From Escherichia phage fDHCT2, in the sequence record OR427838.1: a stretch of DNA of 64,000 nucleotides. One strand, given 5' to 3'. The position numbers and the translations under genes were made by a program. Numbering within the stretch: the stretch's first letter is position 1; each line of letters starts with the position of its first letter. The notes under the pieces were generated by a model, which worked only from the letters and a program-made list of their open reading frames with translations, was not told the origin of the DNA and made no database searches. This document shows positions 1 to 64,000 of this stretch, one piece after another.

Positions 1-9
1 GGCCCATAA

Positions 10-858
10 TTAGTAAACGTAATCGTATATAATACCAGCTTCTAAAGCGGTGCGATGAATAATTCGACCATTACGAGATTCTTGTACATCAACCTCTGGA
101 TAGTCGGTAATCATTTTTTGAAGTGTGTATCGGTGCAAATAATACGGGCTATCTGGGTTATCGGTTTTCCAGTCTTTGCCTTCAAGAGTCATTTTCTGAA
201 TTTCATCCATGACCCACCAACCGCACCGGATATAAGCTGAATTGCGTACTGGCAATGGGTGAACGTAAGGTAATTCGCCATCTGGAACAGGTGCGACTTT
301 AGCCGTGACTGTTACATTACCGGTTTTTGTGACAGTCGCCGGGTCATAATCAGTCGCCGAAACCACAACAGAAACTTCAATAACCTGTGAACCTTCGGCG
401 CTTGTGTCGATTGCTAGAGTATCCGTGGTGCCAACTACAGGAGAACCGTCTTTCTTCCAAGAATAGGCAAAAGTAGCGCCAGCAGGCGCGCCGACTACAT
501 CCGCTTTAAAAGAAGCTGGAGTGCCTTCAGGAACATTAATTGATTCTGGGGTTAATGTCACAGAAACACCAGACATAGTTTTATTCTGGATAGTTAAAGT
601 TGTTTCAGCTTCAGCTGTTTCTGGTTCGCCGTCCGCTGGTGTAGTTGTTGCAACCACTTTAATAGTCTTGCTGCCTGCTGGACCAACAGCAACATAATCC
701 ATTGCAGCAGTCACAGAAGATTGAGGAACGCCATCAACGGTCCAGACAAATGATTCAGTACCTTCAGCTGCAGCACCGGAACCGGTCGCAGTGAAATTGG
801 TTGTTGCTCCAATAACGGCCGTAGCCGCCAAAGGAGAAATATCTACGGTATAAGCCAT
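10..858 (-). CDS. hoc: Hoc-like outer capsid decoration protein (282 aa), Ig-like domains plus C-terminal capsid-binding region
   Basis: Complete ORF (stop at 10-12). Thr/Val/Ala-rich Ig-like repeats, then conserved C-terminal block (LPYVHPLP..CGWWVMDEIQKM..YYLHRYTLQKM) recalled from T4 Hoc; sits next to inh/uvsW as in T4. Confidence 0.8.
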   Translation of the reverse strand: MAYTVDISPLAATAVIGATTNFTATGSGAAAEGTESFVWTVDGVPQSSVTAAMDYVAVGPAGSKTIKVVATTTPADGEPETAEAETTLTIQNKTMSGVSVTLTPESINVPEGTPASFKADVVGAPAGATFAYSWKKDGSPVVGTTDTLAIDTSAEGSQVIEVSVVVSATDYDPATVTKTGNVTVTAKVAPVPDGELPYVHPLPVRNSAYIRCGWWVMDEIQKMTLEGKDWKTDNPDSPYYLHRYTLQKMITDYPEVDVQESRNGRIIHRTALEAGIIYDYVY

Positions 859-867
859 AATAAACCC

Positions 868-1539
868 TTATTTTAAAGTGACAAAAGATGAGTTACGAGT
901 TTCTCGTACTAGAACAGACCCATTACGATTGATGTAATAAATCAAGCTGAATAGTGTTTGGTGTGCGGTAGGATGTTGGAAACTGGTTGGACGTTCTTTC
1001 CAATCCGGAGTCTCAGAAATCCATTGGTAAATCCACCAAGGAACGGTGCAATAACCCGGGTTCTTACCGATAAGCAAAAGATTAGGACTGAAGTTTTCAG
1101 GTAAAGAGAATACAGGTTTTTCCGATTCGATAACCTTGGTTACAGCCTCTTTGAATTTCTCTTCGACAAACGGGACATCCTCTTCAATAATCTCTACCTT
1201 AGGAAGTTCGGCTACCTCTATTACTTCAACAACTGCCTCAGGAGCATCGAACAAAAGGGTGGCTTCTTCTTTAGCTGGTTCTACACCTTCGATAAAGTCA
1301 TTACCGCCGGTGAGTTCGTTATCAGCATCAATCAAATCAGAAATAGACAAACCTTCGGTTTCTGGAAGTGGTTCGTCAGCCAAGGCTTTAAGGCCTTCAG
1401 AGATATCGATAATCAAATTATCAAACGAACGGGTTTTCTTAAGTTTTAAACCGAACTGTTCGCCGTATTCGATTAACTTAGCTTTAGCTTCTTTTTTATC
1501 TTTGAGTGCACGAAGCTCTTCAATATATTGAGTATCCAT
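868..1539 (-). CDS. inh: Inh-like protein (inhibitor of prohead protease), 223 aa
   Basis: Size and position between hoc and uvsW match T4 inh; acidic central region; minus-strand late promoter upstream. Confidence 0.65.
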   Translation of the reverse strand: MDTQYIEELRALKDKKEAKAKLIEYGEQFGLKLKKTRSFDNLIIDISEGLKALADEPLPETEGLSISDLIDADNELTGGNDFIEGVEPAKEEATLLFDAPEAVVEVIEVAELPKVEIIEEDVPFVEEKFKEAVTKVIESEKPVFSLPENFSPNLLLIGKNPGYCTVPWWIYQWISETPDWKERPTSFQHPTAHQTLFSLIYYINRNGSVLVRETRNSSFVTLK

Positions 1540-1558
1540 AATTAGTCTCTTGTTGGTG

Positions 1559-1566
1559 TATAAATA
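1559..1566 (+). promoter_or_regulatory. Late promoter TATAAATA for uvsW
   Basis: Exact TATAAATA about 29 nt upstream of the uvsW ATG. Confidence 0.7.
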
Positions 1567-1572
1567 TAACTA

Positions 1573-1580
1573 TATTTATA
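1573..1580 (-). promoter_or_regulatory. Late promoter (TATAAATA on minus strand) for inh/hoc
   Basis: tatttata on plus strand = TATAAATA on minus, about 34 nt upstream of inh start; divergent with the uvsW late promoter. Confidence 0.6.
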
Positions 1581-1594
1581 ACTGAGAATTACTT

Positions 1595-3091
1595 ATGCAA
1601 ATTCAAGTACATTTTGATAATTTTAGTCATGTCCGTATCGAGTGTGATGAATCCACATTCTACGAACTTAGAGACTATTTTAGCTTTGAAGCTGATGGAT
1701 ATAAATTCAACCCTAAATTTCGTTATGGGCAATGGGATGGACGTATTCGTCTTCTAGATTATAACCGTAAACTGCCTTATGGACTTGTCCCTCAAATTAA
1801 AAAGTTCGCCGAACAATTTGAATACTCTCTGTGGATTGACCCACGTATTCTTGAACAGGAAGATATTTCTCGTGAAGATTTTGACTCATGGGTATCTTCT
1901 CAAGAAATTTATTCAGGGTCTACCAAGATTGAGCCTCATTGGTATCAGAATGAAGCCGTATACAACGGCCTGACAAAACGTCGTGCAATTCTGAATTTAC
2001 CTACATCCGCAGGTAAATCATTAATCCAGGCGCTCCTGAGTCGATATTACGTTGAGAACTATGAAGGTAAAATTCTTATCTTAGTTCCTACTACTGCCCT
2101 TGTCGACCAGATGATTAATGACTTCATCGATTATCGATTGTTCCCTAAAGCAGCAATGCTTGGTATTCGTTCAGGTACTGCTCGTGATTCTGATGCAATG
2201 ATTTACGTTTCAACTTATCAAACTGCTATCAAGCAACCTAAAGAATGGTTTGCTCAGTTTGGTATGTTTATGAATGACGAATGCCATTTGGCTACAGGTA
2301 AATCTATTTCTACTATCATCGAAGGCCTAACCAACTGTATGTTTAAATTCGGTTTGTCTGGTTCTTTAAAAGATGGTAAAGCTAATTTAATGCAATATAT
2401 GGGTTTGTTTGGTGATGTGTTTAAGCCAGTATCCACTTCACAGTTAATGGAAGAAGGACAGGTTACTGACCTTAAAATCAACAGTATTTTCCTTCGTTAT
2501 CCGGATGAATTCACTGTTAAGATGAAAGGTAAAGATTACCAATCAGAAATCAAGGTCATTACTAAGGCTACTCGTCGTAATAAATGGGTTGCTAATTTAG
2601 CTGTTAAACTCGCTAAGAAAGAAGAGAACGTATTCCTGATGTTTAAAAACATCGAACACGGAAAAACTCTTTTTGAAATGGTTAAAGAGCAACATAAAGA
2701 AGTTTATTACGTATCAGGTGAAGTTAATACCGAAACGCGTAATGCTCTGAAAGTAATGGCGGAAAATGGTAAGGGTATTATTGTTGTTGCAAGTTATGGT
2801 GTTTTCTCTACTGGTATTTCCGTTAAGAACCTTCACCACGTTGTATTTGCTCATCCAGTAAAATCTAAAATCATTGTACTCCAGACAATTGGTCGTGTAC
2901 TCCGTAAACATGCCTCTAAATCAACAGCACAGGTGTGGGATATCATCGACGACATGGGTGTTAAGCCTAAATCAGCTACGGCTAAAAAGAAATATGTTCA
3001 TTTGAACTACGCCCTCAAACACGCTTTAGAACGTATTCAACGTTATGCTGATGAGAAATTTAATTACGTAATGAAACAGGTGGATTTATGA
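1595..3091 (+). CDS. uvsW: UvsW DNA/RNA helicase (SF2)
   Basis: 498 aa; Walker A LPTSAGKS, DExH-like NDECH, strong recalled similarity to T4 UvsW along whole length. Confidence 0.95.
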   Translation: MQIQVHFDNFSHVRIECDESTFYELRDYFSFEADGYKFNPKFRYGQWDGRIRLLDYNRKLPYGLVPQIKKFAEQFEYSLWIDPRILEQEDISREDFDSWVSSQEIYSGSTKIEPHWYQNEAVYNGLTKRRAILNLPTSAGKSLIQALLSRYYVENYEGKILILVPTTALVDQMINDFIDYRLFPKAAMLGIRSGTARDSDAMIYVSTYQTAIKQPKEWFAQFGMFMNDECHLATGKSISTIIEGLTNCMFKFGLSGSLKDGKANLMQYMGLFGDVFKPVSTSQLMEEGQVTDLKINSIFLRYPDEFTVKMKGKDYQSEIKVITKATRRNKWVANLAVKLAKKEENVFLMFKNIEHGKTLFEMVKEQHKEVYYVSGEVNTETRNALKVMAENGKGIIVVASYGVFSTGISVKNLHHVVFAHPVKSKIIVLQTIGRVLRKHASKSTAQVWDIIDDMGVKPKSATAKKKYVHLNYALKHALERIQRYADEKFNYVMKQVDL

Positions 3092-3315
3092 AAACCTTTA
3101 AAGAAGTTATTCAAGAAGCATCTATTGAAAGCTTCATGGCTAAAATTGGTTCTTGTCAGACTATGGACGGTCTGAAGGAATTGGAAAAGTATTACAAAAC
3201 TCGTAGTAAGGAAGCCGAACTTCGTGATTCGGATGATATTAGCGTGCGTGATGCATTGGCTGGTAAGAGAGCTGAATTGGAGTCGATGGACGACGAGGAA
3301 GAGGAAGATTTCTAA
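3088..3315 (+). CDS. uvsW.1: UvsW.1 small acidic protein (75 aa)
   Basis: ATGA overlap with uvsW stop; acidic C-terminus (DDEEEEDF); T4 has a 76-aa uvsW.1 here. Confidence 0.8.
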   Translation: MKTFKEVIQEASIESFMAKIGSCQTMDGLKELEKYYKTRSKEAELRDSDDISVRDALAGKRAELESMDDEEEEDF

Positions 3316-3323
3316 ACAAAAAA

Positions 3324-3345
3324 GGCCCAACCTTTCGGAAGGGCC
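3324..3345 (-). terminator. Stem-loop with T-run on minus strand (intrinsic terminator, possibly bidirectional)
   Basis: ggcccaacctttcggaagggcc imperfect hairpin; minus strand followed by TTTTTTG; lies between convergent uvsW.1 and the minus-strand small ORFs. Confidence 0.5.
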
Positions 3346-3374
3346 AATAACCATAAATGGCTATACACACTAGA

Positions 3375-3542
3375 CTAAAGTAGTAATTGGGTTTCGTTCA
3401 GCTGTTCTTCAGTGTTTTCCGTAACAGGCAGGCTTTGAACGTAATTATAACATGAGCCCGGATGAACCGGACCTTTTTCTGTTTCAACAACCAATGCAGC
3501 ATCGATTGGAGTTTTACAGACAACGCAAATCTTATCTGACAT
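3375..3542 (-). CDS. Small Cys-containing protein (55 aa), uvsY.-2-like
   Basis: ORF below the 60-aa track cutoff, read by hand: MSDKICVVCKTPIDAALVVETEKGPVHPGSCYNY..; ATG at 3540-3542, stop 3375-3377; T4 has small ORFs at this position. Confidence 0.45.
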   Translation of the reverse strand: MSDKICVVCKTPIDAALVVETEKGPVHPGSCYNYVQSLPVTENTEEQLNETQLLL

Positions 3543-3570
3543 GATTGTCTCCTTAGTTTAACTTACATAT

Positions 3571-3669
3571 CTATTTATTACTTGATAAAGCAGTATTAAT
3601 GAATTCTTGAAGAAGTTTCATTTTATCGGCATCTACTTTAATGGGTTTGGTATTTTTAGTACGTCTCAT
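3571..3669 (-). CDS. Small basic ORF (32 aa), uvsY.-1-like
   Basis: MRRTKNTKPIKVDADKMKLLQEFINTALSSNK; ATG immediately follows the uvsY stop (TAAATG), AGGT/GAGG upstream. Confidence 0.3.
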   Translation of the reverse strand: MRRTKNTKPIKVDADKMKLLQEFINTALSSNK

Positions 3670-4104
3670 TTATTTACCTGCCTCAAATTGTCTCATCTCA
3701 TGCATGGTCTTAAGGTTAAAACCACGCGCCTTAATAGCATCAAGTGCTGAACTACAAAAGTCCTGTAATAAAGCCCAATACTGAATTGATGTGTCGATTT
3801 TAATTACACTAGAATCCGCAGCCATAACGGTCTTTAATTCAGACTTCTCATACTGGTCCATACAAACCTCATCACCAGGCTCTCCACGTCCCGTGTAGAA
3901 ATCTAATCGCTTCTTAAGTGAGGTCTTTTTCTGGATTTCTAATCTCATTATTTCTTTCTTACAATTCGTATACAGCCTTAGCCATTTGCTGTGCAGCAAA
4001 ACGTTGTTCTGTACTTCATATTGTAAACGAGTTCCATCAATCTTTAAATCCTCGTCTAATGCGTCCTGAAATGATTCTAATTTATATTCAATCTCTTTAC
4101 TCAT
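3670..4104 (-). CDS. uvsY: UvsY recombination mediator
   Basis: Start taken at internal Met (MSKEIEYK..) with AGGAAA SD; strong similarity to T4 UvsY incl. C-terminal ..DAIKARGF..EAGK. Confidence 0.9.
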   Translation of the reverse strand: MSKEIEYKLESFQDALDEDLKIDGTRLQYEVQNNVLLHSKWLRLYTNCKKEIMRLEIQKKTSLKKRLDFYTGRGEPGDEVCMDQYEKSELKTVMAADSSVIKIDTSIQYWALLQDFCSSALDAIKARGFNLKTMHEMRQFEAGK

Positions 4105-4135
4105 CGCATGTTTCCTGTGTAATAACCATAGGACC

Positions 4136-4162
4136 ATTATACACTATTCATTTGAACAGCAA
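4136..4162 (-). promoter_or_regulatory. Putative MotA-dependent middle promoter for uvsY
   Basis: Minus strand reads ..aaTTGCTGttca..(about 20 nt)..TATAAT..: MotA-box-like TGCT motif near -30 plus -10 TATAAT, about 35 nt upstream of the uvsY ATG. Confidence 0.4.
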
Positions 4163-4552
4163 TTAACCACTCTGTGAGAGCTGGATTCTAATTTGCTCTA
4201 ATGTATCCGGGTCATCAACTATACTAAACTGAACCGTCACTATAATCGAGTTATCATCATACACAGGTGTCACACCTACAGCCAGGGTAGAAATTCTGGG
4301 TTCGAAGTTCCGCACAGCGGAAACTATATTACGCTTAATGGTATCCGTGATTAGTGGAGTAATATTTTCAAACAATTGGTTACTGATGTCACAACCAAAT
4401 TCAGGCATAAAAGGGCGTGAACCTTTGCGAGTAGTAATAATGCCTAACAAACTATTTTTTACTGCACGAGCGCCTGTGGCTTTAGCGACGTCTCTATTCC
4501 AAGACGTCCTCATTTCAGGGTCTAAATCTGAATACATTTTATTGATATTCAT
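4163..4552 (-). CDS. 25: Baseplate wedge protein gp25
   Basis: 129 aa; near-identical blocks to T4 gp25 (LLGIITTRKGSRPF.PEFGCD, VRNFEPRI). Confidence 0.9.
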   Translation of the reverse strand: MNINKMYSDLDPEMRTSWNRDVAKATGARAVKNSLLGIITTRKGSRPFMPEFGCDISNQLFENITPLITDTIKRNIVSAVRNFEPRISTLAVGVTPVYDDNSIIVTVQFSIVDDPDTLEQIRIQLSQSG

Positions 4553-5175
4553 TACATCACCTTAAAGAACTCTTTAAGTCCCTCAATAACGTGGACGGTA
4601 TGTTCACCACATTCACAAGAAATAGGTATAGCCAAAATAGGCTTAGGGGCGACTAGGGCATCATAAACTTCTTTTATGTCTTTTTCTGTTATCGCAGAAT
4701 AAAGGTCATCAAGTTCCGCATCACTTAAATCGGAAAGAAAAAGCTTTTCGCCTGCAGAAGTTAAAATATAATCGATACACCCTGCGACCATCATAGCTCT
4801 ATTTTTATCTTCAAAGAGTTTAGGATATCTGAAAACAATTTTAAAGTTGCCAAAGTCTTTAATAACATCAGGCTCTTTACCTAATGTTGCGCGAGTTAGT
4901 GTCATAGGGACAACCTGTGAGCGACCACAACTACAAACCCACTCACGTTCTATATTCACTTCAGCTAATGAATGGGCCCACAGGTTTATCACCAGGAGCT
5001 CAGATTCCTGCTTGTTTAAATCACGAGCATCTGTGCAATTCGAAATGAGTTCATTGATAAAGGACTCTATTCTGCCTTCTAATTTAGCTTGGAGCAAGTC
5101 CTTATACTCTCTGAGGGTAAATGCTCTGCATTTTATGGTTTTGTTTTTAATTTTTACGTCAAAAGTATAATTCAT
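4552..5175 (-). CDS. 26: Baseplate hub subunit gp26
   Basis: 207 aa; position between 25 and 51, size as T4 gp26; late promoter and SD upstream. Confidence 0.8.
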   Translation of the reverse strand: MNYTFDVKIKNKTIKCRAFTLREYKDLLQAKLEGRIESFINELISNCTDARDLNKQESELLVINLWAHSLAEVNIEREWVCSCGRSQVVPMTLTRATLGKEPDVIKDFGNFKIVFRYPKLFEDKNRAMMVAGCIDYILTSAGEKLFLSDLSDAELDDLYSAITEKDIKEVYDALVAPKPILAIPISCECGEHTVHVIEGLKEFFKVM

Positions 5176-5193
5176 TGTCTTCTCCTTTAAGCT

Positions 5194-5201
5194 TATTTAT
5201 A
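5194..5201 (-). promoter_or_regulatory. Late promoter (minus) for 26-25
   Basis: Palindromic TATTTATAAATA: minus-strand TATAAATA about 19 nt upstream of the gp26 ATG. Confidence 0.6.
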
Positions 5202-5205
5202 AATA
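5198..5205 (+). promoter_or_regulatory. Late promoter (plus) for 51-27-28-29-48-54
   Basis: TATAAATA about 21 nt upstream of gp51 ATG, followed by SD AAGAGGA. Confidence 0.65.
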
Positions 5206-5225
5206 CATCAATAAGAGGACACCCT

Positions 5226-5978
5226 ATGGCTAATATAGTACGTTGTGAAATGCCTGATGGAGTCCACCGATTTAAACCTTTTACAGTAGCTGATTATCGT
5301 GATTTTATTTTGATTCGAAATGACATGAATAATAAATCACCTGAAGAGCAAAAACAAATTTTAGATGAGTTACTGGAAGAATACTTCGGTGAATATCCTA
5401 TGTCATGGCGCCCGTATATGTTCATTGAACTTTACACGTCATCACTCGGCAAGACAAAAATTCCTATCCGATACACTTGTAGTAAGTGTGAAAAGGATAG
5501 ACAAGTCTTATTCAATTTGAAACAGGCCAAGTTAGATAACCCTACAATTGAAGTGGCAGGCTTGAAGCTAACATTCAAATTTCCGGAAATAGAATATCAC
5601 GATAAATCTGAATTGATTTTGAACACCCTCCAAACCGTAGAAGATGAAAATGGAAAATATAATTGGACTGACCTTTCTGAAGAAGACCAATTAGCCGTAA
5701 TAGATGCTATAGACTTGTCCACTTTAGAGGATATAGTCAAACAAACAAGCCCTATTCATTTCGAACTCAAATATGGATGCTGTAATCGTAGAACAATTAC
5801 GTATACCGATATTTTAGAGGTGTTTAAGCTTATAGTCAATCCGGATGAGATATTTTTATTTTACCAAATAAACCATTTATTGGTAAAGAACAATTATTCA
5901 TTAGAAAGCATTATGCAGATGATTCCAATCGAACGCGGCATTGCTTTGTCTTTGGTTGAAAAGGACCTTAAGAAATGA
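5226..5978 (+). CDS. 51: Baseplate hub assembly protein gp51
   Basis: Start at internal ATG 5226 (SD AAGAGGAC, downstream of late promoter); 250 aa, position as T4 gene 51. Confidence 0.8.
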
Positions 5979-7144
5979 GTTCAAAAACTATGCAGCGTGA
6001 AGGCTTTCCTAATATTAGTATACGCCTTTACGAAGATTATGACGCCTGGTTAGAGCATCGTTTTGTTGAACTAGGCGCGACATTTACTACTCTAACAATG
6101 CGAGACGGGCTTTACGGTAGTAATGAAGGATTGCTCCAGTTTTATGATGCAAAAAACCTTCATACTAAAATGGATGGTGAGCAGATTATCCAAGTTTCTG
6201 TTAAGAATGCCAACTCGGAACGTACCCAATCAAGAATTTACGGAAGTAAACACTTTGCAGTAGGGGTGGATTCTAAGGGCGACAATATCATAACAATACA
6301 ACTCGCCCCTATCCACTTTTTAGAAAATCTTAAATTCGGACGTATGTTCTTCCCTAGTGTTCAAGAAACATTAACAGAAATGATTGGTGTTATTTACCAA
6401 GACCGTCCGTTACTTGCTCCTCCTTTGAACGGAATAAACGTTTACGTTCCTAATGTTCCTTGGTGTGATTCAATGGACCGTTATATGGAATTTGTACGAG
6501 AAGTAGGTATGGCTGTTGAATCTGATAAATTTGTATTTGTCTGGGAAGATATAGATGGTATTTCTATTATGGACTACGAATTTATGGTTAATCAAGAGCC
6601 AATTAATTTTGTGGTAGGTGAGCCTCGTTTAATAGGCCAATATGTTCAAGATATGGATACTCCTATCGCATTTGATTTTGAATGGTTAACTAAAGCCAAC
6701 CAGCATTCCAGAAAGCCATATGAAAACGCTACTATATACGCCCACTCTTTCTTAGACAAAAACGCCACACGAATTACTTTTGGCGATGGGCAAAACAGTA
6801 TATTGGTTTCTCGCTCTGGTGGATATTCTGATTATACCTACCGAAACGGATTTGAAGAAGCCGATAGATTAGTTACTATGGCCCAATACGACGGCTACGC
6901 GCATTGTAAGGTATACGGTAACTTTGAACTAACTCCAGGCGATAAGATTAATTTCTATGACCCTAAAAACCAATTCCAATACGATTTTTATGTAGACGAA
7001 GTTATTCATGAAGTGAGTAACAATACATCAATTACAAACCTTTATATGTTTACTAATGGTAAGCCTATTAAGATTGAAGAACCACCGAAGGTTAAAAATG
7101 AACTTAAAACTGATACTCCCGATCAAGAAAATAACGCTGGGTGA
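5975..7144 (+). CDS. 27: Baseplate hub subunit gp27
   Basis: 389 aa (T4 gp27 391 aa); ATGA overlap with gene 51 stop. Confidence 0.9.
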
Positions 7145-7625
7145 CAAAGAGATTTCCATTCCTAAATTGGGTCTTAAACACCAGAAATTGGTTAAAGATG
7201 AAAAGGACCCTTACAAGGCTCTTCACATATTAATGAATTCCATTTATAAAGATTTATCCGCGGCAGAGACTGATTTTGCCGCTCTTCACCTTTTAGAATT
7301 CAATGGAAGATTAAAAAGTAAAGTAACCAAAGACGGGTTTACTTATAACTTAAATGACCTTTATATCTGCCAACGACTTGAATTCCAATTCCAAGGTAAA
7401 ACATTTAAATTTAAATCACATGAACCATTTCAAACATTTGGACCTGTTGATAGTGTATTACAGTCCCTTTACCTTGGTGATGATGTACCAGATTTTCTGG
7501 ATATGCCTGCCTTTGTTGCTACATGGGCCGACGATATAACTTCTACTATAGCTATCCCTGGTCCTAATGGTCCTATCAAAGGATTGCTTAAAATCATGGA
7601 TATCTTAAATGAAGAACGAATCTAA
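7098..7625 (+). CDS. 28: Baseplate hub distal subunit gp28
   Basis: Internal ATG 7098 with GAAGG SD gives 175 aa (T4 gp28 177 aa); overlaps gp27 3' end by 47 nt. Confidence 0.75.
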
Positions 7626-9345
7626 TCAGAATAGTTTTCGTCGCAATAAACTGATTGAAGAAATGGCTCCTCAGCGTCGTGCTGAGGCGCTAGCCCAAAC
7701 TCAGAACGACGAATTAGGAAATATATCAGATGTTTTATCCGATTCCCAGGCGGCGTCTGAATTGCTCTCTGAAGTGGTTGAGACAAAGTCCAATCAGATT
7801 ATTAGTTCTGTAGACCGAGTAGATAAAAGCGTCCAAGATGTTGTTGCTGGGACAGAATTAACGGCTGAAGCTATATCAGAACAAACTCAACAATCTAAAG
7901 CTCTTTCGGATGCACTAAACGAAAAGATTAATAAGCTTTCTAATATGTTAGAGGCTAAATTTTCTGGTATTTCTATTCCACCGGAAGGGAGTTCATTAAA
8001 GGTTATTGAAGACTCTATTCCGGAAGAACCTAAGGCCGAAACTCCTAAAGTTCCTGCTGTTGTTGAAGATATTCTTCCGCCCGAAGATAATAAACCTGAC
8101 GCTGAATTTATGCCCGAGCCTCCTAAAAATTCAGATGAAGGTAAAGAAGGTGATAAGACTTCTCTTTCTGATAAAATTGAAGCCCTTACTAAAATAACTG
8201 AAAAGGGATTTAAAGCTTCTATAGGCGTCGCTGATAGAATTTCAGGCATGCTTTTTAAGTATACCATTACCGCTGCCGCTGAAGCTGCTAAACTCGCCGC
8301 AGGTTTAGTCCTTTTAATATTTGGTATAGATGCCATTCGTGTGTACTTCCAATATTTCATGGACCAATTTGAGTCAGGGTGGAAAGAATTTAATGATAAG
8401 TTTAAAGAGTGGGGCCCGTTACTTGAAGGATTAATGACATGGGCCAAGAATGCCGAAGCTATGTTTAGTGAAGGGAACTGGTTAGGTCTGGCTGAAGCCA
8501 TTATTCGTGGTATGGTTAATCTTACTAAAAATATGGCCCAGCTTTTAATGCTCGGTATTTCTAAGTTGATTTCTGCTATTTTAAGTAAAATACCTGGTAT
8601 GGGTGAGATGGCTGAAAACGTAGAGGCTTCCGCTTTAATGTCGTATCAACAAAATACAGGGGCCACTTTGGATGATGAAGACCAAACTAAAGTAGCCAAG
8701 TACCATGATAGGCGTTCTGCCGAGGCTTTAGAAACGGCCGAGAAAATGAATAAGAAGTATAAGGATAAACCCGAGCTTATAAACCGAGCAGAGAAATACG
8801 GTAATCTTACTAAAGAACAAGCTGACCAATTACGTGCAGGTGGAATTGACACAAGCTTCCGTGACCTCCCTGAAGAAGAACGATTAGAGTATTTCAAGAA
8901 GCGTGATAAAGCCCAAGCCGATATTATTCGTTTGACTCAAACTGCTGATAATATAATGAAGCCTGATTCTAAAGATATCGAAAATGCTAAAGCATTTAAA
9001 GCTGATATCGAGAAACAATTGGCCGACCCTATTATGGCTAAAGGCGGAGCACCGAAGGACCTTAATATCCAGCAATTACTTGATAAGATGAATAAATCTT
9101 TAGAGAAATTTAATGAAGCCGAAAAGCCTAAACCTGCTTCTGTAGCGGAATCTCCTGAAAATACCCAGGTTAAAAAGGTGGATGAGCAAATGAGAGCAAA
9201 GGAAAATGCTAAATATAGTCAGCAAGCTCCAACTCAAATAAATCAGCAAACGAATATCAAGAAAACGAGTAAGACTAGTTATAATTTACCTCCGCAGTCT
9301 TCTACTCCTGCTCCTGGTATGCGTCAAGCTACTAAAGTTAATTAG
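7609..9345 (+). CDS. 29: Baseplate hub/tail length determining protein gp29
   Basis: 578 aa; long low-complexity helical protein at the T4 gene 29 position. Confidence 0.85.
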   Translation: MKNESNQNSFRRNKLIEEMAPQRRAEALAQTQNDELGNISDVLSDSQAASELLSEVVETKSNQIISSVDRVDKSVQDVVAGTELTAEAISEQTQQSKALSDALNEKINKLSNMLEAKFSGISIPPEGSSLKVIEDSIPEEPKAETPKVPAVVEDILPPEDNKPDAEFMPEPPKNSDEGKEGDKTSLSDKIEALTKITEKGFKASIGVADRISGMLFKYTITAAAEAAKLAAGLVLLIFGIDAIRVYFQYFMDQFESGWKEFNDKFKEWGPLLEGLMTWAKNAEAMFSEGNWLGLAEAIIRGMVNLTKNMAQLLMLGISKLISAILSKIPGMGEMAENVEASALMSYQQNTGATLDDEDQTKVAKYHDRRSAEALETAEKMNKKYKDKPELINRAEKYGNLTKEQADQLRAGGIDTSFRDLPEEERLEYFKKRDKAQADIIRLTQTADNIMKPDSKDIENAKAFKADIEKQLADPIMAKGGAPKDLNIQQLLDKMNKSLEKFNEAEKPKPASVAESPENTQVKKVDEQMRAKENAKYSQQAPTQINQQTNIKKTSKTSYNLPPQSSTPAPGMRQATKVN

Positions 9346-9353
9346 GATTAATA

Positions 9354-10442
9354 ATGAAAGCAAAAGAACTTGACTTTGATGTAGCCTCCTTGTTTAAAGG
9401 AGGCTCAAAGACCTCCGCCGGCCAGTCTAAAGCTAAACCGGCCCAAACTACAGTAATGGCCCAATACCCGGCAGAAAGGGCCTCTGGCAATGATACCTCC
9501 ACAGATATGGTGTTAAGCGATTTATATAAAAATGGATTACTTTTTACGGCATATAATTTTAGCTCTCGTGTATCACCTGATTTGCGTAATGACCGATCAA
9601 GTCAAATGTCTAAAAAGTTTTCAAAAGCTGCTAGTAAGCTTACCGGCAATACCGGAGGATTCAGCGCGGTTAAAAACTTGTTCAGTAATAACTCTAAGGG
9701 AGTTAAATTTGACAACCAAGCTTTGGCAAATATTTTACTCCCACGTTCTAAATCTGACGTAGATTCGGTGTCGCATAAATTTAATGATGTCGGTGAATCA
9801 TTAATTACTAAAGGTGGTGGTACTGCTACAGGTATTTTAAGTAACATTGCAAGTACTGCTGTATTTGGTGCATTGGAATCTGTAACTAACGGGGTAATGG
9901 CTGATTCAGGTGAACAGATATACACTACCGCCCGTAGTATGTATGCAGGGCCGGATAACCGTACTAAGGTATTTACCTGGGAAATGACCCCACGAAACGC
10001 CCAAGACCTTATCCAGATTATTAAAATATATGAAATCTTCAACTATTATTCTTATGGCGAAACAGGTAATTCGGCTTTCGCAGGTGAATTAAAAGAGAAG
10101 ATTGATACTTGGTATCGTTCTACGTTTAAAAAAGAAGCTATTGACAAGTTTGATGGTAAGCTATTAGGGGAAAGTATTACAAGCTTCCTTTCTAATGTTA
10201 TTGTGGTAAGTAACCCGACCATTTGGTATATCCGAAACTTTGGCGATAGCAGTTCATATGATGGTCGTGAAGATATTTTTGGTCCATGCCAAATCCAGAG
10301 TATCCGTTTTGATAAAACTCCGGACGGCCATTTTAACGGATTGGCTATTGCTCCTAACTTACCATCTACGTTTAGTTTAGAAGTTACTTTCCGTGAAATC
10401 ATTACTTTGAACCGTGGCTCACTTTATACGGAAGGATTCTAA
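9354..10442 (+). CDS. 48: Baseplate tail-tube junction protein gp48
   Basis: 362 aa (T4 gp48 364 aa), syntenic. Confidence 0.85.
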   Translation: MKAKELDFDVASLFKGGSKTSAGQSKAKPAQTTVMAQYPAERASGNDTSTDMVLSDLYKNGLLFTAYNFSSRVSPDLRNDRSSQMSKKFSKAASKLTGNTGGFSAVKNLFSNNSKGVKFDNQALANILLPRSKSDVDSVSHKFNDVGESLITKGGGTATGILSNIASTAVFGALESVTNGVMADSGEQIYTTARSMYAGPDNRTKVFTWEMTPRNAQDLIQIIKIYEIFNYYSYGETGNSAFAGELKEKIDTWYRSTFKKEAIDKFDGKLLGESITSFLSNVIVVSNPTIWYIRNFGDSSSYDGREDIFGPCQIQSIRFDKTPDGHFNGLAIAPNLPSTFSLEVTFREIITLNRGSLYTEGF

Positions 10443-11371
10443 TGTATACTTTACAAGAATTTCAGAACCAGGCAATTAATATTGACCTACAGAGGAATAA
10501 CCTGTTTAGTGTAGTATTTGCTACGGTTCCTTCTTCTAAATCCCAAGCGCTCCTCGACCAGTTCGGTGGAGCTTTATTTAACAATATCCCATTGAATAGC
10601 GATTTGTTTGGTATTACACAAGGAGAGTTGACCCAAGGTGTTACGACATTAGTGACAGCGGGCACTCAGAAGTTGATTCGTAAGTCAGGCATAAGTAAAT
10701 ATCTGATTGGAGCTATGTCATCCAGGGTTGTGCAGAGCTTACTAGGAGAGTTTGAAGTAGGTACATATCTGATGGATTTTTTCAATATGGCCTATCCTAC
10801 GGCAGGTCTTTTAGTCCACGCCGTTAAAATCCCGGATAATACTTTGAACTATGAAATGGATTTGAACCACAACTCGCCTAACATCAAAATTACCGGAAGA
10901 GAATATTCTCCATTGGTATTAAGCTTCCGTATGGATTCTGAAGCTGCTAACTACCGTGCTTTTAATGATTGGGTCAACAGTGTTCAAGACCCTATTACAC
11001 AATTAAGAGCATTACCGGAGGATGTTGAAGCTGACATTCAAGTCAACCTTCATTCTCGTAATGGATTACCCCATACAGTAGTAATGCTTAACGGGTGCGT
11101 TCCTGTGGGTGTTTCATCGCCGGAATTATCTTATGATGGCGATAACCAGATTGCTTCGTTTGATGTTACATTTGCTTATAGAAGTGTTCAGACAGGTTCA
11201 GTTGGTAAACAAGCCGCTTATGAGTGGTTGGAAGATAAGATTATTAAAGGCGTGGCGGGTATAAGTGAGAGCAATTCGCTGAGTTCTTCAGTGGCCAAAT
11301 TAAGTAGACTTTCAGGAGCTTCTAGTGGATTAACAGGATTGGTTAATAGTAGAATATCGAGGTTGCTATAG
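10442..11371 (+). CDS. 54: Baseplate tail-tube initiator gp54
   Basis: 309 aa, syntenic with T4 gene 54; ATGT overlap with gene 48 stop. Confidence 0.85.
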   Translation: MYTLQEFQNQAINIDLQRNNLFSVVFATVPSSKSQALLDQFGGALFNNIPLNSDLFGITQGELTQGVTTLVTAGTQKLIRKSGISKYLIGAMSSRVVQSLLGEFEVGTYLMDFFNMAYPTAGLLVHAVKIPDNTLNYEMDLNHNSPNIKITGREYSPLVLSFRMDSEAANYRAFNDWVNSVQDPITQLRALPEDVEADIQVNLHSRNGLPHTVVMLNGCVPVGVSSPELSYDGDNQIASFDVTFAYRSVQTGSVGKQAAYEWLEDKIIKGVAGISESNSLSSSVAKLSRLSGASSGLTGLVNSRISRLL

Positions 11372-11375
11372 CAAA

Positions 11376-11399
11376 AAAGGAGAGCGTACGCTCTCCTTT
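11376..11399. terminator. Bidirectional intrinsic terminator (perfect 24-nt palindrome)
   Basis: aaaggagagcgtacgctctccttt between convergent gene 54 (+) and the minus-strand alt-side operon; A-run upstream and T-run downstream on both strands. Confidence 0.7.
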
Positions 11400-11405
11400 A
11401 GGGGT

Positions 11406-11696
11406 TTACTTACGGAACGAAATGAAACCTGCTGCAGTCATTAATGGCTGCTTTTTAACAAAGACTGTAATAGAAATAGGAGCTTCAGATTCGAGTTGTC
11501 CTGTCACTACACCGTTAAAAATGTTTTCGGTTTGTTCTGGATAAGAAAAATTCTCAACAGGTCGGATATCAAACTGTTTGTCTTCACCAAAAACTCGACG
11601 TAATTCATTACCTACGGCACTGTCAAACTCTTCGGAAGCAGGGATAACGTTTTCAACTACCAGTTCTTGACCATTAAAACGGAATGCAGATTTCAT
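11406..11696 (-). CDS. Hypothetical protein (96 aa)
   Basis: ORF with early promoter and SD GAGGAGAACATT upstream; terminator downstream. Confidence 0.55.
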   Translation of the reverse strand: MKSAFRFNGQELVVENVIPASEEFDSAVGNELRRVFGEDKQFDIRPVENFSYPEQTENIFNGVVTGQLESEAPISITVFVKKQPLMTAAGFISFRK

Positions 11697-11724
11697 AATG
11701 TTCTCCTCATGTTTGTGTAAGGTA

Positions 11725-11754
11725 ATAGTACCACATCCTTGTGGTGTTGTAAAC
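11725..11754 (-). promoter_or_regulatory. T4-type early promoter (minus strand)
   Basis: Minus strand: GTTTAC-18 bp-TACTAT; spacer contains inverted repeat ccaca/tgtgg. Confidence 0.5.
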
Positions 11755-13877
11755 TACATTTTGAATTTATTTGATAAAGAAGAGATATCCAAAGACGCTG
11801 CAAGGATTTCCATAGCTTCGTTGCTTTCAGAAACGGATTCATTAACCAAGAATTGTCTAAATCCATCCATCAGGCGAACTTCACCAGTTTCCATCAAATG
11901 GTCACCATCGTAAACAGATTCGCTGAGCTCTGAAAGAGGTGTTACGGTAGCTTCCATAAGGTATTTGTGAGATACTCTATCATTCATGGCAAAAGCCGCT
12001 ACTTTATCAACCTTCAACAATAATCCGCGCGGAAGGATAATTTCTGCTTCTTCGGCATATTCTGTAAGGTCACCAGGAGCGATAACTTTAACTGCTTCAG
12101 CACCTCGAATAACCATACCAATTTCAGCAATTCTATCCGCAGGACCTTCAGGTGCAATTGGATTACCGAACTCGTCTTCTTCCCATTCTACCTCTTCGTC
12201 ATCGACTTCACCCACATCAGATGAACTACCGCTAGCCAATTTAAACAACTCATCAGCGGAGGATAAAGAACCTTCGCCGCCAACAAAAACGGCTTGGTTG
12301 TCGAGGGCCATATAATTTTTACCAAATTCACCAAAGATGTTAGGCTTTAATGAGGCTGACACAAAGTTCTTAAAGTAAAATGTTTTGTTATCGATATTAT
12401 GGCGCAGAATTTTGTATGGCAAATCCTGACCACGATACAAAATAGTACCCTTAGGAAGTTTAATACCCTTAGTAAATGCTGAGTCTAAATCCTTAATCAA
12501 TTTAATAGCCGTTGTATTGTTTTCGGATTCAGGTTTACCTAAAAGGAATAAGTTCATAGGAGCATATTCAGCCGCGCAATATTCAATAATAGCATTGCTT
12601 TCGTCTTTGGTTAGGTCCTTAGGTTTAATGAGCTCGCCTGAATAAGCATATGCATCACTAATAGAATCGTTAACCAGTTTATAAACGGCTTCCATAGCGA
12701 AAGCAATTCGAGAGGCCTTTTCTGAAGGGGAACCCTTAAAACGGGTACTCAGGTTATTAACAATTTTCTTAATAATATCCAGACTATTGGTTGTATTGAT
12801 TTGCGAAAGACCACTTAAAAGTCTATCGACTTCTGTATTAAAAAATGCCATATTATTAGAGTAAATTTCAAACCCTTGTTTATCTCTATTAGCATAATTT
12901 AGTTTAAATTTACTATCAGTCATTAAAGCGTGTGTGAGAGCAATAGTGTATCTAAAGTTGGCAAGGTCCTCGCTCTTAGATTTAAACTGAGAAGCCTGGC
13001 GCATTTTAGTAATAGCACCTTTTTTAAAGTTCTGGCTAATCTGTTCAATACCTTCATTCTCAGGGCCTTCAGCCGTGTGAACCGGTACAGAAGCTTCAAA
13101 CTCGTTATAAACCTGCAATTCTTTAGGGGACAAAGTTTCAGGCTCAGCAGTAGAATACTGCGCGGCTGCTGCCATACGACGGGAAATCTTAGTACGGGTA
13201 ATGACAGACTTATCAGTACGTTTCTCTTCAACTTGTGCAATAGATGCCGCTACTGCTTCGACCTTACTTACGGCCTGGCCGGTTTTCTTAGAAACATACA
13301 CTTCGCCAACTTTAGACTCAACTTTAGTATAAAGATCGGCATTAATTTCAGGCATACCCTTGATATCTTCAATATTAGCACCACGACGTACTAAAAGAAC
13401 GTAGGTATGTTTTCCGCTGAATTGGAACATGTCGTCAACAACTTTAAACTTACCACCGGTACGAGCCATAGCCAAACGAGCTAATACGCGCTGAACGGTA
13501 GGGCCTTTACCTTTCATTTTCTTAGTAGGGAAACGGAATAAAACCGCGTCCATTTTAAGTTTGTTTATTTGTTCATATATGGTATCGAAAATGGTGTTCA
13601 GTGTACCGAGTGGATCGGTACCCAAACCGCCCTTGAGTTCTGCCGGAGCGCCTTTAGCAGATAAACTCATTAAGATAACATGGACGTACTTATCGCCCGC
13701 CTTAACCATCTTAATAGCGTCGCCTTCAGACGCATAAGATACCATACGTGCTACTAAATTGTCATTACCAGGAGCATGTACCGCAAAAATCTGCGGTACG
13801 CCTGAGCCAGGTTTAAGATTTGTTACTGGGTAATTTTTTTTATCGCTTTTATCAAAAACTTCGTTTAAATTTTCCAT
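11754..13877 (-). CDS. Alt-like ADP-ribosyltransferase paralog (707 aa), predicted capsid-packaged
   Basis: N-terminal about 230 aa nearly identical to the two upstream copies; C-terminal ART-like motifs YRGQ, SAS, EAEIILPRG; unique central and extreme C-terminal regions. Confidence 0.75.
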   Translation of the reverse strand: MENLNEVFDKSDKKNYPVTNLKPGSGVPQIFAVHAPGNDNLVARMVSYASEGDAIKMVKAGDKYVHVILMSLSAKGAPAELKGGLGTDPLGTLNTIFDTIYEQINKLKMDAVLFRFPTKKMKGKGPTVQRVLARLAMARTGGKFKVVDDMFQFSGKHTYVLLVRRGANIEDIKGMPEINADLYTKVESKVGEVYVSKKTGQAVSKVEAVAASIAQVEEKRTDKSVITRTKISRRMAAAAQYSTAEPETLSPKELQVYNEFEASVPVHTAEGPENEGIEQISQNFKKGAITKMRQASQFKSKSEDLANFRYTIALTHALMTDSKFKLNYANRDKQGFEIYSNNMAFFNTEVDRLLSGLSQINTTNSLDIIKKIVNNLSTRFKGSPSEKASRIAFAMEAVYKLVNDSISDAYAYSGELIKPKDLTKDESNAIIEYCAAEYAPMNLFLLGKPESENNTTAIKLIKDLDSAFTKGIKLPKGTILYRGQDLPYKILRHNIDNKTFYFKNFVSASLKPNIFGEFGKNYMALDNQAVFVGGEGSLSSADELFKLASGSSSDVGEVDDEEVEWEEDEFGNPIAPEGPADRIAEIGMVIRGAEAVKVIAPGDLTEYAEEAEIILPRGLLLKVDKVAAFAMNDRVSHKYLMEATVTPLSELSESVYDGDHLMETGEVRLMDGFRQFLVNESVSESNEAMEILAASLDISSLSNKFKM

Positions 13878-13880
13878 TAT

Positions 13881-15929
13881 TTACCCTTGGGTGAATTTTT
13901 CTGGGGTTTCGTCAAAATTAATACATGAAGCTAAAATAGGCATTATATCCACCTTGGTCGATTTGACGAATGAATCAAAAGACACAGGGTTGTCGGTCTC
14001 TGTTTCTACGCCTTGGTAAACAACCAATTCGCCGGTTTCCATCAATGCATCACCATCGTAGATAACCGCATTTTCTGCTAGTTGGTCTGTGGTCTGGATA
14101 TCAGCTTCCAATAATTTGGTGTTGTAGTTTCCTTTATATGAGGCATCTGTAATTTTAGTAATCTTAACAGTAGTTCCACGTGGAAGAATAACCTCTTGTT
14201 CTGTTGGAGAACCTGACAATTCACCAGGCACAATTACGTTAATAGAGTCTGCACCGGAAATTTTCCAGCCGACGTTCATCATTGTATTTTCGGAACTCGT
14301 CAGCATACTTGGAAGAACAATTTCATTATCGCCTTGGAAAGATGTCCCAACGCGATAGTCCTGATGAACTGCGGCCATTGCGACGTTTGATACCCAGCCA
14401 CCAAAGATAATCGGCTTAAGGGACGTTGATACATAGTTCCTGAAATAAAACAATTTTGAGTGTTTGATTTTATCAAAAGTGTTAACATTTAAATATTGAC
14501 CACGCCAAAGTGTAATATCAGGTGGCAATTTATGGCCAATTTCAAATGCCGCGTCCATATCATTAATTACTTCAATTACACGCTGACTATCAATGAATTC
14601 TGCATCCTCTTCATAATAATTACCCAACAAATAATTATTAACATCGGTATAATATTGGCCGCAATAAGAAGAAATAGCCTCACGCTGCTCATACTCAAAT
14701 CGATTATCGCTATAACTGGCTGTAAAATGCATAACACTTTCTGACGCTTCATTAGCAAAGTCGGTAACAGCAGCACTTATACGTTGAGCATACTCTTGTT
14801 CCCAAAGCTCTGCTGCATAAGTGGCTGCATCCAGGTTAGGAGGAGCCTCATTCATTTTTCTTTCGATAAATGCAGCTTTGCGAAGGTTAAGAACCTCTGC
14901 ACATGATTCGGCAAAAATCTGCATCTGCTTCATACTGCCGACAGGAGCACGTTTAAGTTCACGATGCATACGGTTAAAAATTGGGTCAGAGTCTTCGACC
15001 CGAATTTCTTCTTTCCAAACACCGTTTGCTCGCATAGCCATATCTGCCGCGCGCATACGCTCCATAGTATTCGTTTCAGAAGGTTGAATAAAAATTTCTA
15101 GTTCTTCATAATCATCGATAAGTTCCGCTGTTGCTGGGGCACTAAATTTTGATGCCTCTGCATCAATCTCATTCCAACCTTCCGGAACTTCATCTCGAGG
15201 AGAATACTGGGCTGCGGCTACAGCACGCCTAGAAATCTTGGTAGTGGTAATAACAGCCTTATCCGTACGTTTTTCTTCGACTGCCGCTATACTAGCAGAT
15301 AGTGCTTCTATTTTGGTTACTGATTGGCCTGTTTTCTTGGATACATAAACCTCACCAACTTTAGACTCAACCTTAGTGTAAAGGTCTGCATCAATTTCAG
15401 GCATACCTTTTATGTCCTCAATATTAGCTTGTTTACGAACCAGTAAAACGTATGTATGTTTGCCTGTAAATTGATACATATCATCGACAACTTTAAACTT
15501 GCCGCCAGTACGAGCCATCGCCAATCGTGCCAATACACGTTGAACAGTAGGACCCTTACCTTTCATTTTCTTGGTAGGGAACCGGAAAAGAACTGCATCC
15601 ATTTTAAGTTTGTTTACTTGTTCGTATACAGTATCAAAAATGGTATTCAGCGTACCAAGTGGGTCAGAACCTAACCCGCCTTTCAGCTCGGCTGGGGTAC
15701 CCTTAGCAGACAAACTCATCAAAATAACATGAACATATTTGTCGCCAGGCTTAACCATTTTAATAGCGTCTCCTTGAGACGCATAAGATACCATACGAGC
15801 CACCAGATTATCATTACCTGGTGCTTGGATAGAGAAAATCTGTGGAACACTGGAACCCGGTTTAAGATTTGTTACTGGATAGTTTTTAGCGGAATCACTA
15901 TCAAAAACCTCGTTTAAATTTTCCATCAT
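13881..15929 (-). CDS. Alt-like ADP-ribosyltransferase paralog (682 aa)
   Basis: Shares N-terminus with neighbours; motifs WRGQ, STS, EQEVILPRG; C-terminal tail ..PEKFTQG shared with alt. Confidence 0.8.
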   Translation of the reverse strand: MMENLNEVFDSDSAKNYPVTNLKPGSSVPQIFSIQAPGNDNLVARMVSYASQGDAIKMVKPGDKYVHVILMSLSAKGTPAELKGGLGSDPLGTLNTIFDTVYEQVNKLKMDAVLFRFPTKKMKGKGPTVQRVLARLAMARTGGKFKVVDDMYQFTGKHTYVLLVRKQANIEDIKGMPEIDADLYTKVESKVGEVYVSKKTGQSVTKIEALSASIAAVEEKRTDKAVITTTKISRRAVAAAQYSPRDEVPEGWNEIDAEASKFSAPATAELIDDYEELEIFIQPSETNTMERMRAADMAMRANGVWKEEIRVEDSDPIFNRMHRELKRAPVGSMKQMQIFAESCAEVLNLRKAAFIERKMNEAPPNLDAATYAAELWEQEYAQRISAAVTDFANEASESVMHFTASYSDNRFEYEQREAISSYCGQYYTDVNNYLLGNYYEEDAEFIDSQRVIEVINDMDAAFEIGHKLPPDITLWRGQYLNVNTFDKIKHSKLFYFRNYVSTSLKPIIFGGWVSNVAMAAVHQDYRVGTSFQGDNEIVLPSMLTSSENTMMNVGWKISGADSINVIVPGELSGSPTEQEVILPRGTTVKITKITDASYKGNYNTKLLEADIQTTDQLAENAVIYDGDALMETGELVVYQGVETETDNPVSFDSFVKSTKVDIMPILASCINFDETPEKFTQG

Positions 15930-18014
15930 TTACCCTTGGATGAATTTTTCTGGGATGTCATAGAGGTCTATGCATGAAGCCAAAAGAGGCAATACATCAA
16001 ACCGTGTAGATTTAACAAATGAATCAAAAGATACAGGGCTTTCGGAAGTATCGAAGTCATCTTGATATACGACCAACTCGCCGGTTTCCATTAGTACGTC
16101 ACCATCATATACCACAGATTCTTGAAGCTCATCTGTTGTCATAACTTCAGCTTGGATGAGTTTTGTATTACTAGATGTTGTTCCATCATTATTAGAAGAA
16201 TCTGTTATTTTATTAACTTTGACCATTAATCCACGCGGTAGAATAACTTCGGCTTCAGTTGCTATTCCGAGATTTCCTGGATATACGACATTAACTTTAT
16301 GAGCCCCATCAATAGCCCATCCTATTTGAACTTTAACATAATCAGGATTTTCTTTATATGCTCTTATTTCATTAGGATTAATAGTTATTCCTTCTTCATT
16401 TTTATCGACTGTCAATTCATTGCGAACTTCCGGTTCTAAAAGACCAATACCTGCGTGGGTAACACCAAAACGTCCAAAAATGATAGGAGTTAAAGAAGTA
16501 GATACAAAATTTCTGAAATAGAACACTTTATTTTTAACTAGTGCTTCGTATATAGGAGCAGTCATACTCTGAGCACGATAAACTGTGATGCCCTCTGGTA
16601 TACGGTCGCCATTTTCAAAAGCAGAATCCAAATTATTAACCGCGGATTCGATATCTTTTTCGCTCATAACCTCATAGTTCTGAGGATTATAACGTCCTAA
16701 AAGAAGATTATTTATGTCTGTATATCCTGAACCACAATATTCTCTGATGCCGCGCTTTTGTGATGGGGTATATTTAGAGCCCTCACGAGCAATAGTAATA
16801 TCGACCATAATACCGCCACCCACACCAGCAAAACTATATACACGTTTTTTAATGAACTTGGTCTTGGCGGCTTTCCACTTCGCATCGGTCAATTCATTCC
16901 AGAGGTCGTCAGGTTGGCCTTTACGAGTTTTGTTATGCCAGGCCAGCCATTCACCTTTGTATTCTTCGAAAACGGTATTAATAGCAGAGGCATATTTTTC
17001 TAGAGCTTTAACAGATGTCAAAGGTTCGTTTTTGATGGCCGTAAGAATTTTATCTTTAATTTTCTCTTGGATTTCACCTATACCGTGAAGAGGAAACATT
17101 TTATAATCGTAATGCAATTCTTCAGCCGTGCCTTCAGCCACTATATTAGCAACCTTATTTTTAGCCGCAGGAGAATTGTTATTAGTAACCATTTCCTGAG
17201 CCTCAGGGATTAATGGAACTGTTGCAGGTTTATTAAAATCTGCTGCAGTAGCTTCATATTTCTTAAACAATTCACTTTCATTACGATAAGATTCCAATGA
17301 TTGGCTTGCTGCAATGGCGCGCCTAGAAATCTTAGTCTTGGTTATAACCATTTTATCAGTGCGACGTTCTTCAACCTTAGCAATACTGCTGGCAATAGCA
17401 GTTTCTTTAGTAACCTGCACACCTTCTTTTTTGGAAATATAAACTTCACCGACATCAGAATCTACCTTAGTATACAATTCAGCATTAATTCCAGGCATAC
17501 CTTTGATATCTTCGATATCAGCTTGTTTACGAACTACTAAGATGTAAGTATGTTTACCGGTAAATTGGTACATAGCCGGAACCACTTTAAAACGTCCACC
17601 GGTTTTCTGTGCTACCAAACGTTGGATAATCCGTTGGACAATAGGTCCTTGTCCTTTCATTTTCTTGGTAGGAAAACGGAACATCACGGCATCCATACGA
17701 AGCTTTTTAACTTGGTCATAAACCACATCAAAAATAGTATTAATCGCATCTACAGGAGTAGGGCCAAGGCCACCTTTAAGTTCGGCTGGAGTACCTTTAG
17801 CCGATAAGCTCATTAAAATTACATGAGCATATTTATCGCCTAATTTAACTTGTTTGATTGCGTCGCCTTCAGAAGCATAAGAAACCATACGTGCTACTAA
17901 TTGGGACTCTACGCCACCAATCTTCCAAATCTGCGGTACTTTAAGTTTAGGGTTCAAGTTTACTGTAGGCAGTGTGCCTTCGGACTCAAACACTTCATTT
18001 AATTGTTCGGTCAT
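15930..18014 (-). CDS. alt: Alt ADP-ribosyltransferase (closest to T4 Alt), 694 aa
   Basis: Full-length similarity to recalled T4 Alt (SQSLESYR.., SKYTPSQKRGIREYCGSGYTDINN, YRAQ, FVSTSL, EAEVILPRGLMVKVNKITD, ..KFIQG). Confidence 0.85.
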   Translation of the reverse strand: MTEQLNEVFESEGTLPTVNLNPKLKVPQIWKIGGVESQLVARMVSYASEGDAIKQVKLGDKYAHVILMSLSAKGTPAELKGGLGPTPVDAINTIFDVVYDQVKKLRMDAVMFRFPTKKMKGQGPIVQRIIQRLVAQKTGGRFKVVPAMYQFTGKHTYILVVRKQADIEDIKGMPGINAELYTKVDSDVGEVYISKKEGVQVTKETAIASSIAKVEERRTDKMVITKTKISRRAIAASQSLESYRNESELFKKYEATAADFNKPATVPLIPEAQEMVTNNNSPAAKNKVANIVAEGTAEELHYDYKMFPLHGIGEIQEKIKDKILTAIKNEPLTSVKALEKYASAINTVFEEYKGEWLAWHNKTRKGQPDDLWNELTDAKWKAAKTKFIKKRVYSFAGVGGGIMVDITIAREGSKYTPSQKRGIREYCGSGYTDINNLLLGRYNPQNYEVMSEKDIESAVNNLDSAFENGDRIPEGITVYRAQSMTAPIYEALVKNKVFYFRNFVSTSLTPIIFGRFGVTHAGIGLLEPEVRNELTVDKNEEGITINPNEIRAYKENPDYVKVQIGWAIDGAHKVNVVYPGNLGIATEAEVILPRGLMVKVNKITDSSNNDGTTSSNTKLIQAEVMTTDELQESVVYDGDVLMETGELVVYQDDFDTSESPVSFDSFVKSTRFDVLPLLASCIDLYDIPEKFIQG

Positions 18015-18049
18015 AATAATTCCTCTTTAATAACCTTATTTATGCCAGA

Positions 18050-18067
18050 AAAGGCCCGAAGGCCTTT
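18050..18067 (-). terminator. UUCG-tetraloop terminator upstream of alt
   Basis: aaaggcccgaaggccttt; minus-strand RNA hairpin followed by UUUUCUGG; then SD AAAGAGGAA for alt. Confidence 0.6.
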
Positions 18068-18068
18068 A

Positions 18069-18251
18069 TTAAAGTACTAACAACGTACGGTACACTTCAA
18101 ATTTAGGACCCTTTTCATAGCGGTCGAAATTATCTTTAAAATCGGCGAACGCGATTTCATTTTCAAATTCAAGGACAATTTGGGACACTGTGGTGGAGAC
18201 ATCGCCACCTTCTTTATATCCAATAACCACGGTTTCTAAATAAGCTTTCAT
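18069..18251 (-). CDS. Hypothetical small protein (about 60 aa)
   Basis: ORF between ligase and alt; first codon of the long ORF appears to be TTG; start placed at ATG one nt after the ligase stop (alternative ATG at 18287). Confidence 0.4.
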   Translation of the reverse strand: MKAYLETVVIGYKEGGDVSTTVSQIVLEFENEIAFADFKDNFDRYEKGPKFEVYRTLLVL

Positions 18252-18252
18252 A

Positions 18253-19758
18253 TTATAGTCCAGTTTGAGACCAATCGCCAAATACATCTTCAAATGTATC
18301 AGCTTCTGTTTTATCGAAACGCCAACCTTTAATAATTGGAAGGAAAATACCTACAGTATCAGTACGTCCTTTAGAATGAACCCAACCATTACATTCGCAG
18401 TCAGCAATACGACCAATCAATTTACCTTCACGGGCTTGTTTCATAAGAAGTTCACGGTCTAAATCAGGACGGTCTTCTAATGGAATCAATACCTTTTTAC
18501 CTGATTTATCTTTCTTATGGGTGGTATCTTTAAAGCCTGAGCCACAGTCACTTGTAATTCGACGACAACGTGATACCAATTCGACACCGCCAAGTTTGTT
18601 AGGGTCCTTCGAGTGTTCATAATAACCCACTACTTCTAAAGCGATATCGATTACTTCTTTGAACTTGATAAGATTCTTAGAACGGCGGTTTTCCCAGTAG
18701 GAGTCCATGTTCTTAAGGATAATGCCTTCCAGGCCCTGGTCGACATATTTCTTATAAACGACTTTAGCTTCGTCAAGATTATTAACCCATTGCGTTTCTA
18801 TAGGCTCGGCACGTGTAAAACCTTCAGCCATTTGTACTAATGCCGCTAAACGAACATCGTATTTTTGACCTTTAATTTTGCCTTCAGAATAAACTTCATC
18901 CAGTGGAACAAAGTCCCATGCCTGTAATACCATACCATCAGCTTCAGCTGGAGTAATAGTTCCTTGAAGAGCTTTATTAGCCAAACCATTTGAAGTAGAA
19001 CGGTCGGCGACTGTCTGGAATTCCTTGGCTTTACTTAATTCCGGAAGTTCTTCATCAAACATACTAAACAAATCATTAGATGCTTTCGGTTCAACCTTAG
19101 GCGTGTGGTAAACTAATTCGCCATCAATCATAACACCATTAGGATGGCGCTGACGAGCTTCTTCAGTCATTTTAATAAGTTCGGCTGCAAGCTTAGTAAG
19201 CCCTTGATATTCATTACCACCGCGAGTAAGGAATGTTACCCCATCGTTACGAACTTCAGCAAAACAACGGGCACCGTCAGCTTTTAATTGAGCGAACGCC
19301 GGCCATTTAATATTTTTCTTAATTAGAGCTTCGTCATAAGAACTAGCCAACATTTGAGGTTGTTCAGGAATTAAACCTTTCCAAACCTTGTTAGCAATAG
19401 AAATCGATGCACCACATTCAAGGTCGCGCATCATTACACGACGTAGTACCTCAGCGTCTGGACCCTTGGCATCGGCGATAATTTGGGCAAGTTCTTCAAT
19501 AGCAGCATTACCTGTAATCTTACGGGTTGCTAGTGTGAACTCAGCGAAATCAAGAAGGTCTTCAAGTGTAATCATACCAAAGGATTGAGACGTAAATCCA
19601 GGTTCTGGCCACTTTTTGATGCCGTAGTTCAAACGACGGGTATAAGCCATACGATATACACGTTTCAGAAGCTCATTATCCTTTTCACGGGCAATAATAG
19701 CTTCTTTAGCTTTAGTAGAATCAATAGAAGCAATTTCGTTTAAAATATCTAAAATCAT
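18253..19758 (-). CDS. 30: ATP-dependent DNA ligase (gp30)
   Basis: 501 aa; strong similarity to recalled T4 DNA ligase incl. adenylation motif FAQLKADGARCF and C-terminal ..ECNGW..DGRTD..FEDVFGD. Confidence 0.95.
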   Translation of the reverse strand: MILDILNEIASIDSTKAKEAIIAREKDNELLKRVYRMAYTRRLNYGIKKWPEPGFTSQSFGMITLEDLLDFAEFTLATRKITGNAAIEELAQIIADAKGPDAEVLRRVMMRDLECGASISIANKVWKGLIPEQPQMLASSYDEALIKKNIKWPAFAQLKADGARCFAEVRNDGVTFLTRGGNEYQGLTKLAAELIKMTEEARQRHPNGVMIDGELVYHTPKVEPKASNDLFSMFDEELPELSKAKEFQTVADRSTSNGLANKALQGTITPAEADGMVLQAWDFVPLDEVYSEGKIKGQKYDVRLAALVQMAEGFTRAEPIETQWVNNLDEAKVVYKKYVDQGLEGIILKNMDSYWENRRSKNLIKFKEVIDIALEVVGYYEHSKDPNKLGGVELVSRCRRITSDCGSGFKDTTHKKDKSGKKVLIPLEDRPDLDRELLMKQAREGKLIGRIADCECNGWVHSKGRTDTVGIFLPIIKGWRFDKTEADTFEDVFGDWSQTGL

Positions 19759-20018
19759 TTTACCGTCCTTACAGTTTGTGTACTTCTATTATAAGCTACT
19801 TCATCTAAAAGCTCATTTAAAGTTTTGTGATACGATATAATACGCTTATCTTTAATATCGTATTCAGTAACATACATAAATCCACGCCGAACACATTGGG
19901 TAAAGATATCTTCATCTTTGGCTTGGAAATATACAGGATTCAATCGAAGGAAATGTCTAACGTTTCCATAATCGTGGGATTTAGGCGTTCCATCAGTAAT
20001 AGTATGAACTACAAACAT
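19755..20018 (-). CDS. Hypothetical protein (about 86 aa)
   Basis: Start at internal ATG 20018 with GAGG SD, directly after stop of the upstream gene; longer ORF start would overlap by 59 nt. Confidence 0.5.
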   Translation of the reverse strand: MFVVHTITDGTPKSHDYGNVRHFLRLNPVYFQAKDEDIFTQCVRRGFMYVTEYDIKDKRIISYHKTLNELLDEVAYNRSTQTVRTVK

Positions 20019-20019
20019 A

Positions 20020-20658
20020 TTAACCTCGGGCAATCCATTCAACTGCTGCATTATTACGAAGGGATTCGATAGCTGCAATATCGTCCCATGAATTAACCTT
20101 TACGGCTAAATTAGGTTTAAAGTCGCGTTCACCACGGGCTAACCAATAAACTTGGATATCCATGAGAATATTAGATGCGGCATCACAGTGGTGAGCCAAA
20201 TCATCGACATAAAACTTAATGCGTTTGCCGTATGTATTTTTAGCTCTTATGAACAGGTCTTCTTTTGATTCTGAATGACCACACATCAGAATCTCCTTGA
20301 ATGCGCCAGGGAACAAAGCATTCAAATTGAATTGTCTATTCAGCAGGGCGTCAATTGAGTCGCCTAGCGCAGTCACGGCTACAAAATCGAAGTCTTTTTT
20401 GAGCTTGTTGATGTGTTTTAATGCGTCCATGTAAGGAGACAGATAACGAATAAAATCCGACTGATTATATTTCTCAATTAAACGTGCGCCTAATTCGTCG
20501 TCACAATTAAACAGTTCGCCTGGAGATAAGAAACGTTCGTCCTGAATCATATTCAAAATATGTTCTAAAGGCAAATTATATTTCTGTGCGAAATAAGGCA
20601 AGCCGGATTGCCAACTTAAACACACTCCATCGATATCTGTTAAGATAACTGGTTTCAT
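20020..20658 (-). CDS. HAD-superfamily hydrolase-like protein (212 aa)
   Basis: N-terminal motif I LTDIDGV (DxDx[TV]), later VAVTA and FYVDDLAHH aspartates typical of HAD phosphatases/nucleotidases. Confidence 0.6.
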   Translation of the reverse strand: MKPVILTDIDGVCLSWQSGLPYFAQKYNLPLEHILNMIQDERFLSPGELFNCDDELGARLIEKYNQSDFIRYLSPYMDALKHINKLKKDFDFVAVTALGDSIDALLNRQFNLNALFPGAFKEILMCGHSESKEDLFIRAKNTYGKRIKFYVDDLAHHCDAASNILMDIQVYWLARGERDFKPNLAVKVNSWDDIAAIESLRNNAAVEWIARG

Positions 20659-21113
20659 AATAAATCTCTCAATTTGTTTAGGATGTCGATAAACTCTTTT
20701 TCAGTTAGTATTGTATCACATTCTGTAAGGTGGCTTGCCATTGAATGCTTTAAAACCTTACCTTTAGTGGCTTGTAACGCATCGCGAAATCCTTTGTTTT
20801 GGAGCGCTGCTTCAAAATATGCATTTGTATACAACTCTTTCCATGCTGCAGAGTATCTTGAAAAGGGAATTCCAAGCCAGAAAAGCGTCCCACGGTCCGC
20901 AGCTCTTGCATAAGCTCTTCCACTTTGCTGGGCGGCCAATCCGGACATCCCAAATATACGTTTTTGTTGTTCAACATTTTTCACCTTACACCCTTGGAGG
21001 AATCCTTCGAGTCCACCAAATTGGATACCATCCATAACGAAAGGCCATTTAGCAAAGTTACTTAATGCGCATGATGGCCACGGGAAATTGCTTCTGATTT
21101 CTAACTCAGACAT
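20655..21113 (-). CDS. NADAR/YbiA-like domain protein (about 152 aa), putative ADP-ribose-processing enzyme
   Basis: ALSNFAKWPFVMDGIQFGGLEGFLQGCKV resembles the YbiA/NADAR core as recalled (approximate) (..FSNFA.WP..DG..-..E..Q..K.); start at Met50 of the long ORF, overlapping upstream stop by 8 nt. Confidence 0.5.
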   Translation of the reverse strand: MSELEIRSNFPWPSCALSNFAKWPFVMDGIQFGGLEGFLQGCKVKNVEQQKRIFGMSGLAAQQSGRAYARAADRGTLFWLGIPFSRYSAAWKELYTNAYFEAALQNKGFRDALQATKGKVLKHSMASHLTECDTILTEKEFIDILNKLRDLL

Positions 21114-21318
21114 CTTTGACACTGATAATCTTGGTTGCATACCACATGCCATGGTCTGGCAATCTTTCTTTAATTGACTGCCCGCGATATGTTTTTCGCA
21201 TAACAACAGTTTTAATAGCATCTTCATCGCAAGCATATGGCGGTGATAAATCAATAACACGATAAGTCACTTCAACCAGTTCCAAGCCAAACAACTTTTT
21301 AAATAATTTCTTAATCAT
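21106..21318 (-). CDS. Hypothetical protein (70 aa), paralog of 21328-21540
   Basis: MIKKLFKKLFGLELVEVTYRV..ISVKDV aligns with adjacent copy along its full length. Confidence 0.55.
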   Translation of the reverse strand: MIKKLFKKLFGLELVEVTYRVIDLSPPYACDEDAIKTVVMRKTYRGQSIKERLPDHGMWYATKIISVKDV

Positions 21319-21327
21319 GAAGATTCC

Positions 21328-21540
21328 TTAAATATCTTTGACACTGATAATCTCTACATCAGCCCAATGACCGTAACCAGGTAGACGGTCTTTAATAGAT
21401 AATCCACCGTCAGACTTCAGCATTTTAATTGTTTTAGTATACGGTTCATCTTGTGGATGCACAGGAGATAAATCAGTTACACGATAAGTCACTTCGACCA
21501 TTTCCGTACCTAATAATTTCTGAACCAGTTTCTTAAACAT
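21328..21540 (-). CDS. Hypothetical protein (70 aa), paralog of 21106-21318
   Basis: MFKKLVQKLLGTEMVEVTYRV..ISVKDI; tandem duplicate. Confidence 0.55.
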   Translation of the reverse strand: MFKKLVQKLLGTEMVEVTYRVTDLSPVHPQDEPYTKTIKMLKSDGGLSIKDRLPGYGHWADVEIISVKDI

Positions 21541-21541
21541 A

Positions 21542-21736
21542 TTATCCTCGCTTTAAACATTTGATTACGGACAGTTCACCACCCATACGAACGTCTTCAG
21601 TTCCATCGACCCATAAGACGGTGTAGGCTTCTTTAATAATAACATTACCTAATTTAAAAGCAGGTAGAACCTTGGAAATCATGCCAGGAATACCTACACC
21701 TTTTAATTGGACTGTTTGTGATAAGAATAGTTGCAT
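21542..21736 (-). CDS. Hypothetical protein (64 aa)
   Basis: ORF tightly packed between neighbours (1-nt spacing). Confidence 0.45.
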   Translation of the reverse strand: MQLFLSQTVQLKGVGIPGMISKVLPAFKLGNVIIKEAYTVLWVDGTEDVRMGGELSVIKCLKRG

Positions 21737-22023
21737 TAGAACCTCATCTGAAAGCCATGGGATTTAACATTACCACCATAGATGTCAGAGGTATTGACTT
21801 CACGGGCGACACTTGGGTCGATATTGATATCACGGTTGAGCTTAGTGATTGCCAGGGTATCACGACCATTAACAGTACGGAATTCTACTGGACATACAAC
21901 ATCGGCATAGGCCTTAATAGATTCACGAGTAGGTTGTTTGTCGGCAGGAACGTCTTTACCTGCTTTAGAGAAAACAACTTCACAGAAATTTTTACGAGTA
22001 TCAAAATAAGTGGTCATAAACAT
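21736..22023 (-). CDS. Hypothetical protein (about 95 aa)
   Basis: Start at ATG 22023 (MFMTTYFD..) with SD GAGGAAAATATT; longer ORF would translate through the upstream hairpin. Confidence 0.5.
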   Translation of the reverse strand: MFMTTYFDTRKNFCEVVFSKAGKDVPADKQPTRESIKAYADVVCPVEFRTVNGRDTLAITKLNRDINIDPSVAREVNTSDIYGGNVKSHGFQMRF

Positions 22024-22038
22024 AATATTTTCCTCAAT

Positions 22039-22054
22039 GGAGGCCGAAGCCTCC
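22039..22054 (-). promoter_or_regulatory. Intercistronic UUCG-tetraloop stem-loop immediately upstream of an SD
   Basis: ggaggccgaagcctcc (minus RNA GGAGGCUUCGGCCUCC) 2-3 nt upstream of AUUGAGGAAAAUAUUAUG; identical hairpin recurs at 61036-61051. Confidence 0.55.
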
Positions 22055-22064
22055 ATTTTTAAGA

Positions 22065-22430
22065 TTAGATATCGAATTCATTCAGAACTACATCAAAGAT
22101 TGCTTCCAGGTGTTCAGGTTTAGCTCGGTTGCTCAGGATGTGACGAATCCAGGTTTTAACCAGAAGCTTACGATTAGAACCGTTCCAGCAAGGATGGGTA
22201 CCTAAATCACGTTGACGGAAATCGTCATCTAAAGCGATTTTAAAAGTAGAACCTTCCATAGTGATTGAAACCGTAATACCATTTTCAAAGCGCATGTAAA
22301 CGTAGTTAGGAGTCATGCACTGTTCGATTTCACACACTGTACCGTTTTCGTGTTTCCACAGGCAAATAACTTCGGAAGAACCAGCGATACCGTTAGAAAC
22401 ATATTTACGTTCGAAGTTGATGTAGTTCAT
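22065..22430 (-). CDS. Hypothetical protein (about 121 aa)
   Basis: Start at ATG 22430 (MNYINFERK..) with SD GGAGAATAAA; 5' leader shared with the gene at 22505-22837. Confidence 0.55.
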   Translation of the reverse strand: MNYINFERKYVSNGIAGSSEVICLWKHENGTVCEIEQCMTPNYVYMRFENGITVSITMEGSTFKIALDDDFRQRDLGTHPCWNGSNRKLLVKTWIRHILSNRAKPEHLEAIFDVVLNEFDI

Positions 22431-22472
22431 TTTTATTCTCCAGTTTGTTTTCGTATTATTTGGTACAGGTCT

Positions 22473-22502
22473 ATAATAACACAACCTGTACCAAAGTAAA
22501 AC
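22473..22502 (-). promoter_or_regulatory. T4-type early promoter (minus)
   Basis: GTTTTAC-17 bp-TATTAT; -10 lies in the loop of inverted repeat ggtacaggt/acctgtacc; followed by conserved leader ..GGAGAATAAAATG. Confidence 0.5.
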
Positions 22503-22504
22503 AT

Positions 22505-22837
22505 TTATTTCACAACATTCCAATTTTTCATATCAAGTTTACCAACTTTTTTCATCCGGGCAATCAGACGTTCAGCGCGTGTACGGGCATTAACGTAATA
22601 GAATTCACCAATTTTGTTTTCTTCAATACGACCAGTAATTACAGTTTTCAGTTCATAAATCCAACCTGTAAAGAAGTTGTGAAGCTCGATGGTAAATGTG
22701 AAATCAGTACCCATACCTTCAATTGTTTCAACTTCGATGATATCACCTTCAACTGCAGTCAGGACCCACATGGTTTCTTGATATTCACCGTTGAAACATT
22801 TAGCTTTAACAGATGCATTCAGATTTACAGTTTTCAT
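22505..22837 (-). CDS. Hypothetical protein (110 aa)
   Basis: ORF with SD GGAGAATAAA and early promoter upstream. Confidence 0.55.
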   Translation of the reverse strand: MKTVNLNASVKAKCFNGEYQETMWVLTAVEGDIIEVETIEGMGTDFTFTIELHNFFTGWIYELKTVITGRIEENKIGEFYYVNARTRAERLIARMKKVGKLDMKNWNVVK

Positions 22838-22878
22838 TTTATTCTCCAGTTTGTTTTCGTATTATTTGGTACATGTCT

Positions 22879-22907
22879 ATAGTATCATGCCTACCGGAGA
22901 TGTACAC
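22879..22907 (-). promoter_or_regulatory. T4-type early promoter (minus)
   Basis: GTGTAC-17 bp-TACTAT upstream of the 22837 start; same 35-nt leader as the promoter at 22473-22502. Confidence 0.45.
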
Positions 22908-22934
22908 CTTTTTTTAAGATTTAGAAACAAAAAT

Positions 22935-22952
22935 GGGACTCCGAAGAGTCCC
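22935..22952 (-). terminator. UUCG-tetraloop intrinsic terminator
   Basis: gggactccgaagagtccc; on minus RNA followed by AUUUUUGUUUC; right after stop of the small ORF 22958-23119. Confidence 0.65.
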
Positions 22953-22957
22953 ATAAC

Positions 22958-23119
22958 TTATGCCTGAGGCTTACCAAAGCAAGCAGCATCTGCACGCAAT
23001 ACTGCACGAGCACGAGCTTGAAGCTTATCAACTACCTGATTGATACGCTTGTTGGACGCACGCTTGTAACCAGCGCGTTTAGAGGTACCGTCAACTACTT
23101 TAACTTCTTTCTTAGCCAT
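22958..23119 (-). CDS. Small basic protein (53 aa)
   Basis: ORF below the track cutoff, read by hand: MAKKEVKVVDGTSKRAGYKRASNKRINQVVDKLQARARAVLRADAACFGKPQA; followed by terminator. Confidence 0.4.
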   Translation of the reverse strand: MAKKEVKVVDGTSKRAGYKRASNKRINQVVDKLQARARAVLRADAACFGKPQA

Positions 23120-23382
23120 TTTTAAATCTCTTAAATTAGGATGTAGGACTTATTGGCGTTGCCTGCGCAAGCCCTCAAGGGGAACATAGGTTTCGGATAT
23201 TTAACGACAGGATAACCATAAACCTCGTCATCATACCGACCACGGCTTAGACAGATAACCTTTTTCTGACGCGTGATAGTACAAAATACATTCAAGAGGT
23301 ACACCGTAAAACTGTTGGGGTCTTAAAACTATAATGATTCGCAAATCATTAATCAAACAGTTCGACGGCTCCTCGATTTAAT

Positions 23383-23631
23383 TTACTTCAGGGTAATAAT
23401 AAAATGACGTACTGCTTTACGAGCTGCAGAAGCCAGAGGCTTAGCAAATTTCAGTTCATCTTTAGCTTCCAGTTCAGCAGCCAGAGTAGCCTGAGCTGGG
23501 TTCAGATGTTTGAAATAACGCAGGATTTCCAGTGCTTCGGCTTCAACATCAATAGATGCGCCGTAGTTTTCGTGACCGTTGTTCCAAGCGTTGCGTTGCA
23601 GTTCAAGAGCGTGATTCAGATGTTTGTTCAT
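23383..23631 (-). CDS. rIII: rIII lysis-inhibition accessory protein
   Basis: 82 aa, same length as T4 rIII and adjacent to gene 31 as in T4; sequence recalled as closely similar. Confidence 0.65.
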   Translation of the reverse strand: MNKHLNHALELQRNAWNNGHENYGASIDVEAEALEILRYFKHLNPAQATLAAELEAKDELKFAKPLASAARKAVRHFIITLK

Positions 23632-23777
23632 TTTAAATTCTCAATTCGAGATAAAGATTGGCGGACACGTTCTTCTGAATTTCACTTCCTTTCGGCAAGT
23701 CTCTCAGTTGTAGTCCACCGCTTAGGATTCTCCGGTTAACTAACTAGTCCGGCAGCCAATCCATATTATTATTTATA

Positions 23778-24101
23778 TCACTTATAAAGACACGGAATAG
23801 CTTTATAGTGACAGGTAACGAATTTTTGTTTAATTTCTTTAGGTTGTTTAATACCTAATGCAACCAACGGATGAGGCACGTTAGCAATCTTACCAACAGG
23901 AAGTGGAGTCAAATCACCTACTTCACAAAAATCTTCAGGGACATCAGGTCCTACAGAATAAATTTCACAAAGTTCAGGGATTTCACCTTGATGAAGTTTG
24001 CCAATAACGATACCAGATGCAGTAGTTTCTTCATCGCCAGCTTGTTTTGGTTCGGAAACGAGAATAACATATTCTCCGACCGCTTTAATAGGAAGTTCCA
24101 T
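23778..24101 (-). CDS. 31: Co-chaperonin gp31 (GroES-like)
   Basis: 107 aa; near-identical to recalled T4 gp31 ([50 protein letters not shown]). Confidence 0.92.
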
Positions 24102-24159
24102 ATTTAATCCATATTGTTTTGTTGATAGATTAATAATAACACGCTATTCTTAAAGCATA

Positions 24160-24459
24160 TTACAGGACAAGCAGAGTTTCGGTCTGAAGGCCGTTAATAG
24201 AAATCAGCTTATCGAAACGGAATGAGCGCCAATCATTAACCTTGGTATCAAATACTCTGATGTAATTAACAGGTTCTTTATTGGCTTCAGGCCCAGGGGC
24301 CTGGACTTCTTTATATGGAAGCAGGTCTAAGTCACGTGTACAAGTCATACGACGGGCACTACCATCAGCCTTTTCAAACAGAACTTCGTGAAAGCCTACA
24401 GACAAAATAGTCTTGACTTTTTCACGGAGACGAATTGTTTCTTGTTCGGTTAAAATCAT
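24160..24459 (-). CDS. Hypothetical protein (99 aa), 31.1-like
   Basis: Position downstream of gene 31 as T4 31.1. Confidence 0.5.
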   Translation of the reverse strand: MILTEQETIRLREKVKTILSVGFHEVLFEKADGSARRMTCTRDLDLLPYKEVQAPGPEANKEPVNYIRVFDTKVNDWRSFRFDKLISINGLQTETLLVL

Positions 24460-24461
24460 AA

Positions 24462-24695
24462 TTATTCCAGAATAGTTTTAATAGTGGTTGCATTACGCTC
24501 TTTTAGAGCTCTTAATAGGCTATGGCAATTTTCAAGAATAGGTACTGTTTTGTAATTCATGTTGGCATAAACCCAATCAGATTTATAGTACGATTTCCAA
24601 CGAGAGAAAAAGTACTTTTTGTATTCTACTGAATAGGCTACTAAGCTTTCACCTTTTGAATTCAGACCTGAAAACTTAACTAGACGAAATTTCAT
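24462..24695 (-). CDS. Hypothetical protein (77 aa)
   Basis: ORF, tight spacing with neighbours. Confidence 0.5.
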   Translation of the reverse strand: MKFRLVKFSGLNSKGESLVAYSVEYKKYFFSRWKSYYKSDWVYANMNYKTVPILENCHSLLRALKERNATTIKTILE

Positions 24696-25240
24696 TATTC
24701 ACCACAATAGTTTTGAATTGATTCCCAGTTCAGAGAACGGAGGCCAGTACGGTTATACTGGATAACCTCAATGCCTGATTCACGGAGGATATCGTCCCAC
24801 CCTTCAGGATTTCGGTCATAGAGTTCAGCATAAACCAGTGTTTTAATTCCGGACTGCGCAATAGACTTAGCACAATCTGCACATGGGGACAGTGTCACAT
24901 ACATCGTAGCACCGTCAATAGAACTTCCTGTACGAGCTGCGAACAGGATAGCATTCAGTTCGGCATGGATTTCATTTTTAGATGACCATGCAGCGTGAGC
25001 CATACGGTGTTCTTTAAGAAGAACAGATTTATGCGTCATCCGTGCCGGGTCATACACAACACGAGTCCAGTCCTGTTCCACAGCGTGGTCACAACAGTTA
25101 ACACCACCGGACGGTGAACCATTATAGCCTGTAGAGATAATGCGACCATTCTTTTCAATAACCGCGCCCACTTTCCATGAACAACATTTTGATTCTTGAG
25201 AAATCAGATATGCAATCTGAAGGTATGTGCTTGCTTTCAT
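24695..25240 (-). CDS. cd: dCMP deaminase
   Basis: 181 aa; zinc-binding deaminase motifs HAELNAI and SPCADCAK; syntenic with T4 cd. Confidence 0.9.
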   Translation of the reverse strand: MKASTYLQIAYLISQESKCCSWKVGAVIEKNGRIISTGYNGSPSGGVNCCDHAVEQDWTRVVYDPARMTHKSVLLKEHRMAHAAWSSKNEIHAELNAILFAARTGSSIDGATMYVTLSPCADCAKSIAQSGIKTLVYAELYDRNPEGWDDILRESGIEVIQYNRTGLRSLNWESIQNYCGE

Positions 25241-25578
25241 TACATCACCATGATATAGGCAGATTTAGCAGTTTCAACACGATATAATTCATGTCGCAAT
25301 TTCGTGATTGATTTTACACGTGAGGTTAATATACCATAACCATCTTTAAAGCGTTTTTTCTTATCAAAAAACACTACACCCGCTAATGAACTACCAATTT
25401 CAACTGGTAACATAGTCAGCAGCACACCATCATAATCAGCTGGGTTAATGCTTTTGAACAGGGTATCATTCATCAACAAAGATCGGATAAATTGTATAGC
25501 GCCATCAGAGAGACCGCGATGGTCTCCATCCTTATCTTCTTGTAATGCGGTGGTAATAGCTTCTACTAAACTAATCAT
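25240..25578 (-). CDS. Hypothetical protein (112 aa)
   Basis: ORF; ATGA overlap with cd start. Confidence 0.5.
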   Translation of the reverse strand: MISLVEAITTALQEDKDGDHRGLSDGAIQFIRSLLMNDTLFKSINPADYDGVLLTMLPVEIGSSLAGVVFFDKKKRFKDGYGILTSRVKSITKLRHELYRVETAKSAYIMVM

Positions 25579-25805
25579 TGATATACCCGCTGTGCTTCAA
25601 CCAAACCATCTGAACCTAGTTTTAACTGGGTAATCTGGTCGCCATCTTTAGGATTAACGATAACCAATACCGCACGTGGTGATTCCTGAATTACTCGCAG
25701 AGTTGCATCAGGAAAACGTACAGAAACCTTATTAATCAGGGCCTGAGCAAATTCTTTAACTTTAACTTGGAACTGCTCTACAGTAATAGGTTGTTCGCTC
25801 AGCAT
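25575..25805 (-). CDS. Hypothetical protein (76 aa)
   Basis: ORF with overlapping stop/start. Confidence 0.5.
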   Translation of the reverse strand: MLSEQPITVEQFQVKVKEFAQALINKVSVRFPDATLRVIQESPRAVLVIVNPKDGDQITQLKLGSDGLVEAQRVYQ

Positions 25806-26359
25806 TAGATGGTCTCCAACTTAAGTTGTTTGGTAGTGGTAGCTTGGGTAACGTCGCCTTTAACAATATAACACACTTGTTGGAACGACTTAGTCAAAAG
25901 CTCTTCAGCCTGACGATCGGCTTGTTCCTTTGTGTTATGGCGAGAATGAACTTCAATCTTACCATTTTTAACAATAAGCACTTTCCAATCGGCCGTAGCT
26001 TTTACTGGCTTAGGTTCCGGCTTTACAGCAATACTCGTAGTAGCCAGTGGACGTACTACTTCAATAAAGTATTCGAATTCATGGGCAAAGGCGCCTACTG
26101 AATTAAAAAGAACACTAGTTGCATCATCGGGATTACCTGTGATTTTGCTCAGGTCAACAAACATCAACTCATCGTATACACGAATTCGGCTTACACGTGG
26201 CTTCCCGTTATGGTAATCAATTTCAACTTCAAACGGGTTCATACCTACATACTTGGCAAAAGCTGTATTGAGGCCATAAGCACCGTTATTAGTGAATTTG
26301 TTTTTAGTGTATTCACCAACGAACTTATAAAACTTACGCTCTTCAAAGAACTGGCTCAT
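25805..26359 (-). CDS. Hypothetical protein (about 184 aa)
   Basis: Start at ATG 26359 (MSQFFEERKFYKF..) with SD GAGGAAATCGAA downstream of an early promoter. Confidence 0.55.
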   Translation of the reverse strand: MSQFFEERKFYKFVGEYTKNKFTNNGAYGLNTAFAKYVGMNPFEVEIDYHNGKPRVSRIRVYDELMFVDLSKITGNPDDATSVLFNSVGAFAHEFEYFIEVVRPLATTSIAVKPEPKPVKATADWKVLIVKNGKIEVHSRHNTKEQADRQAEELLTKSFQQVCYIVKGDVTQATTTKQLKLETI

Positions 26360-26389
26360 TTCGATTTCCTCATTTGTTTCGGTAGGACT

Positions 26390-26419
26390 ACTATACCACA
26401 GTCCTACCATGATGTAAAC
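26390..26419 (-). promoter_or_regulatory. T4-type early promoter (minus) with -10 in inverted-repeat loop
   Basis: GTTTAC-18 bp-TATAGT; 9-bp inverted repeat ggtaggact/agtcctacc flanks the -10. Confidence 0.5.
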
Positions 26420-26421
26420 AC

Positions 26422-26700
26422 TTAAATTGCTTCAACAACTACCGTTTGTTTCTGGAAGTCCATTTTGCATGAAATAGCCAAAATGTGATTATCAATTTTA
26501 AATGGAACAATTGCAAATGCTGCACCAGGCGTGAGTTGAACAGTGATTGCATCAACCGCATCCGGGAACATGATTTCCAGAATAGCAGACAAACGACCGT
26601 GCACTTTTAGTTCAGTCGACGTGTCGACGGTTTCGTATAGATAATCAGATACAATCTGACTAAAAACTACTTTAACAATTTCAGAATAAGTAGGGAACAT
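26422..26700 (-). CDS. Hypothetical protein (92 aa)
   Basis: ORF. Confidence 0.5.
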   Translation of the reverse strand: MFPTYSEIVKVVFSQIVSDYLYETVDTSTELKVHGRLSAILEIMFPDAVDAITVQLTPGAAFAIVPFKIDNHILAISCKMDFQKQTVVVEAI

Positions 26701-26707
26701 AATTACC

Positions 26708-26923
26708 TCAGTGTACTGTATGGACCTTCACGTTAACAATAAACCGGTCAATGACTTCAGTCAGAGGAACAAACTCAACATAGTACTCGCCTTTGTAACG
26801 TTCATTGAGGTCATTACGAAGGGCTGCTAGTGAGTTAATGAGGGTAGGAGACATATTATGACCTACCAGTTTCTGAAGCTCTTTATAAGCTTCTTCTTCA
26901 ACTTCGTGGTGTTTGTTATACAT
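26708..26923 (-). CDS. Hypothetical protein (about 71 aa)
   Basis: Start at internal ATG 26923 (MYNKHHEVEEE..), overlapping the upstream stop by 8 nt; GGAAG upstream. Confidence 0.45.
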   Translation of the reverse strand: MYNKHHEVEEEAYKELQKLVGHNMSPTLINSLAALRNDLNERYKGEYYVEFVPLTEVIDRFIVNVKVHTVH

Positions 26924-27112
26924 AATGTTCTTCCAAGAAGGCAAGGAGTTCTGGCGCTGATTTAAAAATACCACCATCGACCTTGTCTTCATCTTTATAG
27001 TCCATAACATCCAGGCCAATACGTCCATCAGTTAAAGGCCATACGCCGAAGAAAAAGCATTTACGTTTTTCAATTTCTTCGATTGTACGAAAAATCTTTT
27101 CGATATTATTCA

Positions 27113-27113
<1 letters not shown>
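26916..27113 (-). CDS. Hypothetical protein (65 aa)
   Basis: ORF; ATGA-type coupling with pseT stop. Confidence 0.5.
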
Positions 27114-28338
<1,225 letters not shown>

Positions 28339-28372
28339 AATAATTTCCTCAATTTTTATAATCCGTAGGAGC

Positions 28373-28402
28373 ATTATACTCTGCTCCCAAGAGTTTGTAA
28401 AC
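28373..28402 (-). promoter_or_regulatory. T4-type early promoter (minus) with -10 in inverted-repeat loop
   Basis: GTTTAC-18 bp-TATAAT; arms ggagca/tgctcc flank the -10. Confidence 0.5.
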
Positions 28403-28506
28403 TACTTTCCAAAAAGACCGTCAATACACATACTGAACGCAATCCCGAAGCAAAAGAATGCGATAGCTAATCTAACGGCATCCCAACCAAGACTACACTC
28501 AATCAT
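28402..28506 (-). CDS. Possible small hydrophobic peptide (34 aa)
   Basis: MIECSLGWDAVRLAIAFFCFGIAFSMCIDGLFGK; ATGA overlap with o-spanin stop; 3' end overlaps promoter, so uncertain. Confidence 0.25.
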   Translation of the reverse strand: MIECSLGWDAVRLAIAFFCFGIAFSMCIDGLFGK

Positions 28507-28793
28507 TTACACTTCCCCTCTTTTAGTCCAGAACGATAATAACATAACATAGATTTCTGGTCTTGTACATATCTTTTTACGTCGTTCAACCAAATACGAT
28601 GTTCTTGGGAATCTTCAAACGGCATTCCAACCCAAGCCTTACCATCGATTACCTTAACCTGCCACTTAACATTATGTTCGGCAATAGGTTGTGGCCATGA
28701 AGGGTGGAGTTGTTGTTTAGGCACTACAGGAACATCCTGGGCACACCCAACTAACAAGCCAATAGATAACATTACAGCAGTCAATTTAATCAT
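28503..28793 (-). CDS. Outer-membrane spanin (o-spanin lipoprotein), PseT.2-like
   Basis: Signal peptide with lipobox LLVG-C (MIKLTAVMLSIGLLVGC); directly downstream of the i-spanin with ATGA overlap. Confidence 0.7.
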   Translation of the reverse strand: MIKLTAVMLSIGLLVGCAQDVPVVPKQQLHPSWPQPIAEHNVKWQVKVIDGKAWVGMPFEDSQEHRIWLNDVKRYVQDQKSMLCYYRSGLKEGKCK

Positions 28794-29143
28794 TCTGTGA
28801 TGCTCCTGAAGTCTTTGGCAAAGGAATCGAAGGACTTGTTGATTTGTTTTTCGACCAATCCTGGCTTACTTGCCACCACGTGCGCCTTCTTCGAATCTTT
28901 ACGGAGCTTTTCATTTTCTACCTTAATTTTATCCATTCGGGCATTCATTTCAGTAGTACGGAATTCAATATCAGAGTATTGACCACGAAGGTCCTCTACA
29001 GCTTCAGCGTTCTGTTTGGCCGTTTGCTGGGTTGTTTTCAGTTCTTCAGTAAGGGTATCAATACGGCTTGATTGATACGAAATAAAACCGTAAGCACCTA
29101 CTGCAATGGCTCCAGCTAAAAGGTAAATACTTAATTTAGACAT
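28790..29143 (-). CDS. Inner-membrane spanin (i-spanin), PseT.3-like
   Basis: N-terminal TM helix (LSIYLLAGAIAVGAYGFISY) followed by coiled-coil periplasmic domain; adjacent lipoprotein partner. Confidence 0.7.
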   Translation of the reverse strand: MSKLSIYLLAGAIAVGAYGFISYQSSRIDTLTEELKTTQQTAKQNAEAVEDLRGQYSDIEFRTTEMNARMDKIKVENEKLRKDSKKAHVVASKPGLVEKQINKSFDSFAKDFRSITE

Positions 29144-29631
29144 TTGGTAATAATCTCGATGATGTCATCACGTGACAGGGAGTTAATAAGAACCGTTTTA
29201 GGATTTTCACACTGAATTTTATATGTTTCGAACATAAAACACAATTCTTCAGCGGTGTGGTAAGGACTTGAAATGCCGAGGCGATTAAACTTGTCGCTTA
29301 ATGGGTCGCAAATCAAATAGAAAGTGATGCCTGAGATTTTAACATTGGGTTGACTAATATTAATGAACACCTCGGCATCATACTTGGAAAGGTTGTTTTG
29401 GAGAAACTCGACCATAGAGTTGACAGCTTCGGGCATGGCTTCACGCTTTTCTTCTGCATAACGGGTAGAGTATTCTTTTTGCTTGATTTTCTTTTTAGCA
29501 TTTTTGGCTAAAGTAACACGAAGATCGGTCAGGTAACCTACTGCACGAGAACCTTTAAAAACTTGGATGCCATCAGTAGAGTCACCAAAAGCCTTAACAA
29601 CCATTTCATTAGTAATCATTTGCATATTCAT
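29131..29631 (-). CDS. alc: Alc-like protein (inhibitor of transcription from cytosine-containing DNA)
   Basis: 166 aa (T4 Alc 167 aa), syntenic between spanin pair and rnlA; early promoter and SD GAGGAGAAAACAAA upstream. Confidence 0.65.
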   Translation of the reverse strand: MNMQMITNEMVVKAFGDSTDGIQVFKGSRAVGYLTDLRVTLAKNAKKKIKQKEYSTRYAEEKREAMPEAVNSMVEFLQNNLSKYDAEVFINISQPNVKISGITFYLICDPLSDKFNRLGISSPYHTAEELCFMFETYKIQCENPKTVLINSLSRDDIIEIITKCLN

Positions 29632-29661
29632 TTTGTTTTCTCCTCATTAGTTGGTAAGTCT

Positions 29662-29690
29662 ATACTAACACATCATGAGGAGATGTAAAC
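29662..29690 (-). promoter_or_regulatory. T4-type early promoter (minus) for alc
   Basis: GTTTAC-17 bp-TAGTAT, overlapping the rnlA stop region. Confidence 0.5.
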
Positions 29691-30838
29691 TACTCTACCA
29701 CAATTTCTTTCAAATATTTTTCAGGGATTTGGGCTTTATGGTTTTTCAAGAACACAGAGTTAATCTGGTCTACAACCGTATCATAATTAATACCGCCTAC
29801 GTACGCCTGCATAAGAATAGAGAACAACCCTGGGAAGTCCTTAAGGATTAGCTGTCCAGTAACGGCGTAATCTTTACGGTCGCGGCCCTTGAGTTGGGAA
29901 TATGCTGCTTCTAACAAGGCCAATGATTGTTCTAGGTAATCTAAATGGATGCGTTCAAAGGCATCGATTTTCTCGATAGCAAACGAATCCGTACTGAACA
30001 GACCACGAAGGTCATCTGTTCCACCTGCAACTACAACTTCAAACAAACGTTCGTTATTGTTAATGGAATCTTTGGTGTGATGCAGGGCGCTGTACCATGC
30101 CGTTTTGAGTTTAAAGAACGTGCCATCTTTAAGTACAAAGATAAAGCCTTCAATACCCTCTTGTTTACGGATATTGTCAACAAAATCACCTTCAGCGAGT
30201 TCATAGCTTTTAACCAAATGCTTACGCAGGGCGCCATCTTTAAACAGTTCAGCGTAAGGGATATACTCACCCGTTTCGTTATTACGAACGTTCAGTAAGA
30301 TAAGGTTTGTTTCTTGGTAAGCCAGCACGATACGGTTGGTAGGTGCAACATATTCAAGGTTACAAGTATACCCAGCTTTGGTGATTTCTTCTAAACGTGC
30401 GGCAAAAGCCTCGTTCTCAGGGAGTCGAAGGAAACGTAAAGAATCGTGCACCATTGATGAATGGATAGAGCCTTTAGATTTAACAGAAAGATACTGTCGG
30501 TCCATGAATGTAGAAATCAGAGAACCGTCTTCCTTAGCCATTACGAGGTCAATATTTTCTGGTGACAAATCTAGACCGATAGTCATAGGGTTTTCGTCGA
30601 GGTTAAAGAACTTTTGCATAGGACGGGCAGCAATACGTACTGGACCGTTCTCGTCCATTTCAAACATAATGCCTCGGCACTCTAGTGCGCCGTCTTCCAA
30701 CCAATCACTGTATGATGCATAGTTATAACTAAAGATGCGATAGTTGACTCCTAGCGCACTCTGAAAGTCTTTAAAGAAGAACTTAGATTTAGTCGAGTTT
30801 TTAACCAGGGCCATCAAGTTATCATATAATTCAATCAT
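29690..30838 (-). CDS. rnlA: RNA ligase 1
   Basis: 382 aa; similarity to recalled T4 Rnl1 (YRIFSYNYASYSDW, ECRGIMFEMD, adenylation Lys in MAKEDGSL, EFVAPTNRIVLAYQE). Confidence 0.9.
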   Translation of the reverse strand: MIELYDNLMALVKNSTKSKFFFKDFQSALGVNYRIFSYNYASYSDWLEDGALECRGIMFEMDENGPVRIAARPMQKFFNLDENPMTIGLDLSPENIDLVMAKEDGSLISTFMDRQYLSVKSKGSIHSSMVHDSLRFLRLPENEAFAARLEEITKAGYTCNLEYVAPTNRIVLAYQETNLILLNVRNNETGEYIPYAELFKDGALRKHLVKSYELAEGDFVDNIRKQEGIEGFIFVLKDGTFFKLKTAWYSALHHTKDSINNNERLFEVVVAGGTDDLRGLFSTDSFAIEKIDAFERIHLDYLEQSLALLEAAYSQLKGRDRKDYAVTGQLILKDFPGLFSILMQAYVGGINYDTVVDQINSVFLKNHKAQIPEKYLKEIVVE

Positions 30839-31248
30839 TGCTTTATCCTATGTTGGGTATTCCAAGGTGGATTAAATTTCTTTATGAACATTGGCTCTTC
30901 AAGAGACATGGTCTCAACTGACATAGTTCCAAGTTCGTTAGTCATCGACAGATTAAAGCACTGCCGTGCATAGAACTCTACCTTTTTACCTGCCATTAAT
31001 GCTTCATGAATCAGAATGGACTTGGTCGAATCTGACGTTTGGTCCTTACGATTAATAGCGGTCCGGTAGTAGTTGATGCGCTTACGAAGATTTTTAGTCT
31101 TCCCGATGTAGACTAGTATATCATCAACCGCTATAGCATATATGACATTTTGTTTATTTGGTACTGTGAGTGGAGCAATGCTGGCGTCATCTTGGAGTTC
31201 TAGGGTGACGTACTTGATAAAGCTAAATTCATCTGCGATTTCTTTCAT
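30835..31248 (-). CDS. denA: Endonuclease II (GIY-YIG family)
   Basis: GIY-YIG motif VIYAIAVDDILVYIGKTKNLRKRINYY; start set at second Met (MKEIADEF.., 137 aa) as in T4 DenA; the longer ORF would translate an RNA hairpin. Confidence 0.8.
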   Translation of the reverse strand: MKEIADEFSFIKYVTLELQDDASIAPLTVPNKQNVIYAIAVDDILVYIGKTKNLRKRINYYRTAINRKDQTSDSTKSILIHEALMAGKKVEFYARQCFNLSMTNELGTMSVETMSLEEPMFIKKFNPPWNTQHRIKQ

Positions 31249-31256
31249 AGCAATAA

Positions 31257-31270
31257 GGGGCCGAAGCCCC
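31257..31270 (-). promoter_or_regulatory. Intercistronic UUCG-tetraloop hairpin between nrdB and denA
   Basis: ggggccgaagcccc (minus RNA GGGGCUUCGGCCCC), 5 nt after the nrdB stop and 8 nt before the denA ATG. Confidence 0.5.
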
Positions 31271-31275
31271 ATTCC

Positions 31276-32415
31276 TTAAAAATATTTCTTGTATGTCGCC
31301 ATTACTTTTTCATCGACATCATTATCAATTTGTGCTACAAGGTAAGAACTGATTTCCACTTCCTGAGGAGCCGCCTGTACAGCATCAGAGTTCAGGTATT
31401 CGCGAATCCAAGGATAAGGATGGCGGGTAGGAGCATCAGTAATAGGACATGGTAAGCCACATTGCTTCATACGAGAAACTGTCAGGTAATCTACAAAAGC
31501 ACCCATGTTCTGAGTATTTAATCCAGGGCAAGTACCATCTTTGAACAGGTGAGCTGCCCATTCTTTTTCTTGGCGGTTAACTTCCATGAAAATATCAACT
31601 GCTTCTTGTTCACACTCTTGAGCAATTTTAACCCATTCATCACCATCTGTACCAAGCTGGAGTTGACGGATAATGTACTGGGTGCCTTTAAGGTGAAGCT
31701 GTTCATCACGGGCAATGAACTTCATAATCTTAGCATTACCTTCCATGATTTCCATATTCTTATGGAAGTTAAAGGTACATGCGAAAGATACATAAAAACG
31801 AATAGCTTCCAATGCGTTGATTACATGGAGGCAGAGGTAAAGAGAACGCATTAGTTCGTATTTAGCCTGTTTTACGCCTTCGCTAAACTCGTGATATTCT
31901 TCTAAAGCATTTTGATATTTGCGAGTTTTCTCAATAACATCGTCATAATAACGACCAATGGATTCGGCCCGTTTCATGATAGCGTCATCTAACAGAATTT
32001 CATCAAATACCTTAGATGGGTCTGTATAGAGGTTACGCATGATATGGGTATATGAACGAGAGTGAATGGTTTCACTAAATGTCCATGTTGCCACCCAAGT
32101 ATCAAGGCTAGGGTCGGAAATCAAGGCTTGAAGAGCAGCAGAAGGAGCACGACCCTGGATACTATCCAGAAGTGATTGATACTTCAGGTTATTGGTAAAA
32201 ATATTTTGTTGGAATTGCGGAAGCTTATTAAACTGGGCTGCATCCATCATCAAGTTGACTTCTTCTGGACGCCAGAAAAAACTCAACTGCTTCTCACAAA
32301 GCTCTTCGAACACTTTATGACGTTGGATATCATATCGAGCAATACCCAAACCTGAACCAAAGAACATCGGTTCGGCTAAAACATCAACCGGAGTGGTATT
32401 AAAAACTGTAGACAT
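31276..32415 (-). CDS. nrdB: Ribonucleotide reductase small subunit (uninterrupted)
   Basis: 379 aa continuous ORF with di-iron/tyrosyl-radical type sequence; syntenic with T4 nrdB. Confidence 0.9.
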   Translation of the reverse strand: MSTVFNTTPVDVLAEPMFFGSGLGIARYDIQRHKVFEELCEKQLSFFWRPEEVNLMMDAAQFNKLPQFQQNIFTNNLKYQSLLDSIQGRAPSAALQALISDPSLDTWVATWTFSETIHSRSYTHIMRNLYTDPSKVFDEILLDDAIMKRAESIGRYYDDVIEKTRKYQNALEEYHEFSEGVKQAKYELMRSLYLCLHVINALEAIRFYVSFACTFNFHKNMEIMEGNAKIMKFIARDEQLHLKGTQYIIRQLQLGTDGDEWVKIAQECEQEAVDIFMEVNRQEKEWAAHLFKDGTCPGLNTQNMGAFVDYLTVSRMKQCGLPCPITDAPTRHPYPWIREYLNSDAVQAAPQEVEISSYLVAQIDNDVDEKVMATYKKYF

Positions 32416-32450
32416 GTTATTCTCATTTGTTATGGGTTTAAATTATTTTA

Positions 32451-33254
32451 TCACATATTATGTATAAGCACTTCAGTCTGGAATGACACACCTTTTGATA
32501 CTTTTTGATATCTAGTTTCAAAATATTCAATTTTGAAATTGTTAGAAAGGGCCCAATCTTTTAGAATGTTATTATCAATATCATCTGATAGATTATTAGT
32601 GATAATAAATTTAGACTTTGATCGTTTAATTTTATCTAATAATTCTAATTCATCCTTTTCTTCCCACCCCGAATATTTAAATTTAGTAGAAAGATATGGT
32701 GGATCGATAAATAAGTTCCTGTTTTCAAAATCTAAATCTCTGAATGATTTATTTGAAAAACTTAGCAGATGTTGTCGATTTTTAAAAGCGGCGAATTTAT
32801 CCTGTTGCGATTTATTAAAAGAAGTTCTAGAGTATTTAGCCCTATCCGCAAAAGAAGCTATATACTTATCATCTTTAGAAAATTTTAGCATTGAGCTGAA
32901 TGCAAATAAATGTAGAACATACAAATACAACCCGTTTTTGGTTTTATCGTATTCCTTTGCCAGAGAGTAAAACGGTTTAGGGTCCACATCATTTAAACCG
33001 AAATCATCAATAATTTGGACAACGTCATTCATTGTTGAAGTTTTCATCGCGTTGTACATATTGATGACATGATAATTAATATCATTACACTCAACTCGCC
33101 GCCCACAATTCATAGAAAATCCAAGCCCACCACAAAAGGCATCTAAAACTATGGAGTCATCAAACCCCGTCACGAATTTATTAATAAAATCCATATATTT
33201 GTATTTTGAACCCGGGTAGGTTATCGCTGAATAATATTTCATCATATTTGCCAT
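32451..33254 (-). CDS. dam: Dam-like DNA N6-adenine methyltransferase
   Basis: 267 aa; motif I LDAFCGGLG, motif IV DPPY, Dam-family blocks YPGSKY and FNKSQ; recalled similarity to T4/E. coli Dam; AT-rich gene. Confidence 0.85.
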   Translation of the reverse strand: MANMMKYYSAITYPGSKYKYMDFINKFVTGFDDSIVLDAFCGGLGFSMNCGRRVECNDINYHVINMYNAMKTSTMNDVVQIIDDFGLNDVDPKPFYSLAKEYDKTKNGLYLYVLHLFAFSSMLKFSKDDKYIASFADRAKYSRTSFNKSQQDKFAAFKNRQHLLSFSNKSFRDLDFENRNLFIDPPYLSTKFKYSGWEEKDELELLDKIKRSKSKFIITNNLSDDIDNNILKDWALSNNFKIEYFETRYQKVSKGVSFQTEVLIHNM

Positions 33255-33297
33255 TTTGTTAGTGACTCATCCATGAGTCAATTATAATCAGATTTTA

Positions 33298-35553
33298 TTA
33301 AAGCTTACAAGCTGCACAATCGTCGGCTTTAGGAGTTTCGATTTCATAATCGTCAGTACCAGAGCCATCACGGGTATTATGATAATAAAGGTTCTTACCA
33401 CCAAAGTACCAGAAATATAACAGGTCATCAAGCATTACCGACATAGGAACTTTTCCTTTCTCATAATTCTGAGGGTCGTAATACGTATTCGCTGATGCTG
33501 ATTGGCAAACCCATTTCAACATAATTGCTACTTGGGTAAGATAAGGTTTATTACCTTTCTTAGCGAGGCTCCAAGCATAATCATAGAGGCCTTGGTTATG
33601 TTCTACATTAGGAACTACCTGACGGAAGTTACCTTCTTTAGATTCTTTAATACTTACCGGACCACGCGGAGGTTCGATACCGTTGGTAGAGTTGGAAACC
33701 TGGCTGCTTGACTCGCATGGCATAAGTGCTGATAATGTGCTATTACGGATGCCATGTTTAACCAAGTCTTCCCGCAACGACGACCAGTCACAAACATAGT
33801 TTGGGGCTGCGATTTGGTCAATCTTTTTACTGTACCAGTCGATAGGAAGCTCGCCTCGAGACCATTTAGTGTCTGAATAATACTCGCAAGGTCCTTTTTC
33901 TTCGGCCAGCTTGATTGATGCTCGGATAAGTCCATACTGTAATCTCTCAAACAGTTCATGAGTTAAATCGTTTGCGTCTTCATAAGAAGCAAAGTTGCTT
34001 GCCAGCCATGCTGCGTAGTTAGTAACACCGACACCCAGGTTACGACGTTTCTTAGCCTTCAAAGCTTCAGGAACAGGATAGCTTTGATAATCTAATAGGT
34101 TATCAAGTGCACGTACCTGTACTTCAGCGAGTTCGTTGATTTTGTCTTGGTCTTGCCAATCAAAGTTATCCAACACGAATGCAGACAGCGTACACAACCC
34201 GATTTCAGCGTCCGGACTATTCACATCGGTAGTTGGGATAGCAATTTCACAGCATAGGTTACTTTGGCGAATAGGAGCCTTTTCACGAATAAATGGTGTG
34301 AAGTTATTAGTGTTATCAACGAACTGAGGATAAATTCGTGCAGTGCCTGAACGTTCAGTCATGAACAATTCAAAGAGGTCACGTGCTTTAATACGTTTCT
34401 TACGAATACTAGAGTCTTTTTCAGCCGCTTCATACAATTCACGGAAACGTTCTTGGTCTTCAAAATAAGAATAATAAAGCTCACCACCCATTTCATGAGG
34501 ACTGAACAGCGTGATGTAATCATTTTTACCGAAACGTTCCATCATAAGGTCGTTCAACTGGATTCCGTAGTCCATATGGCGAATACGGTTCTCATCGACC
34601 CCTTTGTTGTTTTTCAGAACGAGCAGATTTTCAACTTCCAAATGCCAAATAGGATAATAAGCAGTAGCAGCGCCGCCACGGATTCCACCTTGTGAACATG
34701 ATTTAACAGCAGTCTGGAAATGTTTCCAGAATGGAATAACGCCTGTATGTTTGACTTCACCCATGCCAATACGAGAACCTTCAGCACGAATCATACCAAC
34801 GTTGATACCAATACCTGCACGTTTAGAAATGTATTCAATTATTGAGTTAGCAGTTTTGTTAATAGATTTCAGTGAGTCGCCTGCTTCAATAACCACACAA
34901 GAACTAAATTGACGGGTTGGTGTACGTGCCCCAGCCATAATAGGAGTTGGTAATGAAACCTGACGGGTACTTACAGCATCATAAAAACGAATAATATGGG
35001 CTAAACGGTTCCCTGGCTCGTCTTGGTGTAAGGCCATGCCAATACACATGATAGCGAACTGAGGGGTTTCGTAGATTTTACCGGTTGTTTTATCTTTAAC
35101 CAGATATTTCTCTTTAAGCTGCATCGCCCCAGCATAAGTCAATTCGAAATCGCGTTCATGCTTAATATGAGATTCTAAGAAAGTAATTTCTTCTGCAGAG
35201 TAACGAGATAACAACTCAGGGTCATATTTACCTTCGTTAACACAATAGGAAATATGGTCAATAAAACTACGCGGTTCAAACTGGCCATAAACTTCTTTAC
35301 GCAGGGCAAACATCAATTGCTTTGCAGCAACATACTGATAATCAGGTTCTTCAACCGAAATAAGGTTAGCTGCTACCTTAACAGTCAGATTCTGGATATC
35401 TTTGGTAGTCATACCATCACGAAGGTGGGTTTTGATTTCTTCGTATAATTCATATGGGTCGATTTGGGTTCCTTCACAGCCCCAAGTCAGAACTTTAATA
35501 ATTTTTTGTGCGTCAAAATCTTGGGATACACCACTACTCTTTTGTACTTGCAT
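33298..35553 (-). CDS. nrdA: Ribonucleotide reductase large subunit
   Basis: 751 aa; active-site motifs incl. NLCCEIA and C-terminal Cys pair; syntenic with T4 nrdA. Confidence 0.95.
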   Translation of the reverse strand: MQVQKSSGVSQDFDAQKIIKVLTWGCEGTQIDPYELYEEIKTHLRDGMTTKDIQNLTVKVAANLISVEEPDYQYVAAKQLMFALRKEVYGQFEPRSFIDHISYCVNEGKYDPELLSRYSAEEITFLESHIKHERDFELTYAGAMQLKEKYLVKDKTTGKIYETPQFAIMCIGMALHQDEPGNRLAHIIRFYDAVSTRQVSLPTPIMAGARTPTRQFSSCVVIEAGDSLKSINKTANSIIEYISKRAGIGINVGMIRAEGSRIGMGEVKHTGVIPFWKHFQTAVKSCSQGGIRGGAATAYYPIWHLEVENLLVLKNNKGVDENRIRHMDYGIQLNDLMMERFGKNDYITLFSPHEMGGELYYSYFEDQERFRELYEAAEKDSSIRKKRIKARDLFELFMTERSGTARIYPQFVDNTNNFTPFIREKAPIRQSNLCCEIAIPTTDVNSPDAEIGLCTLSAFVLDNFDWQDQDKINELAEVQVRALDNLLDYQSYPVPEALKAKKRRNLGVGVTNYAAWLASNFASYEDANDLTHELFERLQYGLIRASIKLAEEKGPCEYYSDTKWSRGELPIDWYSKKIDQIAAPNYVCDWSSLREDLVKHGIRNSTLSALMPCESSSQVSNSTNGIEPPRGPVSIKESKEGNFRQVVPNVEHNQGLYDYAWSLAKKGNKPYLTQVAIMLKWVCQSASANTYYDPQNYEKGKVPMSVMLDDLLYFWYFGGKNLYYHNTRDGSGTDDYEIETPKADDCAACKL

Positions 35554-35584
35554 AATTTCCTCAATATGTTAGGTTCTACATCTA

Positions 35585-35608
35585 TAATAACATAGAACCT
35601 GTTAAGCA
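35585..35608 (-). promoter_or_regulatory. Putative MotA-dependent middle promoter for nrdA
   Basis: Minus strand ..cATGCTTAAca-13 nt-TATTAT: MotA-box-like TGCTTA near -30 plus -10; -10 is flanked by inverted repeat ggttcta/tagaacc. Confidence 0.4.
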
Positions 35609-35974
35609 TGGACTGATATTTATAGGTCTTCTAATGAGAACGTATCTTTGAAAAGTTTGTTAACAACCAGGGCTATCACATCCCCATGACAGTCCTTAGG
35701 TTTACAGGTACACGCTATTCGCATACCTCTAAGGGTTTCAAGGTGTTCTCTTTTAATTTCACCTGATTTTATTTTAGCAATAAAGTATTCTTTAAAGTTC
35801 TTGATGTTTTCCTCACGAGTCCCATCTTTAAATGGATTACCCCACATAGTTCCACGTTGGATGTTTACATCAAAATCTTCTTTATACTTGTTAACAACTC
35901 TACAGACTCTCATTATAGCACCAAATTCAGTCCGACCATAATAACCAAAAACAGAGTACAGATTATTTGAATTT

Positions 35975-37658
<1,684 letters not shown>

Positions 37659-37668
37659 TATATTTTCC

Positions 37669-37908
37669 TCACGCTTTCTTAGCGATTTTCCAGTCAGCTT
37701 TAAATTGGTCAACATCAGAATGGTGAATCCAGAAACCGGATGAGCTACCATCTTCATAAAGAGGACATCCATCACACTCATCTTTCCACCCCATCGCGCA
37801 TAAAGCTTGTTCAGCTTTTTCCAGAGCTTCCGGGTTATTACCTTGGATTGTGAAGTACCATTTGCCTTTAACTTCAGAATCGTTGATTGATTCACGTTGT
37901 AATTTCAT
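37669..37908 (-). CDS. Hypothetical Cys-containing protein (about 79 aa)
   Basis: Start at ATG 37908 (MKLQRESIND..) with SD AAGGAGAATAAA; the upstream in-frame ATG encodes the SD itself. Confidence 0.5.
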   Translation of the reverse strand: MKLQRESINDSEVKGKWYFTIQGNNPEALEKAEQALCAMGWKDECDGCPLYEDGSSSGFWIHHSDVDQFKADWKIAKKA

Positions 37909-37933
37909 TTTATTCTCCTTAGTTGACAAGGCT

Positions 37934-37963
37934 ATAGTATCACTACCATAGCCTGATGTAAAC
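37934..37963 (-). promoter_or_regulatory. T4-type early promoter (minus)
   Basis: GTTTAC-18 bp-TACTAT; inverted repeat aggctat/atagcct around the -10. Confidence 0.5.
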
Positions 37964-38191
37964 TTATTTTTGAATTAAGCCCATATAAAATTTAGCGTCT
38001 TCCGGGTGCATACCGTCACAATACTCATCAGCCATAAAGCGGGTAAGGTCTTCAAGAGGACCTTGGACTTCAATTTGCATACTACAGAATTGAGTATCTT
38101 TAATATGGGTCATAACTAAAGAAGGATAACGATTACGGATAACTTCGTAAGTGTATTCAAAATCAACGATATCAATATTAACCTTAGCCAT
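37964..38191 (-). CDS. Hypothetical protein (about 75 aa)
   Basis: Start at ATG 38191 ([13 protein letters not shown]..) with SD GAGGAAAATAAA. Confidence 0.5.
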
Positions 38192-38223
38192 TTTATTTTC
38201 CTCACTCATTAGTTGATAGATCT

Positions 38224-38252
38224 ATAGTATCACGTTTAAAGGCGTTATAAAC
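38224..38252 (-). promoter_or_regulatory. T4-type early promoter (minus)
   Basis: GTTTAT-17 bp-TACTAT followed by leader ..CAACTAATGAGTGAGGAAAATAAAATG. Confidence 0.5.
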
Positions 38253-38514
38253 ATTTATTTTGAATTTTATCAAGCCACTTACCAAGTTTAATCATTTCTT
38301 TAGTAGCTTTTTCCATACTTCTGAATTTAACCAGTAAAGGTTGTGCATCAACACCCATAACTAAAGTGGTTACAAGACTATGTTCACCTACAAGCCATAA
38401 TGAATAAGTTTGGATATCGAGCCCGTAATTTCGGTCTTTATGAACTCGTACGCCCATAACTTCAAACTGTTCGCTGGCTTTTTCTACGGCATCCAGGAAA
38501 TCATCTTTAGTCAT
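38245..38514 (-). CDS. Hypothetical protein (about 89 aa)
   Basis: Start at ATG 38514 (MTKDDFLD..), adjacent to the upstream stop. Confidence 0.5.
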   Translation of the reverse strand: MTKDDFLDAVEKASEQFEVMGVRVHKDRNYGLDIQTYSLWLVGEHSLVTTLVMGVDAQPLLVKFRSMEKATKEMIKLGKWLDKIQNKCL

Positions 38515-38515
38515 G

Positions 38516-38878
38516 TTAAATTCCAAAGGTAGCTTTAATCAAGGCAACAACTTCCGCCGCATTTTTATGATTGACTTGTACATGAATGGTTTGGGTATCT
38601 ATTACAGGGGTATCATCTACTTCTATGAAGTGTTTGAATTCCCATTCAGCGAGTTCAAAATATTCATCAGCATTATCTAGGCTATCTAAGATAGTACCGT
38701 CTTTCATTTCAACTTTTTCAACAAAATAATCACCGTCGATATAACACATATCCAGGACTTTAAAGGAACCACCGTGTTGTTCCATCAGTTTGACCATACG
38801 TGAGTTATCGTCAGGACTACCCTCAATGAATTTTCTTTTAGAAGAAGGGTCTAATGCGTAAGTTTTACCAGTTTCCAT
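38516..38878 (-). CDS. Hypothetical acidic protein (120 aa)
   Basis: ORF with SD GAGGAAATAAAA and early promoter upstream. Confidence 0.55.
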   Translation of the reverse strand: METGKTYALDPSSKRKFIEGSPDDNSRMVKLMEQHGGSFKVLDMCYIDGDYFVEKVEMKDGTILDSLDNADEYFELAEWEFKHFIEVDDTPVIDTQTIHVQVNHKNAAEVVALIKATFGI

Positions 38879-38907
38879 TTTTATTTCCTCATGTAGTTGA
38901 TAAGTCT

Positions 38908-38936
38908 ATAGTATCATGTTTAAAGGCATTGTAAAC
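38908..38936 (-). promoter_or_regulatory. T4-type early promoter (minus)
   Basis: GTTTAC-17 bp-TACTAT. Confidence 0.5.
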
Positions 38937-38988
38937 CATTAAATGCCAAAAAGGGAAGACCGAAGTCTTCCCATTATAAATCAATAAC

Positions 38989-39894
38989 TTATAGACCAGC
39001 TAACAAATCGTCCAGACCGTCGTCATCAGAAGGACTTACTGACGGCTCAGGAGTAGTGGAACGAGCAGGTGTAGACGGTTTGGAATCATACGCATCAAGG
39101 TCTGCACTGAATGCGTCCAGGTCATCACCAATCTTATCAGCGGCTGCAGAAGCTTTAGCGGCAGCACCACCAAGAGCAGCTGTACCAACAACTTTCTTAA
39201 ACTTGGCTTCGTTAGTTTCGAATGATTTGAAATCGAGCAGTTTAGAAAGGTCGTGCATTTCTTCCATCAATTTAGCTTGGTAAGCTTCGTCATTGATGTT
39301 AGGAATTTCAGACTGACCCATGAATTTGGAATCGTCGTAGTTTTTGAAGTCGCCAACTTTCTTAGATTTCAGTACGAAGTTCGCACCATCAAATGGACAT
39401 GTTACGTCAACCGGCACTTCACCAATATCAGTATCAACTTCAACCATCTGGTTGATTTTATCCATAATTTTCTGACCGAAACGGAATTTAAACACTTTAC
39501 CTTCGTTAGCAGGCACTGCACTATCCTTAATAACAAGGATGTTAGCCCAGAAGGAAGTTTTACGTTTCATCAGTTTGTATTCGGCATTATTAGTATTATA
39601 CGTATCGTTCTGGTTCATGTATTTACATACAGGACATGAATCGAAATCACCGTGTGTAGACGTACAGTTTTCAATGTACCATTGACCATTTTTCTTGAAG
39701 CCGTGGTTAACGAGCTTAATGAATGGAGATGGATTTTCTTCGTTTTTCGAAGGTAGGAAACGAATTACCGCAGTACCAACACCGTTGTCATCTTTCAATT
39801 TCCATTCAGCTTTATCATCGGAAGAGAAAGAAGAACCACCTTTCATTGCAGACAGTTGAGCAGCCAGTTGAGCAGGGTCACGACGTTTAAACAT
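38989..39894 (-). CDS. 32: Single-stranded DNA-binding protein gp32
   Basis: 301 aa; extensive similarity to recalled T4 gp32 ([32 protein letters not shown], acidic C-terminus ..DDLL). Confidence 0.95.
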
Positions 39895-39983
39895 ATTATT
39901 TACCTTAGCAGATTTATCAGTTGTATTTTATTGACAGTTTTTAACAGATTGAGTTAGTATATTAACACAGTTGATTTGAAGCA

Positions 39984-40637
39984 TTAAAACTTGCAAGATT
40001 TGATAGTTTCAATGAACAATTTACGAGCTTCTAAATTATCGATTATAAGAATTTTCTTATAAGCATTTAATTTAGTCGAATACTTAGACCACACTAAATC
40101 GTTGGTCTGTTCATCATGTTTATTTATTATATCCATAAATGAATCAAGCAAAATAAACGTTTCGAACGAAATAACATTCGATTGAAGGAGCTTAAAAATA
40201 TAGCTCGAGTTAACTTTTTTATTATACTCAAAAATTTCAGAAAGCGCTTGAACTTCCACTTTCTTACTAAAATAATAAATGTTTTTGATATCATCCTCAA
40301 AAACTTGTTTTATTCTTTTAAGTCTACCGATATATTCTCGGTAAAAGACTAAGGCGTCAGCATCACTGATGTCGCCAATCCATGCGTCTTGGTTAGCCAC
40401 CAAGTTACTCATGAAGATAAGAGCAAGCTCTTTCAAAGTGTATTTATCACTCAATTTCTCGAAGAAATATTTGTCACGACGTTTTTGGTAAGCCGTATCA
40501 GAGATTCGCATGACCCAGTTATATTTTATAACGTCGTATTTGGCGTTGAAGTGATGTTTGAGCATTAAGTATAGTGAATATACGCTCTTACCATTCACCA
40601 TACGATTATTGTTTGGTGGCATGCGAATCTTAATCAT
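39984..40637 (-). CDS. 59: Helicase loader gp59
   Basis: 217 aa; near-identical blocks to T4 gp59 (KYDVIKYNW.MR.SD.AYQKRRDKYFF, LVANQDAWIGDISDADALVFYREYIGRLK). Confidence 0.92.
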   Translation of the reverse strand: MIKIRMPPNNNRMVNGKSVYSLYLMLKHHFNAKYDVIKYNWVMRISDTAYQKRRDKYFFEKLSDKYTLKELALIFMSNLVANQDAWIGDISDADALVFYREYIGRLKRIKQVFEDDIKNIYYFSKKVEVQALSEIFEYNKKVNSSYIFKLLQSNVISFETFILLDSFMDIINKHDEQTNDLVWSKYSTKLNAYKKILIIDNLEARKLFIETIKSCKF

Positions 40638-40936
40638 AACAAGAAATCCAAGGTATTAGTTTTTTGCGTTCGTGCCATTGAAGGACGAAGCAAGTTATCA
40701 TCAATGGCTTCGTTCATAATTTTATCAATAATTCCTGCAGGCAAATAACGAGCAAAGTTACCTTCAGGGATGCTGTTCTCTTCCAACCATGCGGTAGCCG
40801 CTTCGAGGTAACTACAACCTTCAGCCTCAACAAAGGCCTCAATATCAAGGCCATTCTGTTGTTTATTTACCAATACATGGACAGGTTCAGAAGCGGTATT
40901 AACCGCTCCATCAAAATCATTCAAAGATTGTGTCAT
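40634..40936 (-). CDS. 33: Late transcription co-activator gp33
   Basis: 100 aa; C-terminal clamp-binding type tail ..LDFLL; syntenic. Confidence 0.8.
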   Translation of the reverse strand: MTQSLNDFDGAVNTASEPVHVLVNKQQNGLDIEAFVEAEGCSYLEAATAWLEENSIPEGNFARYLPAGIIDKIMNEAIDDNLLRPSMARTQKTNTLDFLL

Positions 40937-41186
40937 ACAGTTCTACCACTTCAGTTTTTTCGTCTTCGAAACGTTCACGAGTGCCTTTATGATACAGTGA
41001 GAACAGCTGGTTAAACATTTTACCGTCGACACCAAGTTCAGTCTTAGCACGGTCTTTGATATCTTTAATTTCATCGCCATAGGCTTCCATTTTTAATTTA
41101 GTATCGGAAGCAGACTTAATCAGTTGTGCCAATGTGTTACCATGTTCTTCTTGATTGAATTCAACTTTCACTTTTTCTTTAGCCAT
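40917..41186 (-). CDS. dsbA: dsDNA-binding protein DsbA
   Basis: About 89 aa from first ATG (MAKEKVKV..; long ORF begins with GTG); SD AAGGTG; syntenic. Confidence 0.7.
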   Translation of the reverse strand: MAKEKVKVEFNQEEHGNTLAQLIKSASDTKLKMEAYGDEIKDIKDRAKTELGVDGKMFNQLFSLYHKGTRERFEDEKTEVVELYDTIFE

Positions 41187-41196
41187 TATATTCACC

Positions 41197-42144
41197 TTAA
41201 TAAAAATCAGCTACCGTAGCAGTTAGTTTAGACAAACCAGATTTAACGAAATAAGGATAGACTTTAGATTTCGAAGGTTTGTTATACGTATTATATCTTT
41301 CGGTAATTAAAGCAACAATATCATCTGGAATAAAGTCCATATCAATTAAGATTTGGTTTTCACAGAAACGTTCATATTGTTCCTCAGTAAGAAGTGTTTT
41401 AATTATATCATGGTCATAATAATTCAGAGCAATCGCTTCAAGTTCCTTGGCACGGGTGCTAGGAGTACGTTCGCCTTCAACCATTGTCAACCAGTAGTCA
41501 CCACGAACTTTAATACTTGCAACGTTATCCTTGCGGTCACCTTTAATAACCTTAGTCACACAATCAAGCAGAGCATCACCAGATTTTGTTTTGACGAATT
41601 TTTTCTGCATTGGAGACCATTGTTTTACACCAGGGAATTTATGAAGTTGGGTAAAGTCGCCATCAGAAGAACCAATCATAACAGGATGGCCTAAAGCCGT
41701 AAGGATGCGAGTCAATACAGCAATATGGTCATCGGCCTCTATTGTATCGATATTCATAACAATATAAGGCATGTTTTGTTCCAGTTCATCCACAATAATA
41801 TGCATTGCAGTGAATAAGCCTTCCCAATCAAATGGTGATTCGTCACGAGCCTTAGCACGGTTTTTCTTATAATAAGAAGAATAACGACGACGCCAATAAC
41901 CCGATTTAGAGTTATCAACACAAATGATTAGTTGGTTGTAACCTTGTTTACGGAAGTCTTTAATATTTTTCTTAATTGAATTCAAGACGAGGTGTCGAAG
42001 CATTGCTGTAGTTACTTTAGGAAATCCAGCGTTTTCACCAAATTCTTGGAAGGCCGCCGCCATAATGATTTGGCTGAAATCTAGGAGTAAAAATCCATCT
42101 TTTTGTTGGTCTTCTTCAGGAAGTAAAAAATCTAAATCGTTCAT
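41197..42144 (-). CDS. rnh: RNase H / 5'-3' flap exonuclease
   Basis: Start at ATG 42144 (MNDLDFLL.., SD GAGG); strong similarity to recalled T4 RNase H (CVDNSKSGYWRR, IEADDHIAVL, SSDGDFTQLHK). Confidence 0.9.
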   Translation of the reverse strand: MNDLDFLLPEEDQQKDGFLLLDFSQIIMAAAFQEFGENAGFPKVTTAMLRHLVLNSIKKNIKDFRKQGYNQLIICVDNSKSGYWRRRYSSYYKKNRAKARDESPFDWEGLFTAMHIIVDELEQNMPYIVMNIDTIEADDHIAVLTRILTALGHPVMIGSSDGDFTQLHKFPGVKQWSPMQKKFVKTKSGDALLDCVTKVIKGDRKDNVASIKVRGDYWLTMVEGERTPSTRAKELEAIALNYYDHDIIKTLLTEEQYERFCENQILIDMDFIPDDIVALITERYNTYNKPSKSKVYPYFVKSGLSKLTATVADFY

Positions 42145-42175
42145 ATGAACCTCTGTCCAAGTAGTTGAGAGGTTC

Positions 42176-42204
42176 ATTATATCATGACCCTAGAAGAAGT
42201 AAAC
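42176..42204 (-). promoter_or_regulatory. T4-type early promoter (minus) for rnh
   Basis: GTTTAC-17 bp-TATAAT; -10 overlaps the first in-frame ATG of the long ORF, so transcripts start downstream of it. Confidence 0.5.
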
Positions 42205-42211
42205 ACTTTGC

Positions 42212-42219
42212 TATAAATA
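42212..42219 (+). promoter_or_regulatory. Late promoter TATAAATA for gene 34
   Basis: TATAAATA about 32 nt upstream of the gene 34 ATG with SD AAAGGAAA. Confidence 0.7.
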
Positions 42220-42251
42220 GTTCTATACCCTGAAAACGAAAAGGAAATAAA

Positions 42252-45200
42252 ATGGCCGATATTTTAAAACCTGCATTCCGTGCTACATCCGGACTCGATG
42301 CTGCGGGCGAGAAAGTTATCAATGTTGCCAAAGCCGATTACAATGTATTAGATGATGGCGTCAACGTTGAATTCTTTATAGATGAGAACACCATCCAGGC
42401 GTACGACGAGACGCGCGGATATAAGAAAGGGTTTGCAGTAATCCATGACCAACGTATCTGGGTTGCTCAACGTGATATCGCTGCACCAGCCGGAACTTTT
42501 GTGCCTGGTTATTGGACCGCTACCCGTACTGACCCTAAATGGATTACCGTAGCGTCTCCTACACGCCAGCTGGCTTCCGGTGAATATATTGCGGTGGATT
42601 CTGCTGCTAGCTTTACTACATTTACCCTGCCTCCGAACCCTACTGACGGTGATACAATCGTAATCAAGGATATTGGTGGTCGTGTAGGTTATAATGAAAT
42701 TAAGCTCCAGTCTAGTTCTGCTCCAGGCGGCGGTAATCAGAAAATTGTTCGTTTTGGTAATCAGTTCACTGAGACCTTAATTACGAAGCCTTTTTCTTAT
42801 AATATGATTATCTTTGCCAACCGTTTATGGCATTTCTGGGAAGCAGCTAATGAAGAACGTGGTATTCGTGTAGAACCGAACACCGCTCAGTTCCAATCAC
42901 AAGCGGGTGATAACGTTTTGCGCCGTTATACTTCAGGTGCAGTAATTAAGTTTACTCTTCCTAAGTATGCGAACCAAGGCGATATGATTAAAACCGTTGA
43001 TATTGATGGTTTAGGAAGTAAGTTCCATTTAATCGTTGAAACGTTTGATGCTTCATCTTCATTAGGTAAGCTCGGCCAACATAGCATGGAATTCCGTACT
43101 TCCGGTGATGGATTCTTTGTTTATAACTCTACTGAAAAATTATGGTATGTTTGGGACGGTGATCGTCAAACTCGTTTACGCGTAATTCGTGACGATGTTG
43201 AACTCTTGGCTAACGAAAGCGTTATTGTTTTTGGCCCTAATAATACAACACCGCAGACGATTAATATCACTTTACCTACAGGCGTAGCCCAGGGTGATGT
43301 AGTTAAGATTGCTCTGAACTATCTCCGTAAAGCTCAGACGGTAAATATTAAGGCCGCTGTAGGAGATAAAATAGCTTCTTCGGTTCAATTGCTCCAGTTC
43401 CCTAAACGTTCTGAATATCCGCCAGATACTGAATGGGTATTGAATGATGTATTGACCTTCAATGGTAACTTAAGTTATACTCCGGTTATTGAACTGAGTT
43501 ATATTGAAGACTCCACTACAGGTGGCAAATATTGGGTTGTTGCTCAGAACGTTCCTACTGTAGAACGTGTAGATTCTAAAGATGATTTAACCCGTGCTCG
43601 TCTTGGTGTTATTGCTCTGGCGTCTCAGACCCAAGCAAACGTCGACCATGAAAATAATCCTGAAAAAGAACTGGCTATCACCCCACAGACTTTAGCCAAT
43701 CGTGTAGCTACCGAATCACGTCGTGGTATTGCTCGTATTGCTACTACTGCTCAGGTAAACCAGAACACAACTTTCGCGTTCCAGGACGATTTGATTATTT
43801 CTCCTAAGAAATTAAACGAACGTACTGCAACCGAAACTCGTCGTGGTGTTGCTGAAATTGCTACGCAAGTTGAAACTGATGCCGGTGTTGATGATACAAC
43901 CATTATCACTCCTAAGAAGCTACAGACGCGCCAGGGAACTGAAAGCCTGTCTGGTATAGTAAAATATGTATCTACCACAGGAACCACTCCTGCGGACTCC
44001 AGAGCAACTGTAGGTACTAACGTTTATAATAAGAATACAACTACTTTAGTTATTTCTCCTAAAGCTTTAGACCAGTATAAAGCCGACCAAAATAACCAAG
44101 GTGCTGTATATCTTGCTACGCAAGCCGAAGTTAATGCGGGTGCTACTAACCCAGGTTTTAGTAACTCGGTTGTCACACCTGAAACATTAGGTGCTCGTCG
44201 TTCTACTGATACTAATCATGGTTTAATTGAAATTGCTACGCAAGCAGAGACTGATACTGGAACTGATTATACTCGTGCGGTAACGCCTAAGACGTTAAAT
44301 GACAGGAATGCTACTCAAACACTTACTGGTATTGCTCGTATTGGTACTCAAGTAGAATTTGATGCAGGTGTATTAGATAATGTTATTTCAACTCCGTTGA
44401 AAGTTAAAACAAGATTTAATGATACTGCTAGAACTTCTGTCTCAGCAGCCAGTGGTTTGATTGAATCAGGAACCTTATGGAACCATTATACACTAGATAT
44501 CCGTGAAGCAAGTAATACTCAACGTGGTACAGCTCGTTTGGCGACCCAAACTGAAGTTAATACTGGTACCGATGATAAAACAATCATCACTCCGCTTAAG
44601 CTTCAAGCTAAAAAGGCTACCGAAAACGCTGAAGGTATTATCCAACTCGCTACTCAGGCCGAAGTTATTGCGGGTACGATAAGTAATAAAGCGTTTAGTC
44701 CCAAGCATTACAAATATGTCGTCCAACAGGAAAAATCCTGGGAAGCTACTTCTGCTCGTAGAGGATATGTTAAATTAACCACAGGTACCGCCACTTGGGA
44801 AGGCGATGATACTAATGGCTCTGTTGCTAACCTGGCTAAATTTGAAGACGATGGTTTTGCTATTTCACCACTTCAGATGAACACCGCATTAACTCACTAT
44901 CTTCCTATTAAAGGTAAGGCTTTTGACTCCGATAAATTGGACAACCTGGATAGCTCTCAGTTCGTCAGGAGAGATATCGACCAAATAGTTGAAGGAACAT
45001 TAACCCTTCGTAAAAACATCAGAGTGGATGGCCAGTTGGCTACAGGCGGTACCGGTGAATTTGGTGGTTCTTTAGCAGCTAATAGTACATTTACCCTCCG
45101 TAATACAGGAACGGCTACTCGTATAATATTTGAAAAAGGTCCTCAAACAGGAACTAACCCTGTTCAATCTATGAGTATTCGCGTATGGGGTAACCAGTAC

Positions 45201-46151
45201 GGCGGTGGTTCTGATACATCCCGTTCTACGGTATTTGAAGTCGGCGATGAAACATCTAATCACTTTTATTCTCAACGCAATAAAGATGGTAATATAGCAT
45301 TTAGCATTAATGGTACTGTAATGCCAATAAATGTTAATGCTTCAGGCTTGATGAATGTGAACGGCGTTGCAACATTTGGTCGTTCAGTGACTGCACAGGG
45401 CGAATTTATAACCTATAGTGCAAACGCATTTAGAGCTATTAGTGGACAGTACGGGTTCTTTATTCGTAATGATAACTCGAACATCTATTTCATGCTTACA
45501 AATGCAAATGACCAGACTGGTGGCTTTAACGGATTAAGACCATTAGCTATTAGTAATACATCTGGCCAAGTAACGATTGGTGAAAGCTTAATCATTGCCA
45601 AAGGTGCTACTATAAATTTGGGTGGTTTAACAGTTAACTCGAGAATTCGTTCGCAAGGTACTAAACCCGCTGACCTTTATTCGAGAAAACCAAATGCTGA
45701 TAACACCGGGTTTTGGTCTGTTGACGTTAATGATTCAGCCACATATAATCAGTTCCCTGGTTATTTTGAAATGGTCGAAAAAGTTAACGAAGTAACAGGA
45801 TTGCCTTACTTAGAACGTGGTGCAGAGATTAAATCCCCTGGCACATTGACCCAGTTTGGTAATACCCTGAATTCGTTATACCAAGATTGGATTACTTATC
45901 CTGCTAATGCCAACGCACGTACTACTCGTTGGACCCGTACATGGCAGCAAAGTAAAAATGCATGGTCGGGTTTTGTTCAGGTGTTTGATGGCGGTAACCC
46001 TCCTCAACCTTCTGATATCGGCGCCCTTCCGGCGGATAACGCTTCGATGAGTAACTTGACCATTCGTGATTGGTTACGTATTGGTAACGTTCGTATAGTT
46101 CCTGACCCGGTAACTCGTTCTGTTAAATTCGAATGGATTGATACACCATAA
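42252..46151 (+). CDS. 34: Long tail fibre proximal subunit gp34
   Basis: 1299 aa; repetitive shaft motifs (..RRG.A.IAT..) and position/size as T4 gp34. Confidence 0.95.
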   Translation: MADILKPAFRATSGLDAAGEKVINVAKADYNVLDDGVNVEFFIDENTIQAYDETRGYKKGFAVIHDQRIWVAQRDIAAPAGTFVPGYWTATRTDPKWITVASPTRQLASGEYIAVDSAASFTTFTLPPNPTDGDTIVIKDIGGRVGYNEIKLQSSSAPGGGNQKIVRFGNQFTETLITKPFSYNMIIFANRLWHFWEAANEERGIRVEPNTAQFQSQAGDNVLRRYTSGAVIKFTLPKYANQGDMIKTVDIDGLGSKFHLIVETFDASSSLGKLGQHSMEFRTSGDGFFVYNSTEKLWYVWDGDRQTRLRVIRDDVELLANESVIVFGPNNTTPQTINITLPTGVAQGDVVKIALNYLRKAQTVNIKAAVGDKIASSVQLLQFPKRSEYPPDTEWVLNDVLTFNGNLSYTPVIELSYIEDSTTGGKYWVVAQNVPTVERVDSKDDLTRARLGVIALASQTQANVDHENNPEKELAITPQTLANRVATESRRGIARIATTAQVNQNTTFAFQDDLIISPKKLNERTATETRRGVAEIATQVETDAGVDDTTIITPKKLQTRQGTESLSGIVKYVSTTGTTPADSRATVGTNVYNKNTTTLVISPKALDQYKADQNNQGAVYLATQAEVNAGATNPGFSNSVVTPETLGARRSTDTNHGLIEIATQAETDTGTDYTRAVTPKTLNDRNATQTLTGIARIGTQVEFDAGVLDNVISTPLKVKTRFNDTARTSVSAASGLIESGTLWNHYTLDIREASNTQRGTARLATQTEVNTGTDDKTIITPLKLQAKKATENAEGIIQLATQAEVIAGTISNKAFSPKHYKYVVQQEKSWEATSARRGYVKLTTGTATWEGDDTNGSVANLAKFEDDGFAISPLQMNTALTHYLPIKGKAFDSDKLDNLDSSQFVRRDIDQIVEGTLTLRKNIRVDGQLATGGTGEFGGSLAANSTFTLRNTGTATRIIFEKGPQTGTNPVQSMSIRVWGNQYGGGSDTSRSTVFEVGDETSNHFYSQRNKDGNIAFSINGTVMPINVNASGLMNVNGVATFGRSVTAQGEFITYSANAFRAISGQYGFFIRNDNSNIYFMLTNANDQTGGFNGLRPLAISNTSGQVTIGESLIIAKGATINLGGLTVNSRIRSQGTKPADLYSRKPNADNTGFWSVDVNDSATYNQFPGYFEMVEKVNEVTGLPYLERGAEIKSPGTLTQFGNTLNSLYQDWITYPANANARTTRWTRTWQQSKNAWSGFVQVFDGGNPPQPSDIGALPADNASMSNLTIRDWLRIGNVRIVPDPVTRSVKFEWIDTP

Positions 46152-46159
46152 GAGGTAAT

Positions 46160-47284
46160 ATGGAAAGATTTATGGCTGAATTTGGACAAGATTACGTTCA
46201 AATTCCTGTACTATCTGAAAATAATGCCGTTAGTTATAAACTTAGTATAGCAGGGAGCTGTACTAAGTCTACTAAAAAGGCTTATATCAAATTTCAAGAT
46301 GAGGACTTCGGTCCTCAGAATTTCCAATCTGGCCTAAATTTGGTTGAAATAGACCCAACAAATAACACAATAGTAACTACAAAATCATACGCATTTACCA
46401 AAGACCATGATGTTATTTCCCAAGCGTTTATAACTTATATTTCATCTATACCCGCTGGTAGAATTGTTTGCTTTATTTCTTCTGGTAAATTAAACGCCTC
46501 ACAGATATTAATTGATTGGTTTAGAGCTTCCGGTTCTACAGCATTTCCGGATAAATGGCTTATTGATAAAGTGGATACTTCTTATTCAGCTTTTTACGTT
46601 TCAGGAAGAAATGCTATTGTAATGGAACATGTGCTTTATAACGACGGCGCTTTGGTAGAAGACGTTTCTACTCCATTAGAAGTCGTTTATGACAATTTTA
46701 ATGATGTAGGAGGAACTGGGTTCCCTGTTAGAGTCATTGAAGATGAAAACACTTACTATAGTGGAGCTACTCAAGAAATTAAAAGGTTTCCTACCAATTC
46801 CGCTATAACTCCTTGTGCCGGTTATAATATGGCCCCTGGAGATTTCTTTTATCTTAAATTCCAAATGACCTATGACCAGGCTTTAAAAGATTTAGGGACG
46901 ACCCAGATGTCCATACGATTTTTTAATGGCCAAGAAATGCTTCAATCCACTGATATCAATATTCCTGTAGGAGCAGGCTCTCCACCGGCAGGCGCATGGA
47001 TGACTTTTGAGCGCGTAATAGAAGTTCCGCCAAATGCCAATGGTTTTACATTATATTGTAGAAAAACTGTCTCAGGCGGAGTAGGAGGTGTTAGGAATGT
47101 TATGTTTGGTGAAATAGCTAGACCTGAAGATACCCCTAAATCCGCTGAAATCGGTGTTAATGGTATTCGTATGAGCTATGGTACCGAAACCCGTTCAATG
47201 GGTAATGTTATTGCACAATTGAATGACAAATCATCTGGTAACGCAGGTAAAGTATTTGTTCAAGAATTTAAAGAAAAATATTAA
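46160..47284 (+). CDS. 35: Long tail fibre hinge protein gp35
   Basis: 374 aa, syntenic between 34 and 36. Confidence 0.85.
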   Translation: MERFMAEFGQDYVQIPVLSENNAVSYKLSIAGSCTKSTKKAYIKFQDEDFGPQNFQSGLNLVEIDPTNNTIVTTKSYAFTKDHDVISQAFITYISSIPAGRIVCFISSGKLNASQILIDWFRASGSTAFPDKWLIDKVDTSYSAFYVSGRNAIVMEHVLYNDGALVEDVSTPLEVVYDNFNDVGGTGFPVRVIEDENTYYSGATQEIKRFPTNSAITPCAGYNMAPGDFFYLKFQMTYDQALKDLGTTQMSIRFFNGQEMLQSTDINIPVGAGSPPAGAWMTFERVIEVPPNANGFTLYCRKTVSGGVGGVRNVMFGEIARPEDTPKSAEIGVNGIRMSYGTETRSMGNVIAQLNDKSSGNAGKVFVQEFKEKY

Positions 47285-47305
47285 GGGACCGTAAGGTCCC
47301 TTTTT
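47285..47305 (+). terminator. Intrinsic terminator after gene 35
   Basis: gggaccgtaaggtccc (GNRA loop) followed by TTTTT. Confidence 0.7.
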
Positions 47306-47307
47306 GC

Positions 47308-47315
47308 TATAAATA
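47308..47315 (+). promoter_or_regulatory. Late promoter TATAAATA for genes 36-37-38
   Basis: TATAAATA about 25 nt upstream of gene 36 ATG, SD AAAGAGGAA. Confidence 0.7.
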
Positions 47316-47340
47316 CGTTATCTAATAAAGAGGAATAACT

Positions 47341-47988
47341 ATGGCTGATTTAAAATTAGGCTCAACCGCCGGAGGTTCCGTTATATGGCACCAAGGCAAC
47401 TTTCCGCTGACGCCGGTATCAAATGATATTTTATATAAAACCTACAAAATCTATACCGAATTTAATAAGCCCCAAGCTACAGATAACGACTTTGTTTCTA
47501 AGGCAGCCGGAGGTACATATAAAGGTACTGTTAATTTTGAAAAAGGTATAACTTTTAACGACTCTGCCGGGTATGCTATTAAATTGGGTGCCAGAGAAGG
47601 CGGGCAACCTTTTACCGCTTCATTTAAGATTAAAGGGTCTTTTGGCCTTGAAACTGAAACGGGGACCCCATTTGTAATCTTCAACCCGAGCACTACAGTA
47701 GGAGCTAACCGTCTTACAGTAATGGGTGATATCCTTGGTCGTCAAATTAAAGACGAATCAGGTCGAGTGTTTTCTCCAGGGAATGCTCCGACAAAAGCCC
47801 AGGTAGGATTAAGTGATGTGGATAACGCAAAACAGGTCCAAATAAATAATAGTAACATACAATCTATGGCTGGCGTTCTTTCAGCCCCGAATTTCATATC
47901 TAGGAGCCCAGGTACATTGAACGAACACGTTCCTCGTATTGACCAGGTTGTTCTTAGAGGTACATCTGAAGATTTTGGATATTATTAA
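47341..47988 (+). CDS. 36: Long tail fibre distal connector gp36
   Basis: 215 aa (T4 gp36 221 aa), syntenic. Confidence 0.85.
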
Positions 47989-47996
47989 GAGGCATT

Positions 47997-50900
47997 ATGG
48001 CTACTTTAAAATCGATACAATTTAAAAGAAGTAAAACACCAGGAGCCAAGCCTACTGCAGCTCAGTTAGATGAAGGCGAACTGGCTATTAACTTGCGTGA
48101 CCGCACTATTTTTACCAAGTCAGACCAAGGACAGATTATTGATTTAGGTTTTGCTAAAGGTGGTACTGTCGACGGCGATGTGACTATTAATGGAACTTTA
48201 CGCATTAACGGTCCATTAAACAATTTTGGAAACTTTTCTACAAGCGGGTCGATTACAGCGGGCACTAGTATTTCGGGCCAAACTTTTAGAGCGTTGCAAG
48301 GCTCGTTTTATGCAAGGGCACCAAACGACGCATCGAATGCCCATTTATGGCTTGAAAATGCCGATGGTGTTGAACGGGGTGTTATATATGCTCGGCCTCA
48401 AACTACAACCGCTGGTGAAATACGTCTTAGAGTTAGACAAGGAACCGGAAGCACTATTAATAGTGAATTCTATTTCCGTTCTATAAACGGCGGTGAATTT
48501 CAAGCCAACCGTATTTTAGCATCAGATTCGTTAGTAACTAAACGCATTGCAGCTGATACAGTTATCCACGGTGGCAAAGCCTTTGGTGTATATGATACGG
48601 ATTCATTAGTTAATTATGTATATCCAGGCACCGGCGAAACAAATGGTGTAAACTATCTTCGTAAAGTTCGTGCTAAATCCGGCGGCACTATGTGGCATGA
48701 ACTTTGCACTGCCCAACTAGGCCAAGCCGATGAAATGTCTTGGTGGACAGGTAATACCCCACAGTCAAAACAGTATGGTATTCGTAACGATGGCCGAATG
48801 GCTGGCCGTAATAGCCTTGCATTAGGTACATTCACTACAGATTTCCCGTCTAGCGATTATGGTAACGTCGGTGTAATGGGTGATAAGTATCTTGTTCTCG
48901 GTGACACTGTAACTGGTCTGAAATATATTAAACAATATGTTTATGATTTAGTTGGTGGGGGTTATTCAGTTGCTTCTATTACTCCTGATAGTTTCCGTAG
49001 TACTCGTAAAGGTTTATTTGGACGTTCAGAAGACCAAGGCGCTACATGGATTATGCCAGGCACGAATGCTGCATTTTTATCAGCCCAAACTCAGGCTGAC
49101 GGGAATACAGCTGGTGATGGTCAGACACATATTGGTTATAACTCTGGTGGAAAAATGTCACACTATTTCCGCGGTAGAGGTCAAACCAATATTAACACCC
49201 AAGAAGGTATGGAACTTAACCCAGGTATTCTTAAACTAGTAACCGGTGCAAATAATGTAATGTTTTATGCTGATGGTGGTATTACATCCACTAAGCAGCT
49301 TTCAATTTATAATGGTGTTTATCTTGCAGCTAATAACTCAACCGCAGGTTTGACTTTTTCGGCAACTACCACTATTGATGGCACCAAACAAATTCTTTGG
49401 GAAGGTGGTACTCGAGCAGGCCAGAATAAGAGTTATGTAACTGTTAAAGCATGGGGTAATTCATTTAACGCCACTGGCGATAAATATCGTGAAACTGTAT
49501 TTGAAGTTAGTGACGGACAAGGATACCATTTTTATTCTCAACGTGGTGCGCCTACAGGTGACGAAACTATCGGCCCTGTATTAATGCAAGTTTCAGGTTC
49601 TTTAAATGCAAGAGGAACATTAAACGCCGGTGCCAATCTTTATGTGGGAGGATTGAGTACACATGAAGGTGCTGTGACCATGAATAATGGGCTTAATTTA
49701 ACTGGTGGGGCTTCAATTAACGGACAAGTTAAAATGGGTGGTACCGCTGATGCATTAAGAATTTGGAATGCCGAATATGGTATGATTTTCCGACGTTCGG
49801 AATCCGGTTCTTCTTCTTCATTCCATCTTATTCCTACCCTCCAGAATGCTGGCGAAAACGGTGGAATAAGTGACCTTCGCCCGCTTTCCATTAATTTGGC
49901 TAATGGCACGGTTCTAATGGGTAATAAAAGTGCTGGGTATGGTCCACTTTTCACAGTCGACAACGTAAGTAAATTTGTTCGGACCGACTGTAGACTGCGC
50001 GTTAATATGGATTCCGATGCCATTGTAATAAATGCTTCATCCCAGGCGTCATCTAACTTTATCCAGGGACGTAAAGCAGATGTTACAAAATGGTATCTCG
50101 GTATTGGCGACGGCGGCAACGTTGTTCGTTTACATAACTATACCTACTCCCACGGTATTGCATTAAACTCTGACACTGTTGATATAACCAAGGCACTTAA
50201 AATTGGTTCCGATGTTCGTATTGGTCCTGACGGTAATATTACAGGCAGCACTGCATTAGAAAACTTTAAAAACCTGAACACAACGTTAGACCGTAAAGTT
50301 AACACAGGCGGGTGGTCGGGTGGTGCTACTACAGGTTGGTATAAATTTGCTACTGTAGAAATGCCACAATCGACAGGTACAGCATCCTTTAAAATATCAG
50401 GTGGGTCTGGGTTTAATTTTAAAAGTTATGGTCAGGCTTCAATAGCCGAAATAGTCCTTAGAACCGGCAATAATAACCCTAAAGGCCTTAATGCTACGCT
50501 GTGGAATAGAACTTATGAAGCCATTTCCCAGATTGCTTCGGTTAATACAAGCGAAGATATCTATGATATTTACGTTTACATTGGTGGGTATTCTAATTCT
50601 TTGGTGGTAGAATATACCTGCAGCAGCAATAGTAAAGTAACCGTAGTGGGTATTAATAGCGGTGTCCAGCCTTTGGTAGAAACATTACCTGAAGGTCATG
50701 TTGTAGGTAAATCTGTAAGAATGCTGAACAACCTTGACGGAATGTTTGCTGCCGGCGAATCAGATATTGTTACACGTGGTGAATACGTCGCTAATAACAA
50801 AAAAGGTATGCGTATTAAATCTAGTGGTAATGATATAGATTCTAATGCCGCTTTAATTAGAAACGATGGCGGAAGTTTTTATATTTTATTTACGGATAAA

Positions 50901-51899
50901 AATACCGCAGAAAACCCAAATGCAACCGATGGTGATTGGAATGGCTTAAGACCTTTCTCTATCAACATAGCTGATGGCCGCGTTGGTATGAACCATGGGT
51001 TAAATATTACTGGCGGTGGTCTGAACGTGGCAGGTGGCCTTAATGTTACCAGTGGTAATACTAGTTTAGGTAATATCTCATCTCGTGTGGTTGCAGGTTG
51101 GCGCGGTGCCTCTGGTTGGGGTGATAACTCAGACGCAATGAAATCTAAAATCACCTTTATGGCAGACCACGGTGATTTATCTAATTCAGGTAGTTATTAT
51201 CCTATTGTCGGTGCATACAGTAACTATGGTTCGGCGGGTTATCGTCAAACCTTTGAATTTGGTTGGGTCGGTTCCGGTACCACCGCTGGATGGCGTGACG
51301 GTATTATTCGTATACGTGGCGACAATGCCAACGGCCAACAGGCAAGATGGCGCTTTACAATGGACGGTCTTTTAGATTGCCCTGGTAAAGTACAGATGCC
51401 ACAAACAAGTGCCTTTGGCGTCAACACAACTAACTCACTCGGTGGAAGTAGTATAACATTTGGCGATAGTGATACCGGTATTAAGCAAAACGGTGATGGT
51501 TTACTTGATGTTTATGCGAACAGTGTACAAGTATTCCGTTTCCAAAACGGCGATTTGTACTCGTATAAAAATATAAATGCTCCTAACGTTTATATTCGCT
51601 CTGATATTCGTTTGAAATCTAACTTCAAACCAATTGAAAACGCTCTCGAAAAGGTTGAACAGCTTGATGGTTTAATCTATGATAAAGCTGATTATATTGG
51701 TGGTGAGGTTGTTCACACTGAAGCAGGTGTTATTGCACAGAGCCTGGAAAAAGTATTACCTGAAGCTATTCGTGAAGTTGAAGATATCAAAGGTAATAAA
51801 GTTCTGACCGTTTCGACTCAGGCCCAAGTGGCGCTGTTACTTGAAGCGGTTAAAACCCTGTCGGCTAAAGTAAAAGAACTTGAAGCTAAATTAAATTAA
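47997..51899 (+). CDS. 37: Long tail fibre distal subunit gp37 with C-terminal intramolecular-chaperone-like domain
   Basis: N-terminus [33 protein letters not shown] as recalled T4 gp37; 1300 aa; C-terminal about 100 aa (..[39 protein letters not shown]..coiled coil) resembles endosialidase-type chaperone domains. Confidence 0.9.
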
Positions 51900-51909
51900 A
51901 TTAAGAAAA

Positions 51910-51923
51910 GGGCCTTCGGGCCC
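51910..51923 (+). promoter_or_regulatory. UUCG-tetraloop hairpin between genes 37 and 38 (no U-tract)
   Basis: gggccttcgggccc, 11 nt after gp37 stop; followed by SD AAGGA of gene 38 rather than a T-run. Confidence 0.5.
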
Positions 51924-51935
51924 TAAGGATTTATT

Positions 51936-52724
51936 ATGGCAATCGTAGGATTACCCGGTTGGGTCGGCCAATCTGCAGTTGACGAAACAGGTCAACGTTG
52001 GATGGATGCAGCAATGCGTGATGTTCGTGTAGCTGTTCCAGGTTGGATGGGTTCGATGGCTAACCAATCAAAAGAAATTTACTTATCTATAGGGGCTAAT
52101 CATAACTATGATAGGAATACCCTTATAAACTGGATGAGAGCCCAAGGCAGTGCGCCTGTAGTTATCACAATTACCGGCAACATAGTATCAAATAGCCGCG
52201 GAAACCCGTGTCTGGAATTCCCTAGCAACTTACCTAATGCATATATTCAACTTACTATTAATAGCGGTGTAACTGTTTATGGGCGAGGAGGTAACGGTTC
52301 TACTAATGGTTCTGCAGGCCAAGCAGGCGGTACAGCAATCCATAACGCTGCCGGAACCAAATTGCGTATTCGAAACAATGGTGCTATCGCTGGCGGTGGT
52401 GGTGGCGGTGGTGCTGTATCGTTACAGAACAGCTATCCAACTAACGGTACCTGTGGTGGTGGCGGTGGTAGACCATTCGGCGTCGGTGGGAAAATAGGGT
52501 CTGATGCCATATTGTCCGGTGCAAACGCATCTCTAACTGCCGCCGGTTCAGGTGGTACCACGGTCCAATACGGTGCAGGTAACGGCGGTAATGTTGGTGC
52601 TGGCGGTGGACGAGGATGGGGCAAAAACGTTTATACCTCTGCAGGTGGTTCTGCTGGAGCTGCCGTTACAGGCAATGCTCCTTCTTGGCAGAACGTAGGA
52701 ACCATCTACGGAAGCCGTGTTTAA
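51936..52724 (+). CDS. 38: Tail fibre tip adhesin gp38 (T2/S16-type, glycine-rich motifs)
   Basis: 262 aa; conserved N-terminus MAIVGLPGW.G.SAV.ETGQRWM; poly-Gly runs (GGGGGGGA, GGGGGRPFG) characteristic of T2-type gp38 adhesins. Confidence 0.85.
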   Translation: MAIVGLPGWVGQSAVDETGQRWMDAAMRDVRVAVPGWMGSMANQSKEIYLSIGANHNYDRNTLINWMRAQGSAPVVITITGNIVSNSRGNPCLEFPSNLPNAYIQLTINSGVTVYGRGGNGSTNGSAGQAGGTAIHNAAGTKLRIRNNGAIAGGGGGGGAVSLQNSYPTNGTCGGGGGRPFGVGGKIGSDAILSGANASLTAAGSGGTTVQYGAGNGGNVGAGGGRGWGKNVYTSAGGSAGAAVTGNAPSWQNVGTIYGSRV

Positions 52725-52735
52725 TACTTCTGTAT

Positions 52736-52743
52736 TATAAATA
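52736..52743 (+). promoter_or_regulatory. Late promoter TATAAATA for holin t
   Basis: TATAAATA about 18 nt upstream of t ATG, SD AAAGGAGAAAAG. Confidence 0.7.
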
Positions 52744-52761
52744 TCTTTAAAGGAGAAAAGT

Positions 52762-53415
52762 ATGGAACCAAAAGTAGGATTTTCATTATCAGACCTACTT
52801 TTTGGACTTCTTGATAGAATTTTTAAAGATACTTCTTCCGGGAAAGTAGTTTTTTCCCGGGTCCTAGTCGTAATATTATTGTTCTTTATGGCACTGGTTT
52901 GGTATAAAGGCGAGTATATTCTAAACTTTTACAAAGAGACAACTTATGCCTCTTATACTGAAATGATTAGACAAGACCAGGACAATAGATTTAAAATTGC
53001 GGCTATCGAGCAGCTCCGAATAGTGCATTCTTCTTCAGGCGCGGACTTCACAGCAATATATTCTTTTAGACCGACCAACATGAATTATTTTGTGGATATG
53101 GTTGCTTACGAGGGTAAATTACCGGAAACGGTAGACGCAAAAAATACGGGAGGGTTTCCGATTGACAAAACGTCAGTAGAGTATATGGCGGGAGTTAACG
53201 GGAATTACTTTGAATCAAGTACCGAAACTGTATTCCTTCCTACAAAGAAGAAAACACAATTCACGTATATGTTTTCATGCCCGTTTTTTAATTTGGATAA
53301 CGTCTACGCCGGCTCGATATCGTTGTACTGGTATGATATCAAACCGGATTTAGGATTTCCTAGACTTTCGTCTATGTGTGGTCAAGCCGGGAGGACATTA
53401 GGTCGAACACGTTAG
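52762..53415 (+). CDS. t: Holin T
   Basis: 217 aa; single N-terminal TM (VVILLFFMALVWY) and large periplasmic domain; strong similarity to recalled T4 gpt (FRPTNMNYFVDMVAYEGKLP, SCPFFNLDNVYAG). Confidence 0.9.
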   Translation: MEPKVGFSLSDLLFGLLDRIFKDTSSGKVVFSRVLVVILLFFMALVWYKGEYILNFYKETTYASYTEMIRQDQDNRFKIAAIEQLRIVHSSSGADFTAIYSFRPTNMNYFVDMVAYEGKLPETVDAKNTGGFPIDKTSVEYMAGVNGNYFESSTETVFLPTKKKTQFTYMFSCPFFNLDNVYAGSISLYWYDIKPDLGFPRLSSMCGQAGRTLGRTR

Positions 53416-53687
53416 AAATTGGAGGTATACATCATTAAATAACGGTGTATATCTTCATATCCTTCATTAAATTGCTCTATAAGAGTATCACGTTCATCTT
53501 CAGTTAAAGACTTAAATAATTTGTTATAAGACAAACCATTAAGTTCCTTTCCATGTTCATTACGAATACCTAATTCATTCAAAAAGGCAATAAACTCATC
53601 ACGACGTTGCATGATGTCTTCACAATCCGTTTTAATCAAAATGGAAACAATAGTAGCAATTTCGGAAACGATTTCAATTTTAGTCAT
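53412..53687 (-). CDS. asiA: Anti-sigma70 factor AsiA
   Basis: 91 aa; similarity to recalled T4 AsiA (IVSILIK, FIAFLNE.G, LIEQFNEG..YRYL.MYT). Confidence 0.85.
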   Translation of the reverse strand: MTKIEIVSEIATIVSILIKTDCEDIMQRRDEFIAFLNELGIRNEHGKELNGLSYNKLFKSLTEDERDTLIEQFNEGYEDIHRYLMMYTSNF

Positions 53688-53728
53688 AATATTCTCTTCA
53701 ATTCAGTACGACATCATCTGATAGGGCT

Positions 53729-53757
53729 ATACTAACATATCCTTAGGGATTGTAAAC
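53729..53757 (-). promoter_or_regulatory. T4-type early promoter (minus) for asiA
   Basis: GTTTAC-17 bp-TAGTAT about 40 nt upstream of asiA ATG. Confidence 0.5.
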
Positions 53758-53901
53758 ATGTTCTTCGTTCTTTTTAACATATTCCTGATACATCTCTTCT
53801 ATTGGTTCCTGGAACTTAAAATCAGCTCCCAGGAATTCCTCAAAGCACTCCTGCTCACGTGTACGCATGCCTGTTACGGTATTCTCTAAGTTATGACTCA
53901 T
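53743..53901 (-). CDS. Hypothetical small acidic protein (52 aa)
   Basis: ORF below the track cutoff: MSHNLENTVTGMRTREQECFEEFLGADFKFQEPIEEMYQEYVKKNEEHVYNP; 3' end overlaps the asiA promoter. Confidence 0.35.
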   Translation of the reverse strand: MSHNLENTVTGMRTREQECFEEFLGADFKFQEPIEEMYQEYVKKNEEHVYNP

Positions 53902-54010
53902 AGCCTTTACCCTTATGTTTCTGCTTACGCTTGGACTCTTTAAAATTTTTCTTCTTATCTTTATGGACAGAAGCCTTATTGAAATCGTGCTTAGCTACCA
54001 GATTGTTCAT
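53891..54010 (-). CDS. Possible small Lys-rich ORF (39 aa), doubtful
   Basis: MNNLVAKHDFNKASVHKDKKKNFKESKRKQKHKGKGYES; overlaps ends of both flanking genes in another frame. Confidence 0.2.
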   Translation of the reverse strand: MNNLVAKHDFNKASVHKDKKKNFKESKRKQKHKGKGYES

Positions 54011-54275
54011 CACGTAATTTCCTTAATTGATATTCAAGAGAGCTAATAATTTCTTTATTAGTCGCAATATACATATCACGTAGGAACGGCTTCAACCCTT
54101 CCATATTCCCATGAATTGTCTTGGAACTAATATTCTTTATATATTCATGGTCTAATGCATCCCAAGCCGGTTGGTTGACATAAGTTCCCCAATTGTCTTC
54201 CACCGTGACATTCAGTCGTTTAACATGGTTAATATAGGCTTCGATTGCATCAATCTGGAGTTGTTTAAGATTCAT
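53991..54275 (-). CDS. Hypothetical protein (94 aa); positional candidate for an arn-like gene
   Basis: ORF between asiA and motA where T4 carries arn; no motif-level support. Confidence 0.5.
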   Translation of the reverse strand: MNLKQLQIDAIEAYINHVKRLNVTVEDNWGTYVNQPAWDALDHEYIKNISSKTIHGNMEGLKPFLRDMYIATNKEIISSLEYQLRKLRDEQSGS

Positions 54276-54763
54276 TAGTAAAGGTCCTCAGAGTAAAGTT
54301 CTTTTTCACTACCACCACGTTCAATACGAACCTGATTAGCATACGTTGCAATAATCATTGCTTCTTCGCGAGTCCAATAATTTGAGTATTGGTCGATAAA
54401 TCCTTGGTCATCACCGCAGACGTGCTCGGATACAAGTTTATCACTTACCTGGTCAAGCACTTCTGCCATATCTTTAGAATAATGACGAGCTCCTGGAATA
54501 ACCAATGTCCCACCGTCTTTTAACTTAAAACGGTTGGCCGCGCATACAATTCGACGTTGGTATTTTTCATTGTTGTTCCAATAGGCAATCTGCCAACAGA
54601 TTTCTGGGACTTCATTCAAAACATCCTCTTCTGTATATTCGGTGTAATCGCCATAGGCCTGTAATTTAGCTGCTAGACTTTCAGGCGTCTCGCGAGAAAG
54701 AGCTTTATCTAACAAGGCCATTCGGTCTTTGAAGGATAATTCTTTACCTTTTAATGGATTCAT
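54275..54763 (-). CDS. Hypothetical protein (about 162 aa)
   Basis: Start at ATG 54763 (MNPLKGKE..), ATGA overlap with upstream stop. Confidence 0.5.
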
Positions 54764-55089
54764 TTGAACCATCCTTTAACACGTTGCCAGAGGCTTTTCT
54801 GTTGGGCTTTATTAACACCAATTGAACGAATAACCGGCTGTGATTCCTGGTATTCTTTGTAGTCGGCTTTATAGACTTCATAAGCGGCTGGAACAAAGGT
54901 GCTGATTGCTGCCATAAAGTTCTTACGAATTCCCATAGAAGCTTCAGAACCGCCACGGATGATTAAGTATTTACCCGCTTTAATCTTAACAATAGTGCCG
55001 AGATAAGCGCCATGGTACCAAATATCCCAACCTTCTTGAGTAGGTTCTGCACAACGACGAAGTTCATTAACAATATTCAGCTTGTTCAT
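54760..55089 (-). CDS. Hypothetical protein (109 aa)
   Basis: ORF directly downstream of motA. Confidence 0.5.
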
Positions 55090-55107
55090 AATAATTTCCT
55101 CAGTCAG

Positions 55108-55740
55108 TTAAATTGCGTTGGTTACGGTTTTGATAACTTCAGATGATACGTTTTGGAAGTCGATATAAGTATTCTTACCACCGGTCTTAATCTTAACATC
55201 AAGGTTCAAGGAAGTAAACACTTGTTTTTCTTTATCAGTCATATTATAACCGAAGATACGCATCATTCCATCACGACGGACTTCGATTTGACGAATACCG
55301 TTGGTACGTTTAGCGAATCGAACTTCAAGATTGCTACGGTTTTCAGCGATTTCACGAATCTCTATACGGTCTTCTAACAAAGATTTAACTTCATCCGCCA
55401 ATACCACCATTTCAGGAGTAACACCACGTGAACTACGCGTTTTACGTTTTTCCAACATCTCTGGAGCATTTTCAGAAGCGAACAGGTCAGCAGCTTTTTG
55501 AACTAGGTCCATTGCTTCACCTGTAGCCACCAGACCATCACCAGATTTTTCGATAAATCCTTTCTTAATCAATACACCGATATTAGAGTTAACTACAGCA
55601 GCACTAAATTGCTCACTCAGGGCTTCACGGACTTCGCCTGAAGTGATGAAGTTATGCTTGATGATATGTACTAAGATTGAAGCCGTTTTTTCATTCAGGG
55701 CGTCTTCAGAAGCTTTGATGATATAAGTAATTTTAGACAT
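55108..55740 (-). CDS. motA: Middle transcription activator MotA
   Basis: Start at ATG 55740 (MSKITYIIKAS.., 210 aa); strong similarity to recalled T4 MotA (TYIIKAS.D.LNEKTA, AVVNSNIGVLIKKG..EKSGDGL, EKRTNGIR, MRIFGY). Confidence 0.9.
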   Translation of the reverse strand: MSKITYIIKASEDALNEKTASILVHIIKHNFITSGEVREALSEQFSAAVVNSNIGVLIKKGFIEKSGDGLVATGEAMDLVQKAADLFASENAPEMLEKRKTRSSRGVTPEMVVLADEVKSLLEDRIEIREIAENRSNLEVRFAKRTNGIRQIEVRRDGMMRIFGYNMTDKEKQVFTSLNLDVKIKTGGKNTYIDFQNVSSEVIKTVTNAI

Positions 55741-55774
55741 TTTAATCTCCGATAACCATTTATTTGATAGGTCT

Positions 55775-55803
55775 ATAGTATCATGTTTAAAGCAGAAGTA
55801 AAC
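55775..55803 (-). promoter_or_regulatory. T4-type early promoter (minus) for motA
   Basis: GTTTAC-17 bp-TACTAT, leader ..CAAATAAATGGTTATCGGAGATTAAAATG. Confidence 0.5.
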
Positions 55804-55827
55804 ACTTTTTTGCACTAAACCCAAAAA

Positions 55828-55845
55828 AGGAACCCGAAGGTTCCT
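55828..55845 (-). terminator. UUCG-tetraloop intrinsic terminator downstream of gene 52 operon
   Basis: aggaacccgaaggttcct; minus RNA hairpin followed by UUUUUUGG. Confidence 0.65.
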
Positions 55846-55949
55846 TACTTTTTAAAGTGGGCTGCTATTAAACCTATAGCTAAGCCTGTTGCCAGGCCTA
55901 GGATAACAGCAAAGATACAGAGTAACAAGAACTCGACTCCAAGGCTCAT
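55845..55949 (-). CDS. Small hydrophobic membrane peptide (34 aa)
   Basis: MSLGVEFLLLCIFAVILGLATGLAIGLIAAHFKK; ATGA overlap with gene 52 stop; terminator overlaps its stop. Confidence 0.35.
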   Translation of the reverse strand: MSLGVEFLLLCIFAVILGLATGLAIGLIAAHFKK

Positions 55950-57325
55950 AGAGCCTCCAAATCTTTAACATACTCAGTTACAACATCAGTGGTTTTCCAG
56001 TATTGATGCTCTTCTTTCTTGGCCTTGGCTTCCAAAGCCAGTTTCTTAGCTTCATCAGACGTGATATGGAAAATGTTCATTGCTACGAGTTTATCAGCAT
56101 ATTCGCCATAGACTTTATTGCCGGCCAATTCTTCGGTTAAAACCTTACGGGTCTTACCTTGGATAACCACTACACCATCAATAACATCTTTAATGAATGT
56201 AGCTTTAGCTAGGGCCAGTTTGAAAGCTTCTTCGGTTTCGATGATTTTACCATCAATACGTTTTTGTACAAAGGTCTTACGGACCTCAACGAAATCACGA
56301 ATCAGTTCAACTGCATCTTCGTAAACCTTAAGTTTACCTTTCTCATTAATGACAGTCAGGTTTTGTGAACGGCGTTCGATTAACCCGAAGTCCTTCATGA
56401 TTTTTTCATGCTTCTTGTTTTCTTCGGTAGGCAATTCATATTCTTTACGAATCTTAACCTTGAAGCCGAAACCGTTCTCGTCACAGTCATCGTCATACGT
56501 GATATACCCTTTGTCTTCCAGAGGGTCCAAGACCTTGGCCACATATGTTTCACGGTCGTATTTGTACGGGATTTCCGTGATATGCATTTGGGTTCGGGAT
56601 GTGAACTTATATGTTCCACGAATCTCATAACTTCCAGGTTCAATCTCAACAACATCACCACGGAATTCAGGATAAGCCACTTTAGGTTTGGTTACGCGTT
56701 TTTCCTGAAGAACTTGCAATACAGCTTTCTTAACAGAATCAAAACTATGAGGAAGAATATTAGTTGCATAACCAGTTGCAATACCGGAAACGCCATTAAG
56801 AAGAACAGTAGGAATAATAGGCAGATAAAAAGCCGGTGGCTTATGTTCGACATCCGCATGAACCGGAGCATATTCTGTGTCCTTATAAACTTTTGCAAAG
56901 TTACTTCCAATACGAGCAAAAATATAACGAGAGGCTGCCGCCTTTTGAACCAAACGAGAACCAAAGTTACCCTGGCCATCCAACAGTGGGAAGTTGTTGT
57001 TCCATGTGTTAGCCATCAAAGCCCCTGCTTCCTGAGCAGAACCTTCACCATGGTGATATCCAAGGTCGGCTACGCCACCAGCGATAGAAGCCAGTTTGTG
57101 GAATTTTTCTTTATTACCACGAGCCATATCAAGACAACGAGCAACTACAAAACGTTGTACAGGTTTAAAGCCGTCAATCATATTTGGAATGGCACGGTTT
57201 TCGACAGTATACATTGCATAAGCCAATGCTTCGTTGTCGATAATACTTTTTAAGTCGCGAGGAGTAAAAGTATCGTCGTAAACATCTAAAGCCTGTTTAA
57301 AAAGGGTATCAATTACATCAGCCAT
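55946..57325 (-). CDS. 52: DNA topoisomerase II medium subunit gp52
   Basis: 459 aa; GyrA/ParC-like breakage-reunion domain (..AIPNMIDGFKPVQRFV..); syntenic with T4 gene 52. Confidence 0.9.
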   Translation of the reverse strand: MADVIDTLFKQALDVYDDTFTPRDLKSIIDNEALAYAMYTVENRAIPNMIDGFKPVQRFVVARCLDMARGNKEKFHKLASIAGGVADLGYHHGEGSAQEAGALMANTWNNNFPLLDGQGNFGSRLVQKAAASRYIFARIGSNFAKVYKDTEYAPVHADVEHKPPAFYLPIIPTVLLNGVSGIATGYATNILPHSFDSVKKAVLQVLQEKRVTKPKVAYPEFRGDVVEIEPGSYEIRGTYKFTSRTQMHITEIPYKYDRETYVAKVLDPLEDKGYITYDDDCDENGFGFKVKIRKEYELPTEENKKHEKIMKDFGLIERRSQNLTVINEKGKLKVYEDAVELIRDFVEVRKTFVQKRIDGKIIETEEAFKLALAKATFIKDVIDGVVVIQGKTRKVLTEELAGNKVYGEYADKLVAMNIFHITSDEAKKLALEAKAKKEEHQYWKTTDVVTEYVKDLEAL

Positions 57326-57329
57326 AATT

Positions 57330-57470
57330 TTACCATACTAGTGAATGAATAGCCATAATAACATCGGAAATAAAAAGCACAACTTGGATAAGTCCGAACA
57401 TTACTCCATAATACAGCGCTACTAATAAAGCAGCAAGGGCTAACGAGTAGCCCAAGATTTTCTTAATCAT
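57330..57470 (-). CDS. Small hydrophobic membrane protein (about 46 aa)
   Basis: Start at ATG 57470: MIKKILGYSLALAALLVALYYGVMFGLIQVVLFISDVIMAIHSLVW; two predicted TM segments. Confidence 0.4.
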   Translation of the reverse strand: MIKKILGYSLALAALLVALYYGVMFGLIQVVLFISDVIMAIHSLVW

Positions 57471-57624
57471 TTTTAATCGTCTTAAGTAAACCGACGGAAG
57501 TAGAAAGAATCCAGCCAATAAACAGAAAACTTAAGAATAGCGTACCCGGGGTCCACACGCCTAAAAAGAAGCAAACCGAACAGACTATAGCCATAATAAG
57601 TTCAATAAAAACTAGGATAACCAT
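57463..57624 (-). CDS. Small hydrophobic membrane protein (53 aa)
   Basis: ORF below the track cutoff: MVILVFIELIMAIVCSVCFFLGVWTPGTLFLSFLFIGWILSTSVGLLKTIKND; SD GAGGAAAAT preceded by UUCG hairpin; stop overlaps next start. Confidence 0.4.
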   Translation of the reverse strand: MVILVFIELIMAIVCSVCFFLGVWTPGTLFLSFLFIGWILSTSVGLLKTIKND

Positions 57625-57637
57625 ATTTTCCTCATTA

Positions 57638-57651
57638 GCGTCCGAAGACGC
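57638..57651 (-). promoter_or_regulatory. Intercistronic UUCG-tetraloop hairpin immediately upstream of an SD
   Basis: gcgtccgaagacgc (minus RNA GCGUCUUCGGACGC) followed by UAAUGAGGAAAAUAUG. Confidence 0.5.
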
Positions 57652-57711
57652 CTTTAGTTTTAAGATTGTTACGATAGAACTGCATCACATGTTCGTTATG
57701 GAAATTACTCA

Positions 57712-58161
57712 TTAGTAAGCCTGCAGAACGAATTTGAAGTTATCAGCCAACATACGGTTCATTTCTTCCAGTGTCTGGAAGTCGGAACTATGATTGCGAG
57801 TGAAAGCCATTGCAATTTGACCCTTACCAAAACCTGTAGTCAGAGGTTTCATTTTAGAAGCTGGTACATAAAGAACTTCATACACAACACCATTCACTGC
57901 CATAGTACGAGCTGATTGGGAACGTTTCTTACGAATGTTAGCCACGATACCATCAAGACCTTGAGCAGAACGTTGATTACCGACATAAAAACGAGCAGCT
58001 ACGACACGAGAATCAGCGCCACCTTTAACAAAGAAGTAGAAGCCTGGCTGAGCAGAGATTTCTTTAGAAGGTTTACCATTTTGGTATTCACCATTCTTAA
58101 CATAAGCAACAGTGGTAGCACCAGCAGACAGAACGTTACGGCGAGTCATATAAGTATTCAT
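57712..58161 (-). CDS. ndd: Nucleoid disruption protein Ndd
   Basis: 149 aa; C-terminal block [44 protein letters not shown] matches recalled T4 Ndd. Confidence 0.85.
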
Positions 58162-58238
58162 ATCAATTTCCTCAGTAGATTAATGTTTTGTTATCCAGTC
58201 AACGAGAACCATTATAACACGATTCTCGAGGTTGTAAA

Positions 58239-58583
58239 CTATTTTTGTAGCTGTTCTAAAATAAATCCGCTCGTATAAAAGGAAGCATTATAAACCTTAT
58301 TCAGTGGGTGCAAAGCACGTCCGTATGTATCACGCAATTCTTTGATAACATTTTCATAGCTCACATAGTAAGCACTACGATAGTCCGGGTCCATGCTCAT
58401 ACGGAATTTGATGAACCGATAAAAGCCTGTTTCCGGATCTTGAACGAAAACGAAATCCGCGCTTGCCATAGTTTTTGGATTTACGCCTGGAATCATACTT
58501 TGATTGAATGATACCGTTGCCTCCTGAAGGCTGAGTTGTTTAAAGAACATAACTTTAGAGTTACCAAAAAATACTTTAGACAT
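58239..58583 (-). CDS. Hypothetical protein (about 114 aa)
   Basis: Start at ATG 58583 (MSKVFFGN..) with SD AAGGAAAATATC. Confidence 0.5.
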   Translation of the reverse strand: MSKVFFGNSKVMFFKQLSLQEATVSFNQSMIPGVNPKTMASADFVFVQDPETGFYRFIKFRMSMDPDYRSAYYVSYENVIKELRDTYGRALHPLNKVYNASFYTSGFILEQLQK

Positions 58584-58593
58584 GATATTTTCC

Positions 58594-58806
58594 TTATTCA
58601 GCGTCAACAGAAATAGCCATCAGTTCATCAACGGTAAGACATTGTACACTTGGCCCTACACAAAAGCGCTTAGTTGAATCATAGAGGTCTGTAGCATTTA
58701 CAGGCTGCAATTCAGTACCAACTTGCAAAGGAGAAATGCGAATCAATTGTTGCCCATTATGTAATACAAAGCTCTCACCAACTGCGACATCTTTAAAAAG
58801 TTTCAT
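58594..58806 (-). CDS. Hypothetical protein (about 70 aa)
   Basis: Start at ATG 58806 (MKLFKDV..) with SD GAGGAAAATATT; the long ORF begins with TTG. Confidence 0.45.
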   Translation of the reverse strand: MKLFKDVAVGESFVLHNGQQLIRISPLQVGTELQPVNATDLYDSTKRFCVGPSVQCLTVDELMAISVDAE

Positions 58807-58816
58807 AATATTTTCC

Positions 58817-58927
58817 TCAGAAGTTAAAGAATACACGTACATGGTCAATCATAAAAACTATTGGGAAAATGCTCAATACTACTAACAACACAAACATGTT
58901 CCAAATTGCTTTAAGTAAGTTTTTCAT
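58817..58927 (-). CDS. Small hydrophobic peptide (36 aa)
   Basis: MKNLLKAIWNMFVLLVVLSIFPIVFMIDHVRVFFNF; SD GGAGATGATT downstream of an early promoter. Confidence 0.3.
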   Translation of the reverse strand: MKNLLKAIWNMFVLLVVLSIFPIVFMIDHVRVFFNF

Positions 58928-58953
58928 AATCATCTCCATTAGTTGATAGGTCT

Positions 58954-58982
58954 ATAATATCATGTCTAATGGAGATGTAAAC
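58954..58982 (-). promoter_or_regulatory. T4-type early promoter (minus)
   Basis: GTTTAC-17 bp-TATTAT; leader ..CAACTAATGGAGATGATTATG. Confidence 0.5.
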
Positions 58983-59072
58983 TGATTTATGCCAATTTCC
59001 ACAACAATAAACTAAAACATACACAAATCACCGGGATACAGGTCAACCAAATAAGGCACCACATTTTGCTGC

Positions 59073-59333
59073 TCAAAACACCACCTCTTTAATTTCCATA
59101 AACCCATCATTCAGTGCATGGCGGAGTTCATAATGGATATCTATACCATCGACATTATCTAATTTACCGTCGATAAGTTTTTGTAAATCTTTTTTTGACG
59201 CTATCAAAGGACGAAGAAATCTACAATTAGAAAGGGATAATTCCGTAATAACATCTTCACCTGAGGCATCGTACATTGCGGCAACAACTTTACCTGTAAC
59301 TTTGTGTTTAGCGTAATATAATTTGATATTCAC
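59073..59333 (-). CDS. Hypothetical protein (86 aa), paralog of 59330-59593
   Basis: MNIKLYYAKHKVTGKVVAA.. aligns with adjacent MKFKFYYIKHKVTGEFIAF..; ATGA overlap. Confidence 0.55.
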   Translation of the reverse strand: MNIKLYYAKHKVTGKVVAAMYDASGEDVITELSLSNCRFLRPLIASKKDLQKLIDGKLDNVDGIDIHYELRHALNDGFMEIKEVVF

Positions 59334-59593
59334 AATTCCACCTCAATGATTTCAAGTTGATTTTCTTTGATAGCTTTCTTGATACAATTATTCACAATAT
59401 TATCCCAAGAATCGTTTAGCTCGCCCTTCGCCATACGTTGAAGATGCTCTTTTGTGGACAAATAAGGCTGGTCTGAATCCCATCTAGATAAGAACAATGA
59501 AGTAAAAGTATCACCTTGGTTATTGGATGAAGTTGTAAATGCAATAAACTCCCCAGTAACTTTATGCTTAATATAATAAAATTTAAATTTCAT
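59330..59593 (-). CDS. Hypothetical protein (87 aa), paralog of 59073-59333
   Basis: SD GGAGAAACAAA, early promoter upstream; tandem duplicate. Confidence 0.55.
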   Translation of the reverse strand: MKFKFYYIKHKVTGEFIAFTTSSNNQGDTFTSLFLSRWDSDQPYLSTKEHLQRMAKGELNDSWDNIVNNCIKKAIKENQLEIIEVEL

Positions 59594-59628
59594 TTTGTTT
59601 CTCCAGTTTGGTAACTCAGTATGGAATC

Positions 59629-59658
59629 ATTATACATAGACTCCATACTGATGTACAC
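59629..59658 (-). promoter_or_regulatory. T4-type early promoter (minus) with -10 inside a 10-bp inverted repeat
   Basis: GTGTAC-18 bp-TATAAT; arms tcagtatgga (59616-59625) and tccatactga (59642-59651) flank the -10. Confidence 0.5.
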
Positions 59659-59668
59659 TACTTTTTAA

Positions 59669-59928
59669 TTAATTGTGCATTTGTTCTTTAACTTCTTTAT
59701 ATGCACCAACTGCATTCACGACCCCAGTAAAATCTGCTGTTCCGCGATAGAGATAGAAAGCAATTTCAGTCAGGTGATAGACTTCAAATTCTGAAAGATA
59801 AACGATAACGTCATAATATGCAACTTGACCCTGGACTTCGTTGAATGCTACATCAAAAATTTCATGGGTCGGAAAATTGATGCTTGAATAAGAATTTGTT
59901 TGATGTTTTGAGTAGTAACTTGTTCCAT
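59669..59928 (-). pseudogene. Frameshift-interrupted ORF (26 codons from ATG 59928, then about 65 further open codons in the -1 frame)
   Basis: ATG 59928 with SD GAGGA opens MEQVTTQNIKQILIQASIFRPMKFLM-stop; the -1 frame continues open (..HEIFDVAFNEVQGQVAYYDVIVYLSEFEVYHLTEIAFYLYRGTADFTGVVNAVGAYKEVKEQMHN) to a stop near 59669 without its own start codon. Confidence 0.3.
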
Positions 59929-59975
59929 GATAATGTCCTCATTTGTTGGTGTAAGGACATTATTACATGGTTGGT

Positions 59976-60569
59976 TCAGCTTGTAAACCGGTGATAGGGA
60001 AATTTTTCTTCTGAACAAGAACGGAGGTACCAACCATCCCCTTGTGACTTCTGCACAAAACCAGACTCAGGAACGAAAGCCCCAGGTCCAGCAAGGAATT
60101 TTGGTTTAAATCTATAGCCTTTGAGAGTCTCTTTTACATCGAACATAATCATAAGGTCAGCAAGCTTGTGTTGCATAAAAGGACCAAGATTGACCCCGTA
60201 ACCATGCGGATAATCACCCTGGTGACCAGTATGCACGGATATCCATTTGGAACCAGACTGATGAGTCTTGACTTCAATTCTTACGCCTTCCTTCGAAACT
60301 ACATCAAATGCAAAGGAATAAGGATTATCGTAATCTTCATCGCCACCACATAAAAAACCGGAGGTCCATTTAGCAATAGCTTGTTCAGCCATTGTAGCCA
60401 CCATACATCTTTGCATGACTTGCTCACGGTCCTGACCAGGGTCTTTACGCAATGAATACCTGGCAGTGTCTACAATCTTTTGCAGGGATTCGGGTGTTAA
60501 GTCTTCCTTTGTATAAAGAAAGGAGGGCATCTTTTTCAGATGCTCCCATGTTTTACTCTTCTGAATCAT
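59976..60569 (-). CDS. Hypothetical protein (197 aa); positional candidate for endonuclease IV (denB)
   Basis: ORF with SD GAGGTAAAAG; lies between ndd-side genes and rIIB where T4 carries denB; no motif-level confirmation. Confidence 0.5.
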   Translation of the reverse strand: MIQKSKTWEHLKKMPSFLYTKEDLTPESLQKIVDTARYSLRKDPGQDREQVMQRCMVATMAEQAIAKWTSGFLCGGDEDYDNPYSFAFDVVSKEGVRIEVKTHQSGSKWISVHTGHQGDYPHGYGVNLGPFMQHKLADLMIMFDVKETLKGYRFKPKFLAGPGAFVPESGFVQKSQGDGWYLRSCSEEKFPYHRFTS

Positions 60570-60822
60570 CTTTTACCTCATCGATACCGACGATTCCCCG
60601 GATATGAAGCTCGCCATAGTACAAACGGTCATTATCATCAAATGTATCAGAATCCGGGTCAGGGAATTCCCCAACAACTACTTCATCACATTCCAACCAG
60701 CCATAGTGAACATCACCTTCATGCTTGATGAGCTTACCGCAGTAAACTATTCCTGCATAATGGTGACCCCGGAGATTTGAAACTTTGATGCCACGGTCTG
60801 ACACATTGAAATGCTTAATCAT
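60553..60822 (-). CDS. Hypothetical acidic protein (89 aa)
   Basis: ORF with SD GGTGAATAAATT. Confidence 0.5.
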   Translation of the reverse strand: MIKHFNVSDRGIKVSNLRGHHYAGIVYCGKLIKHEGDVHYGWLECDEVVVGEFPDPDSDTFDDNDRLYYGELHIRGIVGIDEVKDDSEE

Positions 60823-60825
60823 AAT

Positions 60826-61023
60826 TTATTCACCAAAATAAGAGATACGAGTTGCCAGTACATGAGCATAAGCGCCCATCGCATCCAACTGGGCAATCAG
60901 TAACCCTTGTTGACGGATATCAAGAGTTTCAAAAACACCACCTTTAATAAACTCTTCAAGAGCATTAATTTTCAGGACCAGTTGGTCGTATTCTTCAATT
61001 ACACGTGCTTGGAAACCTAACAT
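60826..61023 (-). CDS. Hypothetical protein (65 aa)
   Basis: ORF immediately downstream of rIIB, preceded by UUCG hairpin and SD GAGGAA. Confidence 0.5.
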   Translation of the reverse strand: MLGFQARVIEEYDQLVLKINALEEFIKGGVFETLDIRQQGLLIAQLDAMGAYAHVLATRISYFGE

Positions 61024-61035
61024 AATTCCTCATTA

Positions 61036-61051
61036 GGAGGCCGAAGCCTCC
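61036..61051 (-). promoter_or_regulatory. Intercistronic UUCG-tetraloop stem-loop immediately upstream of an SD (identical to 22039-22054)
   Basis: ggaggccgaagcctcc followed on minus RNA by UAAUGAGGAAUUAUG; between rIIB stop and next gene. Confidence 0.55.
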
Positions 61052-61061
61052 GTTTATTGAT

Positions 61062-62030
61062 TTAGTATTTGTATTCGTTTGCGAACTGTTCAGTGACGTC
61101 TTCTAGAACTTCATAATAACATACACGCATTTTAGCATCACCGTAATCGACCGGAATACTAACAACATCACGTGGGTTAACTTTACACGAAACTACTTTA
61201 CAGCTTGAGTTACCAAAATGCCTGATATAGCTACGAGAGCAAACATGCAGACCTGTTGAACAAGTTACTTCGTCGTCATCATTTACACGCGAACGAGGCA
61301 TTTTAACTGGCTTACCTGGCGAGTTATCAAACGTGCCGGTACGGCAGTCGGTGTAATCGGAGTTAACTACCTTCCACGTAATAAAGTGGCCATCTTCAGT
61401 GATTTTGATATCGTTTGCAACCAGGAAGTCGAACAGACGCTGTACAGCTTTTTCGCTTGGGTTTTCTAACAGATTCTCAAGGAACGGCAGGTAGAATTCG
61501 AAGTCTTCACCATTTTCCATTGAGGTGATAATACGGTCAATCAACCCTGAACGCAATTCGATACCTTGATAAACCAGACGTCCACCTTCAATACGAACGT
61601 TACCTTTAACGAAAGCCTTAACAGCTTCTTTAATGGAAATCAGTTTAATCGCATCATCGAAACGAGATTCTTTAAGAGCCTGTACGATGGCATCAAAATG
61701 TTTGTTCTTATTAGTGGTATTCCATACTGTACGACCTTCAGTGATGGATACGAATTTAGAACTCGCATTCCAAATAATTTCAGGACGAGAACCACCAATA
61801 GTAGCTTCAACAGGAACTACACGAGGCTCGTTAGGAACTGTTACTTTGATATTTCCGGTAATAACCACTTGCGAACGTTTAGCTTCTTCAGCATTTTTCA
61901 GGACTTTACGAATGGTATCAACCGAAACACCATACCAGTCAGCTAGTTCTTGCTGGGTATAATTACCAGATTTATAGAGGGAAACTACTTTCTCTTGTTC
62001 AGATTTAGCCAGGCACTTAATATTGTACAT
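61062..62030 (-). CDS. rIIB: rIIB lysis-inhibition/membrane-associated protein
   Basis: 322 aa; strong similarity to recalled T4 rIIB (MYNIKCL, GNYTQQELADW.GVSVDTIR.VLKNAEEAKR, FEFY.PFLENLLENPS.KAV.RLFDFLVANDI). Confidence 0.9.
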   Translation of the reverse strand: MYNIKCLAKSEQEKVVSLYKSGNYTQQELADWYGVSVDTIRKVLKNAEEAKRSQVVITGNIKVTVPNEPRVVPVEATIGGSRPEIIWNASSKFVSITEGRTVWNTTNKNKHFDAIVQALKESRFDDAIKLISIKEAVKAFVKGNVRIEGGRLVYQGIELRSGLIDRIITSMENGEDFEFYLPFLENLLENPSEKAVQRLFDFLVANDIKITEDGHFITWKVVNSDYTDCRTGTFDNSPGKPVKMPRSRVNDDDEVTCSTGLHVCSRSYIRHFGNSSCKVVSCKVNPRDVVSIPVDYGDAKMRVCYYEVLEDVTEQFANEYKY

Positions 62031-62044
62031 AATATTTCCTTAGA

Positions 62045-64000
62045 TTAAGCCGCTTCCACGGCTTTCATGAATTTAACGATTTGAGCTACAGAAGCCTCGG
62101 TAATGGATGTTCCACGACGATACATGTAGTCCGAAACTAAATGGTAATCAGATTCAAACTGTACAGTCATTTTATCATTGTTACTTGAAGCATTATTGGT
62201 TAGCGTATTGAACGTCGTGTTACAGATTTTCTTGATAACGGAAAGCTTATCATCAGTGATATAACCATGGAAATTCATATAACGGAATATATCATAGAAA
62301 TTACTCAGACGAGTATATGCTTCAGACACCGGCTTGTCACTGAAATACTTAGTCATGAAACCAAGCTCAGGGAACTTAGCAATGATTTCAAGGTAATACC
62401 TTGCACGGGTATTACTACCAATGTAGTCATCAATATCTACCGCATCCAATGCTTCGGCATAAGCTTCTAATGTAGCTTCCATCAGGCATTCACATTGGCC
62501 TAACTTTTTAATCTTTTTGGCAATCTGAGGGCGAATGATATGGAATTCGGTAGCACCAATCAAATTAGCCATACGACACATGGTAGTGGTGTTGATGTCA
62601 AAGATACCATAAGCTTCATCCATTCCCATGATATCAGAACGACTACCAAACAATACGTACCCTGTAATTTCTTCTGCTTCGGCCGCAGTTAAGTACAGGG
62701 TTTCATTAGCCCAACGCCCGTCTTTAATGAACCAACGATAAGCACTTGGTGTTTTAGGACGAGGTTCGGATGAACGAACAGTAACCGGAATCCACGGCTT
62801 AACAATTTTATTCAGTTCAGAGACTTTATAAAAATGAATTGTGTCACCTTTAAAAAGTTCTTTAACCTTTTCGAGTTGTTGCATTTGCAGCATTGAATTC
62901 GGGTCGACAAAAATAAGGTCAGTTCCGTATTTAGGAACATTGTTCTCTTTAACAATTTTCTTAGCCGAAGCACTGCTGTCCATTGCCAGAGCCCAAAGTC
63001 CTCGAACTAGCGGTACGCGACCCTTTTCATCATCATAAACAACATGGATTTCTTTCTTATTAATGCCTAATAAACCACTAAGTCCTGCCACCGAAGAAGT
63101 ATTACCACTCGGCTTAATTCGTTTCAAACGTGGGTCTGAAACGATTTCATAAACAACGCCCAAATTAAGAAGGTCGTTTTGAAGTGTATATTTTTGATAC
63201 AGTTTTTCAAAGGTTAATTTTTCTGTAGTAAACAGGCTAGTTCCACCTTTTTTGGTAAGATAGTCACGAGCACTGTAACCAAGGTTAGAAAGGTCACGAT
63301 AAACATGGCGTGGATTATCAGATTCAACCCATTCCTTCGTATCATTTTTAAAGACCACCGCATCCAGTGCTTCGATACGGGTTGCGATATTTTCCATCGT
63401 ACGTTTATCAAGAGACAGCACTTCACGAGACGGAGCAATATCCAGTGAACCCATAGGGAACTTAATATAAACTACATCATGGCGAGTACGCATCCATGTG
63501 CCTTTATTATAAGCAGAATCCAATGGATAGACAATACCACCATAAACTGCATAAAGTCCTGAACGTTCGAAGTTGCCATAATTTGTAGTGGTTACAGGAT
63601 AGTAATCGTCAAATTCAGGGAAATAATCAACTTCAACACCGTCTACATCGCCAAGACCAATGAAAGGCCTCATGATATAACGAACTTCAGTTTCAAACTT
63701 ACGGAAATCCTCTTCGTCAACAGGAACTGTGATTTCGATACCCGTTTTATCACCAGGCTGCATAGGTTCTACGAAAGTAGGTTTAATCTGCGGTCCATCA
63801 CCGTCCATATACGCTACATATCCACGAACTTCGCCATTGTGCCATGAGGTGATATTAAACGTTTCGGTATAACTGAACGGAGATTTTGAACCAAGGCCAA
63901 AACCACCGATGAAATCGTTAGAAGCGGTTTTGGACGACGCGAAATAAGAGTTATACAAACCTGTTTCGTTTTCATCACCACGAATTTGGAAATCACTCAT
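62045..64000 (-). CDS. rIIA: rIIA protein, C-terminal 651 aa (5' end beyond window)
   Basis: Long minus-strand ORF open to the window edge, adjacent to rIIB as in T4; N-terminus not in window. Confidence 0.85.
   Translation of the reverse strand: MSDFQIRGDENETGLYNSYFASSKTASNDFIGGFGLGSKSPFSYTETFNITSWHNGEVRGYVAYMDGDGPQIKPTFVEPMQPGDKTGIEITVPVDEEDFRKFETEVRYIMRPFIGLGDVDGVEVDYFPEFDDYYPVTTTNYGNFERSGLYAVYGGIVYPLDSAYNKGTWMRTRHDVVYIKFPMGSLDIAPSREVLSLDKRTMENIATRIEALDAVVFKNDTKEWVESDNPRHVYRDLSNLGYSARDYLTKKGGTSLFTTEKLTFEKLYQKYTLQNDLLNLGVVYEIVSDPRLKRIKPSGNTSSVAGLSGLLGINKKEIHVVYDDEKGRVPLVRGLWALAMDSSASAKKIVKENNVPKYGTDLIFVDPNSMLQMQQLEKVKELFKGDTIHFYKVSELNKIVKPWIPVTVRSSEPRPKTPSAYRWFIKDGRWANETLYLTAAEAEEITGYVLFGSRSDIMGMDEAYGIFDINTTTMCRMANLIGATEFHIIRPQIAKKIKKLGQCECLMEATLEAYAEALDAVDIDDYIGSNTRARYYLEIIAKFPELGFMTKYFSDKPVSEAYTRLSNFYDIFRYMNFHGYITDDKLSVIKKICNTTFNTLTNNASSNNDKMTVQFESDYHLVSDYMYRRGTSITEASVAQIVKFMKAVEAA

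Follow-up and report, generated by a model that had tools for sequence, protein, structure and literature searches.

Where does host specificity reside in the long tail fiber of Escherichia phage fDHCT2, and what do gene 37, gene 38, and the short hairpin between them contribute to it? We analyzed a stretch of 64,000 nucleotides of this phage (sequence record OR427838.1; hereafter the window), in which a first-pass annotation had read a gp37 with a chaperone-like C-terminus followed by a polyglycine gp38 adhesin. The region very probably represents the distal end of a long-tail-fiber operon arranged as in T2 and S16 and carried by a Dhakavirus-like T-even phage. A gp37 with a C-terminal chaperone and a separate Gly-rich tip adhesin, gp38, is an already known host-recognition arrangement, published for T2 and T6 (PMC3157838), for S16 (PMC6851490, PMC7917993), and for the fPS phages (PMC7917993). 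The locus is a mosaic allele of this textbook host-range cassette in a Dhakavirus-like phage, and the current understanding of the tail-fiber system is unchanged by these data. A single point, a comparative one, is mildly new: phages of the T2, S16, and T4 types conserve the gene 37/gene 38 hairpin through compensatory changes, and those of the T2 type keep it at a fixed distance from the gene 38 start codon. Domain identities, motif positions, conservation, and covariation were observed directly, and by homology we infer cleavage of gp37, 3:1 docking, and receptor binding via the gp38 loops. The features discussed are collected in Table 1.

Table 1 Features of the gene 37/gene 38 region, in positions of the window
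Feature	Position	Strand	Basis
T4-type late promoter box TATAAATA upstream of gene 36	47308..47315	+	exact box
Gene 37, distal long-tail-fiber subunit	47997..51899	+	ATG ORF, 1300 aa plus stop
gp37 distal tip, aa 1149-1201, ending ...NAPNVYIR; predicted gp38-docking surface after chaperone loss	51441..51599	+	aligns with S16 gp37 tip, PDB 6F45_A
Predicted self-cleavage site Arg1201^Ser1202	51597..51602	+	motif alignment with S16 and fPS
C-terminal intramolecular chaperone/Peptidase_S74, aa 1202-1300 (99 aa)	51600..51896	+	PF13884
Ser1202	51600-51602	+	
Lys1207	51615-51617	+	
Predicted terminal long alpha-helix of the chaperone, ~aa 1274-1299, presumed trimer coiled coil	51816..51896	+	AF2 helix H135-160
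Intercistronic RNA hairpin A-GGGCC(UUCG)GGCCC-U	51909..51924	+	folding; core GGGCC-TTCG-GGCCC 51910-51923 plus A-U pair
Gene 38 Shine-Dalgarno (SD) sequence AAGGA, directly 3' of the hairpin, 6 nt before ATG	51925..51929	+	sequence reading
Gene 38, monomeric tip adhesin	51936..52724	+	262 aa plus stop; PF05268, PF21721
gp38 N-terminal attachment domain, aa 1-42, W9/W22/W37	51936..52061	+	Gp38_N match
gp38 Gly-rich specificity region, aa 116-239	52281..52652	+	alignment A1 and entropy profile
Invariant gp38 Gly motifs: GRGG 116-119, GG 131-132, G7 153-159, G5RP 174-180, G.GG 215-218			A1 columns
gp38 variable segment 1, aa 123-128	52302-52319	+	entropy, 22 sequences
gp38 variable segment 2, aa 161-172	52416-52451	+	entropy, 22 sequences
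gp38 variable segment 3, aa 186-194	52491-52517	+	entropy, 22 sequences
gp38 variable segment 4, aa 207-213	52554-52574	+	entropy, 22 sequences
gp38 variable segment 5, aa 225-237	52608-52646	+	entropy, 22 sequences

The chaperone domain of gp37

The product of gene 37 matches phrog_1699 ('long tail fiber protein distal subunit') over its full length with 1033 bits and carries the Pfam domains gp37_trimer, Gp34_trimer, and Peptidase_S74. Its best full-length relatives are found in DCP80 (84% amino acid identity) and in IME08 and IME341 (79%). The chaperone-like C-terminus that had been proposed for this 1300-residue protein is borne out by the Peptidase_S74 match (PF13884; E 2.3e-14, 53.8 bits against a cutoff of 22), which spans model positions 1-57 of 58 and residues 1202-1258. 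The chaperone domain thus matched forms the last 99 residues of a fiber protein that also contains the two trimer domains. By profile search, a Peptidase_S74 match is also present in the gp37 of T2 and S16 and absent from that of T4, which instead has Collar and Phage_fiber domains. The first-pass annotation had started the feature at position 51500; this position does lie within gp37, but it corresponds to residue 1168 in the gp38-docking tip, and the chaperone starts only at Ser1202 (nucleotide 51600).

The Ser-Lys dyad that had been marked for a search was located at Ser1202 and Lys1207. The surrounding sequence, NVYIR^SDIRLK, lines up with DLNVS^SDRRIKK at the S16 site and with the fPS motif DVYIR^SDGRLKI (PMC7917993), and SDIRLK aligns in turn with SDRRIK of S16, SDERLK of 8jov, and SDERHK of phi29 (3GUD). 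In the phi29 gp12 autochaperone chain 3GUD, the aligned SDERHK constitutes the first residues. Within alignment A2, which covers the gp37 C-terminus, the Lys is invariant and the Ser is at least 90% conserved. When the chaperone profile was compared with the PDB, matches were obtained to S16 gp37 (E 1.2e-17), the MyRF ICA domain (1.3e-8), the 8jov tail fiber (4e-8), and phi29 3GUD (0.054). Upstream of the predicted cleavage site, the last 100 residues of the tip are 92% identical to T2, and the ...VYIR strand has been assigned to the gp38 docking face (PMC7917993).

Structure prediction was also carried out for this region. Most homologues retrieved with the gp37 C-terminus were short fragments from prophages, and the chaperone alone gave only five matches, so the alignment available for the prediction was shallow. 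The AF2 monomer of residues 1140-1300 was accordingly of low confidence (pLDDT 53.6). A Foldseek comparison of this low-confidence model with the PDB placed three chains of MyRF ICA (7DC3) at the top (E 4e-4 to 6e-4, TM 0.43-0.49), which we take as weak support only because of the quality of the model. The pre-chaperone part of the same low-confidence model gave Foldseek probabilities of 0.87-0.89 against chains of 6F45. In S16 gp37, MyRF, and 8jov, the C-terminal helices align with the predicted terminal helix of gp37, which lies in an AF2 block with a pLDDT of 56-72.

The gp38 tip adhesin

The product of gene 38 matches the Pfam family GP38 (PF05268) with an E-value of 1.5e-81 (273.9 bits, cutoff 25) and, over residues 1-42, the family Gp38_N (PF21721) with an E-value of 5.7e-16 (58.7 bits, cutoff 25). 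Given these values and the 2.3e-14 of Peptidase_S74, the domains of gp37 and gp38 are not chance matches. The protein also matches phrog_2056 ('tail fiber protein; host specificity') and, in the PDB, 6F45_D of S16 (E 9.5e-45) and T2 gp38 in 9v85 (E 2e-44). Amino acid identity is 99.2% to IME341, 88.2% to T2, and 47% to S16. With dN/dS values of 0.03-0.10 against six relatives, we conclude that gene 38 is a functional gene.

The conserved fiber-attachment region that the first-pass annotation had described is present, consisting of the Gp38_N domain with W9, W22, and W37. None of the three tryptophans varies in alignment A1, made up of 11 gp38 sequences including those of S16 and T2, and they are known as the prongs that insert into gp37 (PMC6851490). 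The glycine-rich runs noted earlier were likewise recovered, as GGGGGGG-A at residues 153-160 and GGGGGRPFG at residues 174-182. Glycine makes up 22% of the protein overall and 32% of residues 118-262, and the Gly motifs align without gaps with those of S16 and T2 gp38. Receptor specificity had been assigned to loop segments between the Gly motifs; the entropy profile of 22 sequences resolves five variable segments there, in keeping with the GRM/HVS model of gp38 (PMC3157838, PMC6851490).

Proposed assembly and host recognition

Based on homology, we propose that the last 99 residues of gp37 help the protein to fold into a trimeric beta-helical fiber. After trimerization, Ser1202, aided by Lys1207, should cut the Arg1201-Ser1202 bond, and this predicted cleavage would free a 99-residue piece. 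Departure of the chaperone would bare the ...NAPNVYIR tip, on which one gp38 would dock by the three helices of its N-terminal domain, W9, W22, and W37 serving as prongs. The C-terminal polyglycine sandwich of gp38 would then display about five variable loops for binding to an outer-membrane protein. T2 gp38 uses OmpF and FadL (PMC12529663), and the receptor of the window phage is likely of the T2 class, that is OmpF and/or FadL. It should be noted that an identity of 88% is not enough to name the receptor. The gp38 proteins of T2 and SV76, which differ at two residues, rely on different second receptors (PMC12529663), and small changes can switch receptors. For annotation purposes, the phage is best treated as T2/S16-type, the search for its host range should turn to the gp38 loops instead of gp37, and the last 99 residues of gp37 are not expected in the virion.

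Two other readings of these proteins were considered, and both appear highly improbable. The S74-like domain could be a degenerate, non-cleaving remnant that is kept on the mature fiber, with gp38 attached elsewhere or not at all, and the low confidence of the AF2 model of the gp37 C-terminus would leave room for this. However, the full-length Pfam match lies well over its cutoff, all or almost all of the relatives keep the aligned Ser and Lys, and the last 99 codons of gene 37 have a dN/dS of 0.03-0.2. In addition, T2 and T6 gp37 are reported to undergo C-terminal cleavage and then to be capped by gp38 (PMC3157838), and S16 gp37 is reported to autocleave at the site aligned to Arg1201^Ser1202 (PMC7917993). 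Slightly less credible still is a gp38 that serves gp37 only as an assembly chaperone, in the manner of T4 gp38 or lambda Tfa, and is absent from the virion while gp37 itself binds the receptor. Some database homologues are indeed labeled 'distal long tail fiber assembly catalyst' (ime09), but the gp38 of the window can be aligned over its whole length with S16 gp38, a protein crystallized on the gp37 tip (PMC6851490), and its gp37 already has an in-cis chaperone domain. The contrast with T4 that the first-pass annotation had drawn also argues against this role, since T4 gp38 has neither a GP38 nor a Gp38_N match and no detectable similarity to the gp38 of the window (no BLASTP alignment between the two at E ≤ 100).

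The preferred reading, cleavage of gp37 followed by capping with a gp38 adhesin, places the locus close to several named systems. The S16 complex (PDB 6F45; Dunne et al. 2018, via PMC6851490, PMC7917993) shares a gp37 whose C-terminus is an S74 chaperone with the cleavage-site motif SD.R.K, and a gp38 with the three-tryptophan Gp38_N domain, a beta-helix, and polyglycine motifs. It differs in that its gp38 is only 47% identical, its gp37 is 749 residues long as compared to the 1300 residues and much longer shaft of the window protein, its released chaperone is 113 residues as compared to a predicted 99, and the residue before the cleavage site is Ser rather than Arg. T2 is nearer: the two gp38 proteins align without gaps, D190 in variable segment 3 is kept, and gp37 likewise finishes with an S74 domain and a chaperone of 99 residues. 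However, the backbone of the window is Dhakavirus-like and not Tequatrovirus, and about 31 amino acid changes separate the gp38 proteins, several of them in or beside variable segments. The Dhakavirus phages IME341, IME08, AnYang, and dhabil ('long tail fiber adhesin') have an identical cassette layout and gp38 proteins that are 92-99% identical, whereas nucleotide identity in gene 38 is only 85-94% with almost all changes synonymous, and the gp37 of the window is overall at most 84% identical to any record.

More distantly, the chaperone domain belongs to the same sequence family as the endosialidase/K1F chaperone (PF13884), phi29 gp12 (3GUD), and MyRF ICA (7DC3). Common to these are a Ser...Lys pair in i/i+5 spacing at the N-terminal edge of the domain, a C-terminal helix, which in the window protein is predicted, and attachment to the C-terminal end of a beta-helical trimer. 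The domain in the window sits on a T-even fiber shaft and not on an enzyme, and its removal would make the gp38 docking site.

The hairpin between genes 37 and 38

The UUCG hairpin that the first-pass annotation had placed at 51910-51923, without a U-tract, is present, and no T-tract follows its stem on the + strand. A hairpin at the gene 37/gene 38 junction is common to T2, S16, T4, the Dhakavirus phages IME08 and IME341, VR20, and others. The 81-nt junction gave a fold z-score of -0.56, which is uninformative for a 16-nt hairpin, and conservation was therefore used instead. In an alignment of only seven distinct rows, which were picked for having the hairpin, five of the seven pairs show compensatory changes, 93.9% of the cells are paired, and the covariation score was reached by none of 500 shuffles. 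Judged by this comparison of related junctions, the hairpin is under structural selection. The T2-type layout of hairpin, SD, and AUG, with 10-12 nt between the hairpin end and the ATG, was found in 13 of the tabulated junctions, and manual reading of the UUCG hairpin in the loci L017 and L022 shows that they share it.

The stem is GGGCC/GGCCC in the window and is identical in IME341 and IME08, as compared to AGAGGGC/GCCCUCU in T2; S16 also has a UNCG hairpin at this place, with the loop UACG instead of UUCG. The AnYang hairpin is a hybrid, with a 5' arm of the window type and a 3' arm of the T2 type. T4 has both a hairpin at gene 38 with a 'split' SD (PMC3014915) and C(UUCG)G intercistronic hairpins (PMC4371310), and the likeness extends to the UUCG loop, the C-G closing pair, a similar stem, and, for the gene 38 hairpin, the position directly after the gene 37 stop. 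The T4 arrangement differs in that the SD precedes the hairpin, with the hairpin spanning the 22-nt gap that separates SD and AUG, and in that the downstream gene is a non-homologous chaperone. The window, T2, and S16 instead carry a regular SD (AAGGA or GGAG) on the 3' side of the hairpin and at the usual spacing, so that bridging is unnecessary.

Similar elements occur throughout the window, which contains 13 C(UNCG)G hairpins with stems of at least 5 bp as compared to 1.6 expected from shuffles. Eight of these 13 lie outside long ORFs. Besides the gene 38 hairpin, several UNCG hairpins of the window are directly followed by an SD. With its C-G-closed UNCG loop, GC-rich stem, intergenic position, and conserved structure, the gene 38 hairpin fits the T-even C(UNCG)G class. 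An Rfam search over the whole window gave no family at the gathering score, and no tRNAs were found in the window.

Possible roles of the hairpin

Genes 36, 37, and 38 probably share one late message, and the exact late promoter box upstream of gene 36 probably drives it. The only other + strand late boxes in the operon are located at 42212, before gene 34, and at 52736, before t; the box scan found none between genes 37 and 38. A candidate late promoter within the end of gene 37, TATAAATG at ~51575, was rejected, as only 7 of 8 positions match and it lies in conserved codons. An intrinsic terminator on the + strand was similarly rejected, as the stem is followed by AAGGATTTATTA without a U-tract and the + strand scan makes no call.

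Our conjecture is that this very stable hairpin, C(UUCG)G, most likely provides a fixed piece of local structure that would keep the gene 38 ribosome-binding site defined and open and/or protect the upstream RNA. The first-pass annotation had suggested that it may tune the expression ratio of the two genes. One form of this idea, in which the hairpin on the + strand is a partial terminator or a 3'-exonuclease barrier that leaves more 36-37 RNA than gene 38 RNA and so sets a 3:1 ratio of gp37 to gp38, is doubtful. The S16 complex does contain three gp37 chains per gp38 (PMC6851490), gene 38 lacks a promoter of its own, and the stem is very stable and conserved. These points are countered by the missing U-tract on the + strand and by T4, where the hairpin at the same position is documented to promote gene 38 translation by bridging SD and AUG rather than to attenuate it (PMC3014915). 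Moreover, the SD found after several UNCG hairpins of the window points to a general ribosome-binding-site context element. Less likely again is a main role as an intrinsic terminator on the - strand, halting early antisense transcription from asiA and upstream genes ahead of the tail-fiber genes. A simple scan does call the site, with the stem at 51924-51909 followed by TTTCTTAATT, the early genes asiA-motA-rII are encoded on the - strand a short way downstream, and other - strand UUCG hairpins in the window precede T-runs. However, the T-tract is not conserved, with 4 T in T2 and none in S16 or T4, and what is conserved instead is the + strand geometry, with the hairpin end 10-12 nt before the AUG and the SD directly after it. 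The site is also ~1.5 kb past the end of asiA, by which point t and gene 38 have already been read antisense.

A further reading, to which we give about the same low weight as the + strand partial terminator or exonuclease barrier, would make the hairpin a functional part of the host-range cassette and not a passive spacer. It would fix the structure of the gene 38 ribosome-binding site and thereby set gp38 relative to gp37 (3:1 in the fiber), its shared CUUCGG core could serve as a crossover point in cassette exchange, and the T4 'split SD' hairpin would derive from this ancestral element.

Cassette behavior

The gene order, an S74-bearing gene 37 followed by gene 38 and then the holin gene t, is shared with T2, IME08, S16, dhabil, AnYang, and ime09. 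A search of viral contigs with a degenerate DNA pattern for ETGQRWM yielded 37 loci. AnYang and VR20 have shafts unrelated to that of the window, and from just before the cleavage site through gp38 the sequences are 75-100% identical in 60-nt windows. The unit conserved as a cassette across different shafts starts at ~51540-51560. The region as a whole is finely mosaic, and the closest relative switches from segment to segment.

Organization of the gp37-gp38 host-range cassette

A complete T-even long-tail-fibre operon lies on the + strand of the window; in it, the distal fibre subunit gp37 is followed by the tip adhesin gp38. The first-pass annotation had described a chaperone-like C-terminus on gp37, a polyglycine gp38 that carries receptor specificity, and a UUCG hairpin between the two genes; all of the sequence strings it quoted were found in place, the observation is confirmed, and the analysis supports its interpretation. 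T2/T6, S16, and many annotated relatives are already known to have this arrangement, of which fDHCT2 carries a mosaic allele on a Dhakavirus-like genomic background.

Features of the long-tail-fibre region and related RNA elements
Feature	Position	Strand	Remark
g34	42252-46151	+	
g35	46160-47284	+	
g36	47341-47988	+	
g37	47997-51899	+	1300 aa
g38	51936-52724	+	262 aa
holin t	52762-53415	+	late gene
hairpin A-GGGCC(UUCG)GGCCC-U	51909-51924	+	
g38 Shine-Dalgarno AAGGA	51925-51929	+	directly after hairpin; ATG at 51936
exact late box (T4-type late promoter)	47308-47315	+	just before g36
exact late box	42212	+	before g34
exact late box	52736	+	before t
C(UNCG)G hairpin, example	61036-61051	-	
C(UNCG)G hairpin, example	57637-57652	-	
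C(UNCG)G hairpin, example	22036-22057	-	
C(UNCG)G hairpin, example	55827-55846	-	
C(UNCG)G hairpin, example	38953-38972	-	
C(UNCG)G hairpin, example	22933-22954	-	

The C-terminal chaperone domain of gp37

As the annotation had anticipated, gp37 ends in an endosialidase-type chaperone. Residues 1202-1258 cover the whole Pfam model Peptidase_S74 ("chaperone of endosialidase"; 53.8 bits against a cutoff of 22, E 2.3e-14). The domain starts with SDIRLK, which places the Ser-Lys dyad at Ser1202 (nt 51600-51602) and Lys1207; from Ser1202 to the end, the segment is 99 aa long. When the C-terminus was aligned with nine database relatives, the Lys was invariant and the Ser was at least 90% conserved. 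The resulting profile matches S16 gp37 (6F45_A, E 1.2e-17), the MyRF intramolecular chaperone domain (ICA; 7DC3, 1.3e-8), the tail fibre 8jov (4e-8), and, more weakly, the phi29 gp12 autochaperone (3GUD, 0.054), the chain of which begins with SDERHK exactly at the position aligned to SDIRLK. The AlphaFold monomer model of the C-terminus has low confidence (pLDDT 53.6), which is unsurprising given an obligate trimer and a 10-sequence alignment. Weak support nevertheless comes from its top three PDB matches, all MyRF ICA chains (E ~4e-4 to 6e-4, TM 0.43-0.49), and from its pre-chaperone part, which matches the S16 gp37 tip.

The cleavage site of S16 gp37 is DLNVS^SDRRIKK, and DVYIR^SDGRLKI has been predicted for fPS phages (PMC7917993); the corresponding predicted site here is NVYIR^SDIRLK. 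In T2/T6, gp37 is cleaved C-terminally and then capped by gp38 (Trojet et al., PMC3157838). T2 and S16 gp37 share the Peptidase_S74 match, whereas T4 gp37 is without it, its domains being Collar and Phage_fiber. T4, with which the annotation had drawn a contrast, differs in gp38 as well: its gp38 has no similarity to the protein in the window.

The gp38 adhesin

The attachment region expected of gp38 is present: the protein is covered by Pfam GP38 (E 1.5e-81) and Gp38_N (E 5.7e-16), and W9, W22, and W37 are invariant in 11 sequences including S16. Full-length alignments were obtained with the gp38 of S16 (6F45 complex, E 9.5e-45) and that of T2 (9v85, E 2e-44), and identity is 99.2% to IME341, 96.6% to AnYang, 94.7% to IME08, and 88.2% to T2. 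The same 11 sequences have invariant glycine motifs (GRGG 116-119, GG 131-132, G7 153-159, and G5RP 174-180). Between glycine motifs, where variability had been proposed, sit five C-terminal segments of high entropy in 22 diverse sequences (aa 123-128, 161-172, 186-194, 207-213, and 225-237). This layout matches the glycine-rich motifs and hypervariable segments of Trojet et al. (PMC3157838) and the S16 polyglycine sandwich with its five distal loops (PMC6851490). Values of dN/dS against six relatives are 0.03-0.10, so within the T2-like clade the adhesin is under purifying selection. T2 gp38 uses FadL and OmpF as receptors, and two substitutions can be enough to switch the second receptor (PMC12529663); a T2-class receptor would thus be only a first guess for the window gp38.

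In other T-even-like viral contigs (L015, L037, L018, L021, and L041-L043), the fibre gene bears an S74 domain with DVYIR^SD.RLK, and the protein encoded after it is much shorter, at 171-176 aa. This protein keeps the gp38 attachment motif ETGQRWM and lacks the full polyglycine domain; the docking system is thus shared, but the tip module is a different one. Opposite gp38, a Pro-rich antisense ORF (PPPAPTLPPLPAP..., 52433-52624, -) was rejected as a gene, since it results only from GGN codons for glycine being read as NCC; a 159-aa antisense ORF within g37 (49640-50119, -) is likewise unsupported.

The g37/g38 hairpin

A hairpin occupies the same junction position in IME341, IME08, VR20, G8, T2, dhabil, ime09, S16, T4, and several metagenomic T-even contigs. 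Stems at these junctions vary (GGGCC/GGCCC, AGAGGGC/GCCCUCU, (U)GGGGC/GCCCC(A), AAGAGCC/GGCUCUU), as do loops (UUCG, CUCG, UACG). Across seven distinct rows, a small set picked for containing a hairpin, two-sided changes occur in five of seven pairs and 93.9% of cells pair; the covariation score was reached by none of 500 shuffles, and sliding the 3' partners lowered every measure. At T2-type junctions, the Shine-Dalgarno sequence lies immediately 3' of the hairpin, the end of which is 10-12 nt upstream of the ATG. The T4 hairpin is the published gene 38 case, in which it bridges an upstream Shine-Dalgarno sequence and the AUG, reducing a 22-nt spacing to 5 nt (PMC3014915).

A terminator on the + strand is rejected because no U-tract follows the hairpin, as the annotation had noted. 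On the - strand the hairpin does fit a simple terminator pattern, but the T-tract responsible is unconserved in T2, S16, and T4. The favoured role would therefore be in the ribosome-binding-site context of g38 and/or in RNA stability. Since a scan for the exact late-promoter box TATAAATA found none before g38, translation of this gene probably relies on a 36-37-38 message. Hairpins of the C(UNCG)G type with stems of at least 5 bp number 13 in the window against 1.6 expected from shuffles (~8-fold excess), 8 of them outside long ORFs, which fits their long-known abundance in T4 mRNA (PMC4371310). Some precede a T-run and look terminator-like; others are directly followed by GAGG or AAGGA, the hairpin-then-Shine-Dalgarno order seen before g38.

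At the g35/g36 junction (47283-47315), an 8-bp hairpin, AAGGGACC(GUAA)GGUCCCUU, shows a terminator pattern on both strands and is followed by the late box. An (AAATT)x3 repeat at 51888-51902 spans the last g37 codons and the stop, where IME341 has (AAATT)x2; the additional unit is downstream of the stop codon and alters only the pre-hairpin spacer (intergenic distance of 36 nt vs 31 nt in IME341). In AnYang (locus L009, 1840-1878) the hairpin is a hybrid, GGGCC-UUCG-GCCCUCU, in which a 5' arm of the window/IME341 type and a 3' arm of the T2 type form an imperfect stem; the first ~20 gp38 codons resemble T2 too. It looks as if recombination had joined the two types within the hairpin loop.

Mosaicism and genome setting

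Compared in 60-nt windows, the cassette is a patchwork, with a nearest relative that shifts between segments. The best nucleotide identities, computed separately by segment, are 94% for gp38 (IME341), 93% for the chaperone (dhabil), 94% for the tip (IME08), and 84% further upstream (T2); whole gp37 has at most 84% amino-acid identity to any phage record. AnYang and VR20 have an unrelated shaft (13-68% identity), but their sequence is 75-100% identical from a point slightly upstream of the cleavage site to the end of gp38. By these comparisons, the conserved unit spans the end of the docking tip, the chaperone, the hairpin, and gp38, as would be expected were a mutual fit required between the attachment domain of gp38 and the tip of gp37.

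The adjacent 11 kb (53000-64000) matches Dhakavirus-type phages, E33, AnYang, and IME341 among them, at ~92-93% nucleotide identity, and this is its best match to any phage record, over 87-90% coverage. If the remaining genome is alike, fDHCT2 may not reach the customary 95% threshold for a species within Dhakavirus. Late holin t (+) and early asiA (-, 53412-53687) converge with a 4-nt overlap (53412-53415) and no terminator-like structure between them, making early antisense transcription into t and g38 plausible. Residues 57-128 of the fibre hinge protein gp35 match Pfam ILEI ("interleukin-like EMT inducer"; 35.2 bits against a cutoff of 27, E 1.8e-8), a surprising name to meet in a phage protein of this kind.

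Follow-up and report, generated by a model that had tools for sequence, protein, structure and literature searches.

The 64-kb window, by which we mean the whole stretch of 64,000 nucleotides analysed here (Escherichia phage fDHCT2, OR427838.1), is identified by sequence comparison as part of a T4-like coliphage of the Tevenvirinae with a mosaic Dhakavirus/Gaprivervirus genome: the portion at 20-44 kb is 93-94% identical to Dhakavirus genomes (JS10, JS98, dhaeg), and the nearest relatives of the denB region are Gaprivervirus genomes (CJ20, MN01, VR7). The genes among which the sites described below are found are:

20-44 kb, minus strand: 30.x, rIII, 31, cd, pseT, alc, rnlA, denA, nrdB, nrdA, td, frd, 32, 59, 33, dsbA and rnh
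53-64 kb: asiA, motA, 52, ndd, denB, rIIB and rIIA

At the early sites these genes are tightly packed, each gene's stop codon lying 0-10 nt from the -35 that follows, so that the promoter takes up roughly the whole intergenic space. The inverted repeat that was flagged first (59616-59651, here site r) is within the ndd-denB hyperplastic region. The small ORFs that flank it have no match in Pfam, and a search of IMG/VR found no relatives of the protein encoded 3' of it; orthologous and paralogous cassettes were instead compared in GenBank phage records, namely those of JS10, CJ20, VR7, SP18, P479, DK-13, VR20, UPEC01, MN01, RZ and phage 212. The preliminary description of a perfect 10-bp repeat bracketing the TATAAT of a GTGTAC/TATAAT promoter is exact in its coordinates, the promoter being on the minus strand, where the site reads GTGTAC a TCAGTATGGA gtctatgTATAATgat TCCATACTGA, followed by GGAG and an ATG at 59593 (in context, aaaaagta-GTGTAC-a-TCAGTATGGA-gtctatg-TATAAT-gat-TCCATACTGA-gttaccaaact-GGAG-aaacaaa-ATG). 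The features of site r are:

59653-59658, minus strand: -35 element GTGTAC of an early promoter 5' of the ORF at 59330-59593, from the sequence and a promoter scan
59639-59651, minus strand: 5' arm of hairpin r, TCAGTATGGAGTC, in the promoter spacer; the 13-bp stem is found in MFE and centroid folds
59629-59634, minus strand: -10 element TATAAT, at the 3' end of the 10-nt loop, read in the sequence
59616-59628, minus strand: 3' arm of hairpin r, GATTCCATACTGA, over the discriminator and the predicted transcription start
59591-59604, minus strand: SD GGAG (59601-59604) and ATG (59591-59593) of the 87-aa ORF, outside hairpin r

The -35 agrees with the T4/PST-type consensus TTTACW-N17-TAYWAT (PMC4122927). 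As RNA, the repeat extends to a 13-bp stem that includes one G.U pair (59639-59651 / 59616-59628) and closes a 10-nt loop with TATAAT at its end; the SD is 11 nt past the stem, and hairpin r does not mask it. Across 11 phages the arms hardly vary: no change is found in the 5' arm, and the 3' arm of SP18 and P479 (GGCTTCATACTGA) carries three transitions, all of which remain paired in the sense RNA as G.U or G-C; the loop of these two phages differs at 3-5 positions, while the changes in the 3' arm preserve pairing.

The preliminary description listed five recurrences of this arrangement, and all five are present on the minus strand, with small offsets in the coordinates of two of them (22468 and 37931) and with one (35571) that does not belong to an early promoter:

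22459-22495, minus strand: hairpin c, TTTGGTACAGGT / ACCTGTACCAAA, 12-bp arms, 30.7 promoter (z -3.5)
26381-26408, minus strand: hairpin f, GGTAGGACT / AGTCCTACC, 9 bp, loop gtggTATAGT
28368-28387, minus strand: hairpin g, GGAGCA / TGCTCC, 6 bp, around TATAAT
35571-35600, minus strand: nrdA hairpin, AGGTTCTA / TAGAACCT, 8 bp, around TATTAT
37929-37954, minus strand: hairpin i, AGGCTAT / ATAGCCT, 7 bp (11 bp as RNA with G.U), around or overlapping TACTAT

Hairpins f and g lie exactly where they had been placed, hairpin i lies 2 nt away, and hairpin c, whose true stem is 12 bp, about 6 nt away. Hairpin c, with TATTAT (22473-22478) in its loop, is kept in VR7 and CJ20; variants of hairpin i in JS10, VR7 and CJ20 stay paired, one extra base pair being compensated. 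Upstream of nrdA, a MotA box (aTGCTTAa, 35602-35609) is followed after 12-13 nt by TATTAT, and there is no -35; judged by the T4 consensus, this promoter is probably of the middle type rather than early.

All intergenic gaps were read, perfect inverted repeats were listed, and T4-type promoter patterns were scanned for; at least five more sites with a hairpin at the -10 were found beyond the six already named (58203-58228, 58931-58977, 29639-29683, 42145-42177 and 59930-59963), together with promoters of contrasting type:

58203-58228, minus strand: hairpin p, ndd promoter, CGAGAATC / GGTTCTCG (one U.G), around TATAAT
58931-58977, minus strand: hairpin q, CATCTCCATTAG / CTAATGGAGATG, 12-bp arms, loop with TATTAT (z -3.8)
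29639-29683, minus strand: hairpin h, alc promoter, TCTCCTCAT / ATGAGGAGA, 9 bp, 27-nt loop with TAGTAT
42145-42177, minus strand: hairpin m, rnh promoter, ATGAACCTCT / AGAGGTTCAT, 10 bp
59930-59963, minus strand: hairpin s, downstream of denB, ATAATGTCCT / AGGACATTAT, 10 bp (z -3.8)
11730-11745, minus strand: small hairpin ACCACA agga TGTGGT, wholly within the spacer of another early promoter
22933-22954, minus strand: canonical UUCG-tetraloop terminator with a T run, before promoter d (22884)
38953-38972 and 55827-55846: the same terminator-then-promoter arrangement, before promoters k and o

Four of these cassettes have the SD of the downstream gene inside the 3' arm: in hairpin h the 3' arm is the SD sequence of alc; in hairpin q it includes the SD GGAG of a small ORF (58959); in hairpin m it includes the SD of rnh and adjoins the ATG at 42144, TATAAT (42176-42181) abutting and overlapping the 5' arm; and in hairpin s, which is kept in 11 phages, it contains the SD GAGGA and adjoins the ATG of the ORF at 59930, with the 5' arm overlapping a -10-like TAATAAT and GTTTAC at 59983-59988. 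The other seven hairpins (r, c, f, g, i, p and that of nrdA) end 8-30 nt before the SD and are not followed by a U tract. The hairpin at 11730-11745 is a different subclass of the PeSL cassettes discussed below; the spacer-internal type is also seen in CJ20, VR7, JS10 and phi1.

The promoters at 22884, 38913 and 55780 have no stem or a weak one at the -10 (only a weak 6-bp repeat at promoter d), and each lies directly after a UUCG-tetraloop/T-run terminator. The promoter at 38229 has neither terminator nor hairpin. A hairpin is present at 11 of the 12 promoters that lack an upstream UUCG/T-run terminator; at the three that follow one, the stem around the -10 never exceeds 6 bp (Fisher p = 0.009, 15 promoters). 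At least 15 cassettes are spread over the 30.x, cd, pseT, frd and ndd-denB regions, which are hyperplastic and rich in small ORFs, and none was found in the late tail-fibre block (42252-53415).

An architecture of this kind has been named in the T4-like phages RB49 and phi1 as the promoter-early stem-loop (PeSL) cassette (Arbiol 2010; PMC2839356), which consists of a sigma-70 promoter, an A/T-rich upstream tract that as a rule includes the preceding gene's stop codon, a stem-loop that in most cases either lies between the two boxes or overlaps the -10, in which G-T pairs were marked, and, at its 3' end, the SD and ATG; the cassettes are enriched in hyperplastic regions and associated with indels. 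Also ascribed to PeSLs are a stem that terminates or attenuates transcription and recombination between cassettes that yields mini-circles. Later work added T4/PST, in which the stems precede the promoter, and KVP40/nt-1, with MotA-type 'PmSLs' among the cassettes (Comeau 2014; PMC4122927), to which the MotA-box site at 35571 is analogous. In the literature on JS98-type phages, 'PeSL-like sequences' are mentioned at the g43 locus only.

The window cassettes share with PeSLs a strong sigma-70-type early promoter that is A/T-rich upstream, a G.U-containing stem-loop between the boxes or over the -10, and then the SD and ATG of a small gene. Every early site has GTTTAC/GTGTAC-N17/18-TAyTAT/TATAAT boxes, the A/T-rich tract is present 5' of the -35 (caattaattaaaaagta-GTGTAC, ttcaaaaataa-GTTTAC, ctacaaaaata-GTTTAC), and the SD and start codon of the downstream gene are at the 3' end of the cassette. 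Like PeSLs, the cassettes lie between genes and gather in hyperplastic regions (30.x, cd.x, pseT.x, frd.x and ndd-denB), and the leader of cassettes c, d and f resembles the phi1 leader. The phi1 sequence, read directly, has the same geometry (for example, TTGACA...GGGTGTATatcataATACACCC), without T runs. The boxes of the window are of the T4/PST type (GTTTAC ... TAyTAT) rather than TTGACA, however, its stems are less G/C-rich, and its loops are of 8-27 nt, compared with 3-6 nt in phi1. Whereas the published T4/PST stems are of the terminator type and precede the promoter, this phage has both types.

The repeats are more than chance would provide. In keeping with the comparison to shuffled controls that the preliminary description had called for, inverted repeats centred on the -10 are enriched. 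Perfect inverted repeats of at least 10 bp (loop up to 26) number six in the window, whereas dinucleotide shuffles give 1.5 +/- 1.1; each of the six lies between genes, and five of them reach a -10. Among 19 promoters defined by their hexamers and by a downstream SD and ATG, blind to hairpins, the best Watson-Crick stem with the -10 in its loop averages 6.0 bp, compared with 4.34 +/- 0.23 bp in 1000 shuffles (maximum 5.16), and stems of at least 9 bp occur at five, where 0.04 are expected. When the anchor is slid from -60 to +60, there is a single peak at -4 to 0 from the -10, with background elsewhere. When the upstream half of one promoter is joined to the downstream half of another, the mean falls to 4.2 bp, so that the two halves of each promoter match each other specifically, and common motifs do not account for their complementarity. 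With a strict promoter pattern, the relatives yield 3-9 promoters per locus and hence weak per-genome statistics, in which JS10, the second of two CJ20 loci and VR7 follow the same trend and the first CJ20 locus and an 8.9-kb sample of T4 do not. The 6-bp stems (28368 and 22884) are individually unremarkable, approximately 2.3 of 19 promoters reaching 6 bp in shuffles; a chance origin of the whole set, or its origin as a side effect of promoter conservation, has a negligible probability, being refuted by the enrichment, the positional peak, the swap control and the covariation of the arms.

The last of these was assessed between phages and between loci. The preliminary description had argued for function on the grounds that the arm sequences differ and the geometry is kept, and had proposed that compensatory changes be sought in related phages; the arms are indeed unrelated across sites, yet their pairing co-varies between orthologous as well as paralogous cassettes. 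At the ndd promoter, Dhakavirus has CGAGAATC / GGTTCTCG and Gaprivervirus the unrelated GGGGTCA / TGACCCC around the same TATAAT. Hairpin q differs from its Gaprivervirus counterpart by a compensatory double change (T-A to G-C) and by changes from A-U to G.U. A cassette family of the form GTgTACAAACTCTTGGG-NN-CAGAGTATAATG-NN-CCC, to which hairpin g belongs, is present at several loci and in several phages, with its central pairs altered in concert. In an alignment of nine of its cassette variants, in which the orthologs are closely related and many cells are not independent events, 90% of the cells are paired, compared with 81% in shuffles, and the covariation score is 0.358, compared with 0.173 in shuffles and 0.05-0.12 with slid partners; none of 500 shuffles reaches either observed value. 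One pair of this alignment appears as GU, UA, AU, CG and GC, and another as AU and GC.

A palindrome over the -10 is the classic geometry of a repressor site, and the preliminary description had offered, as one of two explanations, a protein-binding operator overlapping the -10, presumably for a dimeric repressor. This explanation did not survive the comparison and is now highly improbable: no arm sequence is common to the 11 sites, in agreement with the swap control; the length of the arms (6-13 bp) and their spacing (8-27 nt) both vary; orthologous promoters exchange a whole stem for an unrelated one; and G.T pairs within the stems break the dyad symmetry.

The pairing is instead asymmetric between the strands. 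Mismatches inside the credible stems comprise six to seven G.U and no A.C. Folding energies favour the sense over the antisense RNA for all seven of the hairpins that exclude the SD (sign test p = 0.016) and for 15 of 16 variants, the difference being as large as approximately 10 kcal/mol; for example, the SP18 variant folds at -22.4 kcal/mol in the sense and -12.9 kcal/mol in the antisense orientation. When 116-nt read-through RNAs are folded, the MFE and the centroid structure both contain the hairpin at all 11 sites, with z-scores in this context that are weak for f, g, nrdA, p and m (-0.4 to -1.6). The tolerance of G.U and not of A.C, together with the asymmetry between sense and antisense, points to RNA of the sense strand and argues against both a DNA cruciform and a protein operator. 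These comparisons show that selection maintains the pairing and acts on a hairpin of the sense-strand RNA.

The cassettes coincide with the junctions of the mosaic. That of site r is followed by three different genes among the phages compared, homology breaking at the SD/ATG; JS10 lacks 30.7 and 30.8, and the junction follows immediately on the -10 of cassette d; and at the site orthologous to f, the type of cassette has been exchanged, a small spacer-internal hairpin being found in Gaprivervirus instead. The alignments indicate that conserved cassettes serve as junctions for the gain, loss and replacement of genes among related phages. This coincidence, and the mapping of an RB49 crossover to within the loop of one PeSL hairpin (PMC2839356), could be taken as signs of extrusion of a cruciform or hairpin at the DNA level, acting as a supercoiling-dependent promoter switch, a target of endonuclease VII or a hot spot of recombination. 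Such an element is improbable, because a cruciform requires pairing on both strands, whereas G.T is tolerated here and A.C is not, and the antisense strand folds worse; moreover, stems of 6-8 bp with loops of 8-16 nt are poor cruciform formers, and homologous recombination between conserved cassettes requires no hairpin.

We consider it likely, with a probability of roughly 0.7, that the inverted repeats are PeSL-type regulatory cassettes with a transcript-boundary (insulating) or SD-masking role. Their layout suggests how they may work. The 5' arm occupies the spacer between -35 and -10 and the 3' arm the discriminator/+1 region, so that the A/T-rich -10 ends up in the loop. Sigma-70 does little base-specific reading of either the spacer or the discriminator/+1 region, and in standard promoter geometry it starts transcription approximately 7 nt past the -10. 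With the start predicted to be inside the 3' arm, only RNA that was started upstream would have both arms and fold, and the hairpin would mark read-through transcripts. The preliminary description had proposed, as its other explanation, that such transcripts would fold a hairpin that the locally initiated transcript lacks; the anatomy of the sites, the covariation of the arms and the restriction of G.U to the sense strand support this, while the existence and fate of the read-through RNA are matters that we only infer. That hairpins are found at promoters without a terminator ties their role to read-through transcripts. A search of the literature for T4 TSS and Term-seq data that bear on such hairpins found nothing relevant.

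In the four cassettes that bury the SD, read-through RNA would be translationally masked, and only the RNA of the proximal promoter would be translated. SD masking is established for T4 e, soc, 49 and I-TevI (PMC3014915), and an SD-masking stem is also present at the T4 ndd.4 promoter. As in the four established T4 cases, hairpins h, q, s and m have the SD or AUG in the 3' arm and the promoter between or inside the arms, and long upstream transcripts would be masked while proximal transcripts would lack the 5' arm. T4, however, uses late promoters (TATAAATA) that delay expression, whereas the internal promoter of the window is of the early sigma-70 type, so that only immediate-early RNA would be translated. 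Site r and six others differ from the T4 cases in excluding the SD.

For these seven, we judge it most likely that the hairpin is a transcript-boundary element standing in for a terminator, which would attenuate read-through, supply a 3' hairpin to the upstream cistron, or both. The arrangement resembles the terminator-then-promoter order of T4/PST PeSLs and phage 'morons', in that an intercistronic hairpin comes before a self-contained unit of promoter and gene; it differs in that the window hairpins have large loops and no U tract and overlap the promoter instead of preceding it. The PeSL authors proposed a 'composite promoter-terminator', that is, a true Rho-independent terminator that stops polymerase where the next promoter begins; one RB49 PeSL stem cut lacZ expression as much as rrnB T1 did (PMC2839356), and the window hairpins sit where canonical terminators are absent. 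We regard this proposal as unlikely, and efficient intrinsic termination by the -10 hairpins as doubtful. An intrinsic terminator would have a G/C-rich stem, a loop of 3-8 nt and, right after it, a U tract. Their tails (GTTACC, TAATAC, GAAACA, TACGGA, AACATA, TGTCAA and TTGACT) are not those of intrinsic terminators, no U tract following any hairpin; their loops are of 8-27 nt; and a terminator scan called none of the 11, in contrast to the UUCG/GNRA-tetraloop T-run terminators of the same genome. The phi1 stems also lack T runs, so that the reported effect on lacZ need not be termination, and four of the hairpins fit better as SD masks. Thus, whereas the published function of PeSLs is that of a terminator, the window hairpins lack terminator features and a subset fits SD masking.

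A 5' hairpin that stabilizes a processed downstream RNA would account for these data as well, its effect being of opposite sign, and a G+C-rich discriminator and spacer could tune promoter kinetics at the DNA level as an additional effect. Stems of 6-13 bp are too short to be substrates of RNase III, and this candidate was rejected, as was a target of RegB, GGAG being present in some arms only.

If the cassettes act as transcript boundaries and SD masks, the outcome would be that every small early gene forms an expression module of its own, insulated and self-sufficient. A broader form of this reading, which we put forward tentatively and hold to be possible rather than probable, is that the hairpins, rather than being terminators, serve in general to report where an RNA began ('where did this RNA start?') and thereby insulate all small early genes: RNA that reads through would be subject to masking, attenuation or trimming back to a protective hairpin at its 3' end, and expression would be confined to RNA from the gene's own immediate-early promoter. 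If this is true, each unit of promoter, hairpin, SD and ORF would be independent of its context, a counterpart of synthetic insulators, which would explain the free shuffling of such units among T4-like phages.

The architecture itself has already been named and published, and the chief result of the present analysis is the extension of PeSL cassettes to the JS98/VR7 group (Dhakavirus/Gaprivervirus). To what was known it adds quantitative proof that stems centred on the -10 are non-random; covariation and a G.U-versus-A.C asymmetry which show that selection acts on sense-strand RNA; the finding that the stems, though devoid of terminator features, take the place of canonical terminators where a promoter lacks one; and a subset of hairpins that enclose an early promoter and would mask the ribosome-binding site. 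The cassettes bear on how T4-like phages keep early genes that are packed together and often exchanged transcriptionally and translationally independent of one another, and they could supply compact natural insulator parts.

Besides the early promoters of fDHCT2 that carry the -10 hexamer in the loop of an inverted repeat (the -10 hairpin), there is a second class, in which the hairpin has a stem of 5-6 bp and a loop of 4 nt and lies wholly within the -35/-10 spacer (ACCACAaggaTGTGGT, CACCAcggaTGGTG); in the Gaprivervirus ortholog of site 26395 (hairpin at 26381-26408), this spacer-internal class replaces the -10-loop class. The -10 hairpin is absent from promoters directly behind the canonical terminators, nearly all of which consist of a hairpin capped by a UUCG (or GNRA-like) tetraloop and, after it, a T run. 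Many early promoters have a conserved initial transcribed region 3' of the -10, TAyTAT-AGACCTATCAACTAATGAGGA, and its ATCAACTA core is found in T4 too, at the ndd.4 and ndd promoters (AF158101 sample, L015).

Promoter and terminator features (window coordinates unless stated)
11730-11745; CJ20 second locus (L013) ~14030-14062; JS10 L002 ~15404: spacer-internal hairpin promoters
22933-22954, 38953-38972, 55827-55846, 18050-18067, 31257-31270: canonical tetraloop terminators
58931-58959, 38880-38913, 55745-55780, 38195-38229: examples of the conserved initial transcribed region

Separately, two T4 late-promoter motifs (TATAAATA) stand back-to-back at 1559-1580 (TATAAATATaactATATTTATA), forming a 9-bp palindrome between divergent genes.

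At the T4 ndd.4 early promoter (L015 ~6770-6830), arms CTGTTCTTCC and GGAGGAACAG enclose a 25-nt loop containing TACTAT. This hairpin, upstream of ndd.4, is predicted to mask the Shine-Dalgarno sequence while holding the early promoter in its loop, so the architecture of the window's four SD-masking hairpins is present in T4 too.

Judged from sequence matches, the genome is a mosaic of a Dhakavirus-like block and a Gaprivervirus-like ndd-denB region. The replication/nucleotide-metabolism block (20000-44000) is 93-94% Dhakavirus (JS10, dhaeg), whereas the ndd-denB region (59000-60200) best matches Gaprivervirus (CJ20, 90%; MN01, 93%) and has one promoter with different downstream ORFs from phage to phage. 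Between nrdB and nrdA lies a 267-aa ORF (32451-33254, minus strand), a D12-class N6-adenine DNA methyltransferase (PF02086, E 1e-19), which is an insertion because nrdB directly adjoins nrdA in JS10; it sits in an A/T-rich stretch, with a TATAAT and a 7-bp hairpin (TGACTCAtggaTGAGTCA) upstream (33263-33280). The cassettes (early promoter with embedded stem-loop, then SD and ATG of a small gene) before 30.7 and 30.8 (22431-22504 and 22838-22957) have duplicated 3' halves, TGTACCAAATAATACGAAAACAAACTGGAGAATAAAATG. JS10 (L001 ~2806-2915) is without 30.7 and 30.8, and its junction falls immediately 3' of the upstream cassette's -10. This is what recombination between cassettes would be expected to leave.

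Follow-up and report, generated by a model that had tools for sequence, protein, structure and literature searches.

The 64,000-nucleotide stretch of Escherichia phage fDHCT2 DNA analysed here (record OR427838.1; hereafter the window) lacks 16 nucleotides of an early gene that is conserved, as a single open reading frame, in related phages. The preferred reading, held at a probability of roughly 0.78, is that the deletion is real and that the gene has been recently inactivated. The window, as judged from its sequence, is that of a T4-like myovirus (a coliphage), and the appropriate annotation of the locus is a disrupted SP18 gp282 / phrog_17571 gene, neither a gene for a 26-aa peptide nor a recoding site. 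The case is an ordinary one of recent gene disruption or, with lower probability, of a gap introduced by assembly; an event of this kind is already known, and its importance extends little beyond annotation.

On the minus strand, an ATG at 59928-59926, preceded with a 7-nt spacer by the SD sequence GAGGA (59940-59936), opens an ORF of 26 codons (MEQVTTQNIKQILIQASIFRPMKFLM) that ends at TAG 59850-59848. The -1 frame of this strand is open for 89 codons (59938-59672, followed by TAA 59671-59669); its translation includes ..INFPTHEIFDVAFNEVQGQVAYYDVIVYLSEFEVYHLTEIAFYLYRGTADFTGVVNAVGAYKEVKEQMHN and ..INFPTHEIFDVAFNEV...KEQMHN. A preliminary description of this DNA had reported the arrangement, with the -1 frame open beyond the 26 codons, and inspection of the ORFs bears it out; the protein sequence that it quoted for the -1 frame matches the translation exactly. 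It had also stated that the second frame has no start of its own, and the 89 codons indeed contain no ATG, GTG or TTG apart from codon 73 (GTG) and codon 86 (ATG). The 3' part thus has no usable start codon, and its independent expression is rejected. The further statement that so long an open stretch is unlikely by chance holds as well: with stops at 6.0% of trinucleotides in the window (G+C content 39.7%), 89 open codons in a row have p ~0.004 at a given position, and homology identifies the -1 frame as real coding sequence. Features of the locus are collected in the table.

Table. Features of the disrupted locus and of its upstream region (window coordinates).
Feature	Position	Strand	Basis
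Disrupted copy (pseudogene) of a 91-aa early gene, phrog_17571	59669..59928	-	DNA alignment with intact relatives
Residual 5' ORF, 26 codons plus TAG	59848..59928	-	ORF scan and alignment
Deletion junction, 16 nt absent	59880..59883	-	Alignments with DCP80, CJ20 and SP18, then with 14 relatives
Ancestral-frame 3' remnant, 70 codons (I22-N91) plus TAA	59669..59881	-	Alignment
17-bp RNA hairpin enclosing the SD GAGGA (59936-59940) and AUG	59925..59970	-	Folding, -18.8 kcal/mol, z -4.67
Early-promoter-like site TTTACA-17 nt-(TG)TAATAAT, overlapping the denB end	59959..59987	-	10/12 consensus matches plus TG

The window copy retains 260 nt of a gene that measures 276 nt in relatives. Where these read CAAG-CACTCAAAAACAACAA-CATCAATTTTCC, the window reads CAAG-CATCAATTTTCC (in shorter form, CAAG[CACTCAAAAACAACAA]CATCAA against CAAG|CATCAA), and the missing 16 nt (CACTCAAAAACAACAA) are the only length difference between the window and 14 relatives; outside the gap, DNA identity across the gene region is 90-94%, and along the gene itself 90-93%. 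The deletion lies within an A/C-rich low-complexity tract, CAAAAACAACAACA, and is flanked by a 2-nt repeat (CA/CA microhomology), so that the exact breakpoint is ambiguous by 2 nt. Because 16 is 15+1, the ancestral codons beyond the gap lie in the -1 frame with respect to the start codon, and the deletion alone explains the interrupted layout.

The codons lost, L17-N21, fall within the motif A-L-x-N-N-N-I; this does not vary, even when the homologue P0016, at 54% identity, is included. Residues 1-16 of the residual ORF (MEQVTTQNIKQILIQA) are ancestral and identical to those of phage MN01, and residues 17-26 (SIFRPMKFLM) are out-of-frame read-through. The 3' remnant is identical to CJ20 and TH44 at 70/70 amino acids, and is now untranslatable by normal initiation. 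Peptides of the two halves are, for example, MEQVTTQNIK at the N-terminus and, among the C-terminal 70 residues, GTADFTGVVNAVGAYK. The frame change had been placed in the preliminary description at the T-rich stretch CCCATGAAATTTTTGATGTAG (59848-59868), which is not where it lies. The break is at the deletion junction, and the T-rich stretch AAATTTTTGATGTAG, 30 nt further on, only supplies the first stop codon encountered in the shifted reading. A startless open frame beside a T-rich stretch can thus mimic programmed frameshifting while the true lesion lies elsewhere.

All of the phage records that carry the locus (34/34) have one uninterrupted gene of 276 nt and 91 aa immediately after denB. 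The phages belong to Gaprivervirus or are unclassified (e.g., SP18, VR7, CJ20, MN01 and DCP80), and in Gaprivervirus the gene 3' of denB is labelled "hypothetical protein" (SP18_gp282, VR7ORF288c, MN01_00218). Blastn matches in these records span 338-347 nt of the subject for 322-331 nt of the query, so all 34 contain the extra 16 nt, and tblastn with the intact protein recovers the same 34 records, each over residues 1-91 in one piece. A protein cluster at 90% identity has 69 members; the 15 listed are intact, with lengths of 89-121 aa, and LKNNN is present in every sequence retrieved among them. An intact relative matches phrog_17571 with an E-value of 2.6e-61 over profile positions 1-91 of 91. 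The window locus has DNA homology over the full length of the gene and the same position directly downstream of denB, and in place of a single ORF of ~91 codons it has a stop after 26 codons with the rest in the -1 frame; it is a disrupted allele of phrog_17571 and not a functional member of the family. The record for DCP80 (PQ671644.1; 140,978 bp, short for the genus) carries the locus twice, at 35754-36100 and 48338-48613 on opposite strands, and has overlapping duplicate CDS annotations, which hints that this record is misassembled or rearranged.

The deletion is peculiar to the window. A 21-mer across the junction, TTATYCAAGCATCAATTTTCC, has no match in IMG/VR or in JGI metagenome contigs. 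Two matches in genome_contigs, one in an archaeal MAG and one in an uncultured bacterial MAG, are not regarded as the same deletion and are taken as chance, the 21-mer being AT-rich and the MAGs unrelated. Homologues of the gene in IMG/VR come from the VR20, VR25 and VR26 genomes only, and none was found in metagenome contigs. A search of 5.8 billion proteins returned one cluster, and an HMMER scan of 1.84 billion representatives yielded one true relative, P0016, which lies on another T4-like contig, in the rIIB-denB region and one gene further downstream of denB; two other entries from the scan, P0017 and P0018, are repeat or low-complexity proteins and are regarded as spurious. Inactivation of a gene was among the options first put forward for this DNA, and these results support it strongly, every homologue being a single 91-aa ORF and the 16-nt deletion being unique to the window. 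Conservation of the 26-aa peptide alone, which would have told against a broken gene, is not what is seen, as both halves are conserved and form one contiguous frame in relatives.

Pooled over 14 intact homologues, pS is 0.142 and pN is 0.013 (pN/pS 0.09), and 29 of the 39 variable columns are third codon positions; the low ratio and the third-position bias show that the gene is genuine and subject to purifying selection. Only one substitution is private to the window copy: CCA to CCG at gene position 75, synonymous when read in the ancestral frame. MN01 has the same two N-terminal Gln residues. With one private substitution the lesion is evolutionarily very young, so that survival of the open -1 frame needs no special cause; the same scarcity of changes leaves no statistical power for relaxed selection after the deletion.

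The sequence of events may be pictured as follows. A denB block with the 91-aa early gene would have resided in a T4-like coliphage, and 16 nt would then have been lost between CA dinucleotides, probably by replication slippage or illegitimate recombination at the microhomology. Loss of L17-N21 together with the shift of frame would leave a peptide of 26 aa, 16 of them native and 10 out-of-frame, and function has presumably been lost with them. The 70 remaining codons would persist in the -1 frame for want of time to decay. If the deletion is real, the phage is a natural knockout of a conserved early gene and could be compared for phenotype with intact relatives, MN01 among them.

The most serious alternative, though an unlikely one, is a sequencing or assembly artefact, in which the true phage has the intact 276-nt gene and the gap arose by consensus calling in the A/C tract. 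The repetitive, low-complexity nature of that tract is what such an error would favor, and the pristine state of the rest of the gene, with its one private substitution, is also in keeping with it, as is the absence of the junction from every other sequence (IMG/VR, JGI metagenome contigs). The promoter-like site, hairpin, SD and start codon are likewise all intact, which fits a very recent event too. However, platform errors are typically homopolymer indels of 1-2 nt, whereas the loss here is a clean one of 16 nt bounded by microhomology, the mark of slippage or illegitimate recombination and not of base-calling error. Nor is there another frame break relative to Dhakavirus phage IME341 across ~48 kb of the window (15.9-64 kb). 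In that comparison of 76 IME341 CDSs, 10 had no counterpart and 66 were matched, and 64 of the 66 are in a single frame over at least 94% of their length, which speaks against a generally error-prone window sequence; of the remaining two, rIIA is truncated by the end of the window and the other is a divergent protein. The suggestion of a sequencing indel survives in part, as an artefact of lesser likelihood, but not in the form proposed, a homopolymer-type indel at 59845-59860. The deletion is probably present in virion DNA.

Genuine deletion might also have been adaptive, for example as a way past a host defence that senses the protein, or in the course of laboratory growth on one particular host, and this is considered quite improbable. 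The gene lies in the plastic rIIB-denB-ndd region, the content of which varies among close T4-like phages (PMC4122927), and the block appears to be newly imported into a Dhakavirus-like backbone that normally lacks the gene. Against adaptive loss, the gene is intact in 34/34 records and under purifying selection, and searches give the protein no function. It is likewise very doubtful that LKNNN was knocked out under selection, the protein being harmful in this background or a defence trigger, or that unconventional recoding makes a variant protein.

The background of the locus is mosaic in composition. The last 20 kb of the window are ~90-92% identical to the Dhakavirus phages IME341, CLB_P2 and IME08, and the 1 kb around the broken gene is 92-94% identical to DCP80, CJ20, 212, SP18, VR7 and MN01. 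In IME341, the nearest relative of the backbone, blastn finds no counterpart of window positions 59332-60593, and an 88-aa gene comes immediately after a denB of 158 aa; the window block, 94% identical to Gaprivervirus phages, holds the broken gene together with a long denB of 197 aa and an 87-aa gene. An 89-aa gene between denB.1 and denB (60577-60822, minus strand) is 69.5% identical to its IME341 counterpart, 83% of which it covers in the alignment, and the adjoining genes are 90-99% identical to IME341; the low identity is a further mark of local mosaicism, here at the border of the imported block. At 59073-59593 (minus strand) are tandem paralogous genes of 87 aa (MKFKFYYIKHKVTGEF..) and 86 aa (MNIKLYYAKHKVTGKV..), where IME341 has one copy only; the 87-aa paralogue, the first of the two, has no match in Pfam. 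Elsewhere in the window, a D12-class N6-adenine DNA methyltransferase of 267 aa (32451-33254, minus strand; PF02086, E 9.8e-20) is encoded between the nrdA and nrdB homologues, which in IME341 are separated by a gap of only 24 nt, and it looks like an inserted gene.

As to the ancestral protein, the sole Pfam match at E<=1 is RBD (E 0.14), at 12.6 bits and thus below the 25.7-bit cut-off; NCBIfam has no match at E<=1, PHROGs matches are only to families without assigned function, and a PDB sequence search gave no match. An AlphaFold2 model from a shallow alignment (pLDDT 67.6, pTM 0.60) has three helices and a small hairpin. With this model, of moderate confidence, Foldseek found nothing better than E 2.4 in the PDB, and in BFVD only the phrog_17571 family itself. 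Individual records carry more specific labels. The EAWsc9 homologue (PQ341120.1, 363-638) is annotated as a "MafI family immunity protein", which no NCBIfam or Pfam, PDB sequence or fold match supports, and the VR7 copy as "similar to ... putative HNH nuclease", which is unsupported by Pfam, NCBIfam, the PDB sequence search and the fold search.

The upstream hairpin is intact in the window, and all of its pairs are kept across 15 sequences (14 relatives and the window), among which there are no compensatory changes to prove it functional. The putative early promoter is recognized only as a match to the T4-early-type consensus; its sequence is nearly invariant in relatives, and its -10 element falls within the 5' arm of the hairpin. 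Transcripts that start at the promoter-like site would drop the 5' arm and expose the SD, and read-through from denB would hide it, a layout that suggests promoter-dependent unmasking of the ribosome-binding site. Composites of a promoter and a stem-loop (PeSLs) occur in hyperplastic regions of T4-like phages, with the stem-loop upstream of the promoter (PMC4122927). The site upstream of the broken gene resembles PeSLs in having promoter and stem-loop together, and differs from them in that the -10 element is inside the hairpin arm.

Least probable of all is programmed -1 frameshifting, or other recoding, at the T-rich AAATTTTTG to give a functional fusion of ~86 aa. In its favor, no stop interrupts the -1 frame anywhere along the 26-codon ORF, and a relaxed N NNY YYZ pattern (A TTT TTG) lies two codons ahead of the TAG. 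Scanning the ORF by script, however, gave relaxed patterns only and no zero-frame slippery heptamer of the form X XXY YYZ. The 83 nt downstream (59770-59852) have a folding energy of -10.0 kcal/mol, less stable than the mean of -13.0 for shuffled controls (z +1.03). The two-frame layout occurs in 0/34 phage records and in no listed cluster member, and the frame break is fully accounted for by the deletion, ~30 nt upstream of the T-rich stretch. The fusion would, moreover, lack LKNNN and carry SIFRPMKF in place of the invariant LKNNNINFPTHEI segment. Translational frameshifting, the remaining option of the preliminary description, is therefore set aside, since a slippery heptamer and a stimulatory structure are both missing and relatives do not share the layout. 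Bypassing of the gene 60 type was also considered and rejected: the take-off codon before the TAG would be ATG, and no matching landing codon restores the frame. The ancestral frame has a single ATG, at codon 86 of 89, so that a hop from Met26 could not rescue the protein.

Among known systems, the closest to the window copy is the phrog_17571 family, with which it shares the place downstream of denB, the upstream hairpin and SD and, in translation, the N-terminal 16 aa (of MN01) and the C-terminal 70 codons (of CJ20/TH44); it differs in its missing 16 nt and in yielding only the 26-aa peptide by normal translation. Programmed -1 frameshifting is exemplified by E. coli dnaX (A AAA AAG) and by the G/GT tail-chaperone genes of lambda-like phages. 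The window resembles such genes in its overlapping frames, the second of them without a start, and in the T/A-rich sequence before the zero-frame stop. Unlike them, it has no heptamer, no structure and no conserved layout, and its homologues are single ORFs. T4 gene 60, expressed by translational bypassing, is likewise from a T4-type phage and has an ORF that stops while coding continues downstream; the window differs from it in that there is no take-off and landing pair, the interruption is a deletion and not an insertion, and the arrangement is not conserved.

The preferred reading, recent inactivation by a small deletion, has its parallel elsewhere. Spontaneous frameshift and deletion mutations in non-essential regions of T4 are familiar from the classical genetics of the rII to ndd interval. 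A search of the literature for microhomology deletions in T4 found nothing specific. Genomes of T4-like phages contain hyperplastic regions that are rich in indels (PMC4122927, PMC2839356). With the rII-ndd mutations and the hyperplastic regions the present case has in common a small deletion, a non-essential early gene and a plastic region flanked by promoter and stem-loop; it differs from the events of hyperplastic regions in being an intragenic 16-nt deletion at a microhomology, rather than excision of a cassette from PeSL to PeSL.
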